Part shown: piece after piece, positions 1 to 64,000 of the stretch
How the letters are laid out: each line of letters starts with the position of its first letter
Numbering within the stretch: position 1 is the first letter of the stretch
From: Spirochaetia bacterium
GTDB lineage: Bacteria > Spirochaetota > Spirochaetia > SZUA-6 > Fen-1364
Reading direction: 5' to 3'
Assembly: GCA_035542415.1 (NCBI GenBank)
Contig: DATKLM010000076.1
Span: 8,036-72,035 of the forward strand
Length of the DNA stretch: 64,000 bases
Notes under the pieces: model-generated
The model's input: the letters and a program-made list of their open reading frames with translations, nothing else
Databases searched by the model: none
Told to the model about the DNA's origin: nothing
Made by a program: the position numbers and the translations under genes

Positions 1-1338
1 CCGGGCGCGCAAGCTTCATTCGATCTCCTTTTGACCTTCAAGCCCTCGATCCTCCTGCTCCAGGAAGATCTGGCGGCGCAGATCCGCGTTGACGCCGTCT
101 GCACGGCCGGCGGAGCGGAGCAGACGGTCACCAAGGTGGCCACGGTCACGATCAACCGCAACACGGCGCTCACGTGGGACGACACGCGGAAGATCGCGGC
201 CTACATCACTCCCAACGAAAAAACGGTGAGCGACTTCGCCCGGCGGTCTCAGTACCCCGGGGATCAGGCGAAGCGCCTCCAGCTTTCGCAGAAGATCTTC
301 AGCGCGATGCATATCGTCGATACGCTGGGCGCGTACGGCATGACCTATGTGCCCAATCCCGAGACGCCCATTTCCAGGGTGCTCGGAAACTCGCAGGTCA
401 TCGACACGGTGCACTTCCCCCGGGACACGCTCGCCAACCGGGGGGGTGATTGCAGCGATACGACGGCGCTCCTCGCCTCGCTCCTGGAGTCTGTCGGGAT
501 CAGGACGGCGGTCCTCACGACCCCGGGGCACATCTTCCTTGCCTTCGACACCGGAGAGCCGGCGGAAAATGCACGCGTTTTCTCCACGGACTCCCTGGAG
601 GTGATCGTGCGCGGCACGGTCTGGATCCCGGTGGAAACAACGGTGCTCCGTCAGGGTTTCTTCGCCGCCTGGGGCGCTGCTTCGGATCTGGTGAAGAAGT
701 ACCGCGCGGCCGGACCCTTCGAGTTCCTGCCCCTCGCCGGCATGCGTGACGCCTGGCCGCCCCTGCCCCTGCCGGAGAGTTCGGTCACGGTCGTGGATCC
801 GGCGCCCGCCGCGGTGGAGAAGATCTACGCGGCATCACTTGCGGGATTCACGGACGCGCTGTATACAGCACGGGCTCGTGAGCTGGGAACTCGGCTCGCC
901 GGCCTCTCCGGTCGTCAGGCCAACACGCTGCGGATCCGGCTGGGGATCCTGCACGCCATGTTCGCAAAGCGTGAGGAAGCGCAGGCCGCGTTCAGCGCCG
1001 TCATGGCGGATGATCCCCGCGCGGTTTCCGCGTATGTGAACCTAGCCAACCTCCGGCTTCTTGCCGGTGACTCCGACGGCGCGCTGGCAATCGTCATGAA
1101 AGGTTTGGCGGTCAACAAGGACGCGGCGCTCCTCAACCTCCTGGCAGCGCGGATCTATGCGGAGCGCCGGGATGCGCCGAACACGGCCCTGTACTTCACG
1201 CGGCTGAAAAGCGCCGCGCCCGAGCTTGCCGTGCGCTACGCGGAAGCGCTCGGGCAGGGATCCGCCAAGGGGAGCACCGGAGAACGGGCAGCCGAGCAGG
1301 GCTCACGCCCCGCTCTCATCTGGGGAGGGGCGGAGTAA
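1..1338 (+). CDS. Transglutaminase-like cysteine peptidase domain protein with C-terminal TPR-like helical repeats (5' partial, frame open to window edge)
   Basis: Frame 1 has no stop from base 1, so the listed TTG at 31 is probably internal. GGDCSD...PGHIFLAF...WIPVE matches the Cys/His/acid layout of a transglutaminase core. The Ala/Leu-rich C-terminal helices look TPR-like. Confidence 0.55.
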   Translation, partial: PGAQASFDLLLTFKPSILLLQEDLAAQIRVDAVCTAGGAEQTVTKVATVTINRNTALTWDDTRKIAAYITPNEKTVSDFARRSQYPGDQAKRLQLSQKIFSAMHIVDTLGAYGMTYVPNPETPISRVLGNSQVIDTVHFPRDTLANRGGDCSDTTALLASLLESVGIRTAVLTTPGHIFLAFDTGEPAENARVFSTDSLEVIVRGTVWIPVETTVLRQGFFAAWGAASDLVKKYRAAGPFEFLPLAGMRDAWPPLPLPESSVTVVDPAPAAVEKIYAASLAGFTDALYTARARELGTRLAGLSGRQANTLRIRLGILHAMFAKREEAQAAFSAVMADDPRAVSAYVNLANLRLLAGDSDGALAIVMKGLAVNKDAALLNLLAARIYAERRDAPNTALYFTRLKSAAPELAVRYAEALGQGSAKGSTGERAAEQGSRPALIWGGAE

Positions 1339-1365
1339 GGCGGTCGGCGGCTGCTGACGGGCCTT

Positions 1366-1391
1366 CCGCGGGCCTTTCCCGCTGCCCGCGG
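1366..1391 (+). terminator. GC hairpin after the transglutaminase-like gene (CCGCGGGC-N10-GCCCGCGG), no U-tract
   Basis: Perfect 8-bp inverted repeat read directly from the sequence. It lacks a T-run, so its function is uncertain. Confidence 0.25.
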
Positions 1392-1411
1392 CGTTCAGTA
1401 CCTTTCACCTC

Positions 1412-2947
1412 ATGTCAGAGCGCGGCCCCGGTTCACCCGGTCCCTGGGTCCTGTTTTCCACGATCTTCGCATCCAGCATGGCGTTCATCGACGGAACGGC
1501 GCTGAACGTCTCTCTCCCGGCCCTCCAGGCAGGTCTCCATGCCAGCGGCGTCCAGCTCCTCTGGGTCGTCAACGCGTACCTCCTGATGCTCGCGGCTCTC
1601 ATCCCGGTGGGAGGGTCTCTGGGCGACGTGCTGGGCCGGCGCAGGGTCTTTGCCATCGGCATCGCTTTGTTCATGGCATCATCCCTCGTCTGCGGGCTTT
1701 CCCCGAGCATCGGGTTTCTCATCGGCGCGCGGCTCGTGCAGGGACTGGGAGCAGCGCTGATGATCCCGGGAAGCCTCGCCATCATCACGTCGTTCTTTGG
1801 CCCCGCCGAGCGTGGACGGGCCATTGGGACATGGTCCGCGGCCACCACGATCGTGACCGTGATCGGACCGGTGCTCGGCGGCGTTCTCTCCAACGCGGGA
1901 TTGTGGCGTGCCGTGTTTCTCATCAACATCCCGCTGGGAGCAGCATCCCTCGTTCCGCTCCTTCTCAAGGTGCCGGAAAGCAGGAACGCGCAGGCCGGGC
2001 GCATCGACTTTCTCGGGGCCGGGCTGCTTGTCGTCGCCCTGGCCGGGTTGACCTGGGGCTTCATCTCCGCGCCGGAGGCGGGCTTCCACGATCCGCGCGT
2101 GATCGCGGCCCTCTGCGTGGGCGTCGCGGCGCTTGCCGGCTTCATCGTCGTGGAGATCCGAAGCCGGCATCCGATGATTCCCCTCGGCCTGTTCGCCTCC
2201 CGCACGTTCAGCGGCACGAACCTCCTGACCCTTGCCCTTTACGGCGCGCTGAGCGCGGGAATGTTGTTCCTGTCCCTGGACCTCGTGCAGGCGCAGGGGT
2301 ACAGCATGACCGCCGCGGGATTCGCGTTCACCCCGTTCGCCCTCGTGCTCACCGCCTTGTCGCGCTGGGCCGGCGGGCTCGTGGACAAATCCGGTCCCCG
2401 CCTGCCGCTCGTCGTCGGTCCGGCCATCGCGGGACTCGCGTTTCTTGTCATGGCGTTCAGCGGCCTCACCCCGGGGCCGTCGCGCTACTGGTTGACGTTC
2501 TTTCCCGGGGTGATCCTGCTCGGGGTGGGCATGGGCATCACCGTGGCCCCGCTGACCACCGCGGTGATGGGCTCCGTGGGCTCGAACCTTGCCGGCACGG
2601 CTTCCGGGATCAACAACGCCGTGTCCAGGACGGCCGGGGTGCTCGCCATCGCCGTTGTCGGGGCGCTGGCCCTCATTCTGTTCGGGCACGGCCTTTCAGC
2701 CCGGGTGCAGGGCACGGGCATCTCGGAAGCCGCCCGCGTGTCCCTGTCTGCTGAAGCGAGCCGCCTGGGCGCGGCAACGGTTCCGGCCGAGGTCGCCGCG
2801 CAGGACGTTTCCACGGTCCAGCAAGCCATCCGCATGGCGTTCGTGGACACGTTCAAGGTCGTGATGATCGTCTGCGCCGGCCTGGCGTGGGCAGGCGCGC
2901 TGCTTGCCGGGCTCCTGGTGGAGAAGAAGTTCCAGGCAGCGACGTAG
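1412..2947 (+). CDS. MFS transporter, DHA2 (EmrB/QacA-like, 14-TMS) drug:H+ antiporter family
   Basis: 511 aa, about 14 hydrophobic segments. N-terminal FIDGTALNVSLP...GGSLGDVLGRRRVF...RLVQGLGAALMIPGSLAII is typical of the DHA2 family. Confidence 0.85.
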   Translation: MSERGPGSPGPWVLFSTIFASSMAFIDGTALNVSLPALQAGLHASGVQLLWVVNAYLLMLAALIPVGGSLGDVLGRRRVFAIGIALFMASSLVCGLSPSIGFLIGARLVQGLGAALMIPGSLAIITSFFGPAERGRAIGTWSAATTIVTVIGPVLGGVLSNAGLWRAVFLINIPLGAASLVPLLLKVPESRNAQAGRIDFLGAGLLVVALAGLTWGFISAPEAGFHDPRVIAALCVGVAALAGFIVVEIRSRHPMIPLGLFASRTFSGTNLLTLALYGALSAGMLFLSLDLVQAQGYSMTAAGFAFTPFALVLTALSRWAGGLVDKSGPRLPLVVGPAIAGLAFLVMAFSGLTPGPSRYWLTFFPGVILLGVGMGITVAPLTTAVMGSVGSNLAGTASGINNAVSRTAGVLAIAVVGALALILFGHGLSARVQGTGISEAARVSLSAEASRLGAATVPAEVAAQDVSTVQQAIRMAFVDTFKVVMIVCAGLAWAGALLAGLLVEKKFQAAT

Positions 2948-2955
2948 CCCCGGTC

Positions 2956-2972
2956 AGGCCGGAAGCCGGCCT
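2956..2972. terminator. Short bidirectional hairpin between convergent MFS and aldo/keto reductase genes (AGGCCGG-AAG-CCGGCCT)
   Basis: Inverted repeat seen in the 26-nt convergent gap. The loop is tight. Confidence 0.3.
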
Positions 2973-2973
2973 T

Positions 2974-3930
2974 CTACACCGCGCTCGCCTTCGACAGGGT
3001 TTCGATCTGCTCGCGCGAAAGCCGCAGGTCCAGCGCGCCGAGATTTTCCTTCAATTGGTCCATTGCACCTGCCGCCATGACCGGAATCGCCTCCGGCTCC
3101 GCCTGCATAAGCCACGCAAGGACGACCTGGTTCGCTGTTGCGCCGACCTCCCGCGCCACGGCGCCGAGGCTCTTCAGACGCGCCTCCGTGTCGGGTCCCC
3201 GGTACTGCTCGGGGATGCTCCGGTCGGCCCGCGTGTAGGCGCCGCCGAGGAGCGGTGAGTAGGCCAGGAGCGTACAACGCGTGGATGCGCACCAGTCAAG
3301 CAGGTCGCTGTTCGCGGCGATCTGCGGGTCGAACGACGCGCCCCGCCGGGGCCTCAGGTACGTGTGGCGCTGCTGGATGCAGCAATAACCGGGCAGCGAG
3401 CTCGCTGCACTCAGCGCCCGGCAGTCGGCAAGGCGCCAGGCAAGGAAATTGCTGGCGCCGATGTACCTGACTTTCCCGCTTTTCACGAGCCGCCCAAATG
3501 CCGCCAGCGTGTCCTTGATCGGGGTGGCGCGGTCGTCCACGTGGGCGTAATACAGGTCGATGGTGTCAACGCCGAGCCGGCGCAGGCTCTTGTCGCATTC
3601 TGCCTGCACCAGGGAGGCGGTCAACCGCCGTGGAACAGAGGAGTATTCGAAGCCGACTTTGGACGCAAGAAAGAGGCGGGACCGGTTGCCGCGCTCCCGC
3701 ATCCATTCGCCTATCAGCGTCTCGCTCTCCCCGCCATGGAAGCCGGCAATCCAATGCGCATAGATGTTGGCCGTGTCGATGAACGTGCCGCCGCGGTCCA
3801 CGTACTCATCCAGGAGCTTCCGCGAAAGAGCCGGGTCCGTGCGGGTGCCCAGGTACATCGCCCCGAGGCACATGCAGCTCACATCGGCGCCGCTGTCCCC
3901 CAGGGGGACGGTTCTCATTGAGTTCTTCAT
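2974..3930 (-). CDS. Aldo/keto reductase family oxidoreductase
   Basis: 318 aa. LGAMYLG...GGTFIDTANIYA...IDLYYAHVDD...GKVRYIGASNF are classic AKR motifs. Confidence 0.85.
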   Translation of the reverse strand: MKNSMRTVPLGDSGADVSCMCLGAMYLGTRTDPALSRKLLDEYVDRGGTFIDTANIYAHWIAGFHGGESETLIGEWMRERGNRSRLFLASKVGFEYSSVPRRLTASLVQAECDKSLRRLGVDTIDLYYAHVDDRATPIKDTLAAFGRLVKSGKVRYIGASNFLAWRLADCRALSAASSLPGYCCIQQRHTYLRPRRGASFDPQIAANSDLLDWCASTRCTLLAYSPLLGGAYTRADRSIPEQYRGPDTEARLKSLGAVAREVGATANQVVLAWLMQAEPEAIPVMAAGAMDQLKENLGALDLRLSREQIETLSKASAV

Positions 3931-4023
3931 GCCCTAGAGGATACCACCAGCGCGGCGGCACGGAACGCGTCTTTGACGGGACGGAAGCAGCCGAGGCCTC
4001 CGCGGCTGGATGCAGGATGCCGG

Positions 4024-4968
4024 CTATGTGTATCTGATGCGCGGATTCAGGAGCGCATAGATGACGTCTGCAAGCAGGTTCGAAACGCTGAATACCACCA
4101 CGAGGAGAAGCGTGATGGCCTGCAGGAGCGGCAGGTCCCGGCGCTGGATGGCAAAGAGGAGGAGCCGTCCGAGCCCCGGGTAACTGAACAGGGACTCCGT
4201 CACGATGAGGCCCCCAATGAGCCACCCGATCCCCACCGCCGTGATCGTCACCGTGGGAAGCAGGGCGTTTCTCAGGACGTGGGAGAACAGCACCCGGGCC
4301 GGCCCCAGGCCTTTCAGGTACGCGCTTCGCACGTAGTCCGTGGACAGCACCTCCACGGTGCTGGAGCGGGTCATACGGGTGATGTACGCCAGGCTCACGA
4401 GGGACACGGTGATCCCGGGCAGGATCAGCCGGGGAAGAGCGGCGACGAAGCCGGCATCCGGCGCGATGGCCGAGCTTGCCGGCAGCCAGTTCAATCCCAG
4501 GGCGAACACCGAGATCAGGATGACACCGGTCACGAACTCCGGCAGCCCGATGAAGGCAAGGGACGCGATGGAGATGATCTGGTCGGAGACCTTCCCCCGG
4601 CGGAGCGCGGAGAAGAGCCCCAGGAGAATTCCCAGCGGCACGTACATGACGAAGGCGACGAGGGCGAGCATCGCTGAATTGCGAAGACGCGCCCCAACGA
4701 GCGCCAGCACGGATTCTCCGGTGCTGAGAGACACGCCCCAGTCCCCCTGGACGTAGTGCACAAGCCAGGCCCCGTACTGCACCAGCAGGGGACGATCCAG
4801 CCCCAGCTTCTCGCGAAGGTTGTGCAGCGCTTCCGGCGTGGCGAACCTCCCGAGGAGGGCGCGGGCCACGTCGCCCGGCAGGATCTGCGTGACGAGGAAG
4901 ATGACCGCGGAGGAGATGAGGAGGGTCAGGAGAACGAGTCCCAGCCTGCGAGCGATGTAGGTGAACAT
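4024..4968 (-). CDS. ABC peptide/nickel-type transporter permease (DppB/OppB-like)
   Basis: Start moved to the internal ATG at 4968 (MFTYIARRLGLVLLTL...), the canonical N-terminus of this family. The upstream part of the listed ORF overlaps the ATPase gene and is Arg/Pro-rich junk. Confidence 0.85.
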   Translation of the reverse strand: MFTYIARRLGLVLLTLLISSAVIFLVTQILPGDVARALLGRFATPEALHNLREKLGLDRPLLVQYGAWLVHYVQGDWGVSLSTGESVLALVGARLRNSAMLALVAFVMYVPLGILLGLFSALRRGKVSDQIISIASLAFIGLPEFVTGVILISVFALGLNWLPASSAIAPDAGFVAALPRLILPGITVSLVSLAYITRMTRSSTVEVLSTDYVRSAYLKGLGPARVLFSHVLRNALLPTVTITAVGIGWLIGGLIVTESLFSYPGLGRLLLFAIQRRDLPLLQAITLLLVVVFSVSNLLADVIYALLNPRIRYT

Positions 4969-4969
4969 C

Positions 4970-7054
4970 TCAGCTCTCCCGGGTCGCTGGCCCGGCTGGT
5001 CCGGCGGGGCCTTCGCCGGCGCCGGCCTGTGCCCGCGCCAGCTCTTCGAGAGGAATATGGCAGAAGATGCTGTGGTTGCCCCGCCCCGTTCTCCAAGGCG
5101 GGGTCTCGGTCTCGCAGACTCTCCCGATCTTCCGCGGACAGCGCGTGTGAAACCGGCAGCCTGCCGGAACACTGGCGGCGCTCGGCACGCTGCCTTCCAG
5201 CCGGATGGGGCGGCGCACCGCGTCAGGATCCGCCACGGGGATCGCGGAGAGAAGCGCCTCGGTGTAGGGGTGAAACGGCGGGGCAAACACGTCTTCCGCG
5301 CCTCCCCACTCCACGAGCACGCCGAGGTACATCACGGCGATCCAGTGAGACAGGTGCTGGACCGCGGCCAGGTCGTGGGAGATGAACAGGTAGGACACGT
5401 TCCTGCTCTCCTGGAGATCCGTGAGGAGATTCACCAGGGCCGCCTGCACGGAAACATCGAGAGAGGAGAGGGGCTCGTCCAGGAGAATGACGTCCGGATC
5501 AGCGGCAAAGGCGCGTGCAATCGCGGCTCTCTGCTTTTCCCCGCCGCTCAGCTCCTCGGGAAGCCGGTCCGCGTACGAGGGAGAGAGGCTCACCGATTCC
5601 AGCAGCGCGCGCACGCGGCCGCGCAGCTGCCGGCGCGGCACGCCGGCGAGCAGGGCCAGCGGTCTGGCAATGGCGCGGCCAACCGTGTGACGCGGGTTGA
5701 GGGATGCCTCGGGGTTCTGGAAGACCATCTGCAGGCGCCTCAGCACCGTGCGCGGCCGCCGTTCCACCCGGGGATCAAGGGGAGCGCCGTGCAGGGCAAT
5801 CTCCCCCGAAGTCAGGGGCGCCAGTCCGCTGATGACCCGAAGCATGGTCGTTTTGCCGCACCCGCTTTCCCCGACGACGCCCAGCGTATTTCCCTTGCGC
5901 ACCCACAGGGTTACGCCGTCCACCGCGCGCACGCTTCGGGCGCTCGTCCCTCTCAGGGCAAACAGCCTTTCGCCGGGGCCGAAGCTCTTTTTCAACTCCG
6001 TGATGCGAAGCGCCTCGACCCGTTCCTCTGCGTGCACCTCCATGGGAGGCGCCGCCTCCACGAACTGCGCGGCAGAGGGCAGCTCCGTCCAGCGGAAACA
6101 AGCGGAGAAGCGGCCGGGCCGCACTTCCACGAGCGGCGGCCGGGATCTCGTACAGCGCTCCTCCGCAAAGGGACAGCGCAGGGCAAAGATGCACCCCTTG
6201 GGGAGCGCATCGAGCCCCGGAATGGCGCCCGGGATGCTCGTCAGGTGCCTCTTCTGCCGGCCGGGCTGGAACCGCGGGACGCAGCCGAGGAGGCTCAGGG
6301 TGTAGGGATGGAGGGGAGTCCGGTAGATGTCCCGAACCGGCGCCTGCTCCACGAACTCTCCCGCGTACATCACGCCGACCCGGTCGCAGAGCTTGGAGAC
6401 GACGGCGAGGTCGTGGGTGATGTACAGGATGGAGGAATCGAAGTCCTTCTTGAGATCTGCCACGAGATCGAGAACCACGGCCTGTGTGGTGACATCCAAA
6501 GCCGTGGTCGGCTCATCCAGGATGAGCAGCTCGGGCGTCGTGATGAGGGCCATGGCAATGACGCACCTCTGCAGCATGCCTCCGGAGAGCTGGTGCGGGT
6601 AGCGCTGCATAGTGGCCCGGGGATCCGGCATGGCAACCCGGGCGAGCATGTCGAACGCCTTCTGGCGGGCGTCCCGGGCGGAAAGCCCCAGATGCCGCGC
6701 AGCCACCTCGGCGAGCTGCCTCCCGATCCTCAGGGACGGGTTGAGCGCCATGGAAGGGTTCTGATAGACCATGCCGATGCGGCTTCCCCAGATGCCCCGC
6801 AGCTGCCGGCGGTGCAGGGAGGTAAGCTCGCGGCCGCGCAGCTTCGAAGAGCCGCTGATGATCCTGCCGTTGGCGCTGAGATAGCAAATGGCCCCCATGG
6901 CCAGCGTCGTCTTCCCGGAGCCGGACTCTCCGACAATGCCGAAGCATTCCCTCTCCTGGATGTCAAACGTCGCCTCGCGGACAGCGGGGAGCATACCGGC
7001 ATCGGTCTCGTAGCCAATGGACAGCCGGCTCGTCTCGAACAAGGCAGCGGCCAT
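4970..7054 (-). CDS. ABC transporter ATP-binding protein with duplicated ATPase domains (fused DppD/DppF-like)
   Basis: 694 aa with two Walker A sites (GESGSGKTT, GESGCGKTT), two LSGG signatures, and Cys-rich oligopeptide-type C-terminal extensions. Confidence 0.9.
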   Translation of the reverse strand: MAAALFETSRLSIGYETDAGMLPAVREATFDIQERECFGIVGESGSGKTTLAMGAICYLSANGRIISGSSKLRGRELTSLHRRQLRGIWGSRIGMVYQNPSMALNPSLRIGRQLAEVAARHLGLSARDARQKAFDMLARVAMPDPRATMQRYPHQLSGGMLQRCVIAMALITTPELLILDEPTTALDVTTQAVVLDLVADLKKDFDSSILYITHDLAVVSKLCDRVGVMYAGEFVEQAPVRDIYRTPLHPYTLSLLGCVPRFQPGRQKRHLTSIPGAIPGLDALPKGCIFALRCPFAEERCTRSRPPLVEVRPGRFSACFRWTELPSAAQFVEAAPPMEVHAEERVEALRITELKKSFGPGERLFALRGTSARSVRAVDGVTLWVRKGNTLGVVGESGCGKTTMLRVISGLAPLTSGEIALHGAPLDPRVERRPRTVLRRLQMVFQNPEASLNPRHTVGRAIARPLALLAGVPRRQLRGRVRALLESVSLSPSYADRLPEELSGGEKQRAAIARAFAADPDVILLDEPLSSLDVSVQAALVNLLTDLQESRNVSYLFISHDLAAVQHLSHWIAVMYLGVLVEWGGAEDVFAPPFHPYTEALLSAIPVADPDAVRRPIRLEGSVPSAASVPAGCRFHTRCPRKIGRVCETETPPWRTGRGNHSIFCHIPLEELARAQAGAGEGPAGPAGPATRES

Positions 7055-7056
7055 GG

Positions 7057-7941
7057 CTACAACGCCCTCGCGCCGGGCTGCAGGAGCTGGCGCAGCCCGT
7101 CCGTCATGAGGTTTGTCGCCACGACGAGGAGGGAGATGGCACCCGCCGGAAAAAGCAGGATCCAGGGGGCTGTGGAGAAGTAGCTGCGGGCCTCGTTGAT
7201 CTGAAGTCCCCAGTCAGGGGACGGCGGCTGCACGCCCAGGCCGAGGAAGCCCAGGGATGCAACGAGAAAGATCGAGTAGGAGAATCGCACGGACATCTCG
7301 ACGAGGATAGGGCCGAGGGCGTTCGGGAGGATCTCGCCGAAGAGGATGACCAAATCACGCTCCCCTCGGACGCGGGCAGCCTCGATGAACTCCCGGGTCC
7401 GCAGGTCCAGGATCATGCTGCGCGCCAGGCGCGCCAGCATGGGAACGTAGAGGACGGAGATCACGAGGAGGAGGTTCAGGGGCGACGGCCCGACGGTGGC
7501 CAGGAGGAGCAGGGCAAAGAGGAGGGGCGGGAAGGAGAGCAGGACGTCCAGGACGCGCATGAGGGCCTCGTCCCAGAACCGGCCGTAGAAGCCGGAGAAC
7601 AGCCCGATGGTCACGCCGATGAACGCGGCGATGAGCGTCCCGACGCCGCTGAGGAGAAAGATGCTCCGGCTCCCCACGAGGATACGGCTGAAAATGTCCC
7701 GGCCGTACTGGTCGGTGCCGAACAGGTGAGCGGTGTTCGGAGGCTTGAGCCGTGCAACGCTCTGCGCCTCGAAGCTGTACGGGGCGATCAGTGTCCCAAA
7801 GATCGCCGTCAGGAGAAAGAGGAGAAAGATGACGGTGCCGCAGAGCGCGGCCGGGTTCCGCCGCAGCCTTCCCCATACCCTTCGCGGGGCCTCGCGTACG
7901 CGCGCGAGGCCGCCGGAGGGGAGGTTGCCGGAATCGCTCAT
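7057..7941 (-). CDS. ABC peptide/nickel-type transporter permease (DppC/OppC-like)
   Basis: 294 aa. The N-terminal RRNPAALCG...IAPY motif and the EAA-loop region (FIEAARVRGE) are typical. Confidence 0.85.
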   Translation of the reverse strand: MSDSGNLPSGGLARVREAPRRVWGRLRRNPAALCGTVIFLLFLLTAIFGTLIAPYSFEAQSVARLKPPNTAHLFGTDQYGRDIFSRILVGSRSIFLLSGVGTLIAAFIGVTIGLFSGFYGRFWDEALMRVLDVLLSFPPLLFALLLLATVGPSPLNLLLVISVLYVPMLARLARSMILDLRTREFIEAARVRGERDLVILFGEILPNALGPILVEMSVRFSYSIFLVASLGFLGLGVQPPSPDWGLQINEARSYFSTAPWILLFPAGAISLLVVATNLMTDGLRQLLQPGARAL

Positions 7942-7969
7942 CGCGAGCGGCGGGGACGCCGTGGCAGGC

Positions 7970-9496
7970 CTATTTGGAGAAGTACGCGAGCGTGAAGCGC
8001 GTGCGCGCCCAGTCCGACGCCAGCGTGACGCCCTCCAGCCCCGCGCTCAGCCCCGCAACCGCCTTTTCGAAGTACGGAACGATGGCCGGTCCGCGGTCGA
8101 TCAGGATCTGCTCGGCCTGCCGATACAGGGCGGCCCGCTTCGCCTTGTCCATCTCCGTGTCGACCTTGGCAGTGACCTGGTCGAACTCGGCGTCCGACCA
8201 GTGGCCCTCGTTCCACTTCGCGTCACTCCGGTAGGCGAGCTTGAAGTAGGTCACCGGCGTGGCGCGCGAACCCCAGTCCGTGATTCCGAAGTCAGCGACG
8301 AGCCAGCTCTGCTCGCCTTCACCGTAGTAGACGTCGGAGGGCACGATCTGGATGTCCACGTCCACGCCGATCTTCGCCATCTGCTCTTTCCACACGGTGG
8401 CGATCGGAACCACGTCCAGCGCCTGCTGGGCCGCGAGCGTGATCTTCAGGCCGTTGGGATACCCGGCATCCGCAAGGAGCTTCTTCGCCTTTGCGATGTC
8501 GGGCTTCGGCGGCTTGTTCAGGTAGTAGTCGGTGAACGCCGGCCCGACGGGAGTGAAGCCGTTACCCACGGAGGCGAGGCCGGGGCGCACGGCGGCGACA
8601 ATGGCTTCCTGGTCGGTTCCCAGCTTGAGGGCCTGCCGCACCCGGACATCCGCGGCCACGTGACCCTTGTCCGAGCGCATGTGCAGGAAGTAGTGCATGT
8701 TGGACGTGTTCGCGATGATCTTCGTCTGCGGGTCCGCCTTGACGGCATCGGCAAGCTGGGCGCTCAGGCCCCCGACGTAGTTGAGCTGACCGCCGCGCAG
8801 GGCTTCCACCTGGCCGCCCTGGTCCGGGGAGAAGATCATGTCGATCTCATCGAGATAGGGAAGGGGACGGCCGCTGGAGTCCTTCTGGCCGAAAGAGGGG
8901 TTCTTCTTCAGAACCACCCGGTCCTCCGGGAGGTAGGAGCTGATCATGAACGGGCCGCTGCCGATTCTTTCCTTGGCCGGATCCTTGCTGGTCGCGGGAA
9001 TGATGCAGGCGTGATAGTCTCCCACGTCGCTGGCGAACTCGGGGTTCGTGTCAGAGAGCGTGAACTGCACGCGCGTGGAATCGAGTGACTTGATGTCCAC
9101 GATCCCCTTGTACAGGTTCGCCGCGGGGCTGCCCACCTTCGGGTCGCGAAGCCGGTTGAAGCTCCAGATCACGTCATCCACGGTCACGGGCTGACCGTTG
9201 CTGAAGCGCGCATCAGCACGGATCGTGAAGACCCAGACTTTCCCATCGGAAGACTGCCACTTCGTGGCAAGATCCGGCACGGGCCGGTTATACGGATCGA
9301 TGAACGTCAGATGCTGGTAGACCTGCTCCAGGAGCGTGATGTCTGCGATCGAGGTTGCGAAGTGCGGGTCGAGGTTGCTGACGGGCTGGCTTCCGATCTT
9401 CAGGACGCCGCCCGGCGTCGGTGCCGCCTGCACGAGCACGGCCGCGCCCAGAAGCGCAGCGATGACGAGGAGCCTGAAGGAGCACTTGTTTCCCAT
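7970..9496 (-). CDS. ABC transporter substrate-binding protein, family 5 (peptide/nickel)
   Basis: Start set at the ATG at 9496 (MGNKCSFRLLVIAALLGAAVLVQA signal peptide), preceded by a GGGGGAG Shine-Dalgarno. Family-5 SBP length and motifs. Confidence 0.85.
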   Translation of the reverse strand: MGNKCSFRLLVIAALLGAAVLVQAAPTPGGVLKIGSQPVSNLDPHFATSIADITLLEQVYQHLTFIDPYNRPVPDLATKWQSSDGKVWVFTIRADARFSNGQPVTVDDVIWSFNRLRDPKVGSPAANLYKGIVDIKSLDSTRVQFTLSDTNPEFASDVGDYHACIIPATSKDPAKERIGSGPFMISSYLPEDRVVLKKNPSFGQKDSSGRPLPYLDEIDMIFSPDQGGQVEALRGGQLNYVGGLSAQLADAVKADPQTKIIANTSNMHYFLHMRSDKGHVAADVRVRQALKLGTDQEAIVAAVRPGLASVGNGFTPVGPAFTDYYLNKPPKPDIAKAKKLLADAGYPNGLKITLAAQQALDVVPIATVWKEQMAKIGVDVDIQIVPSDVYYGEGEQSWLVADFGITDWGSRATPVTYFKLAYRSDAKWNEGHWSDAEFDQVTAKVDTEMDKAKRAALYRQAEQILIDRGPAIVPYFEKAVAGLSAGLEGVTLASDWARTRFTLAYFSK

Positions 9497-9523
9497 GGGT
9501 TCTCCCCCTTTCACGTGGGCCAC

Positions 9524-9552
9524 ATTATAGAGGAAGTGTTACGTCCGTGCAA
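9524..9552 (-). promoter_or_regulatory. Predicted sigma70-type promoter of the ABC importer operon (TTGCAC-N17-TATAAT)
   Basis: Read on the minus strand: TTGCACggacgtaacacttcctcTATAAT, followed by a GGGGGAG SD and the ATG. Confidence 0.45.
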
Positions 9553-9566
9553 AGATATGCTATGAT
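9539..9566 (+). promoter_or_regulatory. Predicted divergent promoter for the molybdopterin oxidoreductase gene (TTACGT-N16-TATGAT)
   Basis: The -10 ends 12 nt before the ATG at 9579, with no SD in between. Confidence 0.35.
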
Positions 9567-9578
9567 AGGCACCTCCCG

Positions 9579-11759
9579 ATGAGTACCTTGTCATCCCCCA
9601 AAGGCCGCGTGATCGAAGGTCACTGCGGAATCTGCCCCTCCGGCTGCCCGGTCCGCATCACCCTGAGCGGGGACCGTATCACCCGTGTCGCCCCGGATCC
9701 CGGCCGCCTTCGCGGTACCTGCTGCCGCCGCGTGGGGCGCGCGCCGGAGATTCTGTACTCGCCGGACCGGCTGCTCCATCCCCTCGCCCGAACGGGGGAG
9801 CGCGGAGAGGGCAGGTTCCGCCGCATCGGCTGGGACGAGGCGCTGGACACGATCGCGGCGAAGCTGCGGGAAACCGCCGCCCGCTTCGGCCCCGAGGCAG
9901 CATGCCTGTACACCGGGCGCGGCACCTTCGAGAGGTCGCTGTGGGAGATGCTCTCACCGGCAGGCGTGCGGGAGACCTGCGCCTGGAGCCTCCTGTTTCC
10001 GTTTGGCTCTCCCAACACGACGGGCGCCGGGTCCAACTGCTACGCGAGCCACGCGGTGATCGCGCCGGCAACGACGTTCGGGATCTGGTGGATCGACACG
10101 GTCCCTGACATCGACGAGGCGCGCCTGGTCGTCGTCTGGGGAACGAACCCGGCAAATGCCTCTCCGCCCGACACGATGGCGGCCATCCTGCGCGCCCGGC
10201 AGCGCGGGGCCCGGGTGATCGTGATCGACCACCGGCGGACGGAGACGGCGAAGAAGGCGGACGCGCAGTGGATCGCCGTCACCCCGGGAACGGATGGGGC
10301 GCTTGCCCTTTCCATGATCGCCACGATCATCGAGGAAGGACTGTACGACAGGAAGTTCGTGTCGGAGTGGACCATGGGGTTCGATGAGCTGAGCGAATAC
10401 GCGGCCCGGTTCACCCCCGAGCTCTCCGAGCCGATCACCGGTGTCCCCGCGGCGGTGGCACGGAAGGCGGCCCGGGACATCGCGCGCTCCGGCGGGACGT
10501 CCCTGGTCAGCTACGCGGGGCTGGAGTACTGCAACAGCGGCGTTCAGAACATCCGGGCTGTTATGCTCATCTGGGCCCTGACCGGAAACCTCGATGCGCC
10601 GGGCGGGATTCTCATCCGCGCCCCGGGCAGTTTTTTCCAGGTCAGCGCGAAGCGACGTCTCTCACCGCCCGCGGGCGCGCGTGCTCCCGTGGGGGCGGAA
10701 AGGTACCCGCTGTACCACTACTACCGGCACGAAGCCCAGGCCATGGAGCTTCCCCGCGCGATCCTCCGAAACGAGCCGTATCCGGTACGCGCATTGCTCG
10801 TCTTCGGCGCGTCGATCATCACGGGGTATCCTGATCCAGGCCTCTGGAAGAGAGCCTTTTCAGCCCTGGATTTCCTCCTCGTCGTGGACCGGTTTCTCAC
10901 GGAGGATTCCCGGTTTGCAGACCTTGTGCTGCCAGCCGCGACTTCCTTCGAGTACGACTCCTATCTCATCCTGGACAACGTGGTGAAGCTCCGACCCCGG
11001 GTCATCGAGCCGCTCGGAGAGTCGAAAAGCGACTGGGACATCGTCGCGGGGATAGCGGATCGTCTCGGATACGGACACCTGTTTCCCCGGTCCACTGATG
11101 AGATGCTGGAATGGGCCTTTGACGGCACGGGCGTCGATCTGGATGAGCTCAGGAAAAGCCCGCACGGCATCGAGCTTCCCGCGCCGCCGACACAGTATCG
11201 CAAGTGGGAGACCGGCCTCCTGCGGGAGGACGGAAAGCTGGGCTTTCCGACGCCGTCAGGGAAGTGCGAGATCGCGTCCAGCATCCTGGCGAGGCACGGG
11301 TATCCTGCGATCCCGGCCTTCACTGCGCCGATCGAAGGGCCCATTGCGGATCCCGCTGGAGCGGCGCAGTTCCCGCTGGTCTTCAACTCGGGGGCGCGCA
11401 ACCGCACGTTCTTCTGCTCGCAGCACCACAACATTTCCGGTATTGCGAAACAGAGGCCGCGCCCGATGGTCTGGATCAATCCCCAGGACGCGGAAGCGCG
11501 GGGTATCGCGACCGGCGACGCCGTGGAGGTGAGCAGCCCGCGCGGCAGCCTGCGATACGAAGCCTATGTGACTGACGATATCCGTCCGGGGTGTGTGGAG
11601 GCCGACGCTGGTGGAGGCGCGTCCAGCGCGCCGGAAGCGTGGCGCCGCTGCAACGTGAACGAGCTCACCGACAGCGAGAACCGCGACCCGATCTCTGGTT
11701 TCCCCGTGTACAAGGCACTTCTCTGCGAGGTTGCCAAAGCGCGCCCAGAAGACCCCTAG
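9579..11759 (+). CDS. Molybdopterin (bis-MGD) oxidoreductase catalytic subunit, DMSO-reductase superfamily, cytoplasmic
   Basis: 726 aa. N-terminal 4Fe-4S motif (CGICPSGC...GTCC), MGD-binding regions (VVWGTNPA, VIVIDHRRTETA) and a C-terminal beta-barrel (GDAVEVSSPRGS). No twin-arginine signal peptide. Confidence 0.8.
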   Translation: MSTLSSPKGRVIEGHCGICPSGCPVRITLSGDRITRVAPDPGRLRGTCCRRVGRAPEILYSPDRLLHPLARTGERGEGRFRRIGWDEALDTIAAKLRETAARFGPEAACLYTGRGTFERSLWEMLSPAGVRETCAWSLLFPFGSPNTTGAGSNCYASHAVIAPATTFGIWWIDTVPDIDEARLVVVWGTNPANASPPDTMAAILRARQRGARVIVIDHRRTETAKKADAQWIAVTPGTDGALALSMIATIIEEGLYDRKFVSEWTMGFDELSEYAARFTPELSEPITGVPAAVARKAARDIARSGGTSLVSYAGLEYCNSGVQNIRAVMLIWALTGNLDAPGGILIRAPGSFFQVSAKRRLSPPAGARAPVGAERYPLYHYYRHEAQAMELPRAILRNEPYPVRALLVFGASIITGYPDPGLWKRAFSALDFLLVVDRFLTEDSRFADLVLPAATSFEYDSYLILDNVVKLRPRVIEPLGESKSDWDIVAGIADRLGYGHLFPRSTDEMLEWAFDGTGVDLDELRKSPHGIELPAPPTQYRKWETGLLREDGKLGFPTPSGKCEIASSILARHGYPAIPAFTAPIEGPIADPAGAAQFPLVFNSGARNRTFFCSQHHNISGIAKQRPRPMVWINPQDAEARGIATGDAVEVSSPRGSLRYEAYVTDDIRPGCVEADAGGGASSAPEAWRRCNVNELTDSENRDPISGFPVYKALLCEVAKARPEDP

Positions 11760-13195
11760 CGCCGGCGCGGAAGCTCCAGGACGCGCTCCACTTCCTGAGC
11801 CGTTGCGTCCGGAAGCGCAGAGCCGCGGTGGCTGGAGAGGATGTCCATCGTTTTTTCCCGGACACGAGCGCGCAGTCCCTTGCTTCCCGAGGCCTGCCAC
11901 GAGTCAAAACGCTGACGGTCGAACAGCGCGGGCTGCCAAAGCTCCCGGAAGTGCCGCACGGTGTGGTCTTCACCGAGGTAGTTGCCGCCCGGCCCCACCG
12001 CGTTGATGACTTCCAGCGCCAGCTCCTCCGCGCCGGTCCCGAAGCCGTCGGTGAAGTGACGCATCATGCCGATCATGTCCGCCGTGAAGACCATCATCTC
12101 GGGAGAGGTGATCAGCCCGGCCTCGAGGTACCCGACGTCGTGGATGAGGTTCGTCCCGCTGAGGAGCGCGGTCTGAACGGAGAACACGGCGTCCGCCGCC
12201 GCCTGCTCGTCAAAAAGAATGCCGTCGCTGTGCCCGGCATATCCCCAGGTGGGCAGCCCGTAGTGCCTGCCCATGCACGCCACGGCCGCGCGCGCGAGCT
12301 GGAACTCGGGAGCGCCGTAGACGCTGATGGAGGTCTTCATGTCCATGTGGTGCAGGCCGCTTCCGTAGAGGAAAGGCGCGCCGGGCCTGCGGCGCTGGTG
12401 CATGACGAGGCTGCTGAGGACCTCGGCGTTTCCCAGCGCGAGGCCGCCGGCAATGGTGACGGGAGCGGTGCTCCCCATCATGGGCGCGGGCGAATGCACG
12501 ATGGGGAGGCCCTCTGCCGCCATGTACAGGAGCTTCTCCGTGGCCGTGTCGCTGTGCTGAAGGGGGGTCGTGGGCTCCGAGTACAGGAGCAGCGTCGGAT
12601 TGAGCCGCAGCTCTTCCATCCCGCCCGCCACGACGGCGGCAGCCGCGGCAATGGCCCGGCAGTCCGCGGCGTCGTTGCAGACGAAGACCACGGGTTTGTC
12701 GCTTCCTTCGATCAGCGCCGCATACTGCCGGCGGTATGCGTTGCCCGTGAAGTCCCGCGGGATTCCCATGGACATGAGAAAACTGATCTCGGGAAGGGCA
12801 TCGGCCAGGCGCACGCAGGCATCGAGGTCCGCGAGCGTGAAGGGCCGCCGGGCGCCGGTGTCCGGGTCGAGGTAGTTGGGGCAGTCGGACCCGGGCCCGA
12901 AGCTTGACTCGCCGGGGGCGAGCCTGACGCCGGGCGCAGAAGAGCCGCGGCGGCAGAGCGTGATGGTGGACGGCGCCTGGTCCAGTGCCCACTCCACCAG
13001 CCCGGCGGGGATGCGTACGAGACTGCCATCCGTCACGGCGCAGCCGGCATCGCGAAGGAGCGCCACGGCCTCCGCGTGGTGCACGCGCACGCCGGTCCTT
13101 CTCAGGATCTCCAGTGACGTCTGGTGGATGGTTTCACATTGCGCCGCGTCAAGCAGCTCCAGGCGGGGAACCGCGCGGGAGGTGTCATTGCTCAC
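11756..13195 (-). CDS. MttB-superfamily (trimethylamine methyltransferase-like) corrinoid-dependent methyltransferase, non-pyrrolysine type
   Basis: 479 aa, colinear by recollection with MttB/MtgB family proteins. The ORF is uninterrupted with no in-frame TAG. Confidence 0.7.
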   Translation of the reverse strand: MSNDTSRAVPRLELLDAAQCETIHQTSLEILRRTGVRVHHAEAVALLRDAGCAVTDGSLVRIPAGLVEWALDQAPSTITLCRRGSSAPGVRLAPGESSFGPGSDCPNYLDPDTGARRPFTLADLDACVRLADALPEISFLMSMGIPRDFTGNAYRRQYAALIEGSDKPVVFVCNDAADCRAIAAAAAVVAGGMEELRLNPTLLLYSEPTTPLQHSDTATEKLLYMAAEGLPIVHSPAPMMGSTAPVTIAGGLALGNAEVLSSLVMHQRRRPGAPFLYGSGLHHMDMKTSISVYGAPEFQLARAAVACMGRHYGLPTWGYAGHSDGILFDEQAAADAVFSVQTALLSGTNLIHDVGYLEAGLITSPEMMVFTADMIGMMRHFTDGFGTGAEELALEVINAVGPGGNYLGEDHTVRHFRELWQPALFDRQRFDSWQASGSKGLRARVREKTMDILSSHRGSALPDATAQEVERVLELPRRR

Positions 13196-13249
13196 GCAGG
13201 GATTGAACGACGGAACGGCCGGCCTGTCAAGAAAAGGGGAAGAGATTGC

Positions 13250-14095
13250 TCAGGCAGTAGCCCGCTCGCGCTGCCGGGAGGCGGGCAGGCCGCAGAGCGC
13301 GTTGTGCCGGAACAGCTCTCTCAGGAACTCGGTGATGTCCTCGTTCGTCATGATGGTGTGTTCGATGAAGTACCGGCCGATGGGGCGCTGACGCGCGCGC
13401 TGGATGCGCAGGATGCGGGCGACGTCTTCCACGCTGAGAAGCCGAAGCCGGTAGGCCGTCTCCCCGGTGCGCTCATGACCGGCGCGGGCCCGCAGGACCC
13501 GGATGACGTCCATGCCCTCCACGGCGCGAAGCTGGCGCGCGAGCTCGAGGAACCGGGGCCGGCTGGACCGCTGCCACACGAGGGCCGAGATGAGCGTCTG
13601 CCACGAAATCCGGCCTGAATAGTAGAGAAACTCCGCCAGCCGAAGGCGGCGCCGGGGAAGCGGCCCGCCGTAGAAGATCTCTCGGGTCCGGTGGGGTTGG
13701 GGGCCGGCAGCCCGGGCGCCCTGCGCCTGTCCCTCCGACGGCCGTTCGTTCGCTGCCCGTCCATTCGCCGTGCCGGCCTCCTGCTGAGTGGCGGCGGGGC
13801 CGCTGGACGGGCGCGCCTGCGGCGCGGCGGGGCGCCGCGGCTCGGCGCGGGTTTCCTCGGCGTGGCGGCCACGGGCCAGGAGAAAGGCCATGAGCAGCTC
13901 GTAGGCGCGGGATGCCTCGATGAATCGCGTCCCGGTCCGGGAGGTTCCCGTCATGTCGGGGTGCGTCTGCAGGGCGAGCCGACGGAAAGCGCTCCTGACC
14001 ATTGCGACGGTCAGCTGAGCGAGCAGGGCCTTGCCCGCCCTCCGGGCCTGCGGCCCGAGGAGGACAACGCACGCCTCAAGGAGCTTGGAATCCAT
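13250..14095 (-). CDS. J-domain (DnaJ-like) protein with low-complexity linker and C-terminal tandem GspE_N/MshEN-like repeats
   Basis: HPD tripeptide in the context AFRRLALQTHPDMTG...ASRAYELL. A Pro/Ala/Gln/Arg-rich linker follows. The C-terminal 130 aa carry repeated 24-aa R-L-x-x-x-L...G-x-I...L...L..Q motifs. Confidence 0.6.
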   Translation of the reverse strand: MDSKLLEACVVLLGPQARRAGKALLAQLTVAMVRSAFRRLALQTHPDMTGTSRTGTRFIEASRAYELLMAFLLARGRHAEETRAEPRRPAAPQARPSSGPAATQQEAGTANGRAANERPSEGQAQGARAAGPQPHRTREIFYGGPLPRRRLRLAEFLYYSGRISWQTLISALVWQRSSRPRFLELARQLRAVEGMDVIRVLRARAGHERTGETAYRLRLLSVEDVARILRIQRARQRPIGRYFIEHTIMTNEDITEFLRELFRHNALCGLPASRQRERATA

Positions 14096-14178
14096 TACCC
14101 CCTATTATCGTGAACGAGGGCTGAAAGAACAAGAACCTTTCCCAGGACCTCTCAAAGTTTCTGGAACCGGCGCGCCCG

Positions 14179-15138
14179 GTGCGCTACACTCTGCCCGTGA
14201 CCGTCCTGACGATCGCCCTGACCATCCTCGGTTTGTCTCTCTTCGAAACCATCTCCAGCATCGACAACGCGATCATCAACGCCACCGTGCTCGGGGGCAT
14301 GGCCCCGCGGGCCCGCCGCTGGTTCCTCACGTGGGGGATCCTGTTCGCCGTGTTCGTCGTGCGCGGCCTGCTCCCGTGGCTCATCGTCTGGATGACTCTT
14401 CCCGGCCTCGGTCCCGGGGGAGCGTTCATGGCCGCCCTGTCCAGCGATCCGAAGGTCACGGAGTCCGTGGAGAAGTCTGCCCCGATTCTTCTCATGGGGG
14501 GAGGGGTGTTTCTCGTTCTCCTGTTCCTCCACTGGCTGTTTCTCGAGCCCAAGAAGTACGGGATCTTCGGCGAGCGGTTCTTCTTCGAGAAAGGAGTCTG
14601 GTTCTACGCCGTGGCGTCCCTTTTCCTCGCCGTAACCGTGTGGTTCTCCCTGCGGATCGGGGATCTCCTCGCGTTCTCCGCGATCATCGGCTCCACGGTT
14701 TTCTTCATCACGCACGGATTCAAGGAAAACGCGGAACGCCAGGAGAAGAGGCTCATCGGGGGGGCGATGTCTGATGTGGCGAAGATCCTCTACCTCGAAG
14801 TGATCGACATGACGTTCTCCATAGATGGCGTGCTCGGCGCGTTCGCATTCACGCTGTCCGTTCCGCTCATCATTGCCGGCAACGGACTGGGAGCGTTCGT
14901 CGTGCGGCAGATCACCGTCGGCAATGTGGAAAGAATCAAGAGGTACCGGTACCTGAAGAACGGGGCGATGTATTCGATCCTCTTCCTGGGCGCGGTGATG
15001 ATATGCGACGGCTTCGGGCTCACGATCCCCCAGTGGATCTCGCCCCTTCTCACGTTCGGCGTCGTGGGCTTCTTCTTCGGCAAGTCTCTCCTGGAGCTGC
15101 GCCGCGAGCCCGCGGCGGAGGACCACCGGTCTCTTTAG
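14179..15138 (+). CDS. Integral membrane protein, TerC/DUF475 family
   Basis: 319 aa, GTG start, multiple TM segments. ETISSIDNAIINA and FSIDGVLGAF are paired SxDN/SxDG motifs characteristic of the TerC clan. Confidence 0.6.
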   Translation: MRYTLPVTVLTIALTILGLSLFETISSIDNAIINATVLGGMAPRARRWFLTWGILFAVFVVRGLLPWLIVWMTLPGLGPGGAFMAALSSDPKVTESVEKSAPILLMGGGVFLVLLFLHWLFLEPKKYGIFGERFFFEKGVWFYAVASLFLAVTVWFSLRIGDLLAFSAIIGSTVFFITHGFKENAERQEKRLIGGAMSDVAKILYLEVIDMTFSIDGVLGAFAFTLSVPLIIAGNGLGAFVVRQITVGNVERIKRYRYLKNGAMYSILFLGAVMICDGFGLTIPQWISPLLTFGVVGFFFGKSLLELRREPAAEDHRSL

Positions 15139-15401
15139 CGCAGCCGGGAGGCTTCGAACTCGAGCTTCAGAACGAGGTGATCGAGCTTGTCCAGCTTGAT
15201 CGTCGCGGCCTTCTTCCTGATGCTGTCCAGAGACGGGAGAACCGTTTCGGTATAGCGCTGGACCGCCTGCCGCGCCTTTTCGATCCTGTCGTGTCCAGAC
15301 GCCTCGTTCACGTACGCAATGATCAGCTTCTTGCTCGTCGTGGTGAGCTCCGTCTTGTTCAGGTGCTCGATGACCGCGAAGAGGGCAAGGAGAAAGCTCA
15401 T
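15135..15401 (-). CDS. Hypothetical small protein (88 aa; alternative starts at 15434 or 15464)
   Basis: ORF only, predicted helical and charged. No recognisable motif and no clear SD. Confidence 0.3.
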   Translation of the reverse strand: MSFLLALFAVIEHLNKTELTTTSKKLIIAYVNEASGHDRIEKARQAVQRYTETVLPSLDSIRKKAATIKLDKLDHLVLKLEFEASRLR

Positions 15402-15514
15402 TTCGCTCACAGGAGTTTCCCCCGGTCGCCCCATCCTACGAAGCGCTGCCGGCGGTGTCAACAATGCCGCCGCATGCCGGGGCGGTCGGCGGCGACTTCG
15501 CCGCGTCGTTTCCC

Positions 15515-15543
15515 TTGACGGCGGCGGGGGAATACGCTATGAT
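15515..15543 (+). promoter_or_regulatory. Near-consensus sigma70 promoter (TTGACG-N17-TATGAT) about 360 nt upstream of the RRM protein gene
   Basis: Hexamers and 17-nt spacing read directly. No protein-like ORF lies between it and 15909. Confidence 0.5.
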
Positions 15544-15549
15544 CTCGAA

Positions 15550-15908
15550 CGTATTCCGGTCGCTCGTGGGTGAGGTTTCGTTGAAACAGGACTGACATGC
15601 GGAGGAATACCGCGTTCTCCGAGAAAAGGCGCGCGGAGGGATGACAGGGCTCGCGCGGGATTGCATCACAGGATGTAGGCCGCCCAGGGGTGAATCTGGA
15701 AGAAGCTCGAGTGATCGAATTACTTCCCCATAAAGTAATCGCGTCCAACCGAATCAATTCTTGTCCCCCCTCTTTCCAGGCCCGGATTTTTCCAGCATCG
15801 TTTCTGCCCGCCGGCATGACGGGAGCGCAGTAAGGGCCGGCCGTCGGCAGGCCCGGGAGCACCAGGGGTAGGGCGGGGCGCAGACCCCGCACACAAAGGG
15901 GGAGCGGC
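15550..15908 (+). promoter_or_regulatory. Long structured 5' leader (or independent ncRNA) preceding the RRM RNA-binding protein gene
   Basis: Several stems are visible: GUAUUCC(15552)/GGAAUAC(15606); an AT-rich hairpin at about 15710-15750; GCGGGG-CGCAGA-CCCCGC just before the SD. The pyrimidine tract CCCCCCUCUUU (15765-15775) is complementary to the SD region AAAGGGGGAG (15895-15904). Confidence 0.4.
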
Positions 15909-16211
15909 ATGGCGAAAAAGATCTATGTCGGCAACATGAACTACAACACCACGGAGGACACGCTGAGACAGCTGTTCGCGCAGTTCGGCGAGGTCGTCTC
16001 GGTCAACGTGATCACGGACCGCTACACCGGTCGGGCCAAGGGGTTCGGGTTCGTGGAAATGGCCTCGGAGGACGCGGCCCGTTCCGCCATGGCGGCGCTG
16101 AACGGCAAGGAAGTGGACGGCCGGCAGCTCAAGGTCAACGAGGCCAACGAGAGGCCGCGGGACAACAACAGAAGCGGCGGGGGCGGCGGAAGCCGAAGCC
16201 GCTACTACTAG
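15909..16211 (+). CDS. RRM-type RNA-binding protein with Gly/Arg-rich tail
   Basis: RNP2 KIYVGNM and RNP1 KGFGFVEM motifs, with a C-terminal NNRSGGGGGSRSRYY tail. Confidence 0.9.
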   Translation: MAKKIYVGNMNYNTTEDTLRQLFAQFGEVVSVNVITDRYTGRAKGFGFVEMASEDAARSAMAALNGKEVDGRQLKVNEANERPRDNNRSGGGGGSRSRYY

Positions 16212-16236
16212 GATTTCAAGAAGCCCCGGGGAGGAA

Positions 16237-16275
16237 CCGCGGCGGCCTGGCGCTGCCGCGGCGCTTCCCTTTTGA
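16237..16275 (+). terminator. Intrinsic terminator after the RRM gene (CCGCGGC-N11-GCCGCGG followed by a CUUCCCUUUUGAUUU tail)
   Basis: A 7-bp GC stem plus a U-rich tail, seen directly. Confidence 0.5.
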
Positions 16276-16349
16276 TTTCGTCCTTTCCCCAGGAAACTCT
16301 ACCCGTGCCTGCCTTCCGGCTCAGCACGGCGCGCAGAGAGGAGGACCGT

Positions 16350-16601
16350 GTGGGAAGATCGCCGTATCAGAGTGAGAAACGCCGCAAGGAGCTGGCCCGG
16401 CTGAAAAAGCAGGAAGAGAAACGGCAGCGGCGCTTCAACAAGAAGCACGACCAGGGAAAAACAGAGGATCAGCCCGGAGAACAGCCGTCTGCAGAAGGGA
16501 CGGCGGAGTCACCGGATTCCATGGCGGATTCCGGCCCTGCAGAGACAGGGCCGCAGGATTCCGGTTCGGGAACGCCGACCGGCGGGGGGGGACCGGTCTG
16601 A
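16350..16601 (+). CDS. Hypothetical small highly charged protein (83 aa from GTG 16350; basic KRRKELARLKKQEEKRQRRFNKK N-terminus, acidic/Gly-rich tail)
   Basis: A GGAGGA SD lies 4 nt upstream of the GTG. The listed upstream start at 16272 overlaps the terminator tail. Composition is disordered-like. Confidence 0.3.
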   Translation: MGRSPYQSEKRRKELARLKKQEEKRQRRFNKKHDQGKTEDQPGEQPSAEGTAESPDSMADSGPAETGPQDSGSGTPTGGGGPV

Positions 16602-16617
16602 TGAGCTGATTGCGGAG

Positions 16618-16647
16618 CCGAGTCCCCGCGTGAGGCGCGGGACTCGG
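16618..16647. terminator. Strong bidirectional hairpin between convergent small ORF and glnS (CCGAGUCCCCGCG-UGAG-GCGCGGGACUCGG)
   Basis: A stem of about 12 bp with one bulge, read directly. Confidence 0.5.
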
Positions 16648-16655
16648 TTCATCGC

Positions 16656-18398
16656 TCAGGAGGGGGCGCTCCTCTTCTCGATGCGCGCCCATGCATCCTT
16701 CAGTGAAACAGTCCGATTGAAAACGAGCCTCCCCGGCGCAGAGTCGGGGTCGACGCAGAAATAACCGAGCCGTTCGAATTGAAACCTCTCCCCCGGCCTC
16801 GCGTTCGCGAGACCCGGCTCCAGACGCGCTTCACGCGCGGTCTCCAGGGAGGCCGGGTTGATCGTTTCCTTCCAGTCTTTTCCCTCGGGAACCTCCTGGG
16901 GGAACTCCGCGGCGAACAGGTGGTCGTACAACCGTACCTCGGCGGGCACCGAGTGAGCGGCCGAGACCCAGTGGATTGTCGCCTTCACCTTGCGGTTGTC
17001 GGGGGCGTTGCCCCCGCGCGTGGAAGGATCGTAGGTGCAGCGCACTTCCTCAACGGCTCCCGTTGCCGGGTCCTTCATCACGCCGGTGCAGGTGACGATG
17101 TAGCCGTAGCGCAGACGCACCTGAGCTCCCGGCGAGAGACGGTAGTACTTCGGAGGGGGCACTTCCCGGAAGTCGTCCTGCTCGATGTACAGCTCGCCGG
17201 AGAACGGCACCTCTCGCGTACCGGCTGACGGGTCCTCGGGGTTATTCACCGCGGCGAGCTGCTCCACTTTTCCCGCGGGCCAGTCCTCGATCACCAGGCG
17301 AAGCGGCTTGAGGACGGCCATGACGCGCCGGCAGTGTTTGTTGAGGTCTTCCCTCAGGCAGTGCTCCAGGAGAGCGATGTCCACCGTGCTGTCCGCCTTG
17401 GAGACGCCGATGCGGGCCGCGAAGTCCCGCAGGGCTTCCGGCGTATAGCCCCGGCGCCGCAGTCCCACGATGGTCGGCATGCGGGGATCGTCCCAGCCGC
17501 TGACCCGTCCCTCACGCACCAGCTCGAGGAGCCAGCGCTTGCTCAGCACGGTATGGGTGAGATTCAGCCGGGCGAACTCGATCTGCCGGCTGTGGAAGAT
17601 CCCCAGCTGCTCGAGGAACCAGTCATAGAGGGGCCGGTGGATCTCGTACTCGAGGCTGCACAGGGAGTGAGTCACGCCCTCGATTGAATCGGAGAGGGGG
17701 TGCTGGAAGTCGTACATGGGGTAGATGCACCAGGCGTCCCCGGTGCGGTGGTGGGAGGCGTGGCGGATGCGGTACATCACCGGGTCCCGCATGTGGAGGT
17801 TGGGATGCGCCATGTCGATCTTCGCCCGCAGCGTCCGGGCGCCGTCGGGAAACTCACCGGCCCGCATGCGGCGGAACAGGTCGAGGTTCTCCTGCGGCGT
17901 GCGATTGCGGTACGGGCTGTCGCGTCCGGGCGGCGTCACGGTGATGGGGCCCTTGTCCGCCACGTCGGTGCCGCGGTACTCGCGAATCTCCTGCTCATTC
18001 AGGTCGTCCACGTAGGCCTTGCCGGCCATGATGAGCTGTTCGGCCCAGGCGTACAGCTGCTCGAAGTAGTCCGAGGCAAAAAACTCGCGATCTTCCCAGT
18101 CGAAGCCCATCCACTGTACGTCGTCCCGGATCGCATCGACGTACTCCTGCTCCTCCTTCGTCGGATTGGTGTCGTCGAAACGCAGGTTGCACTTCCCGCC
18201 GAACTGTCCGGCGATGCCGAACGAGATGCACATGGCCTTGGCGTGGCCGATATGGAGGTACCCGTTGGGTTCAGGAGGGAAGCGCGTGTGCACGCGGTCG
18301 AACCGGCCGCTTCGGAGATCTTCTTCGATGAAATCCCGGATGAAGTCCGAGGGTGCGGCCTTTTCAGGGGCAGGAACGGAGGACGACGTCTCTGTCAT
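16656..18398 (-). CDS. glnS: Glutaminyl-tRNA synthetase
   Basis: Start at the ATG at 18398 (MTETSSS...). HIGH motif ([14 protein letters not shown]), VLSKR (KMSKS-type) and GlnRS-specific C-terminal beta-barrels. The 271-aa upstream extension in the listed ORF is Arg/Pro-rich and overlaps another gene. Confidence 0.9.
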
Positions 18399-18440
18399 GG
18401 AACTCTCCTTCGGCCGCGCTTCAGGGGCGCGGTTGACGTA

Positions 18441-18469
18441 GTGATAGCCGCCGCGCCGGGCGGTGTCAA
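18441..18469 (-). promoter_or_regulatory. Possible glnS promoter (TTGACA-N17-TATCAC)
   Basis: Perfect -35, weak -10. Followed by a CCGCGC-N7-GCGCGG hairpin and a GGAG SD. Confidence 0.3.
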
Positions 18470-18485
18470 GGAGCGCCACCTGCCC

Positions 18486-18506
18486 CGCGCGCCGCAGCGG
18501 CGCGCG
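18486..18506 (-). terminator. GC-only palindromic hairpin just downstream of the membrane-protein gene (CGCGCGCC-GCUGC-GGCGCGCG)
   Basis: 21-nt near-perfect palindrome with no U-tract. Role as terminator or attenuator is uncertain. Confidence 0.25.
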
Positions 18507-18535
18507 CTCAGGCCGCTCCTGCTCCCCGATTGCCC

Positions 18536-19180
18536 TCAGGCCGCCAGGGGAAGCGGCGCCGGGATGTGCGGTGAGCGACGTGGGTGCGGGTCCTCGTCCG
18601 CGCGGCGGCGGCGCGGCTCGGGAATGCGGCGGTACATGAGGAGGAACAGGCCGTAGATCACGGCGTTCTGCAGCGCGCCGGCAACGGCGATGGCAAGCGG
18701 CTCGCTGAGGAACGACACCCCGGCGATGCTCAGCGCGGAGCCGGCGAGCGACCCGAGCGCGTCCGCCATCCCGTAGCGGCGGTCGAATCCCGCCCGGTTC
18801 GCGCGGTACTTCTGCTCCTTCATCTTCTGCAGCAGATACACGACGGACGCCGAAAACACGCCCACCACCGCCATGGATGCGAGGTAGTACACGGCGAGGT
18901 CGACGGCGGCGACCAGCGCGACGGCAACCCCCGCGACGAGCTCGACGATCATGACGACGGGAAGCACGGCGTAGAGGCGGGAGAACAGCCGGCGGTTCCC
19001 CAGCGCCGCCCCAATGAGGAGCGGAAACACCGAGGACATGAACGAGCCGACGGCGATGACGCGCGCGTCGAGATGGGCGAGGATCACGCTGATGTACAGG
19101 GGATTCAGGAAGCCGTAGAAGAAGCTCGCAATGAATCCGCTGAGGACAAAAATATCCAGGAATGACTTCAGTTTTTTCAT
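18536..19180 (-). CDS. Hypothetical integral membrane protein (about 6 TM)
   Basis: Start at the ATG at 19180 ([11 protein letters not shown]...), preceded by a GGAGG SD. Hydrophobic throughout with an Arg-rich C-terminal tail. Confidence 0.6.
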
Positions 19181-19398
19181 GGTCCACCTCCGTGGCATGC
19201 AGCAGGCGCACGAGAGGCGGATCGAGCCCCCCGCGCGCTAGGTCAACCTACCCCCAGGGTCGTCGGTGTGTTCCATTGAACCCTCCTGAGCGCACAGTGC
19301 TCGGGCTTGTCCGCGGTCAGTGCGCGGAACAGGCCCAGAGAAAAGGATAGTCCGGTTTCTCAGTATCGTCAATTTCCCAGGAATTGGGTTCCCGGGTC

Positions 19399-19800
19399 TC
19401 ACTCCAAGAGTCTCTTCTGTCCGCTGAGGGACTGGATCCGGCCGATTTTCTGCGACACCTCGAGGCACCCGAGGAACCTGCCCGTGGAATCCCGCAGGGC
19501 GAAGTACTGGATCAGGACCTTCTCTTTCTTGCCCTCGATGTCCATGTCCAGCCAGAACTCCGCGCTCTGCCGGGTGCCGGACTTCATCTCGGAAAGGATC
19601 CGCTCCACCTTGTCCACGCTCTTCTTGGGATGGCAGTTTCGGACGTCGCGTCCCAGCACGTTCGTGGCGCGGCGGAACAGGCGCGTCTCGTGTCGGTTCC
19701 ACGCCACGACCTTGTCGTCCCCGTCCGTTATGGAGAACTCCACCGGCAGCGTTTCCAGCAGCGCTTCCAGCATGGGGTCGGCCAGCTTTCCGATGAACAT
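19399..19800 (-). CDS. Stand-alone PAS domain protein (DUF438-associated PAS type)
   Basis: 133 aa. LPVEFSITDGDDKVVAWN...GRDVRNCHP...VLIQYFALRD resembles the PAS module found at the C-terminus of DUF438/hemerythrin proteins (from memory). Confidence 0.55.
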   Translation of the reverse strand: MFIGKLADPMLEALLETLPVEFSITDGDDKVVAWNRHETRLFRRATNVLGRDVRNCHPKKSVDKVERILSEMKSGTRQSAEFWLDMDIEGKKEKVLIQYFALRDSTGRFLGCLEVSQKIGRIQSLSGQKRLLE

Positions 19801-19854
19801 CCCTCACCTCCGAAAAAGTATCGCGAGGATTGTGTCCGGATGATCACATCGCTG

Positions 19855-20559
19855 TCAATCCGCGGCCTGCACGAGCCCCGCGAGCTCACTCCAGCTCGCA
19901 ATGGCCGCGTGCTCGATGCTGTCAGGCACCGCGGAGCGCGCCTGGAAGGCGATGGGAAACAGACCGGCTCCCCGGGCCCCCACGATGTCGTACCCCACGT
20001 TGTCTCCGGCGAACCATGCCTTGTCGGCGCTGATGCCCATTCTCAGCAGGGCCGCCTCGAAGATCAGTGCATCGGGTTTGCGGATCCCGTAGTCGGCGCT
20101 GGAGATGACGAACTCAAAGGCGTCGAGGATCCCCTGGCGGCGCAGCTCGCGCTCGATGGTGACGGCGGTGAAAGAAGAGTTGCTGATGACGCAGGAACGG
20201 ATCCCGCGCGCCCGAACGTCCGGCAGCATGCGCCGCACGCCGTCGATGAGGCTGATCTCCAGCGCGGCGTTCCAGAACTCCCATTCCAGCTCCTCCATTG
20301 ACTGACGGAAGCGCAGATCGAACGCGTCGGCGAGGATCCGAAAGAGCGAGGCCTGCGTGAACTCCAGGGCGGACTGCTCCTCCCGCTCGATCGTGGCGGA
20401 AACGACGCGGCGCCCCAGGTCCTGGACCTGTTCCAGCGACGCGCCGCGGGGATTCTCCGCGAGGGCGAGGACGGCGGCGTTGCCCTTCACCGGGTCGAAG
20501 GCCACCGAGCTGAAGAGCGTCCCCCAGAGATCGAAGAGAATCGCCTCGGGCCTGCGCAT
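19855..20559 (-). CDS. HAD-superfamily hydrolase, subfamily IA (haloacid dehalogenase-like motif I DLWGTL)
   Basis: FDLWGTLF motif I, SNSS motif II, GDNVGYD motif IV. Confidence 0.7.
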   Translation of the reverse strand: MRRPEAILFDLWGTLFSSVAFDPVKGNAAVLALAENPRGASLEQVQDLGRRVVSATIEREEQSALEFTQASLFRILADAFDLRFRQSMEELEWEFWNAALEISLIDGVRRMLPDVRARGIRSCVISNSSFTAVTIERELRRQGILDAFEFVISSADYGIRKPDALIFEAALLRMGISADKAWFAGDNVGYDIVGARGAGLFPIAFQARSAVPDSIEHAAIASWSELAGLVQAAD

Positions 20560-20623
20560 GGTCGTCAGATGCCTCCTCGTGATGCCCTGCCGAGTCCGGC
20601 GGGGGTGTCCGCAAATATACGCC

Positions 20624-20652
20624 TTGTCGAGGCGCCGGTCATCACGTAGAAT
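20624..20652 (+). promoter_or_regulatory. Predicted promoter (TTGTCG-N17-TAGAAT) ending 8 nt before the ATG at 20661
   Basis: Read directly, with no SD between the -10 and the ATG. Confidence 0.35.
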
Positions 20653-20660
20653 GGCGCGCG

Positions 20661-21428
20661 ATGGCCGAGCCTCCCAAGAGCTACCTCATCGACATGGACG
20701 GAGTGCTGGTCCGAGGGACGGACCCGATCACCGGCGCCGACACGTTTCTGTCGCGCCTGCGGGCACGCGGGGCGAAGTTCCTCGTGCTGACGAACAATCC
20801 GAAGTACACGCAGAAGGACCTCGCCTACCGGCTCAGCAGCGTCGGGTTGTCCGTGGAGCCGCAGTCCATCTTCACATCGGCCATGGCAACGGTGAGCTTC
20901 CTCACGTCGCAGAAGGGGAACGGCAAGGTCTTCGTCATCGGGGAAAGCGGCCTCACCGACCCGCTGCACGAGGCAGGGTTCATCATCACGGACATCGAGC
21001 CGTGGTACGTCGTTCTCGGAGAGACCAACTCCTACAACTTCCAGCTCATCACCACGGCGATCCGCCTCATCGAGAAGGGCTCGCGCTTCATCGCGACGAA
21101 TCCCGATCCGTCCGGGCCGGGGGACGGCGGTCTCGTTCCCGCCTGCGGCGCCATGGCGGCCCTCATCGAGAAAGCAACGGGCATCAGCCCGTTCTTCGTG
21201 GGGAAGCCCAACCCGCTCATGATGCGCACCGCGCTCAACTACCTGGGGGTTCATTCGGAAAACACGGTGATGATCGGGGACCGGATGGACACCGACATGG
21301 TGGCCGGGGTGGAGAGCGGCATGGAGACGGTGCTCGTCCTCAGCGGCGTCACGCGCCGAGAGGACGTGCAGAGGTACCCCTACCAGCCCGCCCGCATTGT
21401 GGGATCGGTGGCGGAGATCGAAGTCTAG
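20661..21428 (+). CDS. HAD-IIA family phosphatase (NagD/UMP phosphatase-like)
   Basis: [11 protein letters not shown] motif I, LTNN motif II, GKP...GDRMDTD motifs III/IV. Confidence 0.8.
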
Positions 21429-21455
21429 GCTGCCACGGCGCGGGCGGCCGCCGCG

Positions 21456-23600
21456 CTACTTCGACGTGCGGTGGAACACGCCGTCCCAGCTCCTGGGCGG
21501 CGGGTTCTTCCTGAACTCGTCGATCCGGTCCAGGAAGACCTGGCTCGTCTCGTCCTTGAGCTCCTTGACGAGGGCCTCGAATCCCTTTGCCGCCTCCGCC
21601 CACTTCTGCTTGCGGTACAGCTCGAGGGACAGCTCGAACACCCTCTTCAGCTTCTCCAGCTTCTCCGCCGCTGACTTGGTCTCCTGGAGTACTTCGTAGA
21701 TCCGCACAGGCTTGGTCTTGCCCTTCACGGTCACGAGGTCGATCTCGCGGCACAGAATGACGTCCTGGACCTTCTCGTAGACGGACTCGGTGATGAGCGT
21801 CTTGGTTCCGTATTCCTTGTTCGTGCCTTCCAGGCGCGCGGCCAGGTTGACCGTGTCCCCGATGCTCGTGAAGTCCATCCGTTCCCTGGCACCCATGCTT
21901 CCAAAGACCACGGGTCCGGAGTTGATCCCGATGCCGATGGAGACGACGTCCGCGTGCTGGAGCTTCGCAAGCTCCTTTTCCTGGGCCATGGCCTTTCGGA
22001 TCTCGAGGCTCGCGCGGCACGCGTTCAGGTCCCTTTTCGGGCCCTCGAAAAACGCCATCATCTCGTCTCCGACAAACTTGTCGACCTCGCCATTGTTGGC
22101 CACGATGACCGAGTTCTGGATGTCAAGGTAGTGATTGAGCATTTGTACGACTTTGTCCGGGCTCATGGATTCCGAGATCGTTGTGAAGCCGCGGACATCC
22201 GTGAACAGGAACGTCAGATTTTTTCTTTCCGTGGTCGGTTTCTCCCGCTCGGAGTGTTTCAGGGTGGAGGCGGAGATGTAGGGAATTACTCCGCGGATTA
22301 CGCTGGTCATCCTGCTGACCTCGTTGGAGAGAAGCTTGATCTCGTCACGCGTGGTGACCCGGTCCTTGTACTCGAGCAGGCGTGCGTCAACTCTCTCCTT
22401 GCCGCTGATCATCCGTGAGAGCTTGTCCGAAATCGAAAAGACGCTCATTCTCAGGAAGAGAATGGGAAAGACGATGTTGCGGCCGAAGAGGTAGATGAGG
22501 AATACGGCCGCGTACATGAACAGCGCGGAGATCGTGAAGACCTTTACCTGCGTGCGGAAGTACGGTTCGTAGATCACGTCCCGCGCGTAGTCCACCTTCA
22601 CGAAGCCGATGAAGACGTTGCCCAGCATGACGGGGGAGAGGAACTCGTAGACCTTGTCCCGGGCATTGTACTGCGATCTCGCCTCCGTGAGCGGGGAATC
22701 CAGCTTCGTCCTCTGGCCGACCTTCTTCGAGTCAGTGCCGGACCACAGCTCGAAGTCGCCGGCCTTGGCATCACGGCGGTAGAACGAAAGCGTGTTGTAG
22801 CGGAACGAGGCTCCCGTTGCGGACGGCTTCTTGTTCTTGTCCGCCTGGGCGCGGAAATAGTCGTCCAGGGCGATGCGGTCCGTCGGGTTGGACTTGACCA
22901 CGACCGCCGCGCCCTCGGTCACGCTCTCGCCATTGGCAAAGACGGCCGCCAGGATGGTGCGGCTGAAATCCCGCAGGAGGAAGAATGCCAGGACCACGAT
23001 GATGACGAGGATGAGCGGCACAAAGGTGAGGATAAGCCGTCTCTGGATCCCCTGGCGCGGAACGACAGAGATGACGCCCTGCGCTTTGTCCTCGCCGCCC
23101 CGGCGGAACTCGAGATACTCCTGGTAGAAGGCATCACGCCGGCTGATGCTCATGATCAGCAGCACGAGGGAGAACGCGTTGAACGCGAGGGAAAGGAGAA
23201 GGACGGCATAGTTCGACGGCGAGGCGGCCTCGAAGTAGTGGGAGCTTCCCCCGAACCTGATGAAATGAATGACGATCATCGCGATGGCGAGCCCGGAGGA
23301 GATGATGTTTCCCAGGATCGGCAGGAACGCGGTCGGATCGGCAAAGGCCGGAAGCCGCTCCGCCAGGAAGAAGGAGGCGATCTTCCAGAGGCAGATGACG
23401 GGCAGGATCCACGCCATGATCGAGACGAGGAGCCACGCGACCGGTTGGCCCGGGGGAGTTCCGTAGAGCGTCCCGGCGAGCTTCAACGGGCTGAAGCTGC
23501 CGAACACGGGGCTGAGGAACGGAAGCACGTACCAGAGGATAATGATCAGGGAATACGCAATCTCCGCGGCGTGGTAACCGAGCTTCGACTTGACGTTCAT
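21456..23600 (-). CDS. Membrane-anchored class III adenylate/guanylate cyclase with periplasmic-like sensor region and HAMP-like linker
   Basis: Start at the ATG at 23600 (MNVKSKLGY...) with a GGAG SD. An N-terminal multi-TM block and a second TM pair are present. The catalytic core shows FTDVRGFT...GDEMMAFF...GINSGPVVFG...FTSIGDTVNLAARLE, with a C-terminal helical tail. Confidence 0.85.
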   Translation of the reverse strand: MNVKSKLGYHAAEIAYSLIIILWYVLPFLSPVFGSFSPLKLAGTLYGTPPGQPVAWLLVSIMAWILPVICLWKIASFFLAERLPAFADPTAFLPILGNIISSGLAIAMIVIHFIRFGGSSHYFEAASPSNYAVLLLSLAFNAFSLVLLIMSISRRDAFYQEYLEFRRGGEDKAQGVISVVPRQGIQRRLILTFVPLILVIIVVLAFFLLRDFSRTILAAVFANGESVTEGAAVVVKSNPTDRIALDDYFRAQADKNKKPSATGASFRYNTLSFYRRDAKAGDFELWSGTDSKKVGQRTKLDSPLTEARSQYNARDKVYEFLSPVMLGNVFIGFVKVDYARDVIYEPYFRTQVKVFTISALFMYAAVFLIYLFGRNIVFPILFLRMSVFSISDKLSRMISGKERVDARLLEYKDRVTTRDEIKLLSNEVSRMTSVIRGVIPYISASTLKHSEREKPTTERKNLTFLFTDVRGFTTISESMSPDKVVQMLNHYLDIQNSVIVANNGEVDKFVGDEMMAFFEGPKRDLNACRASLEIRKAMAQEKELAKLQHADVVSIGIGINSGPVVFGSMGARERMDFTSIGDTVNLAARLEGTNKEYGTKTLITESVYEKVQDVILCREIDLVTVKGKTKPVRIYEVLQETKSAAEKLEKLKRVFELSLELYRKQKWAEAAKGFEALVKELKDETSQVFLDRIDEFRKNPPPRSWDGVFHRTSK

Positions 23601-23685
23601 CCTTCCATCTCCTTGCACGGGAGCGCTCGCTGAGCCTCCTCGCGTGATTGTCCCGGTTGCGATCCGCGCGCCGGAGCGGAACGGC

Positions 23686-24954
23686 TTAGTACTGGTCGAG
23701 CAGCTTCTGCTTGGATCGCGCCTTGTCCAGGTAGTCTGACGCCTGCTCGTAGTCAACCTGGATGGCTACGACGGTCTGGAGCAGGTCGATGGCGGTCTTG
23801 AAGTCCTCGTCCCGGTACGACTGGACGCCCTTGTCGTAGATGTCCTTCAGGCTCGCGAGGATCTTCTCATTGCGGTCATCGAGCTGCTGCATGTTCCCCG
23901 GATCCTTCGTGACCTTGGCCAGCGCGTTCACCTTGCGGTGAGCGGCGACCAGCTCGCCGGCCCCGATCAGGCCGTCGATGTCCTGCATGGAGGCCTCGAA
24001 GGAGACCGCGGTCGCCGCCGGCTGCTGTGTCGTCTTCTGGTCCGCGATCTTGCGGCGCAGCGCCCGCGCCTCGTCCGTCTTCAGGGCGCTCAGGGCGGCT
24101 TCGTTCTTCACTTCCGCCGTCGTGTAGTCCTTCTTGTTGAACAGCGTCAGGGCCCACTTGTAGTTCAGCGTGTAGGTCACCTGGCGCACTTCGGTGTCGA
24201 AGCTGTTGTCCACCCGCCGGTTCAGGTCACTGAGGGCGCCCACCTGGGTGCGCGCGTCTCCGAAGCTCCCCGCGGCGATGGCCTTCTGGGCCTTGTCTAC
24301 CCGGCGCGTCACGAGCTTGGCCAGCTCCGCGCGCGCCGCGTTCTTCTGGTTCTGCGCATCGAAGCTCTTGGGCTCGATGTCGAGGGCCTTGTCGGTGTTC
24401 TGGAACGCTTCGGTGAACTGCTTCTCCCGCACGGTATCCGTGCTCTTGTCATCCACCTTGCCCGCGGCGGCTTTTGCCTTGGCAAGGTAGGAGGTCACGA
24501 GCGCGGACCGCACGCTCGCCGTGTCGTTGAGCATTTTCTGCGCTTCGGCATTGCCCGGGTCGATCCTGATGGCCGCCTGGAGGGAGACGAAGATGGCGTA
24601 GTTCTCGTCGTCGCTGCGCTTCTGCTTCTGCAGCCCCTTGGAGGCCGACTTCAGGCTCGCCCGGAGCTTCGCGTTCTTGTAGTCATCCACGAGGTTGAGG
24701 TACTGCTGTGCGCGGGCATTGTTGGCGTCGTATTTCAGGGCAACGACGAAATAGTTGCGGATGTCGGCGATCCTCTCGAACTCGGATTGCCGCACGAGGT
24801 GGATGTCGTACTCCTCGACGCCGGCTTCCGTGAGGGCCCGGGACTTTCCCTGATCATCAAGCTTCTGGAGGAGGAAGGAATCGTTGGGGCTGGTGGACTG
24901 GCACCCGAGAAACACCACCGCCGTCAGGCACGCCAGGACGATGAGCCTCTTCAT
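23686..24954 (-). CDS. Lipoprotein with TPR-like/all-helical repeats (hypothetical)
   Basis: Start at the ATG at 24954. MKRLIVLACLTAVVFLGC is a signal peptide with a lipobox. The rest is a Lys/Ala/Asp-rich helical repeat region. Confidence 0.65.
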   Translation of the reverse strand: MKRLIVLACLTAVVFLGCQSTSPNDSFLLQKLDDQGKSRALTEAGVEEYDIHLVRQSEFERIADIRNYFVVALKYDANNARAQQYLNLVDDYKNAKLRASLKSASKGLQKQKRSDDENYAIFVSLQAAIRIDPGNAEAQKMLNDTASVRSALVTSYLAKAKAAAGKVDDKSTDTVREKQFTEAFQNTDKALDIEPKSFDAQNQKNAARAELAKLVTRRVDKAQKAIAAGSFGDARTQVGALSDLNRRVDNSFDTEVRQVTYTLNYKWALTLFNKKDYTTAEVKNEAALSALKTDEARALRRKIADQKTTQQPAATAVSFEASMQDIDGLIGAGELVAAHRKVNALAKVTKDPGNMQQLDDRNEKILASLKDIYDKGVQSYRDEDFKTAIDLLQTVVAIQVDYEQASDYLDKARSKQKLLDQY

Positions 24955-25043
24955 ACTGACCGACCTCGTGGCTAAGAGTATAGCCCTAAAAGAGTGACCG
25001 GACAAGAGTTCCGGGAGCCCCGCATTGCCCCCCGGTTTCACGT

Positions 25044-25934
25044 CTATTTTCTTGCCGCTGAAGCTCTTGCAGACTGCAGCGTGTTGGACAAGAGCATCGC
25101 AATGGTCATGGGGCCGACGCCGCCGGGAACGGGGGTGATGGCCGAAGCCTTGAGGGAAACTTCGTCGAACTTCACGTCCCCGACCATGCGCTGGCCCCTG
25201 GGGTGGCCGGGATCGGCGATCCGATTGATGCCGACGTCGATGACCACGGCGCCGTCCCGGACCATGTCCGCCGTGACGAACAGGGGTTTGCCGATGGCCG
25301 CGATGAGAATGTCCGCCTGGCGCGTGATGGACGGCAGGTCGCGCGTGTGAGAATGGCACAGCGTGACCGTGGCGTCCGCGTTTTCTTCCTTCTGCATGAG
25401 CATGTTGGCGATGGGCTTTCCCACGATATTGCTTCTGCCCACGACCACGACGTGACTGCCGGGGATCTTCACTCCCGCTTCCGTGAGAAGCCTCTGGATG
25501 CCCAGCGGCGTGCAGGGCCGGAAACCCGTCTGCCCGGTCATGATCCTGCCGAGGCTGATCGGATGAAAGCCATCCACGTCTTTGTCCGGCGCGATGGCGT
25601 CGATCACCTTCTGCTCATCGATTGCGGCAGGGAGGGGCAGTTGGACAAGAATGCCGTTGATCCGCGGGTCATGGTTCAGCGTCTTCACGAGAGCGAGAAG
25701 CTCGCTCTCCGTCGTGCTTTCGGGCAGGTTGTGCTGCTCGGAATACATCCCGATCTCGTGCGCGGCCTTGTTCTTGTTGCGCACGTAGCTCTGGGAGGCG
25801 GGGTTCTCGCCGACGAGCACGACGGCGAGGCCGGGCGTCACGCCGGTCTGCTCTTTCAGCGCAACGATGCCGGCCGCCACCTCCTGGCGCACCTGTGCGG
25901 CGATCTTCGTCCCGTCAATGATCCGTGCTGCCAT
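25044..25934 (-). CDS. folD: Bifunctional 5,10-methylene-THF dehydrogenase / 5,10-methenyl-THF cyclohydrolase
   Basis: IIDGTKIA...VLVGENPASQSYVRNK...GRSNIVGKP...PVPGGVGPMT are canonical FolD motifs. Confidence 0.95.
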   Translation of the reverse strand: MAARIIDGTKIAAQVRQEVAAGIVALKEQTGVTPGLAVVLVGENPASQSYVRNKNKAAHEIGMYSEQHNLPESTTESELLALVKTLNHDPRINGILVQLPLPAAIDEQKVIDAIAPDKDVDGFHPISLGRIMTGQTGFRPCTPLGIQRLLTEAGVKIPGSHVVVVGRSNIVGKPIANMLMQKEENADATVTLCHSHTRDLPSITRQADILIAAIGKPLFVTADMVRDGAVVIDVGINRIADPGHPRGQRMVGDVKFDEVSLKASAITPVPGGVGPMTIAMLLSNTLQSARASAARK

Positions 25935-25947
25935 TGCCGCTCTCTCC

Positions 25948-26751
25948 TCACCCGGTTCCTTCGAGCTTGCCGGAGCGCTCCGCGGTGATATAGCCCATGC
26001 AGAACTGGTCCTTCCCGGCGAGCGCCTCGGCGGCGACGATCGTCGCCATCATGCGGGCGTCCAGCGGATCGATGATGGCCGAGTCCATTCCCTTCGTGAT
26101 GGCCATGGCGACGAAGACCTGGTTGAGGAGCTTCCGCCGGGGAAGCCCGTAGGAGATGTTGGACAAACCGCAGGTCTTGTGCACCTGGGGATGGCGCTCG
26201 CTGATCTTCTCCACGACTGCCAGGGCGCCCATGCCGTACTCGGGGTTCGTACTGACGGGCCGGATGAGAGGATCCACGAAGATGTGGTCCGGTGGCACCC
26301 CGTCGTCCTCCAGTCTCTTCACAAGGCTATCCGCAACGTCCCACACCTTGCTCATATCGTCCGTCATCCCCGCGTCGTCAAGGCTCAGGGCGACCACGCG
26401 CGCGCCGTAACGCTTGACCAGGGGGATCAGCGCCCCGTACCTCTCGGATTCCCCCGAGATCGAGTTGAGAAAAGGATCCGCACCGGCAGCAGCGAGCCCG
26501 GCCTCCACCGCCGCGGCGCGCGGAGAGTCGACGGACAGCGGCGCCTGTGTGACGCCGCGGATGCAGCTCACGAGCCACTGGATCTTGCCCACCTCGTCGT
26601 CCGGAAATGCCCCGGCGTTGACGTCGATCCAGTTCGCGCCGGCCTCGGCCTGCTTCCGGGCAAGGTCCTGGATGAACCCGGAATCCTTCTCCTGGATCGC
26701 CTTGCGGACTTGTTTCCGCGTGGAGTTGATCAGTTCACCAATGATGAGCAT
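25948..26751 (-). CDS. Methyltetrahydrofolate:corrinoid methyltransferase-like protein (pterin-binding domain, AcsE/MeTr-like)
   Basis: 267 aa. IIGELINSTRK...ANWIDVN...PLSVDS...NSIS...GLSNISYGLP resembles the pterin-binding TIM barrel of AcsE/MetH/MtrH-type methyltransferases. Confidence 0.65.
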   Translation of the reverse strand: MLIIGELINSTRKQVRKAIQEKDSGFIQDLARKQAEAGANWIDVNAGAFPDDEVGKIQWLVSCIRGVTQAPLSVDSPRAAAVEAGLAAAGADPFLNSISGESERYGALIPLVKRYGARVVALSLDDAGMTDDMSKVWDVADSLVKRLEDDGVPPDHIFVDPLIRPVSTNPEYGMGALAVVEKISERHPQVHKTCGLSNISYGLPRRKLLNQVFVAMAITKGMDSAIIDPLDARMMATIVAAEALAGKDQFCMGYITAERSGKLEGTG

Positions 26752-26794
26752 GCGCTGTTCCTTCTTGCGGGATGGTACGAACGGGTATCAGCGC

Positions 26795-26823
26795 ACTATA
26801 GGCGCCTGGCAGGGGCTCGTCAA
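26795..26823 (-). promoter_or_regulatory. Near-consensus internal promoter (TTGACG-N17-TATAGT) in the glyA / methyltransferase spacer
   Basis: Minus strand reads TTGACGagcccctgccaggcgccTATAGT. A second TTGACG lies about 15 nt further upstream. Confidence 0.45.
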
Positions 26824-26870
26824 GGATTTCGCGGAGACGTCAAGGGCGGGGCGCTGCGCCTTGCCCAGGA

Positions 26871-28118
26871 TCAATCCGTCGCGTCGAAGGAATAGGCGAC
26901 ATTGCAGAACCGGGAGCGCAGCTCCTTCACCTCGTCACCCACGAACTTCTTCTCCTTGAGGCAGCGCTTGAACAGGGACGCAATCTGCTCCATCTCCGGC
27001 TCTTTCATGCCCAAACGCGTCATCTCCTGGACTCCCAGGCGGATGCCCGCCGGGCTGAGGGCCTTGTCCAGGGTCTCGAAGGGAAGAAGGTTCATGTTCA
27101 CGATGATGCGGTTGTCCTTGAGGTCCCGCGCCGCGGCCTCCCCGCCCCCGCAGTCGCTCATGTCCACAGCCACCTGATGCGTCTCGGTGAATCCGAACTC
27201 CTCGGCCTGCACCCTGAAGCCGACGTCGTGGAGCTTGCGGGCGAAGTGCTTCGCGTTGGCAACCACCTGCCGGGCGTACTCCGCGCCGAACTCCAGCGTT
27301 TCGTAGGACGCGAAGGTGAGAGCGACGAGGGTCTCCAGGTGATGGTTCGACGACGAGCCGGGGAAGGCGCCCTTGTCGATCTTGCGCCACTCCTCGTCGT
27401 CGAGATTGGACAGGATCACGCCGCGCTGGGAGCCGAAGAACGTTTTGTGCGTGCTGCCGGTGACGATGGTTGCGCCTTCTGCCAGAGGATCCTGAAACAC
27501 CCCGCCGGCGATCAGGCCGAGCACGTGAGCCCCGTCATAGATGAGCTGGATCCCTTTCTTGCGGCAGTACGGCGCGATCTCCTTCACCGGCTCCGGAAAC
27601 AGGAAGAGGCTCTTGCCCATGATCATGATCTTGGGGTCGAAGGCCTTCATGATGTCGAGCGTCCGCTCCACGTCGATGTGCCAGCCGTCCGCCGTGAGAG
27701 GAAAGTTGACGATGTTCCGCGTGTACTTCCCCACCGAGCCGGCCCGGTGATGGCTGATGTGCCCGCCGGCCGGTGTGGAGTTCACCATGACGATGTCGCC
27801 CCACTTGATGTAGCGGCTGAAGACGGCGTCGTTCGCAATGGTCCCGCTGATGGGCCGCACGTCGGCGTGCTTGCAATGGAAGATTGTCTTCATGTTCTGC
27901 TTGAGGAGCGTTTCGATCTCGTCGATGATCTCCGTTCCCTGGTAGTAGCGCTCTCCGGGATGGCCCTCCGCGTAGCGATGAGCGAAGTCGGATCCCATGA
28001 TCCCGCGCACGCGCCGGCTCGTGACGTTCTCACTGGCGATCAGGTTGATGCAGGTTCCGCGCCAGTCGTTCTGATCCTTGACCAGCGCCTCGATGTGGGA
28101 AACGTTGCGTTCGTACAT
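26871..28118 (-). CDS. glyA: Serine hydroxymethyltransferase
   Basis: 415 aa. INLIASEN...YAEGHPGERYYQG...TGSTHKTF (PLP Lys) motifs. Confidence 0.9.
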   Translation of the reverse strand: MYERNVSHIEALVKDQNDWRGTCINLIASENVTSRRVRGIMGSDFAHRYAEGHPGERYYQGTEIIDEIETLLKQNMKTIFHCKHADVRPISGTIANDAVFSRYIKWGDIVMVNSTPAGGHISHHRAGSVGKYTRNIVNFPLTADGWHIDVERTLDIMKAFDPKIMIMGKSLFLFPEPVKEIAPYCRKKGIQLIYDGAHVLGLIAGGVFQDPLAEGATIVTGSTHKTFFGSQRGVILSNLDDEEWRKIDKGAFPGSSSNHHLETLVALTFASYETLEFGAEYARQVVANAKHFARKLHDVGFRVQAEEFGFTETHQVAVDMSDCGGGEAAARDLKDNRIIVNMNLLPFETLDKALSPAGIRLGVQEMTRLGMKEPEMEQIASLFKRCLKEKKFVGDEVKELRSRFCNVAYSFDATD

Positions 28119-28136
28119 CCTTCAGTGTCCTTTCAC

Positions 28137-29390
28137 TCAATGCTTGAAGCACCGCTGGCCGGTGAAGACCATGGCGGCGTCCGCCTCGTTGCACGCCTCG
28201 ATGGACTCGAAGTCCCGCTCCGATCCTCCCGGCTGCACGACGGCCCTGACGCCTTCCCGAAGCCCCACCTCCACGCCGTCGCGGAACGGGAAGAATCCGT
28301 CCGACACCATGATGGAGCCGGCAATGCCGCCTTTCTGCCGGGCAACTTCACGGTCGATCTCGGCGCGCGCTTCCGCCTTGTCCAGGGAGGCATACGGCGC
28401 CTGGAAAGATTCCCACGCCAGGCGATCCGCCAGTTTTCGATACGCCTTGTCCCGGGCGATCTCCGCAACCCCGACGCGGTCCTGTTCCCCGGTGCCGATG
28501 CCCACCGTGGCGCCATCCTTGACGTAGATCACGGAGTTGCTCGTGACGCCCGTCTCGACGAGCCAGCCGAACAGGAGGTCCTCGTACTCGCGCTCCGTCG
28601 GCATCCTGGCCGTGCGGTACTGCCGGCCCTTGTACGTCGCCTGGGCCGGCAGGAAGTCCGCGGCCGACCGGGTACGCGGCACGAACGCCGTCTGCGCGAT
28701 GATCCCGCCGTCGATGAGGCTCTTGAAGTCAACATACTGCGCGCCGACGAACGCGGAAAGCCGGGACATGTTCCCGATGCGCATGATCCGCAGGTTCTTC
28801 CAGCGGGAAAGCTCCGCAAGGGCGGCGGGAGCGAACTCGGGTGCGACCACCACCTCCGCGTACGTCTCGGCGATCAGCGTCGCCGTCTCGAGGTCCACCT
28901 CGCGGTTCAGCGCGATGGCTCCCCCGAAGGCGGCCAGCCGATCCGCCATGTGCGCCTTGTGGTAGGCCTCCACAAGCGTGGAGCCTTTTGCCGCGCCGCA
29001 GGGGTTGTTGTGCTTGACGATCACGGCGCACGGGACATCCGAAAAATAGCGCAGAATGTTCAGCGCGTTGTCCGCATCCGTGATGTTGATCTTCCCCGGG
29101 TGCTTGCCTGACTGAAGAAGCTCCACCTCCGAGGCGAGGTGTCGTCCCGGCCGGATCGTCACCGCCTCCCCGAGGGAGAGATTCCCGTTCACAAGACGGT
29201 ACAGGGCCGCTTCCTGCCCGGGGTTCTCCCCGTAGCGCAGCCCCGTCTCCACGCCGCCAATCACCCACGTGGCCTTTTCATAGAAGAGAGTCTGGCGGCC
29301 CGATTCCCCGGCGAACGTGATCTCCATGCGCTCGGGAAAATGGTCCTCCATGATGCGCCGATAGGCGCTCTTGAAATCAGGGGCACTCAC
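28137..29390 (-). CDS. purH: AICAR formyltransferase, stand-alone (C-terminal half of canonical PurH)
   Basis: 417 aa, GTG start. LRYGENPGQ...VIVKHNNPCG...AFGGAIALN...IGTGEQDRV...SDGFFPFRDG...VVQPGGSERD...FTGQRCFKH matches the AICARFT domain. Confidence 0.85.
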   Translation of the reverse strand: MSAPDFKSAYRRIMEDHFPERMEITFAGESGRQTLFYEKATWVIGGVETGLRYGENPGQEAALYRLVNGNLSLGEAVTIRPGRHLASEVELLQSGKHPGKINITDADNALNILRYFSDVPCAVIVKHNNPCGAAKGSTLVEAYHKAHMADRLAAFGGAIALNREVDLETATLIAETYAEVVVAPEFAPAALAELSRWKNLRIMRIGNMSRLSAFVGAQYVDFKSLIDGGIIAQTAFVPRTRSAADFLPAQATYKGRQYRTARMPTEREYEDLLFGWLVETGVTSNSVIYVKDGATVGIGTGEQDRVGVAEIARDKAYRKLADRLAWESFQAPYASLDKAEARAEIDREVARQKGGIAGSIMVSDGFFPFRDGVEVGLREGVRAVVQPGGSERDFESIEACNEADAAMVFTGQRCFKH

Positions 29391-29396
29391 GATTTT

Positions 29397-30086
29397 TCAG
29401 TTTCCCTTTTTGACGTCGTAAACGGCGCTGACCTGGGGAAAGTCGAGGCCGTCGAGGTACTCCGAGACGGCCGCGTCGTATGCGGCGGTCAGTCGAAACG
29501 CGGTGCGGGCCAGGCGCCAGCGGGTGGCAAGGGAAAGGGAGCCGCCGGCCGCGGCGAGCTCGTTGACGACGACGCCGTAGTCCCGGGGATCGGTCAGCAC
29601 CGCGACCCGGTGGAAGTTCTTCGCCGCCGCTCTCGTCATGCAGGGCCCGCCGACATCGATGTTGGCCCGGGCTGTCTCCGGCGTCGTTTCGGACCGTGCA
29701 ACGGTTTCACCGAAGGGGTACAGGTTCACGACGACCATGTCGATGGGAACAGCGCCGGCGCGTTCCAGATCGGCATGATGCGCAGGGTTGTATGTCTCTG
29801 AGAGGAGCCCGAGGTAGATCTTGAAGTCGAGAGTCTTCACGAGGCCGCCCTGCATCTCGGGCTGCCCCGTATAGCGGGAGACCTGTTCCAGCGCAGCCGC
29901 GGCGGATGGACCGAGGATCTTCTGGATCGTGTCATAGGTCCCGCCGGTGGAAAGGATTCGAAGCCCGGGCGAGGTGGAAGCGAGCCCTGTTACGAGGAGA
30001 TCGAGGCCGGTCTTGTCCGAGACGCTGATCAGGACGGTCCTGATGCGGACCCTGTCGTCGATGGTCTGGACTATGTTGAGGGCCAT
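29397..30086 (-). CDS. purH: IMP cyclohydrolase, stand-alone (MGS-like N-terminal half of canonical PurH)
   Basis: 229 aa. LISVSDKTGL...STGGT...VKTLDFKIYLGLL...DMVVVNLYPF...NIDVGGPCMTRAAAKN matches the IMPCH domain. The stop lies 6 nt before the AICARFT start. Confidence 0.85.
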   Translation of the reverse strand: MALNIVQTIDDRVRIRTVLISVSDKTGLDLLVTGLASTSPGLRILSTGGTYDTIQKILGPSAAAALEQVSRYTGQPEMQGGLVKTLDFKIYLGLLSETYNPAHHADLERAGAVPIDMVVVNLYPFGETVARSETTPETARANIDVGGPCMTRAAAKNFHRVAVLTDPRDYGVVVNELAAAGGSLSLATRWRLARTAFRLTAAYDAAVSEYLDGLDFPQVSAVYDVKKGN

Positions 30087-30154
30087 CTCTCCTCCGCGCG
30101 GGCATGCTATTGATTTTCCCGGGAAGATTCAACAGCCTTCTGTCGCCATCGCGT

Positions 30155-30198
30155 CGGCCTTTCGGCCGTACGGGAGTACCCGTTCGGCGAGTACGCCG
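30155..30198 (-). promoter_or_regulatory. Three tandem 14-nt mini-hairpins in the purH-operon leader/divergent promoter region
   Basis: The minus-strand RNA reads CGGCG-UACU-CGCCG, ACGGG-UACU-CCCGU and CGGCC-GAAA-GGCCG, back to back with a period of about 15 nt. Confidence 0.35.
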
Positions 30199-30218
30199 TC
30201 CCAGGCACGTGGCCTCCC

Positions 30219-30247
30219 TCGACATCCCCGTCTACGCTTGATAGAAT
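30219..30247 (+). promoter_or_regulatory. Predicted promoter (TCGACA-N17-TAGAAT) ending 9 nt before the ATG at 30257
   Basis: Read directly, with no SD. Confidence 0.35.
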
Positions 30248-30256
30248 GCTCTCCCG

Positions 30257-32080
30257 ATGCAGAGCTCTCTCCGACGGCGCCTCTTCGTCCCCATCGTCTA
30301 CATCGGTGTCATCCTTCCGCTCCTCCTCCTGGCATTGTTTGCGAAAAGCTTCTCGGAAAGCATTGGTGATGCCCGGGTCTCGGGCCGCTTCTCTCCTTTC
30401 CCTCTTTTCAACGCCAGCACGCTGGAGGAGCTCACGCTTTTCTGGAACGGGCTGTCCCTTGACTTCTCTCAGAACGCGCAGCCGGGACTCCGCAGGTATG
30501 AGGCCGCAGATGGTCAGGCAGACATCGTGTTCGACGGGAATGCCCGGCTTCGGCTTTCTCCCTCGGAGGGGGCAGGCTCGCTCGCCATCGTCCCTATCGC
30601 CGGTTCGGCGGCTTCGATCCCTGCCGTGGAGATTCCTTTCTCCATCTCGGGCATTGTCGACCGCCAAGGTCAGGCCGGCGCGCTGCTCTGGAGACAGGGA
30701 GACCGCAGATACAAGCTGATCCTGCCATCCGGCGCGCGCATCGACTACGACGCGCGGTCCATCGAGCTGCCGACCCTGGGACAGCAGGGCTTTCGGCTCG
30801 TTTCGCTGCAGCCGCCTGAGGCAGTGGTTGCCCTCGCCGGCTCGGTTCCTGCCCAGCGTCCAACCCGTGCGAGCGCGTCGCGGCTTCCGGATGAGAGGGC
30901 CCTGCCGACGCCGGAGCAACTCAGTGCGGCCATCGGCCGGTTCGTCGATGCGGCATACGCGGGGTGGAGCTCCGTGCGTCGGAACGAGGACGCCGGTACG
31001 TGGAAAATGCCCGACGGAACCTCGGCGTTTGACGAGACCATCGGCGTTGCCCTGCTGGCGGAGGCCCTGAACCGCGGGACGTTCGCGGGAGGTCTTCAGA
31101 TATGGACGGATGCCCTGCAGCAGAGAGGCGTTGACTCCGCTCCCGTCACAAGCGTCTACACCGGGCGGACGAAGGACTTCGTGAAACAGGTCCGGGGCTC
31201 CGATGACGCCGAGACTCAGCGGCTGAACGGGCTCGTGGACCGCTCGGATCTTTCCTTCCTTTCAACTCCGGGAGCCGAGCTCTTTCTCCTCACGCGCGCC
31301 GGCCGCGGTCCGGCAAAAGAGGCGGAGACATTCCTCCTGTCAAAAGGCGCAGCCGGGCTGGACACGGCCGGGTCCTTGTCGCTCCTCGAGGCGCTCCTGG
31401 ACTACGCCCAGTTCTCCACGGACGATCCGCAGCTTCCGGAGAAGGCGCGCCAGCTTATCGACAAGGGAATCTTCACCCTGATCACAGCCGTTGATTCGGC
31501 GGTCTTTCTGCGATCCGGGACAGGGGCAAGCGTGGACGTGCGGCAATCCGTTCGGGCCGGCTCGCTCCTTGTCCGGGCCGGATCCCTGCTGCAATATGCA
31601 CGGGCGGCGGCCATGGGGCGCGGACTGATTGCTTCCGCCCTCGCGCTGTCCTCGGGTGCGGGCTACCTGCCTGCATCGCTCACGGCGGACTCGGGCCGCA
31701 TCACGGCGCCGCAGGGGGCGATCGCCCCGGAGTCGGTGTACCGTCTGCTCCCGATGGATCGTCACCTCCCGAGGCCGGTGCCCCTGTTCGCCCAGCTCGG
31801 CGATGGCGCGTGGGTCTTGACCGCCGCCGCGGTGACGCCGCTGCCGGGAAGCGACTCCGTGGTCAGGCTCGGGTTCTCCTACCCGATCAAGGTGGCGCAC
31901 AGCCTGGTGTTCCGCGGCCTTCGACCGTTCTCGGAGATCCGGCTCCATGGGATCCCCTGGCACGCAGATCCATCGTACGCGTCCTACTCGGATGGCTGGT
32001 CGTACGACACGGCAGGCCGCACGCTTCTCATGAAGATCACCGGGCGGGTGGACCAGGAGGTGGTGGAGATCAGGTTCTAG
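30257..32080 (+). CDS. Hypothetical membrane-anchored protein (single N-terminal TM, 607 aa)
   Basis: The long ORF has protein-like composition and an N-terminal LFVPIVYIGVILPLLLLALFA anchor. No motif was recognised. Confidence 0.6.
   Translation: MQSSLRRRLFVPIVYIGVILPLLLLALFAKSFSESIGDARVSGRFSPFPLFNASTLEELTLFWNGLSLDFSQNAQPGLRRYEAADGQADIVFDGNARLRLSPSEGAGSLAIVPIAGSAASIPAVEIPFSISGIVDRQGQAGALLWRQGDRRYKLILPSGARIDYDARSIELPTLGQQGFRLVSLQPPEAVVALAGSVPAQRPTRASASRLPDERALPTPEQLSAAIGRFVDAAYAGWSSVRRNEDAGTWKMPDGTSAFDETIGVALLAEALNRGTFAGGLQIWTDALQQRGVDSAPVTSVYTGRTKDFVKQVRGSDDAETQRLNGLVDRSDLSFLSTPGAELFLLTRAGRGPAKEAETFLLSKGAAGLDTAGSLSLLEALLDYAQFSTDDPQLPEKARQLIDKGIFTLITAVDSAVFLRSGTGASVDVRQSVRAGSLLVRAGSLLQYARAAAMGRGLIASALALSSGAGYLPASLTADSGRITAPQGAIAPESVYRLLPMDRHLPRPVPLFAQLGDGAWVLTAAAVTPLPGSDSVVRLGFSYPIKVAHSLVFRGLRPFSEIRLHGIPWHADPSYASYSDGWSYDTAGRTLLMKITGRVDQEVVEIRF
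31550..31591 (+). repeat. Imperfect 21-nt tandem duplication encoding VRAGSLL-VRAGSLL
   Basis: 16/21 nt identical between the two units, lying inside the hypothetical CDS. Confidence 0.5.
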
Positions 32081-32125
32081 GCAGGGACGGCGGACAGGCC
32101 GACTTGGCGCGGCCGCGGCCCGGGG

Positions 32126-32830
32126 CTATGCGGGCCTGAGGCCCCGCCGTGCAGAGCGCGGTTCCATTTCCTCGTACAGGCTCATCACGCTGGTCTCCAG
32201 TTCGCTCTTCAGCCGATGTTTCTCCAGCCCGAACGGGACGTGCGCGTCGAAACGGATCGGCTTTCCCACGCGGATCGCTCCGGCGTGGCGGTTGACGGCA
32301 ATCGGAAGGAACTGGACGGCCTTCTTCGTCTCCTGGTAGTAGAGCCTGGCGACGTGGATGAAGCCGGTACAGAACTCGCACAGCACGTCGTTGATCTTTC
32401 TCGTGGAGTCCTCGGCGAACACGAGGATGTTCTTCCCCTGCTTCAGGAGGGCGATGCTCTGGAGCACCGTCGCCTTGATCATCTTGCTCTTCTGGTAGAC
32501 CGGGATTGCCCCGATGTCCCTCATGAGCGCGACGCAGATCCTGCCCACGACCCTGCCGAGCCACGCGCTGAACGGCGGCCGCAGGTGCAGCTCCTGCTCG
32601 ATGAACTCCTGCTGGATGCGCGGCGCGGCGGTCTTCAGGTCCGTGACCTCGTGCGCAACCCACGGGTACAGCCTCAGGGGAACCGACGTGATGACGGAGA
32701 CGGGACCGAAGGATCCCACGTGATTTGCCACCATGATCACGGGCTCGTCCGAAGGAAGGTTTGCTCTCCCCCGGAGCCGGGCCTTGAAGAAGAGGCAGCG
32801 GATCGCCTTATAGAAGTAGCGCGCAACCAT
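32126..32830 (-). CDS. PlsC/LPLAT-family acyltransferase-like protein with atypical first motif (NHVGSFG instead of HX4D)
   Basis: Start at the ATG at 32830 (MVARYFYK...). Block I ANHVGSFGP and block III FAEDSTRK (FPEGTR-like) are present. The Asp of HX4D is replaced by Gly. Confidence 0.5.
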   Translation of the reverse strand: MVARYFYKAIRCLFFKARLRGRANLPSDEPVIMVANHVGSFGPVSVITSVPLRLYPWVAHEVTDLKTAAPRIQQEFIEQELHLRPPFSAWLGRVVGRICVALMRDIGAIPVYQKSKMIKATVLQSIALLKQGKNILVFAEDSTRKINDVLCEFCTGFIHVARLYYQETKKAVQFLPIAVNRHAGAIRVGKPIRFDAHVPFGLEKHRLKSELETSVMSLYEEMEPRSARRGLRPA

Positions 32831-32929
32831 CCTGGCCCCGCAATTGCATCGGCAGTCTATGTCGATACTATCCACGCCTGCTCGCGGCGTCAAGTTTGGC
32901 TGTCCGGGGTGGTTGTCCGGGCGCAGGGT

Positions 32930-33904
32930 CTAGAAAGCCTGCTTGGGTTCGCCTTCGCGGCCCAGGAGCGCCTTGAGGAGAAAGGGGCTCGTGAGGAATG
33001 CCAGCAGGGAGAGAGACAGGACGATGATGGCGAACAGCCCGCCGAGTCCCCAGAAGCTGCGCAGCACCGCCGCGCCTCCCACGATCCCTACGGCGAGCAC
33101 GGCGCCCGCCTTGAGGAGCCTCTGGCGGATGCGGACGAAGAACACCGATGCAACGCCGAGGGTTGCGCAGAACAGCGCCATGGCGGTGTCCCACCTGCTG
33201 AAGCGTCCCTCGAATCCGCGCAGGGCATTCAGGAGATACCCCTCCGACCTGCTCACCGTAATGAGCCAGATTGCCAGGACCGGCAGGGGGAGAAGCATCA
33301 GCGAGACAAGGATCCAGTCTCTGCGGGCGATCTTGACCGTGGTGGCTGCCACGAGCCAGATGGTGGACATGCACAGGCAGCCCAGGAGCCCGAGTTGCCA
33401 CAGCGGCGCCGGGATGCCGGTGCCGTATGCGACGTACGTCACGGTGCGCACTGCCGGGTCCCACGAGACGTAGGTCAGGATCAGAAGGGGGAAGACCGCG
33501 TATCCGATCCACGAGTACAGCCAGGGAGGAGTCCCCCGGCGCCACCCGACGAGGGCGATGAACACGATGGTGGAGAATGCCGTTACAAGAAGCACCGGCT
33601 GCCGCCAGACATGCGTGGCAAACAGCGCCGCCACGATCATGTGCGGCTGGCAGCTGATGAGCGCCTCCATCCAGCTCCCCCGGCTGTACGCCTCGTACAT
33701 GAGCCGGGCAATGGACCGGGCGCCGCCGAAGGAGGCCAGGGCTTCCCGCGTGGCCAGGGGCTCGGGCAGACCGCCGTCCTGAAGCTCGCTGACCTTCTCC
33801 TGGAAGTGGGTGTACAGCTCGCTGATCACCCGCGACTCGGTGCCCGGGTCGAGATGAAGGTGAGCCCTCACCTGGTTAAGGAAGCTGGCAACCTCCGTCC
33901 GCAC
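32930..33904 (-). CDS. Polytopic membrane protein with N-terminal DUF1700/HAAS-like cytoplasmic helix bundle (PadR-associated)
   Basis: 324 aa, immediately downstream of padR. The N-terminal VASFLNQVRAHLHLDP...ISELYTHFQEK is followed by about 7 TM segments. Confidence 0.55.
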   Translation of the reverse strand: MRTEVASFLNQVRAHLHLDPGTESRVISELYTHFQEKVSELQDGGLPEPLATREALASFGGARSIARLMYEAYSRGSWMEALISCQPHMIVAALFATHVWRQPVLLVTAFSTIVFIALVGWRRGTPPWLYSWIGYAVFPLLILTYVSWDPAVRTVTYVAYGTGIPAPLWQLGLLGCLCMSTIWLVAATTVKIARRDWILVSLMLLPLPVLAIWLITVSRSEGYLLNALRGFEGRFSRWDTAMALFCATLGVASVFFVRIRQRLLKAGAVLAVGIVGGAAVLRSFWGLGGLFAIIVLSLSLLAFLTSPFLLKALLGREGEPKQAF

Positions 33905-33917
33905 GGACCGGCCCCTC

Positions 33918-34271
33918 CTATCCCTCCGCGGGTTTCATCACAAGGGCCATGGCGCTGGAGAAGCTCTTCCACATGGCCAGCTTCTGCTGCAGAAGCTCAC
34001 GTCCCTTGTCCGTCATGGCGTAGTAGCGGCGCTCCTGGCCGTTGGGCAGCTTCTTCCATTCCCCGCGAACAAGCCCGTCGTTTTCCAGCTTGCGCAGGGC
34101 CGGGTAGACGGTGCCTTCCTTGAAACGGAAGTATCCGCCGCTGCGCGCCTCGATCTCCTTGATCAGGCGGTAGCCGTAGGTCTGTCCCTGCTCGTTGATG
34201 AGGTAAAGAAGCAGGGAATCGGTATTCCCGCGAAGAAGATCGGAATCATAGCCTCGTGTCGTGTCCGCCAT
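33918..34271 (-). CDS. PadR-family transcriptional regulator
   Basis: Start at the ATG at 34271 (MADTTRGY...). LLLYLINEQGQTYGYRLIKEI...FKEGTVYPALRKLENDGLV...RRYYAMTDKG is the PadR winged helix. Confidence 0.85.
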   Translation of the reverse strand: MADTTRGYDSDLLRGNTDSLLLYLINEQGQTYGYRLIKEIEARSGGYFRFKEGTVYPALRKLENDGLVRGEWKKLPNGQERRYYAMTDKGRELLQQKLAMWKSFSSAMALVMKPAEG

Positions 34272-34309
34272 CTCCTCCCTCACTTTCTTGCCAATGTTCG
34301 TCTGGGAAA

Positions 34310-34339
34310 AGGGTAGTGACGCCCGTCGGCAGGTGTCAA
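34310..34339 (-). promoter_or_regulatory. Possible padR promoter (TTGACA-N18-TACCCT)
   Basis: Perfect -35, followed by a GAGGGAGGAG SD about 35 nt downstream. Confidence 0.3.
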
Positions 34340-34392
34340 GGCCCCCTGCTGTCGGGCCGCGCTCCGCTCCCCATTGGTGTATACTTACGGGC

Positions 34393-34887
34393 ATGGCGAA
34401 GGCGAAACCGAAGGCGAAGAAGAAGCCCGATCCGCGCCGGGCGAAGCTCGAGAAGGAGCTGAAGGACGCGATCAAGCAGATCGACGAGGAAGGTCTTCTC
34501 TTCCTCCTGCAGCAGGCCGGCGTCCTGATTCACAACGCGCGCGTGGACCGGATCAACAAGGTGGCCAGCGAGATCCGAGGCACGCGCAAGGCCGGCGCCG
34601 CCGCCCCCCCGGCGGGGGTCGAGATCGAGGAGGCGGAGGGCGGGAAGGTCTTCTTTCTCACCCTCGGACAGAGCCGCAAGGTGATGAACCTGGAGGAGAT
34701 GAAGAGGATCATCCGCATCTGCTACGCGGCCGAGACGAAGAGCGATGCGCTGCGCCAGCTGTTCACGGTGTTCGAGCGGGAGCGGCGTGACATCCTCTCG
34801 GACGCCCACATCGGAAATCCGCAGAACCCGCTCCTCAACGGCCTTTTCAACGCGGTGAGGCAGAAGTTCAAGCTCGAAGACAGGTAG
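34393..34887 (+). CDS. Hypothetical protein with Lys-rich N-terminus (164 aa)
   Basis: Start at the ATG at 34393 (MAKAKPKAKKKPD...), 7 nt after a TATACT -10-like hexamer (34380-34385). No motif recognised. Confidence 0.5.
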   Translation: MAKAKPKAKKKPDPRRAKLEKELKDAIKQIDEEGLLFLLQQAGVLIHNARVDRINKVASEIRGTRKAGAAAPPAGVEIEEAEGGKVFFLTLGQSRKVMNLEEMKRIIRICYAAETKSDALRQLFTVFERERRDILSDAHIGNPQNPLLNGLFNAVRQKFKLEDR

Positions 34888-34896
34888 GGCGTAGTC

Positions 34897-34925
34897 TTGC
34901 ACCGGCGGTGAATCCGCTCTATTCT
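34897..34925 (+). promoter_or_regulatory. Predicted promoter (TTGCAC-N17-TATTCT) ending 5 nt before the ATG at 34931
   Basis: Read directly. The geometry places the transcription start at or next to the A of the ATG. Confidence 0.4.
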
Positions 34926-34930
34926 TTCTC

Positions 34931-35473
34931 ATGGCCCCGGCTGAAATCGATGGGAAGTATTTTCTCTCCTACGAGGAAATCCACGATACGATCCGCGCGC
35001 TCTCACGGAAGATCATGGACGACGGTTTCGACCCGGATGTCATCGTGGCAATCGGGACAGGCGGATTCATCCCTGCCCGGATCCTCAAGACGTTCCTCAA
35101 AAAGCCGATCCTGACCGTCGGCATCTCCTACTACGGTCCCGACAACAAGCCGGCAAGGACCCCGCACACAATCCAGTGGATCGACGAGGTGGAAAAAAAG
35201 CTCCAGGGTAAAAGGGTGCTCCTTGTCGACGAGGTCGACGATTCCCGCGTAACCCTGGAATACTGCCTGCGGGAGCTGCTGCGTCACGGCGCGCAGGAGA
35301 TCGCCATCGCCGTGTTGCACAACAAGGACAAGGAGAAGCGGGGGAAGATTCCCGAAGAGATCCGCCGCTACTACGTTGGTCTGGAACTGGAGGACCGCTG
35401 GATCTGCTACCCCTGGGACGCGCTGGACATCACGGAGCACTCCCGCAAGGCGGACCAGCCCTCTACGGTCTGA
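34931..35473 (+). CDS. Purine phosphoribosyltransferase (hypoxanthine/xanthine-guanine PRT-like)
   Basis: PRPP-binding motif VLLVDEVDDSRVT and IVAIGTGGFIPARIL are present, 180 aa. Confidence 0.75.
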   Translation: MAPAEIDGKYFLSYEEIHDTIRALSRKIMDDGFDPDVIVAIGTGGFIPARILKTFLKKPILTVGISYYGPDNKPARTPHTIQWIDEVEKKLQGKRVLLVDEVDDSRVTLEYCLRELLRHGAQEIAIAVLHNKDKEKRGKIPEEIRRYYVGLELEDRWICYPWDALDITEHSRKADQPSTV

Positions 35474-36737
35474 CCCTCTTTCGATCCCGCGGGAACAACG
35501 TCGCCTCCTTGACGCTGCCGAGACCGAGGATCTTCTGCGTGAGCCGCTCCAATCCGATTGCGAAACCGCCGTGGGGCGGGCAGCCGTAGCGGAAGATGGA
35601 CAGGTAGTCGGCAAGGCCGGCGGGGTCCAGCCCGAACGTCTTCGCGTTTTCCACGAGCATGTCGTACTGGTTGATGCGCATGCCCCCGGAGGTCACCTCC
35701 AGGCCGCGGAACAGCAGATCGAACGCACGGGTCTTGTTGTTGTCCGCCGGGAACGTGTAGAACGGCCGGGACTTGCGGGGGTAGCCGTGGACAAAGGCAG
35801 CATCGATGCCGGCGGTCTTCTGCGCCCAATCGCAGAGCGTTCTCTCTCCCTCGGGAGTGATCTCGAACGCTTTCCTGCCGGTCTCCTTCGACACGATCTC
35901 CCGGGCTTCGTCATGCGACACGCGGGGGATACGGACGCATGCTTCAGGATCCGGCACCGACGCCTTCCACGCCTCGAGGTCTTTTCCGTTCGCCTCCCGG
36001 ACGACCGTGAAGATCGAGGCGAGGATCCGGGTCTCCAGGTCCATGAGCTCCTGCTCGCTCTCGATGAAAGCCATCTCCACGTCCAGGGACACGAACTCGT
36101 TGATGTGCCGGGGCGTGTCGTGCTTCTCCGCCCGGTAGGCCGGACCGATCTCGAACACGCGCTCCAGCCCGGAGGCGATCATGGCCTGCTTGTACAGCTG
36201 CGGGGACTGCGTCAGGTACACTCTCGTGTCGAAATATTCCACGGCGAAGAGGCCGGTGCCTCCCTCGGTTCCCGTGCCGATGAGCTTGGAAGTCTTGATC
36301 TCGCTGAAGCCTTCGCTTCTCATGTGCTCCGCGAATCCTCGGAGGATAGAAGACTGCACGCGGAAAATCGACAGGATGGACGGGTTGCGGACGGAGATCA
36401 TGCGGTTGTCAAGGATCGACTCCAGGGACGTCTTGCCCGGCTCCTGGTTCACCGGAAACGGAAGATCGACGGCTGCCGCGGAGAGCACCTCGAGCTTCTC
36501 GACGCGCACCTCAACGCCGCCGGGAGCCTTCTCATTAGCGGAAGCCGTGCCTTCCACGCGGATGACGGACTCCACGGTGACATCGGGCTTCTCGCTGAAG
36601 ACGAGCTGAGCGCTCCCGCTGCGGTCCCGCAGGACCACGAAGGAGACCTTTCCCAGGTCCCTGATGCGGTGCACCCAGCCGCTCAGGCTGACGGCGGTGC
36701 CCACCTTGCCGGGGAGCTCAGAGGCAAGCGTCCGCAT
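35463..36737 (-). CDS. aspS: Aspartyl-tRNA synthetase, archaeal/eukaryal type (probably non-discriminating)
   Basis: Start at the ATG at 36737 (MRTLASEL...) with a GGAG SD, 20 nt inside the 3' end of gatB. Class II motifs are FEIGPAYRAEKHDTPRHINEFVSLDVEM and GCPPHGGFAIGLERL...LFPRDRKRVRP. Confidence 0.85.
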   Translation of the reverse strand: MRTLASELPGKVGTAVSLSGWVHRIRDLGKVSFVVLRDRSGSAQLVFSEKPDVTVESVIRVEGTASANEKAPGGVEVRVEKLEVLSAAAVDLPFPVNQEPGKTSLESILDNRMISVRNPSILSIFRVQSSILRGFAEHMRSEGFSEIKTSKLIGTGTEGGTGLFAVEYFDTRVYLTQSPQLYKQAMIASGLERVFEIGPAYRAEKHDTPRHINEFVSLDVEMAFIESEQELMDLETRILASIFTVVREANGKDLEAWKASVPDPEACVRIPRVSHDEAREIVSKETGRKAFEITPEGERTLCDWAQKTAGIDAAFVHGYPRKSRPFYTFPADNNKTRAFDLLFRGLEVTSGGMRINQYDMLVENAKTFGLDPAGLADYLSIFRYGCPPHGGFAIGLERLTQKILGLGSVKEATLFPRDRKRVRP

Positions 36738-39132
36738 TTCCCTGCTCCATTCTGGCCAGCATCTCCTCCTCATTCTCGGAGAATGCCGCGCATACGACGA
36801 GCTTCGTCCACGCGGATTCGGTGGTGAGCGGACCCATGGGGATGGCGCCCTCGCGCCACAGCTCGTGAGAGCTCGCGTAGCGGGAGAAGTCCACGATCCC
36901 TTCCTGCTGGGAGGTACAGAAGAAGCGCACCCCCTTTTCCCGGCCGGCGAGGAAGGCGCGGCGAAGCGAATACGGGGAGTCCCGGAGGTTCGCGGTTCCT
37001 GTGTCGTAGAGTTCGAGCACGAAGTTCTTCACGCCCCGATCCATGAGGTTTACGAGGTGGTCCCCCCTCATGCCCGGGTACACGCGGATGATGAGCGTGG
37101 AATTGATGGCGGATTCGAAGCGCGCCTGCAGCTCCTGGCGGTCACCCGCCAGCGGGAGGTCCTCGAACAGGGGGGGCGCCGAGTGACACGGCTTGGAAAG
37201 GTTCCAGTTGCGAAAACCGTCCGATGCCATGCGCTCGAACTTGAGGTTCACGGGGGAAAAAACCTTTCCGGCGAACACGACGTACACCCCGGGCGCTTCT
37301 TCCGCTGCCGCCTGAACCGCGCGGCGCAGGGTGGGGATGGCATCGCTTCCCGGCTTCCCGGGCATGGACAGGGACGCCGTCAGCACGACGGGTACCGGCG
37401 GCTTCGGGAAGAGCCAGAACAGAAGCGAGGCCGTGTACGCGAGGGTGTCGGTGCCGTGCGTGACGACGATCCCGGCCGCTCGCCCGCCGCGCAGGTGCTC
37501 GTCGATACCGGCAGCCAGTCTCGCCCAGTCCGCGGGCGTGATCTCCTCACTGAGGATCCGGCCGACTTCTCCCTCCTCGAAGGCGATCCGACGATCGAAC
37601 GTGCCTTCGGCCTCGAGCTGCCGCATGATCTCCGAGGGATCCCCGGCAACCACGTCCCCCTGCGCGGATTCCTTTCCGACGATCGCGCCGCCCAGGGACA
37701 GGATCTGGATCACGGAAACAGCGAGCTTCCTGCCCACCAGGGACTGCACAAGCGACGGATCCGCGCGACCCGAGGTCTCCCGCATGATCTCCCCGATGAG
37801 GAACGTAACCAGGCGGCGGTCTCCTCCACGGATGGAAGCGACGATTCCGGCGTTGGCCTGCATGACTTTCTCGATGGAACGTTCCAGGACAGCGGGGTCG
37901 GTGATCTGCTCCCAGTCTTTTTCACGGATGATCGCAAGCGGATCCTTGTTCTCTGCGAAAACCCTCTCCAATACTGCCTTGGCGATCTTGCCGTGGATCC
38001 GGCGGGAGGACAGAAGACCCAGGAGCTCGGCAAACCGGGCCGCGCTCAGCGGGCTTTGGGCAAGCGATACGGAGGCCCTGTTGAGGTGCTTCTTCACGTC
38101 CGCGGCGAGCCAGAGCGCCGCGCTCTGCGGATCAGCACCCAGCCGAACCGCCTCCTCGAAATAGTCCGCCGTTGCCTTCTCCTCGCAGATGAAGTCAGCC
38201 TGGTCCTCCGAAAGGGAAAACCTCTCCATGAGCCGCCTGCGGCGCGCCTGGGGCAGCTCCACGAGTGAGGCTTCCACGCCGTCGAGAAAGGCCTTGCCGG
38301 GGACGAAGGGGGGCAGGTCAGGCTCGGGGAAGTAGCGGTAGTCCGACGAGGATTCCTTGGTGCGCATCCCCTCGGTGACGTCTCGGTTCTCGTTCCAGAG
38401 GCGCGTCTCCTGCGTGACGCTTCCTCCCCGCTCGAGGATCTCGGTCTGGCGCTCGATCTCGTACGTAATCGCCTTCCGGACGAACTTGAAGGAGTTGAGG
38501 TTCTTCACCTCGACCTTGCTCCCCAGCCCCTTCCCCTCGGGATTGACCGAGACGTTCGCGTCGCAGCGAAGCGACCCTTCCTCCATGTTGCCGTCGCAGA
38601 CACCGAGGTAGCGCACCATCCGGCGGAGCTCCTGGAGGAATACTTCCGCTTCCTCTCCGACCTCCATATCGGGCTGCGTCACGATCTCCAGCAGGGGTGT
38701 TCCTGTTCTATTGAAATCCAGCAGCGTAACGTCGCCGGCATGGATCATTTTGCCGGCGTCCTCTTCCAGGTGGACCTCCCGGATCCGGACGCGCTTTTTC
38801 CTCTTCCGGATCTCGATTTCCACCCATCCGTCGGTTCCCAGCGGGGAACGGAACTGCGAGATCTGGTAGTTCTTGGGAAGGTCGGGGTAGAAGTAGTTCT
38901 TCCTTTCGAAAAGTGTGGACGCGGCGAGCGCGCAGTTCAAGGCCCGGGCCACAAGGTATCCCATGCGGATGGCTTCCCCGTTCAGAGCAGGAAGCACCCC
39001 CGGATATCCCATGCAGACGGGGCATACGTTCGTGTTCGGTTCGTCGCCGAAGGCTGCCCGGCAGCCGCAGAAGACCTTGGAGCGCGTCAGGAGCTGCGTG
39101 TGGACTTCAAGCCCCAGGTATGATGCGTACAC
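36718..39132 (-). CDS. gatB: GatB (Asp/Glu-tRNA amidotransferase subunit B) fused to a C-terminal type I asparaginase / GatD-like domain
   Basis: 804 aa, GTG start. Residues 1 to about 478 are full GatB (GLEVHTQL...CPVCMGYPG...YFPEPDLPP...YqeY-like tail). Residues from about 480 align to asparaginase (ILSLGGAIVG, THGTDTLAYTASLL, VVLTAS, SDA, LKFERMASDGF). Confidence 0.85.
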   Translation of the reverse strand: MYASYLGLEVHTQLLTRSKVFCGCRAAFGDEPNTNVCPVCMGYPGVLPALNGEAIRMGYLVARALNCALAASTLFERKNYFYPDLPKNYQISQFRSPLGTDGWVEIEIRKRKKRVRIREVHLEEDAGKMIHAGDVTLLDFNRTGTPLLEIVTQPDMEVGEEAEVFLQELRRMVRYLGVCDGNMEEGSLRCDANVSVNPEGKGLGSKVEVKNLNSFKFVRKAITYEIERQTEILERGGSVTQETRLWNENRDVTEGMRTKESSSDYRYFPEPDLPPFVPGKAFLDGVEASLVELPQARRRRLMERFSLSEDQADFICEEKATADYFEEAVRLGADPQSAALWLAADVKKHLNRASVSLAQSPLSAARFAELLGLLSSRRIHGKIAKAVLERVFAENKDPLAIIREKDWEQITDPAVLERSIEKVMQANAGIVASIRGGDRRLVTFLIGEIMRETSGRADPSLVQSLVGRKLAVSVIQILSLGGAIVGKESAQGDVVAGDPSEIMRQLEAEGTFDRRIAFEEGEVGRILSEEITPADWARLAAGIDEHLRGGRAAGIVVTHGTDTLAYTASLLFWLFPKPPVPVVLTASLSMPGKPGSDAIPTLRRAVQAAAEEAPGVYVVFAGKVFSPVNLKFERMASDGFRNWNLSKPCHSAPPLFEDLPLAGDRQELQARFESAINSTLIIRVYPGMRGDHLVNLMDRGVKNFVLELYDTGTANLRDSPYSLRRAFLAGREKGVRFFCTSQQEGIVDFSRYASSHELWREGAIPMGPLTTESAWTKLVVCAAFSENEEEMLARMEQGNADACL

Positions 39133-39135
39133 GCC

Positions 39136-40560
39136 TCAGCTCCATCCCGCCGGGTACCCCGGAGCGTCCGGGGACGGGAAGACCTCTTCCACCTGCCGGC
39201 ACGCGGACAGCAGGAGGTCTTCCGCGAAGGGCGGGGCGAGGAACTGCATGCCGATGGGGAGACCGTTTTCCACGCTCGCGGGGAACGACATTGCCGGCAG
39301 CCCGGCCAGGTTCGCCGAGCAGGTGAAGATGTCCGCGAGCTTCTGGGAGAACGGATCGGAATCCGCGCTCCCGCGGGCGAAAGGCGGGACAGGATAGACC
39401 GGCATGAGAACGAGATCCGCGCCGGCGAACGCCTTTTCGAAATCCATGCGGATGGCCGTGCGGATCTTCTGGGCCCTCATGTAGTACTCGTCCTGGAAAC
39501 CGGAGCGCAGGACATACGTACCCAGGAGGATGCGCAGTTTCACCTCGTCTCCAAAGCCCTCGTTCCGTGAGGCAAGCGTCATCTGCTCGGGGTTGTCCGA
39601 GCTTGCCGTTCGATGGCCGTACCGCACGCCGTCGAACCGCGCGAGGTTCGCGCTGGCCTCCGCCGTGGCGATGACGTAGTAGGAGGAGACGACGTGTTCG
39701 AAGGTCGGAAAGCTGACTTCCTCCAGCGTGTGGCCCAGGTCGCGGAGCATTGAGCGCGTCTTTTCGAACGCCTTCGTCACGTCCTCATGCATCGGCACCG
39801 TGGCGCACTCCCGCGGAACGTGGATGCGCAGGCGCCCGTCCTTGCGGGGCTGCGGCTGCCAGGGAAGTGAGGAATGGTCGAGGGGGTCCTGCCCCCGCAT
39901 GACCTCGAACGCCTGCGAAGCGGTGTCCACCGTCTTTGACACGATCCCGATCACCTCGAGAGAAGAGGCGTACGCGACGAGGCCGAACCGGGACACGGAG
40001 CCCCATGTCGGTTTCAGCCCGTACACGCCGCAGAACGCCGCGGGCTGCCTGATGGAGCCGCCGGTGTCGCTGCCCAGGGCAAACGGAACAATGCCTGCGG
40101 CAACCGCCGCTGCCGAACCTCCCGAGGATCCTCCGGGAACCCTGCGCGGGTCCCAGGGGTTCTTCGTCTCTCGCAGCGCCGAGTTCTCGGTGGATGAGCC
40201 CATGCCGAACTCGTCAAGGTTCGTCTTTCCCGCTACCACGGCGCCGGCCTTCTGGAGCCTTTCCACCGCGGTTGCGGTATAGGGAGACACGAAGTCTCGG
40301 AGCATGCGGGAGCCGCAGGTCAGGCGGAACCGGCGAACGGCTATGTTGTCCTTGACGCCGAAGGGAGTGCCCGCAAGAGGGCCGGAGTCGCTGGATCCGT
40401 CCTGGCCGAGCTCGGGATCCAGCTGGAGAAAACAGCCCAGCTCCGCGTCACGCGCTTCCGCGAAGGTCTTCCATTTCCCGCGCCCCGGGCCTGTTGAGGC
40501 GAGCCCGCGCCATTCTAGTGCCCCTGAAGCCCTGCCGGGCTGCGCCGCGTGACGCTTCAA
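39136..40560 (-). CDS. gatA: Asp/Glu-tRNA amidotransferase subunit A (amidase)
   Basis: Amidase signature GGSSGGSAAAVAAG...GSDTGGSIRQPA and FGVKDNI. The TTG start overlaps the gatC stop (TTGA). The N-terminal helical region is shorter than in typical GatA. Confidence 0.85.
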   Translation of the reverse strand: MKRHAAQPGRASGALEWRGLASTGPGRGKWKTFAEARDAELGCFLQLDPELGQDGSSDSGPLAGTPFGVKDNIAVRRFRLTCGSRMLRDFVSPYTATAVERLQKAGAVVAGKTNLDEFGMGSSTENSALRETKNPWDPRRVPGGSSGGSAAAVAAGIVPFALGSDTGGSIRQPAAFCGVYGLKPTWGSVSRFGLVAYASSLEVIGIVSKTVDTASQAFEVMRGQDPLDHSSLPWQPQPRKDGRLRIHVPRECATVPMHEDVTKAFEKTRSMLRDLGHTLEEVSFPTFEHVVSSYYVIATAEASANLARFDGVRYGHRTASSDNPEQMTLASRNEGFGDEVKLRILLGTYVLRSGFQDEYYMRAQKIRTAIRMDFEKAFAGADLVLMPVYPVPPFARGSADSDPFSQKLADIFTCSANLAGLPAMSFPASVENGLPIGMQFLAPPFAEDLLLSACRQVEEVFPSPDAPGYPAGWS

Positions 40561-40832
40561 AGGACGTTGGGCACGACGATGAAACGCTCCTCCCGCTGGG
40601 GAGCATTGGCGAGGAGCGCATCGGCTTGCGAGGCTTCATTATGGTCCGCACGGACCCTGTTCTCGCGCAGCAGGGCGTGCGTCGTGGGCGCGAGGCCGTC
40701 CACGTCGATTTCCTTCATATGAGAGAAATAGCGGAGCATCTGTTCCACGGCCTTCCCGAGCTTCTCCAGATCCCGGGGAGTCAGGGTCAGCCGGGCCATG
40801 CGCGCGGTGGCGTCAAGCTCCATTGCGTCCAT
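40557..40832 (-). CDS. gatC: Asp/Glu-tRNA amidotransferase subunit C
   Basis: 91 aa. ARLTLTPRDLEKL...MLRYFSHMKEIDVDGLAPT...LRENRVRAD is a typical GatC. Confidence 0.85.
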   Translation of the reverse strand: MDAMELDATARMARLTLTPRDLEKLGKAVEQMLRYFSHMKEIDVDGLAPTTHALLRENRVRADHNEASQADALLANAPQREERFIVVPNVL

Positions 40833-40838
40833 GCCGGT

Positions 40839-40867
40839 AGTTAACCCGGCACCTCATCCAGTGTCAA
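40839..40867 (-). promoter_or_regulatory. Possible gatCAB-aspS promoter (TTGACA-N17-TTAACT) ending 6 nt before the gatC ATG
   Basis: Perfect -35, weak -10, no SD before the ATG. Confidence 0.3.
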
Positions 40868-41033
40868 GAACGGCAGGAAACTCCACGCGGCGGCGAAACT
40901 TGACGATGCATGCCCACTAATCGTAAATTCGTGACAGCGCCCCCCCGCTTCTCACTTTGGAGAACTCACCGCGACGACGCCGCTGGTGGAATACCGCGCC
41001 GCCCGCTTTTCCATACTGCGGCGAAGATTACGT

Positions 41034-41061
41034 TTGACGCTGGGTGAGGGCATGGTACAAT
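41034..41061 (+). promoter_or_regulatory. Predicted promoter with extended -10 (TTGACG-N16-TGgTACAAT)
   Basis: Read directly. A GAGG SD and the GTG start at 41088 follow. Confidence 0.45.
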
Positions 41062-41087
41062 ACGTCCTCGAAGAGCGAGGAATGTGA

Positions 41088-42509
41088 GTGGCAAAAAAGG
41101 ACTTCCCGAAGATTCATTTCTACGATCAGGATCTCGTTGCTCTCTATGACGAGACGTGGCTCCTGATCAAGGACTTCTGGAAGAAGGGCACGTCGGCCAA
41201 CGGCTTTCACAGCAGGTTCTTCAACCACCCCGCAAGCACGCGCATCAACCAGTTTGACGCATGCTTCTCCTCTTTTTTCCTCGTGTACTCCAACAGGATC
41301 TACCCCGTGCTGTCCGCGCTGGACAACTTCTACGGCAAGCAGGAGGAAAACGGCGCCATCCGCGGCGAGTACCGGGAAGCAGACGGGAGGCCGGCCCACG
41401 CCAAGGACAACCCGAGGGGAGTTCTCCCGCCGCTGTTCGCGTGGGCGGAATACAACATCTACCACAAGCTCGGAGTCAAGAAGCGCATCCGGGAAGTCCT
41501 GCCCGTGCTGGAGAAGTACTACCGCTGGATAGAATCCACCTTCCGCCGGGAGAATGGCCTGTACTCCGTCCCCCTGTCCGCCACCATGATGGAAAACTCT
41601 CCGCGGGACGGCATGGAGTACCCCATCGACTTCAACTCCCAGATGGCGCTCTCCGCGCTGTACATGGCGGAGCTCGCCGACATCATCAACGACAAGGAAA
41701 CGAACTACGCGTACAAGAAGGCCTACTTCTCGCTGAAGACCAAGATCAGCTCTCTCATGTGGGACGAGAAGGATGGCTTCTACTACGACCTCGACGCCTC
41801 CGAAAAGCGCCTGAAGGTGAAAACCATCGCTTCGTTCTGGCCTCTCATCGCGGAGATCCCCAACGAGGCCCGGGGAGAAAGGCTCATCGAGCACCTCGTG
41901 GATCCGCACGAGTTCGGCATTGAGAACCCCTTCCCCACGCTCGCCGTCAAGGACAAGAGGTTCGATCCCATGGGCATGGGTTTCCGCGGCTCCGTGTACC
42001 CGCCGTTCAACTACATGGTGATCAAGGGGCTGGAGAAGTACAAGCGCAACGACCTCGCGCGGGAGTTCGCCATCCGTCATCTCTACCACGTGCTGGACGG
42101 CCTGTATACCGGCAACGGGAAGAAAGGCTCGCTGTACGAGGCGTATGCCCCCCACACGGAGGGGCCGGCCCGGTGGCCGGGAAAAAAGAGCTTCCCCCGC
42201 ACGATGTACGTGCCATACACCGCCCTTACGACAGTGTCGCTGATGCTGGAGAACATCATCGGCCTGGACATCTCGCTTCCCCGCAAGACGGTGGACTGGA
42301 CCATCCCCACGCTGGAGCTCATGGGCATCAAGGACCTGGCGCTGAAAAGGAATCTCATCTCGATCCTCAGCGCGAAGAGCAGCCGGGGCTGGGAAGTGCA
42401 CCTGGAAAGCGAGAAGCTGTACTATCTCACGATCGACCTTTTCGGAGCGCGCAGCAAGACGCTTCCCATTCCGTCGGGAAAGTGCTCGATTCTTGTAGAC
42501 AAGTTGTAG
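41088..42509 (+). CDS. Glycoside hydrolase, (alpha/alpha)6-barrel, GH63/GH37-like (trehalase / MGH1-like family)
   Basis: 473 aa. PPLFAWAEYNIY, ENSPRDG, FYYDLD, SFWPLIA, FRGSVYPPFNYMVIKGL and LYEAY resemble the GH63/trehalase-type catalytic barrel (from memory). Confidence 0.6.
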   Translation: MAKKDFPKIHFYDQDLVALYDETWLLIKDFWKKGTSANGFHSRFFNHPASTRINQFDACFSSFFLVYSNRIYPVLSALDNFYGKQEENGAIRGEYREADGRPAHAKDNPRGVLPPLFAWAEYNIYHKLGVKKRIREVLPVLEKYYRWIESTFRRENGLYSVPLSATMMENSPRDGMEYPIDFNSQMALSALYMAELADIINDKETNYAYKKAYFSLKTKISSLMWDEKDGFYYDLDASEKRLKVKTIASFWPLIAEIPNEARGERLIEHLVDPHEFGIENPFPTLAVKDKRFDPMGMGFRGSVYPPFNYMVIKGLEKYKRNDLAREFAIRHLYHVLDGLYTGNGKKGSLYEAYAPHTEGPARWPGKKSFPRTMYVPYTALTTVSLMLENIIGLDISLPRKTVDWTIPTLELMGIKDLALKRNLISILSAKSSRGWEVHLESEKLYYLTIDLFGARSKTLPIPSGKCSILVDKL

Positions 42510-42537
42510 AGAGCCGCGCGGCCGCCCGGTACGCCGT

Positions 42538-43125
42538 CTAGTACGCGCTCCTGCCTTTGAAGGAGCGCACGAGAGTTTGCTTGTCCGCGAACTCGAGGTC
42601 TCCCCCCACGGGGAGGCCGAACGCAATCCGGGAGACCTTCACCCCGGCGTCCTTGAGAAGCTTCACCAGGTAGAGGGCTGTCGTCTCGCCTTCAACCGTG
42701 GGATTCGTGGCAAGAATGACTTCCTGCACGCTTCCCTTCCTGACTCTTTCCACAAGCGCGTCAATACGCAGGTTCGACGGCCCTACTCCCTCCATGGGAG
42801 ACAGCGCCCCACCGAGGACATGATAGAGGCCCCGGTGCTCGCGGATCGACTCGAGGGTCAGAACGTCCCGCGGCTCCTCCACGACGCAGATCGAGGACCG
42901 GTCCCGCGAGGGATCAGTGCAGATGGAGCAGGGGTCGACGTCGGTGTACGTTCCGCAGACGCCGCAGGGGAGGATCGTCTGGCGCAGCGTTCCCAGGTCC
43001 TCCGCAAGGGACCGCACAAGGGTCTCATCAGCGCGCAGGAGGTAGTAGGCGATGCGGGAGGCGCTCTTCTTTCCCAGCCCGGGCAGCCGTGCGAGGTTTG
43101 CGATCAGCCTCTCCAGGGCGTTCAT
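42538..43125 (-). CDS. recR: Recombination protein RecR
   Basis: LPGLGKKSASRIAYYLL HhH, CGVCGTYTDVDPCSIC zinc finger and a Toprim region (EVILATNPTVEGETTA). Confidence 0.95.
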   Translation of the reverse strand: MNALERLIANLARLPGLGKKSASRIAYYLLRADETLVRSLAEDLGTLRQTILPCGVCGTYTDVDPCSICTDPSRDRSSICVVEEPRDVLTLESIREHRGLYHVLGGALSPMEGVGPSNLRIDALVERVRKGSVQEVILATNPTVEGETTALYLVKLLKDAGVKVSRIAFGLPVGGDLEFADKQTLVRSFKGRSAY

Positions 43126-43128
43126 CGC

Positions 43129-43461
43129 CTAGAATCCAAGGAATCCGGGAGGCAGGCCCAGAAGCCCGGTGACCTGCGATACTTCGTCACGGATCTTTTC
43201 CTTCAGCCGATCCAGGGCGTCGCTCATGGCGGCCTGGACGAGGTCCTGGAGCATGGCGATGTCGCGGGGGTCGACGGCCTCGGGCGTGATCGTGACCTTC
43301 TCCACCTGCATCTGGCCGTTGAGCTCGACCGTCACGAGGCCGCCGCCGGCGGAGCCCGTGGCTTTCACGGTCCGCAGCTTCGCCTGAACCTCGCCCATCC
43401 GGGACTGGAGCCCCTGCAGCTGCTTGAACAGATCAAACGGATTCGTCCCCATGTCCTTCAC
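43129..43461 (-). CDS. ybaB: Nucleoid-associated protein YbaB/EbfC
   Basis: 110 aa. LQSRMGEVQAKL...GGGLVTVELNGQMQV...ITPEAVDP.DIAMLQDLV is typical. The start may be the second ATG at 43452. Confidence 0.9.
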   Translation of the reverse strand: MKDMGTNPFDLFKQLQGLQSRMGEVQAKLRTVKATGSAGGGLVTVELNGQMQVEKVTITPEAVDPRDIAMLQDLVQAAMSDALDRLKEKIRDEVSQVTGLLGLPPGFLGF

Positions 43462-44998
43462 CTTTCACGACCTCGCCGCGGAAGACTTTCCTCAGAAGCT
43501 CGACTCTCTGATCCACCTTCACCGGCTCCTGGCGCGCCTCCCGGAACTCGAGCTTGATCCGCACCGCGCTGGAGAGCAGAGCGGAAAAACGGGAGGACAG
43601 CATGTCTTTGTCTTTGAGGACGACCTCCCCCTGGAAACGGTCCCGGGCGAAAAACGCCAGGACGACTTCGTCCCCTTCGAGTGTCACCGAGGCCACGTGC
43701 TCCAGGGCTGACGCCAGGGCGGGCTTCTCCCGGCGCAGGGAGTCCGCGATCATCCGCGCCGCGTGCTGCACGTCGGGTTTCTTCTCAGGGGAAGCAGAGG
43801 AGGCAGCGGCGCCGGCGGAAGCTGGGGATGCCGCTGCAAGCCGCGCCCCGGGAGCTGCCAGCACCTCCCCGCGGATTTCCTGCAACGCCTCGCGGATGTC
43901 GGAGGCGCTGATCAGGGAGTCCAGCTGGGACAGCCGGGACAGGGTGAGCTCAAGCTCGAAGCGCTGGTTGAGGGAGAAACGGATATTGCGGTACAGGGAG
44001 AGGAGAAGCTCGATGGCCCGTTCCAGCTGCGGCAGGGACAGGGTTTCCAGGACAGAGGAGTCGAAATCCTCCGGCGCATATCCCAGCAGCGTGTCCTTCG
44101 AGATCCCGCTTTTCAGGAACAGGAGGTTGCGGAAATACTCGGCGAGGTCCGCGACAAGCTGCTCGATCGAGACTCCGGTAGCCAGGATGGCGTCTGCCCG
44201 TTCCAGCACGGCGGCGACGTTCCCCCCGCGCAGCAGCTTCACGAAGTCGTTGAGCTCTTCGATTCCCAGGACGCCGAGCTTTTCACGGATCCGCTCCAGA
44301 GTGATGGACCCGGGCGAGAAGGAAACCACCTGGTCGAGCAGGGTGTACGCGTCACGGAGAGAGCCCGTGGCCTCCTTCGCGATCCAGATCAGGGCCCGCT
44401 CCTCCGCCTGCACGCCGAGCTCCTGCGAGGCCTCCCGGAGCTTGGCCTTGATCTCTGCCGTCGAGATGAGACGGAAGTTGTACTGCTGGCAGCGGGAGCG
44501 GATGGTCGCGGGAACCTTGTGCGCCTCCGTCGTGGCGAAGACGAACACGATGTACGGAGGAGGCTCCTCGATGGTCTTCAGCAGGGCGTTGAACGCGCTG
44601 TTGGAAAGCATGTGGACTTCGTCGATGATATAGATCTTGTAGCGGCCGGCATTGGGCGCGAAGAGGACCTCGTCGCGGATCTCCCGCACGTCGTTGACGC
44701 TCGTGTTGGAGGCGCCATCGATCTCGATGACGTCCAGCGACGACCCCCGCGCGATCTCCTGGCAGCTCGCGCAGGTCCCGCAGGGCGTGTCCGTCGGCCC
44801 TTTTTCACAGTTCAGGGCCCGGGCGAGAATCCTGGCAACGGACGTCTTGCCCACTCCGCGCGGTCCGGCGAAGAGGTACGCGTGCGCGATCCTGCCCTGG
44901 CGGATGGAGCTGGCCAGCGTGGCGGAGACGAACTCCTGACCGACCAGCTGCGCGAAGCTCTGGGGCCTTTTGCGAGTTGCCGTGACCTCGTACGCCAT
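43433..44998 (-). CDS. dnaX: DNA polymerase III subunit gamma/tau
   Basis: RKRPQSF..LVGQEFV..HAYLFAGPRGVGKTS...CGTCASC...IIDEVHMLS...TTEAHKVPATIRSRCQ. Confidence 0.95.
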   Translation of the reverse strand: MAYEVTATRKRPQSFAQLVGQEFVSATLASSIRQGRIAHAYLFAGPRGVGKTSVARILARALNCEKGPTDTPCGTCASCQEIARGSSLDVIEIDGASNTSVNDVREIRDEVLFAPNAGRYKIYIIDEVHMLSNSAFNALLKTIEEPPPYIVFVFATTEAHKVPATIRSRCQQYNFRLISTAEIKAKLREASQELGVQAEERALIWIAKEATGSLRDAYTLLDQVVSFSPGSITLERIREKLGVLGIEELNDFVKLLRGGNVAAVLERADAILATGVSIEQLVADLAEYFRNLLFLKSGISKDTLLGYAPEDFDSSVLETLSLPQLERAIELLLSLYRNIRFSLNQRFELELTLSRLSQLDSLISASDIREALQEIRGEVLAAPGARLAAASPASAGAAASSASPEKKPDVQHAARMIADSLRREKPALASALEHVASVTLEGDEVVLAFFARDRFQGEVVLKDKDMLSSRFSALLSSAVRIKLEFREARQEPVKVDQRVELLRKVFRGEVVKGEGHGDESV

Positions 44999-45025
44999 AT
45001 ACCTGCGGCCTCCGCGCCGGCATCG

Positions 45026-45041
45026 CTGACGCCGGCGTCAG
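45026..45041. repeat. Perfect 16-bp palindrome CTGACGCCGGCGTCAG in the dnaX leader
   Basis: Self-complementary as read, 28 nt upstream of the dnaX ATG and downstream of the SRP RNA. Confidence 0.6.
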
Positions 45042-45065
45042 AAAGAGGAAATCCCTCTTGGTGGG

Positions 45066-45203
45066 AAAAAGCAACCCCTTCGGCTCCATCCAAGCCTGTT
45101 ACGGCTCATGAGCACGCTGCGTACCGCTGCTCCCTTCCGGGCCTGACGGGGTTCCGCAGCAGCTCATAGCGTATGACCTGGATATCAACGCCGAAGGGGT
45201 TGT
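45066..45203 (-). ncRNA. ffs: Signal recognition particle RNA (small bacterial 4.5S-type)
   Basis: The minus strand contains the conserved domain IV GUCAGGCCCGGAAGGGAGCAGC (45126-45147). It is flanked by helix AUGAGCUGCUGCG/CGCAGCGUGCUCAU and closed by a 13-bp terminal helix CAACCCCUUCGGC(45190-45202)/GCCGAAGGGGUUG(45072-45084), ending in U5. The position upstream of dnaX is classic synteny. Confidence 0.85.
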
Positions 45204-45204
45204 A

Positions 45205-45291
45205 CGGAGAGAGTGGGATTCGAACCCACGGTACCCTTGCGAGTACACACGCCTTCCAAGCGTGCACCTTAGACCGCTCGGTCATCTCTCC
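45205..45291 (-). tRNA. tRNA-Ser (anticodon GGA)
   Basis: Cloverleaf read by eye: acceptor GGAGAGA/UCUCUCC, anticodon stem CACGC/GCGUG, loop UUGGAAG, long variable arm, T-loop GGUUCGAAUCC. No encoded CCA. Confidence 0.9.
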
Positions 45292-45384
45292 AAGCCCATG
45301 GACGGGCGAAGGGCGGATGCATGCGCACAGGGAGGTACAAGCAGACGCCCAAGGCACCAACACGGGTCAAAACCAGAACACTCG

Positions 45385-45471
45385 CGGAGAGAGTGGGATT
45401 CGAACCCACGGAGCCGCAAGCGGCTCAACGGTTTTCGAGACCGCCCGATTCGACCGCTCTCGCATCTCTCC
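45385..45471 (-). tRNA. tRNA-Ser (anticodon CGA)
   Basis: Acceptor GGAGAGA/UCUCUCC, anticodon stem GCGGU/ACCGU, loop CUCGAAA, long variable arm, GGUUCGAAUCC T-loop. Confidence 0.9.
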
Positions 45472-45481
45472 GAATCTCAAA

Positions 45482-45516
45482 GGCGGCCGCCTGCATTCCC
45501 CCTGCAAGCGGCCGCC
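45482..45516 (-). terminator. 14-bp GC-rich hairpin (two GCGGCCGC motifs) between tRNA-Arg and tRNA-Ser(CGA), followed by UUUGAGAUU on the minus strand
   Basis: GGCGGCCGCUUGCA-GGGGGAA-UGCAGGCGGCCGCC with one G.U pair. It may be an internal attenuator, terminator or processing signal. Confidence 0.35.
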
Positions 45517-45523
45517 CTGTCTC

Positions 45524-45598
45524 CGTGCCCAAGAGGATTCGAACCTCCGACCTTTAGATCCGCAGTCTAATGCTCTATCCAGGCTGAGCTATGGGCAC
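45524..45598 (-). tRNA. tRNA-Arg (anticodon GCG)
   Basis: Acceptor GUGCCCA/UGGGCAC, D-arm GCUC/GAGC, anticodon stem UUAGA/UCUAA, loop CUGCGGA, short variable loop, T-arm GGAGG/CCUCU. Confidence 0.85.
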
Positions 45599-45673
45599 AC
45601 ACCAGCTCTGTTTTTCGCGAATCGCTGGCTACGGGCTCGCTGTCGGGCTTCCCTGCCCTCGCTCGCCCTCGTA

Positions 45674-45761
<88 letters not shown>

Positions 45762-45854
45762 AGTTCCAGTAACCCCTCGACAGGCACCCCCGGCGTTCGG
45801 GAGAAACGACCTCTATTCCTCTCTCATCGTCAAGGAAGGCATGGGAAATGTGAC

Positions 45855-45941
45855 CGGAGAGGGAGGGATTCGAACCCCCGGAACCGCAAGCGGCTCAACG
45901 GTTTTCAAGACCGCCTCCTTCGACCACTCGGACACCTCTCC
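45855..45941 (-). tRNA. tRNA-Ser (anticodon UGA)
   Basis: Acceptor GGAGAGG/CCUCUCC, anticodon stem GCGGU/ACCGU, loop CUUGAAA, long variable arm. Confidence 0.9.
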
Positions 45942-46017
45942 CCACGTGAGGCGCAGGGGCACCGGTGAAGCAAAACCGCGTGACTCCACGACTTGCACGC
46001 TTGTACTGGCAGTGCTG

Positions 46018-46046
46018 ACTATACTCACGGGGTCCGGCTTTGTCAA
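46018..46046 (-). promoter_or_regulatory. Consensus sigma70 promoter of the tRNA / SRP-RNA cluster (TTGACA-N17-TATAGT) with an A/T-rich upstream tract
   Basis: Minus strand reads ccgttttaTTGACAaagccggaccccgtgagTATAGT, about 70 nt before the first tRNA. Confidence 0.6.
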
Positions 46047-46092
46047 TAAAACGGATTGCCGGCGGCCACAACAAGGCGGTCTGCAGAGCGCT

Positions 46093-46959
46093 TCACCTTC
46101 GCAGAAGAAGCTGAAGAACCCTTTCAAGGTCATCCGCGGAATAGTACGAGATCTGGATTCGCCCCTTCCGGCCCGTCCCGTTGATGTCGACTTTCGTGCC
46201 CAGCCTTTCGATGAGCTTCTGCTCCACGTCGCGGATCTCCGGGTCCTTGCGCGCACCGGCCGCAGGAGCACCGCCTTTCCTGGCAGCGCCGCGCTTTCCG
46301 CTGTTGAGGGCGGCAGCAGCCTCCTCCGCCTCGCGAACGGAAATCCCCTTGTCGATCACACGGCGAAGGAGCACCTGCTGGTCCGCAGGGTTCACGAGCA
46401 TCAGGATCGCCCGCGCGTGCCCGGCGGTGAGATCCCCCTTGCCCAGCGCTTCCTGCGCTTCTGCCGGGAGCTTGAGAAGGCGCAGCGTGTTCGCCACCGT
46501 CGAGCGGTCCTTGCCCACGCGCGCAGCCATCTCCTCCTGGTTCAGGGCCGCAACTTCCATGAGGCGCTTGAAGGCGAGGGCCTGCTCTATCGGATTGAGA
46601 TCTTCGCGCTGGACGTTTTCAATCAGGGCGATCTCGAGTTTTTCTTCATCGCTGAACTGCCGCACAATGACCGGCAGCTTCTCCAGGCCGGCCATCCTGG
46701 CCGCGCGCACGCGCCGCTCTCCGGCAATGATCAGGTAGGTGCCGTCCGTGGAAGCCTCGGCGAGCACGGGCTGGAGGACCCCCTTCTGCCTGATGGAATC
46801 CGCGAGCTCACGCAGGGCCGCCTCATCGAAATCGCGTCGGGGCTGTTCCGGGTTGGACTTCAGCGCGGAGACGGGCACCTCGGCAACGGACGAAGGGTCC
46901 TGAGCCTCCTCCCCTCCCAGGAGAGCGCCGATACCCTTCCCGAGCGCTTTCTTAGACAT
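46093..46959 (-). CDS. parB: Chromosome partitioning protein ParB (Spo0J)
   Basis: Start at the ATG at 46959 (MSKKALGKGIGALL...). NPEQPRRDFDE, GVLQPV, IIAGERRVRAA and HTH motifs are present. The start overlaps the parA stop by 8 nt. Confidence 0.9.
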   Translation of the reverse strand: MSKKALGKGIGALLGGEEAQDPSSVAEVPVSALKSNPEQPRRDFDEAALRELADSIRQKGVLQPVLAEASTDGTYLIIAGERRVRAARMAGLEKLPVIVRQFSDEEKLEIALIENVQREDLNPIEQALAFKRLMEVAALNQEEMAARVGKDRSTVANTLRLLKLPAEAQEALGKGDLTAGHARAILMLVNPADQQVLLRRVIDKGISVREAEEAAAALNSGKRGAARKGGAPAAGARKDPEIRDVEQKLIERLGTKVDINGTGRKGRIQISYYSADDLERVLQLLLRR

Positions 46960-47707
46960 TGAGAAGGACCTCTTCGGCAAGCTTCTGGTAGCTGCGGGCC
47001 CCGATGCACTCGGGGTCGTACTGGCTGATTGGCTTGGAGAAGGAGGGCGCTTCACTGAGGCGGACGTTGCGCGGGATGATGGTCCGGAACACCTTGTCCT
47101 TGAAGTAGCCCGTGACTTCCTGGACGATCTCGTGCGCGAGGCGGGTCCTCACGTCGTACATCGTGAAGAGGATTCCGCCGATCTTCAGCTCCGGGTTCAG
47201 GCTCTTCTGAACCCTGCTGACCGTCTGGAGGAGAAGGCTCAGACCCTCCAGGGCGAAGTATTCACACTGCAGCGGTATGATGACGTAGTCCGCGGCGACC
47301 AGACCGTTGAGGGTCAGGAGGCCCAGGGACGGGGGACAGTCAATGAAGATGTAGTCAAACCGGTCGACCAGGGGGCGCAGGGAGCGCTTGAGGAAGTGCT
47401 CCCGATCCTTCTGCTCGACGAGCTCGACGGTTGCGCCGGTGAGATTGATGCTGGATGGAATGATGAAGAGGTTGGGCACCGAACAGGTCTGAATTGCCGC
47501 GGACGGATCTGCAGTCCCGGTGATCACCTCGTAAATGCCGGCACCGTTCTTTTTTGCTCCAACGCTGCTGCTGGTGTTGCTCTGGGGATCGAAATCCACG
47601 AGAAGAACCTTCTTTCCCGCCTGTGCGAGATATGCCCCGAGGTTGACGGCTGTGGTCGTCTTCCCGACCCCGCCTTTCTGATTGGCAAAGACTATGCTCT
47701 TCCCCAT
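46952..47707 (-). CDS. parA: Chromosome partitioning ATPase ParA (Soj)
   Basis: Deviant Walker A NQKGGVGKTTT, then VLLVDFDPQ and IPRNVRLSEAPSF. Confidence 0.95.
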   Translation of the reverse strand: MGKSIVFANQKGGVGKTTTAVNLGAYLAQAGKKVLLVDFDPQSNTSSSVGAKKNGAGIYEVITGTADPSAAIQTCSVPNLFIIPSSINLTGATVELVEQKDREHFLKRSLRPLVDRFDYIFIDCPPSLGLLTLNGLVAADYVIIPLQCEYFALEGLSLLLQTVSRVQKSLNPELKIGGILFTMYDVRTRLAHEIVQEVTGYFKDKVFRTIIPRNVRLSEAPSFSKPISQYDPECIGARSYQKLAEEVLLNV

Positions 47708-47799
47708 CGCCCCTCAGGAATACCCCTTTTTCCCCCTGCTGACAATACAACGGGACGGTAGAGAACTATACATGCGTTCCCCCTTTTTGCTGTCTGTCG

Positions 47800-47809
47800 A
47801 AAAAAAAAA
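47800..47809. repeat. A10/T10 homopolymer in the parA-nrdD divergent intergenic region
   Basis: Ten consecutive A on the plus strand, the longest homopolymer noticed in this GC-rich window. Confidence 0.9.
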
Positions 47810-47895
47810 CGCAGGGCCCTTGCGCCGGCTCCATCCATGCTGTATACCAAGGGCCGGTCTTCGACCGCGGAAACATCCTTGGGAGGGGAAAACGC

Positions 47896-50061
47896 GTGTT
47901 CGTCTCAATCAAAAAGCGCAACGGGATAGTTGTCCCTTTTCGCCCGGAGAAAATCACAGAAGCATTGCGGCGCGCCGGAGAAGCGACCGGTGAGTTCGAT
48001 GAGGACACGGCCCGAAAGTTGATGCTGAGGATTCTCACCCTCGCGCAACTTGCGCTGCCGGGAGAGATCCCGTCCGTCGAGCAGATCCAGGACATCGTGG
48101 AGGAGGTCCTCCTCTCCTCCCAGTACAAGCGCACGGCGAAGGCGTACATCCTCTACCGTGACCAGCACGCGCGCATGAGAGAGATCGTGTCGCGCGCGGA
48201 CGTGGACCTCATGGACCGCTACCTGGAAAGGGAAGACTGGCAGGTCAATGAAAACTCCAACATGGCCTACTCGCTCCAGGGCCTGAACAACTACGTCTCA
48301 TCGGAGATCAGCAAGATCTACTGGCTGAACAAGATCTACCCCCCTGAAGTGCGCGCCGCGCATGTCGACGGGGATTTTCACGTTCACGACCTCGGCATCC
48401 TCTCCGTCTATTGCGTGGGATGGGACCTGGAAGACCTTCTCATCCAGGGATTCACCGGCGCGCCGGGCAAGGTGGAGAGCCGGCCGGCCCGGCACCTGCG
48501 CAGCGCGCTCGGCCACGTCGTGAACTTCTTCTACACTCTCCAGGGAGAGGCCGCCGGCGCGCAGGCATTCTCCCACTTTGATACCCTGCTCGCCCCGTTC
48601 ATCCGATTCGATTCACTGGGCTTCAACGAGGTCAAGCAGGCGCTCCAGGAGTTCGTCTTCAACATCAATGTTCCGACGCGCGTGGGCTTCCAGACTCCCT
48701 TCACCAATGTGACCATGGATCTCAAGGTGCCGGCCATGCTGGCAGACAAGCCGGTGATCTGGGGAGGCGCCTACCGGGAAGAGCCGTACCGCGAGTTCCA
48801 GGAGGAGGTCACAATCTTCAACCGCGCCTTCCTTGAAGTCCTGTCGGAAGGGGATGCGCGGGGCCGGGTCTTCACGTTCCCCATTCCCACGTACAACATC
48901 ACCGGGGACTTCCCGTGGGACGACCCGTCCCTGGAGGTCCTGTGGCGCGTAACGGCCCGGTACGGGATTCCGTACTTCTCGAACTTCGTGAACTCGAACA
49001 TGTCGCCGGAAGACACGCGCTCCATGTGCTGCCGGCTCCGCCTGGACCTGAGAGACCTCCCGAGCCAGCCGGCCCTGGAGAAGCGGGGCGGCGGCCTCTT
49101 CGGCGCCAACCCGCTCACCGGTTCCATCGGCGTTGTCACCATCAACATGCCGCGCCTGGGATACCTTTCGGCGGACGAAGGGGAGCTCCTCGACAGGCTG
49201 GGAGCGCTCATGGAGCTGGCCAAGACCTCCCTTGAGATCAAGCGCAAGGTGCTCGAGCGCTTCACCGAGTCGAACCTCTACCCCTACACGAAGCACTACC
49301 TGCAGGGAATCCGGGAGAGATTCGGCCAGTACTGGAAGAACCACTTTTCGACGATCGGCCTCGTCGGCCTGAACGAGGCGTGCCTCAATCTTCTCGGCAC
49401 GAATATCGGCGCGGAGAAGGGCCAGCTGTTCGCCCTGCGCGTGCTGGACTTCATGAGAGAGCGGCTTCTCGCTTTCCAGGAAGAGACGGGCAGCAACTAC
49501 AACCTCGAGGCCACCCCGGCGGAGGGAACGTCCTACCGGCTGGCGCGCATCGACGCTGAGAAGTTCCCCGGGATCATCTCCGGCAACGCGTCGCGCCAGG
49601 CAGCAGAAGCGGGACCCGAATCTCGCGCGCCGCTGCCGTTCTACACGAACTCCTCCCAGCTTCCCGTTCAGTACTCGGATGACATCCTCGAGGTGCTCGA
49701 CCTGCAGGACGAGCTTCAGACCAAGTACACCGGGGGTACGGTCCTTCACCTGTTCGTCGGGGAGGAGATCACTGACCCCGGAAATGTCAGAAAGCTGGTG
49801 AAGCTCATCTGCGAGCGCTACCACCTTCCCTACTTCACCGTCACGCCGACCTTCAGTATCTGTCCGTCTCACGGCTACCTGTCGGGACGGCACGAGAGCT
49901 GCCCGTCGTGCGGGACGGCAACCGAAGTCTACTCGCGCGTCGTGGGATACCTGAGGCCGGTCAACCAGTGGAACGAAGGCAAGGCCGAGGAGTTCAGGGA
50001 GCGCAAGACGTTCAAGCTGACCTCGGCGGGATACCCGGCGCAGCAGACAGGGCCGCGCTGA
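47896..50061 (+). CDS. nrdD: Anaerobic ribonucleoside-triphosphate reductase (class III) with N-terminal ATP-cone
   Basis: GTG start. ATP-cone (KRNGIVVPFRPEKI), a C-terminal Zn ribbon (CPSHG...CPSCG) and the glycyl-radical motif RVVGYLRP. Confidence 0.9.
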   Translation: MFVSIKKRNGIVVPFRPEKITEALRRAGEATGEFDEDTARKLMLRILTLAQLALPGEIPSVEQIQDIVEEVLLSSQYKRTAKAYILYRDQHARMREIVSRADVDLMDRYLEREDWQVNENSNMAYSLQGLNNYVSSEISKIYWLNKIYPPEVRAAHVDGDFHVHDLGILSVYCVGWDLEDLLIQGFTGAPGKVESRPARHLRSALGHVVNFFYTLQGEAAGAQAFSHFDTLLAPFIRFDSLGFNEVKQALQEFVFNINVPTRVGFQTPFTNVTMDLKVPAMLADKPVIWGGAYREEPYREFQEEVTIFNRAFLEVLSEGDARGRVFTFPIPTYNITGDFPWDDPSLEVLWRVTARYGIPYFSNFVNSNMSPEDTRSMCCRLRLDLRDLPSQPALEKRGGGLFGANPLTGSIGVVTINMPRLGYLSADEGELLDRLGALMELAKTSLEIKRKVLERFTESNLYPYTKHYLQGIRERFGQYWKNHFSTIGLVGLNEACLNLLGTNIGAEKGQLFALRVLDFMRERLLAFQEETGSNYNLEATPAEGTSYRLARIDAEKFPGIISGNASRQAAEAGPESRAPLPFYTNSSQLPVQYSDDILEVLDLQDELQTKYTGGTVLHLFVGEEITDPGNVRKLVKLICERYHLPYFTVTPTFSICPSHGYLSGRHESCPSCGTATEVYSRVVGYLRPVNQWNEGKAEEFRERKTFKLTSAGYPAQQTGPR

Positions 50062-50079
50062 GGCGGTCCAGGACAGATC

Positions 50080-50772
50080 ATGACGATCGGCGGCTTCCAG
50101 AAGTTCTCCCTCATCGATTTTCCGGGCCGCGTGGCAGCTGTCGTGTTCACGCGCGGCTGCAACTTTCGCTGTCCCTACTGTCACAATCCTCAGCTCGTCG
50201 AGCCGGTCACGGGGGGGGCTGCCGTTTCCGAAGAGGCCGTGCTTTCATTCCTGGGCACCAGAGTCGGGAAGCTTGCGGGAGTCACCGTAACCGGGGGCGA
50301 GCCAACCATCCAGCCTGACATCGAGGAGTTCCTGGCAAAGCTGAAGGCCCTCGGTTTCGCCGTCAAGCTCGACACAAACGGGAGCGCCCCGCGCGTACTG
50401 GAGAGGATTCTCCGTGCCGGGCTTATGGACTACGTCGCTCTGGACCTCAAGGCCTCACCGGCGAGGTACGCCGAGGTGGCCGGGGTTACCGTGGACGTCG
50501 AAGACCTTCGAGCCAGCATCCAGGCAGTCGTGGCTTCCGGCATTCCTCATGAGCTTCGAATGACGTTCCTGGAAAGGATCCTTCCCTCGGAAGAGATCCC
50601 CGCTGTTGCGGAGCTGGCTCGAGGATGCGGACTCTTCGTGATCCAGCCCTTTCTGCCGTCGACGACGCTGGAGCCGCGGATGCGCGCCGAGCCGCGGCCC
50701 TCACTCGCCCAGATGAACGCGGTGTGCTCTCGCTTCAGGAGCCTCGGTCTACCGACCCGTGTCAGGGCCTGA
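50080..50772 (+). CDS. nrdG: Anaerobic RNR activating radical-SAM enzyme
   Basis: CNFRCPYCHN radical-SAM cluster motif, GVTVTGGEP, 230 aa, immediately downstream of nrdD. Confidence 0.85.
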   Translation: MTIGGFQKFSLIDFPGRVAAVVFTRGCNFRCPYCHNPQLVEPVTGGAAVSEEAVLSFLGTRVGKLAGVTVTGGEPTIQPDIEEFLAKLKALGFAVKLDTNGSAPRVLERILRAGLMDYVALDLKASPARYAEVAGVTVDVEDLRASIQAVVASGIPHELRMTFLERILPSEEIPAVAELARGCGLFVIQPFLPSTTLEPRMRAEPRPSLAQMNAVCSRFRSLGLPTRVRA

Positions 50773-50812
50773 TCATCGATGCCGCGCAATCCTTCCAGCT
50801 CTGCGCCGCGGC

Positions 50813-52333
50813 TCAGCCCAGCACCACTTGCTCTGCCGTGACAATAACGTTGTGCAGCACTGCCGGCGTGGCGGCGGTCTCCAGACGATCCTCGAGGTAG
50901 TCACTTTCGAATATCCCCGCGATGTGCGACAGCAGGATCTGGTGAATCCGCGGAGTGTCCGCAGGCGTCAGGAGGAGGAACAGCAGGTTGATGTCCTCCC
51001 CGGAGACGGGAGCAGGGATGGGCGCCTTCATCCGCGCGACGATCACCATGGGATCAGTCAGGCGCTTCAATCGCGCGTGGGGAATTGCCAGTCGCCGGCC
51101 CACGTAGCTGCTTCCCAGCCTTTCCCTCTCGGCGACGGAAAGCATGATGGCCTCTTTGGTGACGGGGAGCCCCGTCGTCTGGATGCGGTCCAGGGCATTG
51201 CGGGCCGCGCTCAGAATACTGTCCCCTTCGACGTCGAGAAGTGTGCGCTCAGGCGTAAGGAGGTCGGAGAGCCGGATCGGGGTCTCCGTCGGATACTCCT
51301 CCTCCACGGTCCCGATAACCTCCTCGATCGCGTCTTCAAGGGTAATGATCCCGCTCCACGCGCCATCAGGACCGAACACGAGGGCCATGTGGCAGGCCTT
51401 GCGCTGCATCTCCGAGAGCCGCTGCTCCAGAGAATCCTGCTCTCGGAACAGGAGGCAGGGACGCACGAAGGATTTCAGGTCATCGGTCTGCCTGCCGGCG
51501 CGTTCGGCAAGAAAGAGATCCTTGATGTGGACGTATCCGATCGGCCTGTCAGGATTGTCCGCGAGCAGCGGGTACCTCGAGTAGCGGTTATCCGCAATGA
51601 TCTGGTCCGTTTCCGCCCGGCCCTGGCTCGTGCTGAGACACCTCACCAGCCGCCTTGCTTTCATTGCGTTTCGGACCGTGAGCGTGCCCATGTCGAGGAC
51701 GTTCTCCAGGTGGAGGAGCCTGCGGAAGGACAGCGTGCCGCTTGACTGCGACTGGTCCAGGATGATTCGCAGCTCATCCTCGGAGTGGCTGCCCGGTCCG
51801 ACCGTAGGCGGAAGCCTGAAGACCCGCAGGATTCCGTTGACCGTCGAATTGAGCGTCCAGATCGGGATGATGAAGATGTAGCGAAAGACGAGCATTGGAT
51901 ACGCGGTGAGCAGCGCAGCGCCCTCCGTCTTCCTGATTGCAACTGACTTGGGCACAAGCTCACCGATCACGATATGCAGGAAGGATACGAGCAGGTATGC
52001 GATGGCGATGGCAAGACCATGTGCCGTGATCCGGGCGCCGAGCCCCGAGAGCCCGACGAACCGCACGACCGGTTCGAGAAGGCTTGCAAACGCGGGCTCC
52101 CCGACGAACCCCAGGCCGATACTGGCCAGGGTGATGCCCACCTGGCACACGGAAAGGTACTCATCCAGGTGCGTCTGGATCCGCTGCACGAGCTGCGCCC
52201 GGCGGTTTCCCCGGTCGGCGAGGGCTTCCATCTGAGTCGGACGCACCTTGACCATTGCGAACTCCGCAAGCACGAAGAAAGCGTTGAGAAGCAGGAGGAT
52301 CGCCGCACCAAGGAGATACGTGGCCAGAAGCAT
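50813..52333 (-). CDS. CNNM/DUF21 - CBS pair membrane protein with C-terminal PTS EIIA(Ntr/Fru)-like domain
   Basis: Start at the ATG at 52333 (MLLATYLLGAAILLLLNAFFVLAEFAMVK...). A 4-TM DUF21 module and a CBS pair are followed by ...RLGSSYVGRRLAIPHARL...NLLFLLLTP..., which resembles EIIA type 2 rather than the usual CorC_HlyC domain. Confidence 0.7.
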   Translation of the reverse strand: MLLATYLLGAAILLLLNAFFVLAEFAMVKVRPTQMEALADRGNRRAQLVQRIQTHLDEYLSVCQVGITLASIGLGFVGEPAFASLLEPVVRFVGLSGLGARITAHGLAIAIAYLLVSFLHIVIGELVPKSVAIRKTEGAALLTAYPMLVFRYIFIIPIWTLNSTVNGILRVFRLPPTVGPGSHSEDELRIILDQSQSSGTLSFRRLLHLENVLDMGTLTVRNAMKARRLVRCLSTSQGRAETDQIIADNRYSRYPLLADNPDRPIGYVHIKDLFLAERAGRQTDDLKSFVRPCLLFREQDSLEQRLSEMQRKACHMALVFGPDGAWSGIITLEDAIEEVIGTVEEEYPTETPIRLSDLLTPERTLLDVEGDSILSAARNALDRIQTTGLPVTKEAIMLSVAERERLGSSYVGRRLAIPHARLKRLTDPMVIVARMKAPIPAPVSGEDINLLFLLLTPADTPRIHQILLSHIAGIFESDYLEDRLETAATPAVLHNVIVTAEQVVLG

Positions 52334-52452
52334 CAGTACCTCATTCCTCGCCCTCGGTGTCCTGTGGGGACTCGCCACGGATGATTAGATTGCATTTTCA
52401 ATCCAAGAAAAAGGGCAGACCCACCTCCGGCGGTAAAAAACGGCGCGCAGGG

Positions 52453-52466
52453 GTTTCACGTGGAAC
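52453..52466. promoter_or_regulatory. parS-like site (GTTTCACGTGGAAC; 13/14 to core parS GTTTCACGTGAAAC) plus a perfect half-site GTGAAACA at 52473-52480
   Basis: Compared by eye with the canonical tGTTTCACGTGAAACa. The full 16-mer matches 13/16. About 5 kb from oriC and 5.5 kb from parB. Confidence 0.35.
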
Positions 52467-52495
52467 TTGACGGTGAAACAATGAGTGGATAGACT
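52467..52495 (+). promoter_or_regulatory. Predicted promoter (TTGACG-N17-TAGACT) ending 13 nt before the ATG at 52509
   Basis: Read directly. The region is locally AT-richer than its surroundings. Confidence 0.4.
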
Positions 52496-52508
52496 CGACT
52501 GAAGAAAC

Positions 52509-52832
52509 ATGACTGACTTCGAGGAAGGCTTTCTCTTGGGAATCCTCGTCGGAGAGGGCCATTTCGGCGGCGACGGCCTCCAGGCGCACGTAACCCTGCG
52601 AATGCACGTTCGACACGAGGCCCTTTTTCATCGCTTGCTTGCAAACATTCCTGGTTCCAAGCTGTACGGTCCTTACCATCACGGCGGCAGGGACTACTAT
52701 CAGTGGATGGTCAGGGGAAAACCACTTCGTCAAGAATTGCTACCCCTGCTTCGACGCCACTTTGAAGACATCGATGATCACGTTCGCCACCGGATCATGG
52801 ATATGATCGAGAGATACAAGCTCAACGACTAG
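52509..52832 (+). CDS. Small free-standing LAGLIDADG-like protein (107 aa)
   Basis: The N-terminal EGFLLGILVGEGHFGG matches the LAGLIDADG dodecapeptide (acidic residue retained as Glu). The following pattern (HVTLRMHV...ALFHRLLANIPGSKLYG...DYYQWMVRG.PLRQELLPLL) parallels the I-CreI-type core. Confidence 0.5.
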   Translation: MTDFEEGFLLGILVGEGHFGGDGLQAHVTLRMHVRHEALFHRLLANIPGSKLYGPYHHGGRDYYQWMVRGKPLRQELLPLLRRHFEDIDDHVRHRIMDMIERYKLND

Positions 52833-52868
52833 GATTCGGTAACGCGGCACAAGACAGTTCTGAACAGC

Positions 52869-55349
52869 CTATGCTCCGTCCGAGCGGGAGTCTGTACCTT
52901 CTGTGGCCCCTTCCCCGTTCTGTTCTTCCTTGACGACCCGCGCCACGCCGACAACCACGTCAGGCTTCGTGATGTTGACGATCCGAACGCCCATGGCGGT
53001 TTTTCCCAGCGTGGCGATTTCCGACAGGCGGAGCTTCAGCGTGTTGCCCTGGGAGGTGATGCAGACAAGGTCATCCTTGTCGCTCACGGACAGGACGCCG
53101 ACTACTTCACCCGTCTTCTCCGTGGCCTTGTAGCAGATCTGGCCGCCGGTTCCCCGGCCGTGCGGTGAGAAGTTGTCGTACTCCGTGCGCTTGCCGAACC
53201 CGAACTCGCTCAGCAGGAGCATCTGCTCCCCCTTACGGACCATGGCCACGCCGGCAAGCTCATCTTTATCCGAGAGCCTGATGCCCCGAACACCGTGCGA
53301 GGCCCGGCCCATGGCGCGCACCGCTTCTTCATGGAACCTCAGCGCGTTGCCCTTGCGGGTAACCAGCACGACCTCATCCGAGCCTGACGTGAGCAGGGCC
53401 GTCACGAGCCCGTCTCCCGGGTCGAGCTTGATAGCGACAATCCCGCGGGTCTTGGCGTTTGCGAACTCCGAAATTGCCACCTTCTTGACGACGCCCTGCC
53501 GGGTTGCCATGAGGACGAACTTCTCATCAGAGAAGTTCCTCAGGCTCACGACCGCGGTGATCTCCTCTTCACTTCCCAGGGAGAGAAGCACCTTGATGCT
53601 CTGACCCTTGGCCTGCCTGCTGCTCTCCGGTATCTCATGGACCTTTACCCAGTACGACTTGCCCTGGTTGGTGATGAACAGCACAAAGGCATGGGTGGAG
53701 GCCACGAAGAACTGCTCGATGAAGTCGTCCTCCTTGAGCAGCGCGGACGAGGAACCCTTGCCCCCGCGTCCCTGCCTCCGGTACGCGCTCACGGGGATGC
53801 GCTTGATGTAGCCGCGGTTGGAGATCAGGAGGGCCATGTCCTCTTCCGCGATGAGGTCTTCCACGTTGATCTCTTCCGCTTCCTCGTTGATGATCTCCGT
53901 TCTTCGGTCATCCCCGAACCGGGTGGAAATGTCCGCCGTCTCTTCCTTCACGACGCCGAAGATCTTCTGCGCGCTTGAAAGGAGGTCTTTCAGCTTTTCG
54001 ATGAGGGCCAGGACCTCTTCCAGCTCCTCCATCACCTTCTTCACCTCGAGGCTCGTCAGGCGCTGGAGGCGCATGTCGAGGATGGCCTGGGCCTGCTTCT
54101 CCGACAGGGAGAAGCGTTCCATGAGGCCCGTCCGGGCGCTCGCCGTATCCGCGGACTTCTTGATGAGCGCGATCACCTCATCGATGTTCTCCAGGGCGAT
54201 CTTCAGTCCCTGCAGGATGTGCGCCCGCTCCTCCGCCCGCGCAAGCTCGTAGCGCGTCCTGCGGGTCACGACTTCCTTGCGGTGCTCGATGAAGTGCTCG
54301 AGGATCTCCTTGAGGGAAAGAGTCTTCGGCAACCCCTTCACAAGGGCAAGGTTGATGACGCCGAAGGCAATCTGCATCTGCGTATGGGCAAAGAGCTGGT
54401 TGAGGATCACCTTGGGCGACGTACCCTTGCGGAGGTCGATGACGATCCGCATGCCGTGACGGTCGGATTCGTCGTTGAGATCCACGATCCCATCGATTTT
54501 CTTTTCCTTGACGAGGTCGGCGATCCGCACGATGAGGTTGGCCTTGTTCACCTGGTACGGGATCTCCGTAATGATGATGGAGTCCTTGCCCGAGCTCGAG
54601 GTCTCCACGGTCACCTTGGCCCGCACGATGATCCTGCCCCGGCCCGTCGTGTAGGCATCCCGGATTCCCTTTCGACCCAGGATGATCCCCCCCGTGGGGA
54701 AATCAGGGCCCTGGACGATCTTCATCAGCTCTTCAGCGGTGGTCGAGGGAGCGTCGATGAGCGTGATGATTGCCTCGCAGATCTCGCGGAGATTCTGCGG
54801 CGGGATATTCGTGGCCATGCCCACGGCGATGCCGCTTGCGCCGTTGGCGGCAAGGAAGGGAAACGCTCCCGGAAGAACGAGGGGCTCCTGCTGGCTTCCG
54901 TCGTAGTTCGGGCCGAAGTCGACGGTCTCCTTGTCGATATCGCGGAGCATCTCCTCCGCGACGGGGTTCATCCGGGCCTCGGTATACCGGACGGCCGCGG
55001 GAGGATCACCGTCGATGGAACCGAAGTTGCCCTGCCCGTCCACCACGGGGTAGCGCATGTTGAAGTCCTGCGCGAGGCGGACGAGAGATTCATAGATGGC
55101 CATGTCGCCGTGGGGATGATACTTCCCCAGGACGTCGCCGGTGATGCGGGCGCACTTCTTGTAAGGCCGATCCGAGCGCAGGCCCATTTCGTTCATTCCG
55201 AAGAGGATCCTGCGGTGGACAGGCTTCAGGCCGTCGCGGACGTCCGGCAACGCGCGCGACACGATGACGGACATTGCGTAGTTGAGATAGGAAGTGCGGA
55301 CCTCCTCCTCGATGGGGAGGGCTATTGTCCGGGATTTCGCGTCTGACAT
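52869..55349 (-). CDS. gyrA: DNA gyrase subunit A
   Basis: 826 aa. [24 protein letters not shown], the active-site Tyr region ([10 protein letters not shown]) and C-terminal beta-pinwheel repeats. Confidence 0.97.
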
Positions 55350-55361
55350 TCTGGGCTGCCC

Positions 55362-57308
<1,947 letters not shown>

Positions 57309-57456
57309 TTAGAGAAAAAATCAACTCGGGCGGATGCTGCGGAGACCGCACCCGGCGCGGGACCGGGCAAGCGCCGGGCCGGATTTTTCATTGAAAAGTT
57401 GCCCGATTCCTCTTGCGGGAAGCAAATCGATGGGGTAAGATGCGGTCGAAAGGGCG

Positions 57457-57465
57457 TGTGAATAA
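57457..57465. promoter_or_regulatory. DnaA box TGTGAATAA (fits relaxed consensus TGTGNAWAA); adjacent weaker box TGTGGACAG at 57468-57476
   Basis: Read directly; one mismatch to TGTGGATAA. Confidence 0.5.
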
Positions 57466-57550
57466 TCTGTGGACAGTGTATGATATTTTCGACAGGTTCC
57501 CAAGAAGCGGGCGCAGACGCCCGCTGTGACATCAAGAACAGCCAGACTCA

Positions 57551-57600
57551 GAATAGCCTATATACAAATCATTCTATTATAAGAAAATATATTCACAGCG
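57551..57600. other. AT-rich block, candidate DNA unwinding element, ending in the box-like ATATTCACA (57589-57597)
   Basis: gaatagcctatatacaaatcattctattataagaaaatatattcacagcg is the most AT-rich 50 nt noticed in the window. Confidence 0.45.
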
Positions 57601-57687
57601 CTCTCTTTCGAGGCTTTCCAGCGGATTTCCCGGGGACCTTTCCCTGTTTTTCTGCCGATTCGGGAACCCGTCGAATTGTGCACAACC

Positions 57688-57696
57688 TGTGCATAA
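57688..57696. promoter_or_regulatory. DnaA box TGTGCATAA (fits TGTGNAWAA), preceded by palindromic TTGTGCACA at 57676-57684
   Basis: Read directly, 27 nt upstream of the dnaA ATG. This position is compatible with autoregulation. Confidence 0.5.
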
Positions 57697-57722
57697 ACTG
57701 GCAATAAGAAGGGGACAATCCC

Positions 57723-59090
57723 ATGGAGGGAGGGAAAAGGGGCTACGAGGCCTTCTGGAAGGAGGCCCTTGCTGACATTTCCGCTGACCTTTCCGAGCAG
57801 GAGTTCGCCACGTGGTTCCGCGGCATCGAGTTCACGGGCAGCGGAGACTCCCATATCCTGCTCTCCGCCCCCTCCTCGTTCATCAAGGACCAGTTCAGCC
57901 AGCGCTACCTCGGCAAACTGGAAGAAAAACTGACGGATCTTGCAGGTCAGAAGCTCTCCATCAGGTTCTCCATCCAGAAAAAGACTTCCTCCCGCGGCCC
58001 TCATGAGGAGTCCCCGCGCGGCCAGAGGTCGGAGGAGGGCGGGACCAGGAAGCGCCAGCATCCCAATCTGAACAAGGAATACACCTTCGAGCGGTTCATC
58101 ATCGGAGAATCCAACTCTTTTGCGGCCAACGCGGCGCTCGCAATTGCCCGAAACCCGGGAACCGGCTACAACCCCTGCCTGATCTATGGCGGCGTCGGGC
58201 TGGGCAAGACCCATCTCATCCAGGCCATCGGCAACTCCGTCTACCGCGAGTTCCCCGACCTGAAGGTCGGCTACGTGACCGCGGAAGCATTCGCGAACGA
58301 GTTCATCCTCTCCATCCAGAAGAAAACAGGCCACCAGTTCAAGAACCGCTACCGCTCGGTGGACGTGCTCCTCATCGATGACGTGCACTTCCTGGAAGGC
58401 AAGGAAGGGACCCAGGAAGAACTGTTCCACACGTTCAACGCCCTCTACGATGCCAACAAGCAGATGGTCTTCACCTCTGACAGGCCGGTGTCGGAGATCC
58501 GCAGCCTCTCCGACCGGCTGCGCAGCAGGTTCGAGCGCGGACTGAACGTCGACCTGCAGCCCCCGAACTACGAAACGAGAATCGCAATCCTCAACCGCAA
58601 GATCGAGGAGAAGAAGGTCAAGATTCCGGACGAGGTCGTGCAGTTGATCTGCCGCAACGTGAACACGAACGTCCGCGATCTGGAAAAGGCCCTCACCAAG
58701 CTCATCGCGTACGCCGAGCTCGTGAACAAGCACATCACGCTGGAGATCTCCCGCCAGCAGCTGAAAGACTTCTTCACCCAGCCCAATCAGAAGAATATCA
58801 CGATCGAGCTGATCCAGAAGATCGTGGGAGACTACTTCGGCCTTTCCTACAAGGACCTGCGGGGCAAGAGGAGGACCAAGGCGGTGGCTTTCCCCCGGCA
58901 GGTGGCCATGTACCTGTCCCGAGAGCTCACCGAGTACTCCACCACGGAGGTCGGGGCTGAGTTCGGAGGCCGGGACCACACCACGGTCATGCACGCCTGC
59001 CAGAAGATCGAAGACCGGATGAAGCTCGATCCGAACCTCGAGCCGACCATGCAGGCTCTTGTCAAGAAGATCAAGGAAAACAATGCCTGA
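57723..59090 (+). CDS. dnaA: Chromosomal replication initiator protein DnaA
   Basis: 455 aa. LNKEYTFERFIIGESN, Walker A GGVGLGKTHL, IDDVHFL and the C-terminal DNA-binding helix (DHTTVMHACQKI). Confidence 0.97.
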   Translation: MEGGKRGYEAFWKEALADISADLSEQEFATWFRGIEFTGSGDSHILLSAPSSFIKDQFSQRYLGKLEEKLTDLAGQKLSIRFSIQKKTSSRGPHEESPRGQRSEEGGTRKRQHPNLNKEYTFERFIIGESNSFAANAALAIARNPGTGYNPCLIYGGVGLGKTHLIQAIGNSVYREFPDLKVGYVTAEAFANEFILSIQKKTGHQFKNRYRSVDVLLIDDVHFLEGKEGTQEELFHTFNALYDANKQMVFTSDRPVSEIRSLSDRLRSRFERGLNVDLQPPNYETRIAILNRKIEEKKVKIPDEVVQLICRNVNTNVRDLEKALTKLIAYAELVNKHITLEISRQQLKDFFTQPNQKNITIELIQKIVGDYFGLSYKDLRGKRRTKAVAFPRQVAMYLSRELTEYSTTEVGAEFGGRDHTTVMHACQKIEDRMKLDPNLEPTMQALVKKIKENNA

Positions 59091-59105
59091 GACCTGGGGA
59101 TGTCC

Positions 59106-59114
59106 TGTGGACAA
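59106..59114. promoter_or_regulatory. DnaA-box-like TGTGGACAA in the dnaA-dnaN spacer (one mismatch to TGTGGATAA)
   Basis: Read directly. A second, weaker ATATCCACC lies at 59293-59301. Confidence 0.35.
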
Positions 59115-59325
59115 CCGCCGTTCCCGGGCCGGACGAGCTGTGAGCCGCCGTGCTGACAGGGGGATTGCGCTCGTGCGAAATCCCACCGACGGGCAATCGA
59201 CAGTGGAACAAGTGCAAACCTGGTGGACAGCCGGCCTGGGTTGTTCCGGGGGCCAACTCCTTGTCGCGGAGGGAGTTGATCAGTCTTTCCACATATCCAC
59301 CGCGCTTACCGGTACTACCGGCTTT

Positions 59326-59341
59326 CTTTTTCTAGAAAAAG
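59326..59341. repeat. Perfect 16-bp AT-rich palindrome CTTTTTCTAGAAAAAG abutting the dnaN Shine-Dalgarno
   Basis: Self-complementary as read. The AAGGAGGAG SD begins 9 nt downstream. Confidence 0.7.
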
Positions 59342-59360
59342 AAAAGATAAGGAGGAGACG

Positions 59361-60467
59361 ATGAAGTTCACGTGTTCCCGGGACGACATCCTCAGGGAGA
59401 TCTCCATTGCACAGGAGGTCATCTCCTCGAAGAACTCCCTTTCCGTGCTCTCTAACGTGCTCCTCACCGTGAGCAAGAAGGAGCTGTCGCTCCACGCCAC
59501 GGATCTGAAGGTCGGGTTCGAGACGAGCCTTCCCGTGGAGACCGTGCAGGAAGGAACCACGACGGCCTTCTGTGACAAGCTCCAGGGGATCCTTCGGTCG
59601 CTGCCGGAAGGAGACGTCGAGCTGGAGCAGATCGACGCGACAATGCTGCGCATCCGGCCGCTGTCGAAGAAGATCGACTTTCAGCTTCGCTGTATCCCGT
59701 CCGACAAGTACCCCGAGCTGGCCCGTGTCGCCGACTCCCAGTACTTCGATTTCCCCCAGAAAGACTTCATCGACATGGTGTCCAAGACCCTGTTCGCCGT
59801 TTCGGACGATGAGACGCGGTACTTCATGAACGGCATCTTCCTGGAAAAGCGGGACGATAACCTGATCATGGTGGCAACGGACGGACGGCGTCTTGCCTTC
59901 ATTTCCCGGCGGATCCCCATCCGCATGGAGAACCTCAAGGGCATCATCCTGCCGCCGAAGATTCTCACCATCGTGCGCAAGCTGTCTTCGGGAGAAGGGA
60001 GCCTCTCCCTCGCGTTGACGGACAAGAACGTTTTCATCCGCATGGGAGCGACGAACCTCTCGTCCAATCTCATCGACGGCCAGTTCCCCGATTACCGCCG
60101 GGTCATCCCTGACGCGCAGAGGTTCCGCGCCGTCGTGGAGCGCCGGGCCCTTGAAGACGCCTTGCGACGTGTGTCCCTCCTCGTCGAGCAGAAGTCACGC
60201 AAAGTAGTCTTTTCCCTGGCCGGTGACGTTCTCACGATCCTCTCCCGGGAGAGCGAGCTCGGCATTGCCTCGGAGGAAGTCCCCTGCGAATACGAAGGGC
60301 CCGAAATGTCCCTTGCTGTGAACTGCCTCTACATGAGCGAGCCACTGCGTGAGCTCTCCTGCGACACGGTGAGCCTGGAGTTCAGCGACGTGAACAAGGC
60401 CATCACGCTCAAGCCTCAGCCGGAGGACGGCTACCTCAACATCATCATGCCCATGCAGCTGGATTGA
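59361..60467 (+). CDS. dnaN: DNA polymerase III beta sliding clamp
   Basis: 368 aa with the typical three-domain pattern (MKFTCSRDDIL..., ATDGRRLA, LIDGQFPDYRRVIP, PMQL C-terminus). Confidence 0.95.
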   Translation: MKFTCSRDDILREISIAQEVISSKNSLSVLSNVLLTVSKKELSLHATDLKVGFETSLPVETVQEGTTTAFCDKLQGILRSLPEGDVELEQIDATMLRIRPLSKKIDFQLRCIPSDKYPELARVADSQYFDFPQKDFIDMVSKTLFAVSDDETRYFMNGIFLEKRDDNLIMVATDGRRLAFISRRIPIRMENLKGIILPPKILTIVRKLSSGEGSLSLALTDKNVFIRMGATNLSSNLIDGQFPDYRRVIPDAQRFRAVVERRALEDALRRVSLLVEQKSRKVVFSLAGDVLTILSRESELGIASEEVPCEYEGPEMSLAVNCLYMSEPLRELSCDTVSLEFSDVNKAITLKPQPEDGYLNIIMPMQLD

Positions 60468-61549
60468 TGGGCTTTGAGAGGCTGCGGTTCTTCAACTTCA
60501 GGAACCTGAGGGACGGAGAGCTCCGCCTCGGCGCGCGGGAGATCTTTCTGGTCGGGGAAAACGGCCAGGGCAAAACGAACCTCATCGAGGCGGTGCATCT
60601 TCTCTGCCGCGGCTCGTCGTTCCGGGAAAAAAGGGAGGCGGCCCTCCCGCGTGACCCCGGGGCCCCGATGGGTCTTGCGGGCCAGTATGGCGCCGCCGGC
60701 GGCGCCCTCGCGGATATGTCGATGCAGGTCTTCCCCGACAGGAAAAAAGAGCTGCGCGTGAACGGAAAGCAGGTCGCGGATCGCCGGGAGCTGCTCTCCG
60801 AGGTCCTCTGCGTCTGCTTCGTTCAACAGGACATGGATTTCGTGACCGGCGCCCCGGAGGACCGGCGGCACTTCTTTGACCAGACCCTCACGCTCTGCGA
60901 TCCATCGTTTCTCGATTCGCTGCGCGGCTACCGCCAGGTGCTGCGGTCGCGCAACTTCTGTCTCAGGGCGCGCCAGGGGGACATCCTGGACGCCTACGAC
61001 GCGCAGCTTGCCTCTTTTGGTCTCGCCCTGCAGCGCCGTCGCGCGGAGCTCGTCCGCGAGTTCAACGGCGTGTTCGGCCCGCTGTATCGGGAGATCAGCG
61101 GCGCCGGGGAAGAGGTACTCATCCGGTATCTTCCCTCCTGGCAGGGACTGGACGACGTGGAGTCCGCGCTGGCGAACCTCGCCGCCCGCCGCGGAAGCGA
61201 TCTGGCCCTGGGGACCACAGGCACCGGGCCTCACCGTGACGCCTACGCGTTCATCTGCGCGGGCCGCGACTATTCCCACTTCGGGTCCACGGGACAGCTG
61301 CGCCTGTGCGCCCTTGCGCTGCGGATCGCGCAGGCCCGCTACCTCACGGAGCGTACCGGTCGCCTTCCCGTTCTCCTGCTGGACGACGTTCTCCTCGAGC
61401 TGGACCAGGGGAGAAAGAAGGCCATCGTCGAGCGGTTCCCCGGCTACGAGCAGGCTTTCTTCACGTTCCTGCCCGACGAGACGTACGACTCGTACCGGAC
61501 GGAAGAGACCCTGGTGCTGCGGGTCGCCGCCGGGGATTTCGCGCGATGA
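60467..61549 (+). CDS. recF: DNA replication and repair protein RecF
   Basis: FRNL...LVGENGQGKTNLIEA Walker A, signature region and LLLDDVLLELD Walker B. ATG at 60467 overlaps the dnaN TGA (TGATG). A TTG at 60464 is an alternative start. Confidence 0.9.
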   Translation: MGFERLRFFNFRNLRDGELRLGAREIFLVGENGQGKTNLIEAVHLLCRGSSFREKREAALPRDPGAPMGLAGQYGAAGGALADMSMQVFPDRKKELRVNGKQVADRRELLSEVLCVCFVQQDMDFVTGAPEDRRHFFDQTLTLCDPSFLDSLRGYRQVLRSRNFCLRARQGDILDAYDAQLASFGLALQRRRAELVREFNGVFGPLYREISGAGEEVLIRYLPSWQGLDDVESALANLAARRGSDLALGTTGTGPHRDAYAFICAGRDYSHFGSTGQLRLCALALRIAQARYLTERTGRLPVLLLDDVLLELDQGRKKAIVERFPGYEQAFFTFLPDETYDSYRTEETLVLRVAAGDFAR

Positions 61550-61839
61550 AGAAGGTCGGAGACATCCTGCGGGAGTATCTCAGGGAACGGGGCTGGCTGA
61601 CCGAGAATCCTTATACAGCGCTTTTCTCCGCGTGGCAGACGGTGGCCGGGGAGGCCCTGGCCGCTCACGCGCATCTTCGTGACATCCGCAACGGCGTGAT
61701 GATTGTGTCCGTGGACCATCCCGGGTGGCTGCAGATTGCGCGTCTTCGAAAGGAAGCGCTGCTGGCCGCCGCGCGCGCTGCCGCACCCGGCGGGCGGCTT
61801 CACGACGTGCGGTTCTTTCTCGGCTCCGGGGATCGATGA
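61546..61839 (+). CDS. DUF721 (DciA-like) protein
   Basis: 97 aa. The ATG overlaps the recF stop (ATGA). [10 protein letters not shown]...[44 protein letters not shown] is the DUF721 pattern, usually found after recF. Confidence 0.7.
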
Positions 61840-61914
61840 CGGGCAGGCATAGGCTGTCAGCGTCCGGCCCGCGGAAGAAGCGGCCGTCCGGGGCCGCGCG
61901 GCGAGCCTCTGCCG

Positions 61915-61943
61915 TTGACACAGAGGTACCGAAGTCCTATATT
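61915..61943 (+). promoter_or_regulatory. Near-consensus promoter of the rpmH-rnpA-yidD-yidC operon (TTGACA-N17-TATATT)
   Basis: Read directly, followed by a leader of about 57 nt with a CCUGG-UCA-CCAGG hairpin and an AAGGAG SD. Confidence 0.55.
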
Positions 61944-62006
61944 TTTCGGGATATACCAGAGCCAACAACCCCTGGTCACCAGGTTACCCAAGGAGCAATT
62001 CGTCGT

Positions 62007-62162
62007 ATGAAACGGACCTACCAGCCCAGCAAGACCAAGAGGACGAGAAAGTTCGGCTTCCGGGCGCGCATGGCCACCAAGGGCGGACGGCTCGTGCTGA
62101 AGCGCAGGCGTGCAAAAGGGCGCACAAAGCTTACCGCCTCAGATGAGAAGAAGCCTTACTAG
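62007..62162 (+). CDS. rpmH: 50S ribosomal protein L34
   Basis: [39 protein letters not shown]... Confidence 0.97.
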
Positions 62163-62493
62163 GAGCGAACGACTCCGCGCCGCGAACGACATCAGGAGGC
62201 TTTTCAGAACGGGACGAAGGATCGAGGCGGGCGGCTTGAAGCTCCTCCTGGAGCGCAACGGCACCCCGGGGAACAGGATGGCGGTCGTCGTTGCCCGGGG
62301 ATGCGGTGGAGCGGTCAGACGAAACAGGGAGAAAAGGCTCACGCGGGAGGCGTATCGAACGCTCAAGGACCGCGTCTCTCCCGGCCATGACCTTGTGTTC
62401 CTCGTTGCCCGTTTCGGCTGCTCGTTCGCCGAGAGGCGCTCGGCTATGGGGCAACTCTTGAATCGCGCCGGATTCCGCGACCATGCGCGCTAA
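62143..62493 (+). CDS. rnpA: Ribonuclease P protein component
   Basis: Basic 116-aa protein directly after rpm[17 protein letters not shown] is the RNR motif. The start is uncertain (ATG 62143 or GTG 62110). Confidence 0.85.
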
Positions 62494-62710
62494 AAGGATC
62501 GCACGAGCAATCGCTTCCGTCCTCATCACAGGGTACCAGTACCTCCTTTCCCCATTCTTCCCGCCCTCGTGCCGGTACGTGCCCTCCTGCTCCCAATACA
62601 CGAAGGAAGCGATCATGAAGTACGGCGTCCTCAAGGGATCGTACATGGGTGCCCGAAGGATCCTTCGCTGCCACCCCTTTCATTCCGGCGGATACGATCC
62701 CGTTCCCTGA
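62483..62710 (+). CDS. yidD: Membrane protein insertion efficiency factor YidD
   Basis: [27 protein letters not shown]...[17 protein letters not shown]. Confidence 0.95.
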
Positions 62711-62722
62711 AGAAGGAAATCT

Positions 62723-64000
62723 ATGGATAGGAAAACACTCCTGGCGGTCGTCCTTTCGGTCGTGATCATCGTGGCGGGCATGCTCCTGCAGTCCGTTCTC
62801 TTCCCACAGCAGAAGAAGCCTGCGCAGACCACGGCCCAGACGGCCCCTCCTCCTGCCGCAGGGACCACGGCTCCCGCGGCCGCCCCGACCCCGGCGGCAC
62901 CCACCGCTGCGGCTGCAGCTTCTCCCGCGGCGGCCCCGGCACCCGCGCGGGCAGGAACAGTTCCGGCGGGCGTACCGGGCAAGGTGGTAGAGATACCCGC
63001 CTCCGCGCCGCCAGCCTCGCAGCCCGCGACGATCGAGCGCCAGACCGACCTGTACGACCTCACTTTTGCCGCAGGCGGGGGCACCCTGACTTCCGTGAAG
63101 CTTCGCAAGTACAAGAACCTGGATGGCTCGACGGTGGAGATGCTGCTGCTGCCCAAGACGCCGGCCTCCAACGAGCAGCCATTCGCCCTGTCCTTCGGCG
63201 ACTTCAAGGCTGATCAGCTCACCGTGCCGTTCACGCTCAAGGAAACGAGTGACGGCAGCCAGTCCACGCTCGACTTCTCCCGGACGTTCGTCTCCCCCAC
63301 GGGAGTGCCTTTCACGCTGCACAAGACGTACCTCTTCTACAAGGACGAGTACCTGTTCCAGCTGCAGGTCACCATCGAGAACAGCGTCAACGATTCGCCC
63401 GCCCTCGACTTTGGCGGCTATGCGTACACCCTGACCCTCGGTCCCCAGATCGGTCCCCACTATACAAGGCTGGACGGACGCAGCGACTTCCGTAACTACG
63501 TTTTTTACGCGGACGCACGACGCCAGGACCCCGGCGTCGGGGCTGGCTCGATCAAGGAGATCGACAAGGTCGTCACGTGGACGGCGATCCAGGGCAAGTA
63601 CTTCACCGGGATTGCGGTTCCCGACGGCGCCGCGACGCACATCGTCTTTGACTCACGCCGGCTCGTGACAGGGTTCGACCGCAACACGATCAGCTTCTCC
63701 CGGCCGGTGATCAAGAGCTCGAAGGTCACCGACACGTACCGTTTCTACCTGGGGCCCGTGAAGCCCGAGATCCTGGCGCGGTACAACGATGCGGACAAGA
63801 ATCGCTTCGGTGTGGCGAGCCTGCACGCCGACCAGATGGTCGCGACGGGCTTCTTCCAGTTCGCCTGGCTCGCGCAGCCGCTGAAATACGTCCTGGACCT
63901 CTTCTACCGCATCATTCCCAACTACGGGATCGCGATCATTCTCCTGACCATCCTCATCAAGGTCATCTTCCTGCCGCTGACCTTCCGCAGCTCGGAATCC
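62723..64000 (+). CDS. yidC: Membrane protein insertase YidC (3' partial, runs off window)
   Basis: Self-translated from the ATG at 62723: MDRKTLLAVVLSVVIIVAGMLL..., an Ala/Pro-rich linker, a periplasmic beta-domain, then ...NYGIAIILLTILIKVIFLPLTFRS. No stop before base 64000, which is why it is absent from the ORF track. Confidence 0.9.
   Translation, partial: MDRKTLLAVVLSVVIIVAGMLLQSVLFPQQKKPAQTTAQTAPPPAAGTTAPAAAPTPAAPTAAAAASPAAAPAPARAGTVPAGVPGKVVEIPASAPPASQPATIERQTDLYDLTFAAGGGTLTSVKLRKYKNLDGSTVEMLLLPKTPASNEQPFALSFGDFKADQLTVPFTLKETSDGSQSTLDFSRTFVSPTGVPFTLHKTYLFYKDEYLFQLQVTIENSVNDSPALDFGGYAYTLTLGPQIGPHYTRLDGRSDFRNYVFYADARRQDPGVGAGSIKEIDKVVTWTAIQGKYFTGIAVPDGAATHIVFDSRRLVTGFDRNTISFSRPVIKSSKVTDTYRFYLGPVKPEILARYNDADKNRFGVASLHADQMVATGFFQFAWLAQPLKYVLDLFYRIIPNYGIAIILLTILIKVIFLPLTFRSSES

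Follow-up and report, generated by a model that had tools for sequence, protein, structure and literature searches.

A GatB protein carrying a C-terminal asparaginase-fold domain with alanine at the nucleophile position in Spirochaetia

Known amidation systems and asparaginases

In archaeal GatDE, an asparaginase-fold module is tied to a kinase/transamidase of the GatB/GatE family with a YqeY-like tail, and GatD dimerizes and organizes the α2β2 complex (PMC2330236). However, GatD is a separate, active subunit that takes the place of GatA; it has a Thr nucleophile and a Thr-Lys-Asp triad and carries an additional domain (PF18195) at its N terminus. In the window (the whole 64,000-nucleotide stretch of Spirochaetia DNA that was analyzed), the module is instead covalently attached at the C terminus of the tail and occurs alongside an intact GatA; PF18195, the Thr nucleophile and the Tyr are all absent from it. 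The best matches of the module, colinear in both lobes, are the type I L-asparaginases of Thermococcales (P. furiosus 4q0m, T. kodakarensis 5ot0 and P. horikoshii 1wls), with which it has the Ser, Thr-Asp and Lys positions in common. These enzymes are free-standing and active, with TGGTI and a loop Tyr, whereas the window domain has GGAI and no Tyr, scores only 118 bits against the NCBIfam type I asparaginase cut-off of 260, and has its own C-lobe motifs, LELYDTGTA and FFCTSQQEG. The same Thr-to-Ala position is altered in B. licheniformis T13A (7c8x) and guinea-pig T19A (5dnc), which hold L-Asn in the pocket according to their PDB titles. Those are laboratory mutants of active enzymes, whereas the state in the window is natural and ancient, and the Tyr is also lost.

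The Asn-transamidosome of Thermus thermophilus and Deinococcus radiodurans likewise comprises GatCAB and an archaeal-type non-discriminating AspRS in the presence of GlnRS (PMC4206432), and the window operon probably has its task in common with it. No appended GatB domain has been described in the Thermus and Deinococcus systems, whereas the window has an extra module and a single overlapping four-gene operon. Partners in tRNA-dependent amidation do become fused, as in AspRS-GatC (NF009460) and the GlnRS-YqeY protein of D. radiodurans (NF011291). These proteins, however, join known functional partners, whereas in the window fusion the added part is the inactivated fold of a metabolic enzyme that is not known to act in this pathway. 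As the earlier note had supposed, the searchable literature contained no published description of a GatB-asparaginase fusion, and there appears to be no study of the role of the added domain.

The fusion gene and its operon

The fusion ORF is a complete canonical GatB followed by a two-lobed type I asparaginase-fold domain of about 330 C-terminal residues (Table 1). It scored 606 bits on the NCBIfam GatB equivalog (cut-off 338), and the Pfam and NCBIfam matches for both halves bear out the earlier reading of a full GatB through its YqeY-like tail with an in-frame domain of the asparaginase/GatD superfamily behind it. The description of the junction as having no linker also stands: in the AF2 model the final GatB helix runs to residue 470, and the asparaginase-fold domain opens with a strand at residue 474, about three residues on. 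The AF2 model of the domain alone had a pLDDT of 90 and a pTM of 0.91; that of the whole protein (pLDDT 85, pTM 0.56) gave no docked domain arrangement.

Table 1. Positions of the operon genes and of the parts of the fusion protein
Feature	Positions in the window	Strand	Size and support
gatC, first gene of the operon	40557..40832	-	91 aa; Pfam GatC 59.7 bits; 4-nt overlap with gatA start
gatA, amidase-type glutaminase subunit	39136..40560	-	474 aa; Pfam Amidase 440 bits
Fusion ORF (GatB plus C-terminal asparaginase-fold domain)	36718..39132	-	804 aa; GTG start
GatB catalytic (cradle) domain, residues 6-281	38290..39117	-	Pfam GatB_N 379 bits
GatB YqeY-like tail, residues 323-470	37723..38166	-	Pfam GatB_Yqey 132 bits
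Asparaginase-fold N-lobe, residues 475-642	37207..37710	-	Pfam Asparaginase 113 bits (cut-off 22.5); 1wls alignment; AF2; Foldseek
Ala483 codon GCG, site of the nucleophilic Thr (Thr12 of E. coli asparaginase II)	37684..37686	-	
HGTDT, residues 559-563; Thr561-Asp562 is the kept second catalytic pair	37444..37458	-	
Lys631 in NLKFER, probable counterpart of Lys162 (E. coli asparaginase II)	37240..37242	-	
Asparaginase-fold C-lobe, residues 681-791	36760..37092	-	Pfam Asparaginase_C 39 bits (cut-off 34.6)
aspS, archaeal-type non-discriminating AspRS	35463..36737	-	NCBIfam NF003483

The GatB half carries the motifs LEVH (residues 8-11), EEDAGK (123-128), LEIV (148-151), RCDAN (189-193) and YRYFPEPD (265-272), in register with those of Aquifex GatB (3h0l_B, 489 bits). 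The best explanation of these matches is that the fusion protein serves as the organism's functioning GatB, the kinase/transamidase subunit of GatCAB. GatA is still encoded, as the earlier note had it, and its amidase signature is complete: the translation reads GVKDN at residue 68, GGSSGGS at 143 and GGSIR at 167. The genes lie in the order gatC-gatA-gatB-aspS with junctions of 4, 3 and 20 nt, an arrangement predicted to be translationally coupled. The aspS product matched NF003483, "aspartate--tRNA(Asn) ligase", with 510 bits (cut-off 353) in an alignment that starts at residue 13 of the longer reading frame; its start is likely the ATG at 36735-36737 (MRTLASEL...), which has GGAG upstream and lies within the 20-nt overlap with the end of gatB. 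Because the window also encodes a GlnRS and the operon has a non-discriminating AspRS, the main job of the operon is probably the conversion of Asp-tRNA(Asn) to Asn-tRNA(Asn). There is precedent for GatCAB and an archaeal-type non-discriminating AspRS making Asn in organisms that have GlnRS (PMC4206432).

The GatD-like module and hybrid GatCAB/GatDE architecture proposed earlier were not borne out, as sequence, structure and a distance tree gave no specific affinity to GatD. The PF18195 domain is missing from the window domain, which scored 110 bits on the GatD models (cut-off 310), no better than on type I asparaginase. By Foldseek, it was nearer to the Thermococcales asparaginases (TM 0.80-0.82) than to GatD (TM 0.75-0.76). 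The tree resolved no sister group for the fusion family and, being rooted on GatD, could not address nesting of the family inside GatD. The domain is attached to the tail that binds tRNA rather than to the cradle; the YqeY-like domain of GatB and GatE touches the tRNA D-loop (PMC2330236).

Catalytic positions and conservation of the domain

The N-lobe contains GGAIV (481-485), LSEE (527-530), HGTDT (559-563) and NLKFER (629-634). In a phmmer search against the PDB (E 3.9e-30), SLGGAIVG was paired with GMGGTIAS of P. horikoshii L-asparaginase (1wls), and therefore the nucleophilic Thr is replaced by Ala, at the residue and codon that had been pointed out from the translation. Of the other catalytic positions, the Ser-Glu positions are kept in LSEE, and the second Thr-Asp pair, said earlier to be retained, is kept in HGTDT, which is invariant in alignments A1 and A2 and present in 202 of 223 family sequences. 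The Lys is only probably kept as Lys631, because phmmer places it opposite the catalytic Lys of 1wls, whereas MAFFT shifts it by one column. The activating loop Tyr is absent. In asparaginases, triad I consists of Thr12-Tyr25-Glu283 and there is also a triad II, and the nucleophilic Thr is critical, since the human T19A mutant has no activity (PMC8948990). Because Thr and Tyr are both gone from the acylating triad, the amidohydrolase function appears to be lost, and the domain is probably a non-catalytic pseudoenzyme module.

With clustering at 90% identity, full-length fusions of 794-822 aa make up at least 120 clusters, and contigs of 3.2 Mb, 676 kb and 598 kb are among those that carry them. 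The identical in-frame junction was found in nine GTDB species genomes. The survey called for earlier thus shows a widespread fusion in which the Ala substitution is conserved across the family. The family was monophyletic in 50 of 60 bootstraps of the distance tree, and the fusion, judged from these sequences, arose once, in Spirochaetia. Ala occupies the nucleophile position in 187 of 199 family sequences (Ser in 7, Thr in 4 and Arg in 1), compared with Thr in 110 of the 115 stand-alone asparaginases and GatD proteins. Close relatives alternate Ala, Thr and Ser: P0185, 73% identical to the window protein, bears Thr, as does about one third of the Treponema-type set described below. Of 37 members that bear Thr, 36 lack the loop Tyr, and some lineages with Thr may be catalytically active. 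A basal clade (P0259 and P0265-P0267), whose GatB is canonical and lies in the same operon, reads HGLDT and lacks the Lys.

The domain is under strong purifying selection. Among 11 sequences 44-67% identical to the window protein, 62 columns are invariant, and the C-lobe motifs LELYDTGTA (706-714) and CTSQQEG (739-745) are family-specific and strongly conserved. In the window's subfamily, the mean pairwise identity of the C-lobe (0.75) exceeds that of the YqeY tail (0.63).

At the orthologous locus in Treponematales, gatC, gatA and aspS have been lost, and the same MGH1-like glycosidase neighbor is found. The Treponematales protein retains the tail and the asparaginase-like domain but has lost the GatB metal ligands. 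In its GatB half, His is replaced by Arg in 112 of 112 sequences and Asp by Asn in 116 of 116, and almost all have Arg in place of the Glu in LEIV. These replacements are conserved rather than random, and the corresponding Mg2+ ligands are essential in GatE (PMC2330236). The Treponema-type protein occurs in at least 288 clusters, including the cultured T. phagedenis, T. vincentii and Breznakiella, and in this degenerate-GatB subfamily no other part is as well conserved as the asparaginase-like domain (0.51-0.53 vs 0.39-0.46).

Possible roles of the domain

The strong selection therefore suggests some non-catalytic role. Our best explanation, still tentative, is a selected, non-catalytic pseudo-asparaginase that most likely serves as an assembly or dimerization module and possibly binds a ligand. 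To our knowledge, the asparaginase-fold proteins characterized to date, including GatD in α2β2 GatDE, form homodimers, and the fusion domain would be expected to do the same. Such a dimer would bring two copies of GatCAB together at the ends of the tails that bind tRNA, and in a transamidosome this pair would correspond to the AspRS dimer with its two tRNAs. In GatDE the GatD homodimer nucleates the α2β2 complex (PMC2330236), and the AspRS-GatC fusion is another covalent link between transamidosome partners. The remnant of the pocket (Ser-Glu, Thr-Asp and Lys) may bind Asn, Asp or Gln without turnover, for which the Thr-to-Ala mutants with L-Asn in the PDB are a precedent. A role specifically in dimerization or assembly is plausible but somewhat doubtful. 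Most members keep Ser-Glu and HGTDT invariant, which is more than a module serving dimerization alone would require.

Another reading is an amino-acid sensor, in which the dead pocket would bind free Asn, Asp or Gln and shift the position of the GatB tail or its tRNA affinity, so that tRNA-dependent Asn synthesis would be tuned to the free amino-acid pool by feedback control. In subfamilies A and B the substrate-binding LSEE, HGTDT and Lys are nearly invariant and the acylating Thr and Tyr alone are gone. Engineered Thr-to-Ala mutants crystallize with Asn in place. Asn allosterically regulates some type I asparaginases, involving R240 and T162 in E. coli AnsA (PMC8948990), the operon is probably Asn-specific, and a sensor could remain useful once amidotransferase chemistry was gone. 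However, the basal clade, with its canonical GatB, shows that the pocket is not conserved family-wide, the binding is hypothetical and no regulatory output is known, and we consider a sensor unlikely.

The Treponematales locus could reflect a function independent of the amidotransferase, with the YqeY tail and the asparaginase-fold domain forming a tRNA-linked binding or regulatory module that, in the window's lineage, would merely ride on a still-active GatB. The loss of gatC, gatA and aspS beside the same glycosidase neighbor, the conserved replacements of residues whose GatE counterparts are essential Mg2+ ligands (PMC2330236), and the retention of the protein across so many clusters with this domain as its best-conserved part all argue for such a module. 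The Treponema-type role may, however, be a later neofunctionalization, of which the window's subfamily shows no sign. We regard this reading of the window protein as rather improbable.

A residual or alternative amidohydrolase would act on Asn, Gln or another amide or ester through Thr561-Asp562-Lys631 with water or another nucleophile, and would give GatB a second source of ammonia in the fashion of GatD. Triad II is kept in most members, some have Thr or Ser at the nucleophile position, and some asparaginases have been argued to work by direct displacement (PMC8948990). In one related operon there is an additional gene for an asparaginase-like protein of 655 aa that has both threonines; this protein could be an active heterodimer partner in its lineage but is missing from the window and the other loci. 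Against such activity stand the predominance of Ala, the missing Tyr, the inactivity of human T19A (PMC8948990) and the intact GatA of the same operon. The domain also sits on the distal tRNA-binding tail, and AF2 did not dock it. In known GatCAB structures this tail is far from the GatB active site. The residual ammonia source suggested in the earlier note is disfavored by the toggling among Ala, Ser and Thr, the absent Tyr and the clade without the second Thr and the Lys, and is very unlikely.

A join of gatB to a neighboring asparaginase gene by assembly or sequencing error can be dismissed: its sole hint, the short genes called on certain long contigs, probably reflects frameshifted long-read MAGs (the tblastn matches of L001 and L010 are split across frames), and the same junction recurs in the nine species genomes and in independent fused clusters from many samples and assemblers, complete genomes included.

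Were the domain needed for transamidosome assembly alone, it should have disappeared from Treponematales along with gatCA and aspS, yet no part of the protein is better conserved there. The survival of the fusion after the loss of gatCA, aspS and the GatB catalytic residues is the most informative fact about this family. Because the domain outlives gatCA and aspS and is the best-conserved part of the Treponematales protein, its distribution points to a role that is at least partly independent of the amidotransferase.

GatB–asparaginase fusion and its operon

In its GatB half, the 804-aa fusion ORF scored far above the cut-offs of the NCBIfam GatB equivalogs NF004012 (606 bits, cut-off 338) and TIGR00133 (541 bits, cut-off 315), and Aquifex GatB matched it with 489 bits. 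All motifs of the catalytic cradle (LEVH, EEDAGK, LEIV, RCDAN and YRYFPEPD) were found, and the metal-ligand His and two Glu expected of GatB are present with their flanking motifs. Its GatA and GatC partners are encoded immediately upstream by overlapping or abutting genes. Judged by its domains, motifs and partners, the ORF encodes a canonical GatB that is predicted to act as a kinase/transamidase on Asp-tRNA(Asn) or Glu-tRNA(Gln). Because the final GatB helix stops at residue 470 and the first β-strand of the added domain starts at 474, there is effectively no linker, and the asparaginase core begins four residues past the GatB tail. Together with the Pfam domains (Table), these results agree with the earlier note, which had described a complete GatB running in frame and without a linker into an asparaginase-family domain.

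Table. Features of the window, domains of the fusion protein and two degenerate homologous fusions (window coordinates unless a residue range or locus is given)
Feature	Position	Strand	Remarks
Molybdopterin oxidoreductase	9579-11759	+	adjoins MttB homologue
MttB-family trimethylamine methyltransferase homologue	11756-13195	-	
GlnRS	16656-19211	-	679 bits (cut-off 426)
Fusion ORF, 804 aa	36718..39132	-	GatB + asparaginase-fold domain
GatB_N	residues 6-281		Pfam 379 bits, above curated cut-off
GatB_Yqey (helical and YqeY-like tail)	residues 323-470		Pfam 132 bits, above curated cut-off
Asparaginase	residues 475-642		Pfam 113 bits, above curated cut-off
Asparaginase_C	residues 681-791		Pfam 39 bits, above curated cut-off
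Ala483 codon, GCG	37684-37686		nucleophile position
aspS	ATG start 36735-36737		start inside the end of gatB, preceded by GGAG; agrees with family model
gatA	39136-40560		amidase signature motifs present
gatC	40557-40832		first gene of gatC-gatA-fusion-aspS
MGH1-like glycosidase	41088-42509		adjoins fusion locus
Five tRNA genes: Ser-GGA, Ser-CGA, Arg-GCG, Ser-GCT, Ser-TGA	45204-45941	-	
gyrA	52869-55349	-	
gyrB	55362-57269	-	
dnaA	57723-59090	+	
Two further ORFs	59361-60467, 60464-61549	+	unannotated
Breznakiella homolactica CP067089, degenerate fusion	L016:4498-7002		replaced ligands LEVR / xRIR / RCNAY / RNLNS
T. phagedenis GL638105, degenerate fusion	L083:8001-10406		same conserved replacement pattern

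The four genes gatC, gatA, fusion and aspS are tightly packed, with junctions of 4, 3 and 20 nt. GatA, whose presence the note had pointed out, retains its amidase signature motifs. The aspS product belongs to the archaeal-type, non-discriminating AspRSs and scores 510 bits as 'aspartate--tRNA(Asn) ligase' (cut-off 353). From this operon and the GlnRS encoded in the window, the main product of the GatCAB is probably Asn-tRNA(Asn), as in Thermus and Deinococcus (PMC4206432). Table S1 of that study bears indirectly on whether Treponema-type genomes have a separate canonical gatCAB: with its columns identified through the T. thermophilus row, it lists GatCAB, AsnRS and AsnA for T. pallidum, and no GlnRS. 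Scans for tRNA genes and for promoters or terminators around the operon added nothing.

Elsewhere in the window, the GlnRS ORF comprises 851 aa, of which the first 300 or so gave no Pfam match, and the glnS model begins only at about residue 280-307. This N-terminus is either a novel extension or, in GC-rich DNA, the result of an ORF call that begins upstream of the true start. U1-A72 is an identity element for GatCAB; no tRNA-Asn gene was found within the window. The presence of gyrA, gyrB and dnaA at 52869-61549 indicates that the window adjoins the chromosomal replication origin region.

A whole-protein search recovered at least 120 clusters (90% identity) of full-length fusions of 794-822 aa, some of them on contigs of 3.2 Mb, 676 kb and 598 kb, which bears on the note's question of how widely the architecture occurs. 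The same in-frame junction was seen in the nine GTDB species genomes that were translated. The identical junction in many independent genomes excludes an assembly join or a frameshift uniting two genes. Fragmentary matches of the first search were mostly proteins broken at contig ends, and the short gene calls on some long contigs are probably due to frameshifted long-read MAGs, since the tblastn matches in two such loci (L001 and L010) are split across frames. Locus L010 (CAVVRF010000006.1) comes from a MAG labelled 'uncultured Alphaproteobacteria'; it carries a spirochaete-type gatC-gatA-fusion-aspS operon with many frameshifts, and this long-read contig has probably been binned or labelled wrongly.

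Catalytic residues and relatives of the added domain

Pfam places the C-terminal part in the asparaginase family (113 and 39 bits). Its AF2 model was confident (pLDDT 90, pTM 0.91), and the two-lobe α/β asparaginase fold is secure. The best sequence match in the PDB was the L-asparaginase of P. horikoshii (1wls, E 3.9e-30). In this alignment 'GMGGTIAS' of 1wls lies opposite 'SLGGAIVG' of the window protein, so that the nucleophilic Thr is replaced by Ala483, just as the note had proposed. The activating Tyr is also missing: the Tyr of 'ERGYES' in 1wls faces the Asp of 'SAQGDVV', and the family loop contains no conserved Tyr. Of the second Thr-Asp pair and the Lys that the note regarded as retained, the pair is borne out by HGTDT at residues 559-563, and Lys631 (NLKFER) is probably the counterpart of the catalytic Lys, which phmmer aligns and MAFFT places one column off. 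In asparaginases, triad I (Thr12-Tyr25-Glu283) carries out acylation and triad II (Thr89-Asp90-Lys162) deacylation, and the nucleophilic Thr has been termed critical (PMC8948990); the window domain has lost two of the three residues of triad I. GatD uses the same chemistry as the asparaginases (PMC2330236). Of the Thr nucleophile and the Thr-Lys-Asp triad that GatD requires, the window domain keeps the triad only (its Lys probably), with Ala483 at the nucleophile position.

To see whether the substitution is conserved, as the note had suggested asking, 246 family sequences were compared, 199 of which cover the nucleophile column. Ala occupies this position in 187 of them, Ser in 7, Thr in 4 and Arg in 1, against Thr in 110 of 115 stand-alone asparaginases and GatD proteins from the same searches. 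HGTDT is present in 202/223 family sequences and the Ser-Glu pair in 214/216. One 804-aa member of the window's subfamily (P0185, 73% identity to the window protein) has GGTI in place of GGAI and is otherwise canonical; reversion or sequence variation could account for this.

The note had further called the domain GatD-like and the protein a hybrid of GatCAB and GatDE. This framing was not supported. The scores with the type I asparaginase model TIGR00519 (117.6 bits, cut-off 260.5) and the GatD models NF003217 (110 bits, cut-off 310) and TIGR02153 (109 bits, cut-off 324) are about equal (118 versus 110 bits) and all far below the cut-offs. A Foldseek search placed type I L-asparaginases of Thermococcales at the top (TM 0.80-0.82) and GatD slightly behind (0.75-0.76). 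The GatD N-terminal domain PF18195, which Pfam found in the GatD matches P0097 and P0105-P0107, is absent from the window protein. Moreover, the partner of the domain is GatB, not GatE, and gatA is present, unlike in the GatDE arrangement. In a neighbor-joining distance tree (320 columns, 60 bootstraps), which was rooted on GatD and hence cannot alone place the family outside GatD, the fused domains group as a separate clade in 50/60 bootstraps, and no sister group was resolved for it among GatD, the classical type I enzymes and the nearest stand-alone relatives. Specific GatD ancestry is therefore supported neither by the model scores nor by the structure search or the GatD-rooted tree. The fusion of the domain arose once.

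A profile search of 1.84 billion representative proteins separated the fused family cleanly from other proteins. Fused members score above 200 bits and form about 35 clusters at 50% identity, with full-length members of 789-817 aa; the shorter members above 200 bits look like fragments. Stand-alone proteins of 320-390 aa begin at 169 bits, and those whose sequence was read have canonical TGGTI and HGTDT. The nearest stand-alone relatives (P0268-P0285, e.g., L081:436-1548 and L082:4056-5153) form an uncharacterised asparaginase-like clade. In common with the fused family they have the ELYxSGTAC and TSQQ motifs, and their C-terminus carries a GatD-like 'NxAGEI' motif. The neighbourhoods of P0268 and P0272, in which gatB- or gatE-like genes were sought, lie on short contigs and were uninformative.

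Three states of the fusion and selection on the domain

Cross-tabulation of 144 full-length fusions revealed three states. Subfamily A (n=116, including the window protein) has canonical GatB motifs, Ala at the nucleophile position and the second-site Thr, and the gatC-gatA-fusion-aspS operon was found in every locus that could be examined (L001, L002, L007 and L010). A basal group (P0259, P0262 and P0265-P0267) also has a canonical GatB, with the second site changed to HGLDT or HGADT and the Lys lost as well; the two loci examined, those of P0259 and P0262, contain the same operon.

Subfamily B belongs to the Treponematales and comprises at least 288 clusters at E <= 1e-60; its named sources are T. 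phagedenis, T. vincentii F0403, Breznakiella homolactica and MAGs of Termitinemataceae and Treponemataceae, and further Treponematales loci with a degenerate fusion are L003-L006, L008 and L009. Its GatB half is degenerate in a conserved manner that affects the metal ligands: His is replaced by Arg in LEVR (112/112), Glu by Arg in xRIR (almost all) and Asp by Asn in RCNA[YHF] (116/116); the fourth motif reads RNLNS (115/116), and both YFYPD and YRYFPEPD are gone. From these loci gatC, gatA and aspS are deleted; the fusion still has its YqeY tail and asparaginase-fold domain. Because GatE loses both kinase and transamidase activity when any one of its corresponding Mg2+ ligands is changed to Ala (PMC2330236), the subfamily B protein is, by analogy, almost certainly not an amidotransferase. 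Its nucleophile position alternates even among close relatives (Ala 63-66, Thr 36-37, Ser 11), and the loop Tyr is absent from 36 of 37 Thr-bearing proteins, a pattern that fits a tight turn in which the residue must be small, and not a site that requires a nucleophile.

The fusion locus is orthologous across the subfamilies and shares an MGH1-like glycosidase flank: the glycosidase gene lies next to the fusion in T. phagedenis and L006 as well as in the window and on the P0262 contig. The canonical-GatB clades lie at the base of the tree, and A groups with B in 56/60 bootstraps. The ancestor was therefore a working GatB fusion within the operon, from which subfamily B is derived.

Two loci of the basal group contain additional genes. 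In the P0259 operon, a 655-aa protein is encoded directly upstream of gatC and overlaps it (L086:4276-6243; also L087:4044-6011). Its motif order is permuted, with HGTDT at about residue 183 ahead of TGGTI at about 305; both threonines are present, and its N-terminal stretch resembles a receiver domain. In the P0259 lineage, this protein might serve the fully dead fused domain as an active partner. No second, active asparaginase-like partner of this kind is present in the window. At the P0262 locus, a stand-alone response-regulator receiver gene (121 aa, L084:5942-6307) lies immediately upstream of the gatC-gatA-fusion-aspS operon, an arrangement that may point to a regulated operon in the P0262 lineage.

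Conservation was measured as the mean pairwise identity of each domain. The values within A, within B and between A and B were 0.83, 0.46 and 0.34 for GatB_N; 0.63, 0.39 and 0.38 for the YqeY tail; 0.64, 0.51 and 0.46 for the asparaginase N-lobe; and 0.75, 0.53 and 0.50 for the C-lobe. The identities within B make the dead asparaginase domain the best-conserved part where GatB chemistry has been lost. In subfamily A the asparaginase domain is more conserved than the tRNA-binding tail, and the C-lobe contains the near-invariant, family-specific motifs LELYDTGTA, FFCTSQQEG and SHELWREGAxPMGxLTTES. By these sequence comparisons, the domain has lost its acylating residues yet is under strong purifying selection. 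It persists after loss of the amidotransferase partners and of the GatB active site.

Possible roles and significance

We infer that the role of the asparaginase-fold domain is non-catalytic. The option we rank first is assembly, in which the domain, placed where the GatB tail ends, would act as a dimerising module. To our knowledge, the asparaginase-fold proteins characterised so far pair into homodimers, and type I L-asparaginase is a homodimer with its active site at the subunit interface. GatD also homodimerises and thereby builds the α2β2 GatDE (PMC2330236). A dimer of the fused domain would hold two GatCAB units together, and the paired GatCAB would match the dimeric AspRS, which is translationally coupled to the fusion. 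The remaining pocket of Ser-Glu, Thr-Asp and Lys may still bind an amino acid; engineered Thr-to-Ala asparaginase mutants have been crystallised with bound L-Asn (PDB 7c8x and 5dnc). In a full-length AF2 model of the fusion the domains were confident, with a pTM of 0.56 that makes the relative placement of the domain on GatB uninformative.

A scaffold serving the transamidosome alone is disfavoured by the persistence of the domain in subfamily B and by the invariance of the pocket residues in subfamilies A and B. A universal pocket-based sensor is disfavoured by the basal clade, from which both the second Thr and the Lys are missing. The idea of a residual amidase is not supported, and least likely is the second ammonia source that the note had considered: the nucleophile and the Tyr are gone, GatA is intact, and in known GatCAB structures the tail lies far from the GatB pocket.

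Beyond the assembly module ranked first, the YqeY tail and the dead asparaginase fold may together form an unrecognised self-sufficient module, perhaps a tRNA- or amino-acid-linked regulator or chaperone that needs no amidotransferase chemistry. We regard this reading as tentative and rather unlikely. It sets the window protein, with the module still on an active GatB in an Asn-transamidosome operon, against a Treponematales 'double pseudoenzyme' (also in cultured T. phagedenis, T. vincentii and Breznakiella), in which conserved changes inactivate the GatB metal site (His to Arg, Glu to Arg and Asp to Asn) as well as the asparaginase site.

Compared with known systems, GatDE has the same fold pairing as the fusion but differs in topology and chemistry and lacks GatA; the type I asparaginases of Thermococcales share the fold of the window domain but are active; and the Thermus/Deinococcus Asn-transamidosome belongs to the same pathway, but its GatB has no extra domain. 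Other component fusions are recorded in NCBIfam (AspRS-GatC, NF009460; GlnRS-YqeY, NF011291). Few parts of the translation apparatus have been studied as thoroughly as GatCAB and the transamidosome. Full-text literature searches, which cover subscription journals only in part, found no description of a GatB-asparaginase fusion, a pseudo-asparaginase or a spirochaete transamidosome, nor of any accessory domain on GatB, in keeping with the note's view that the architecture had not been characterised. Public databases show it only under the automatic names 'GatB', 'asparaginase domain-containing protein' and 'glutamyl-tRNA amidotransferase', and NCBI and JGI name the fusion clusters plainly 'GatB'. 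The first two names are misleading for the Treponema-type proteins, which have lost both catalytic centres.

In this fusion, which is natural, ancient and strongly conserved, the tRNA-binding tail of GatB has acquired a metabolic-enzyme fold that is inactivated. A pseudo-asparaginase conserved on GatB would come as a surprise to a specialist in tRNA-dependent amidation, and the Treponema double pseudoenzyme more so. Should the domain bring about GatCAB dimers or the docking of AspRS, this would be a new route by which mesophiles stabilise the transamidosome. Should it sense Asn, Asp or Gln, tRNA-dependent amino-acid synthesis would, for the first time known, be under the direct control of a metabolite. 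Genomes and cultures exist for Treponema-type proteins, including those of cultured host-associated species, which makes them an experimentally accessible system for the function of the module. If the self-sufficient module is real, the translation apparatus would have given rise to a new class of pseudoenzyme.
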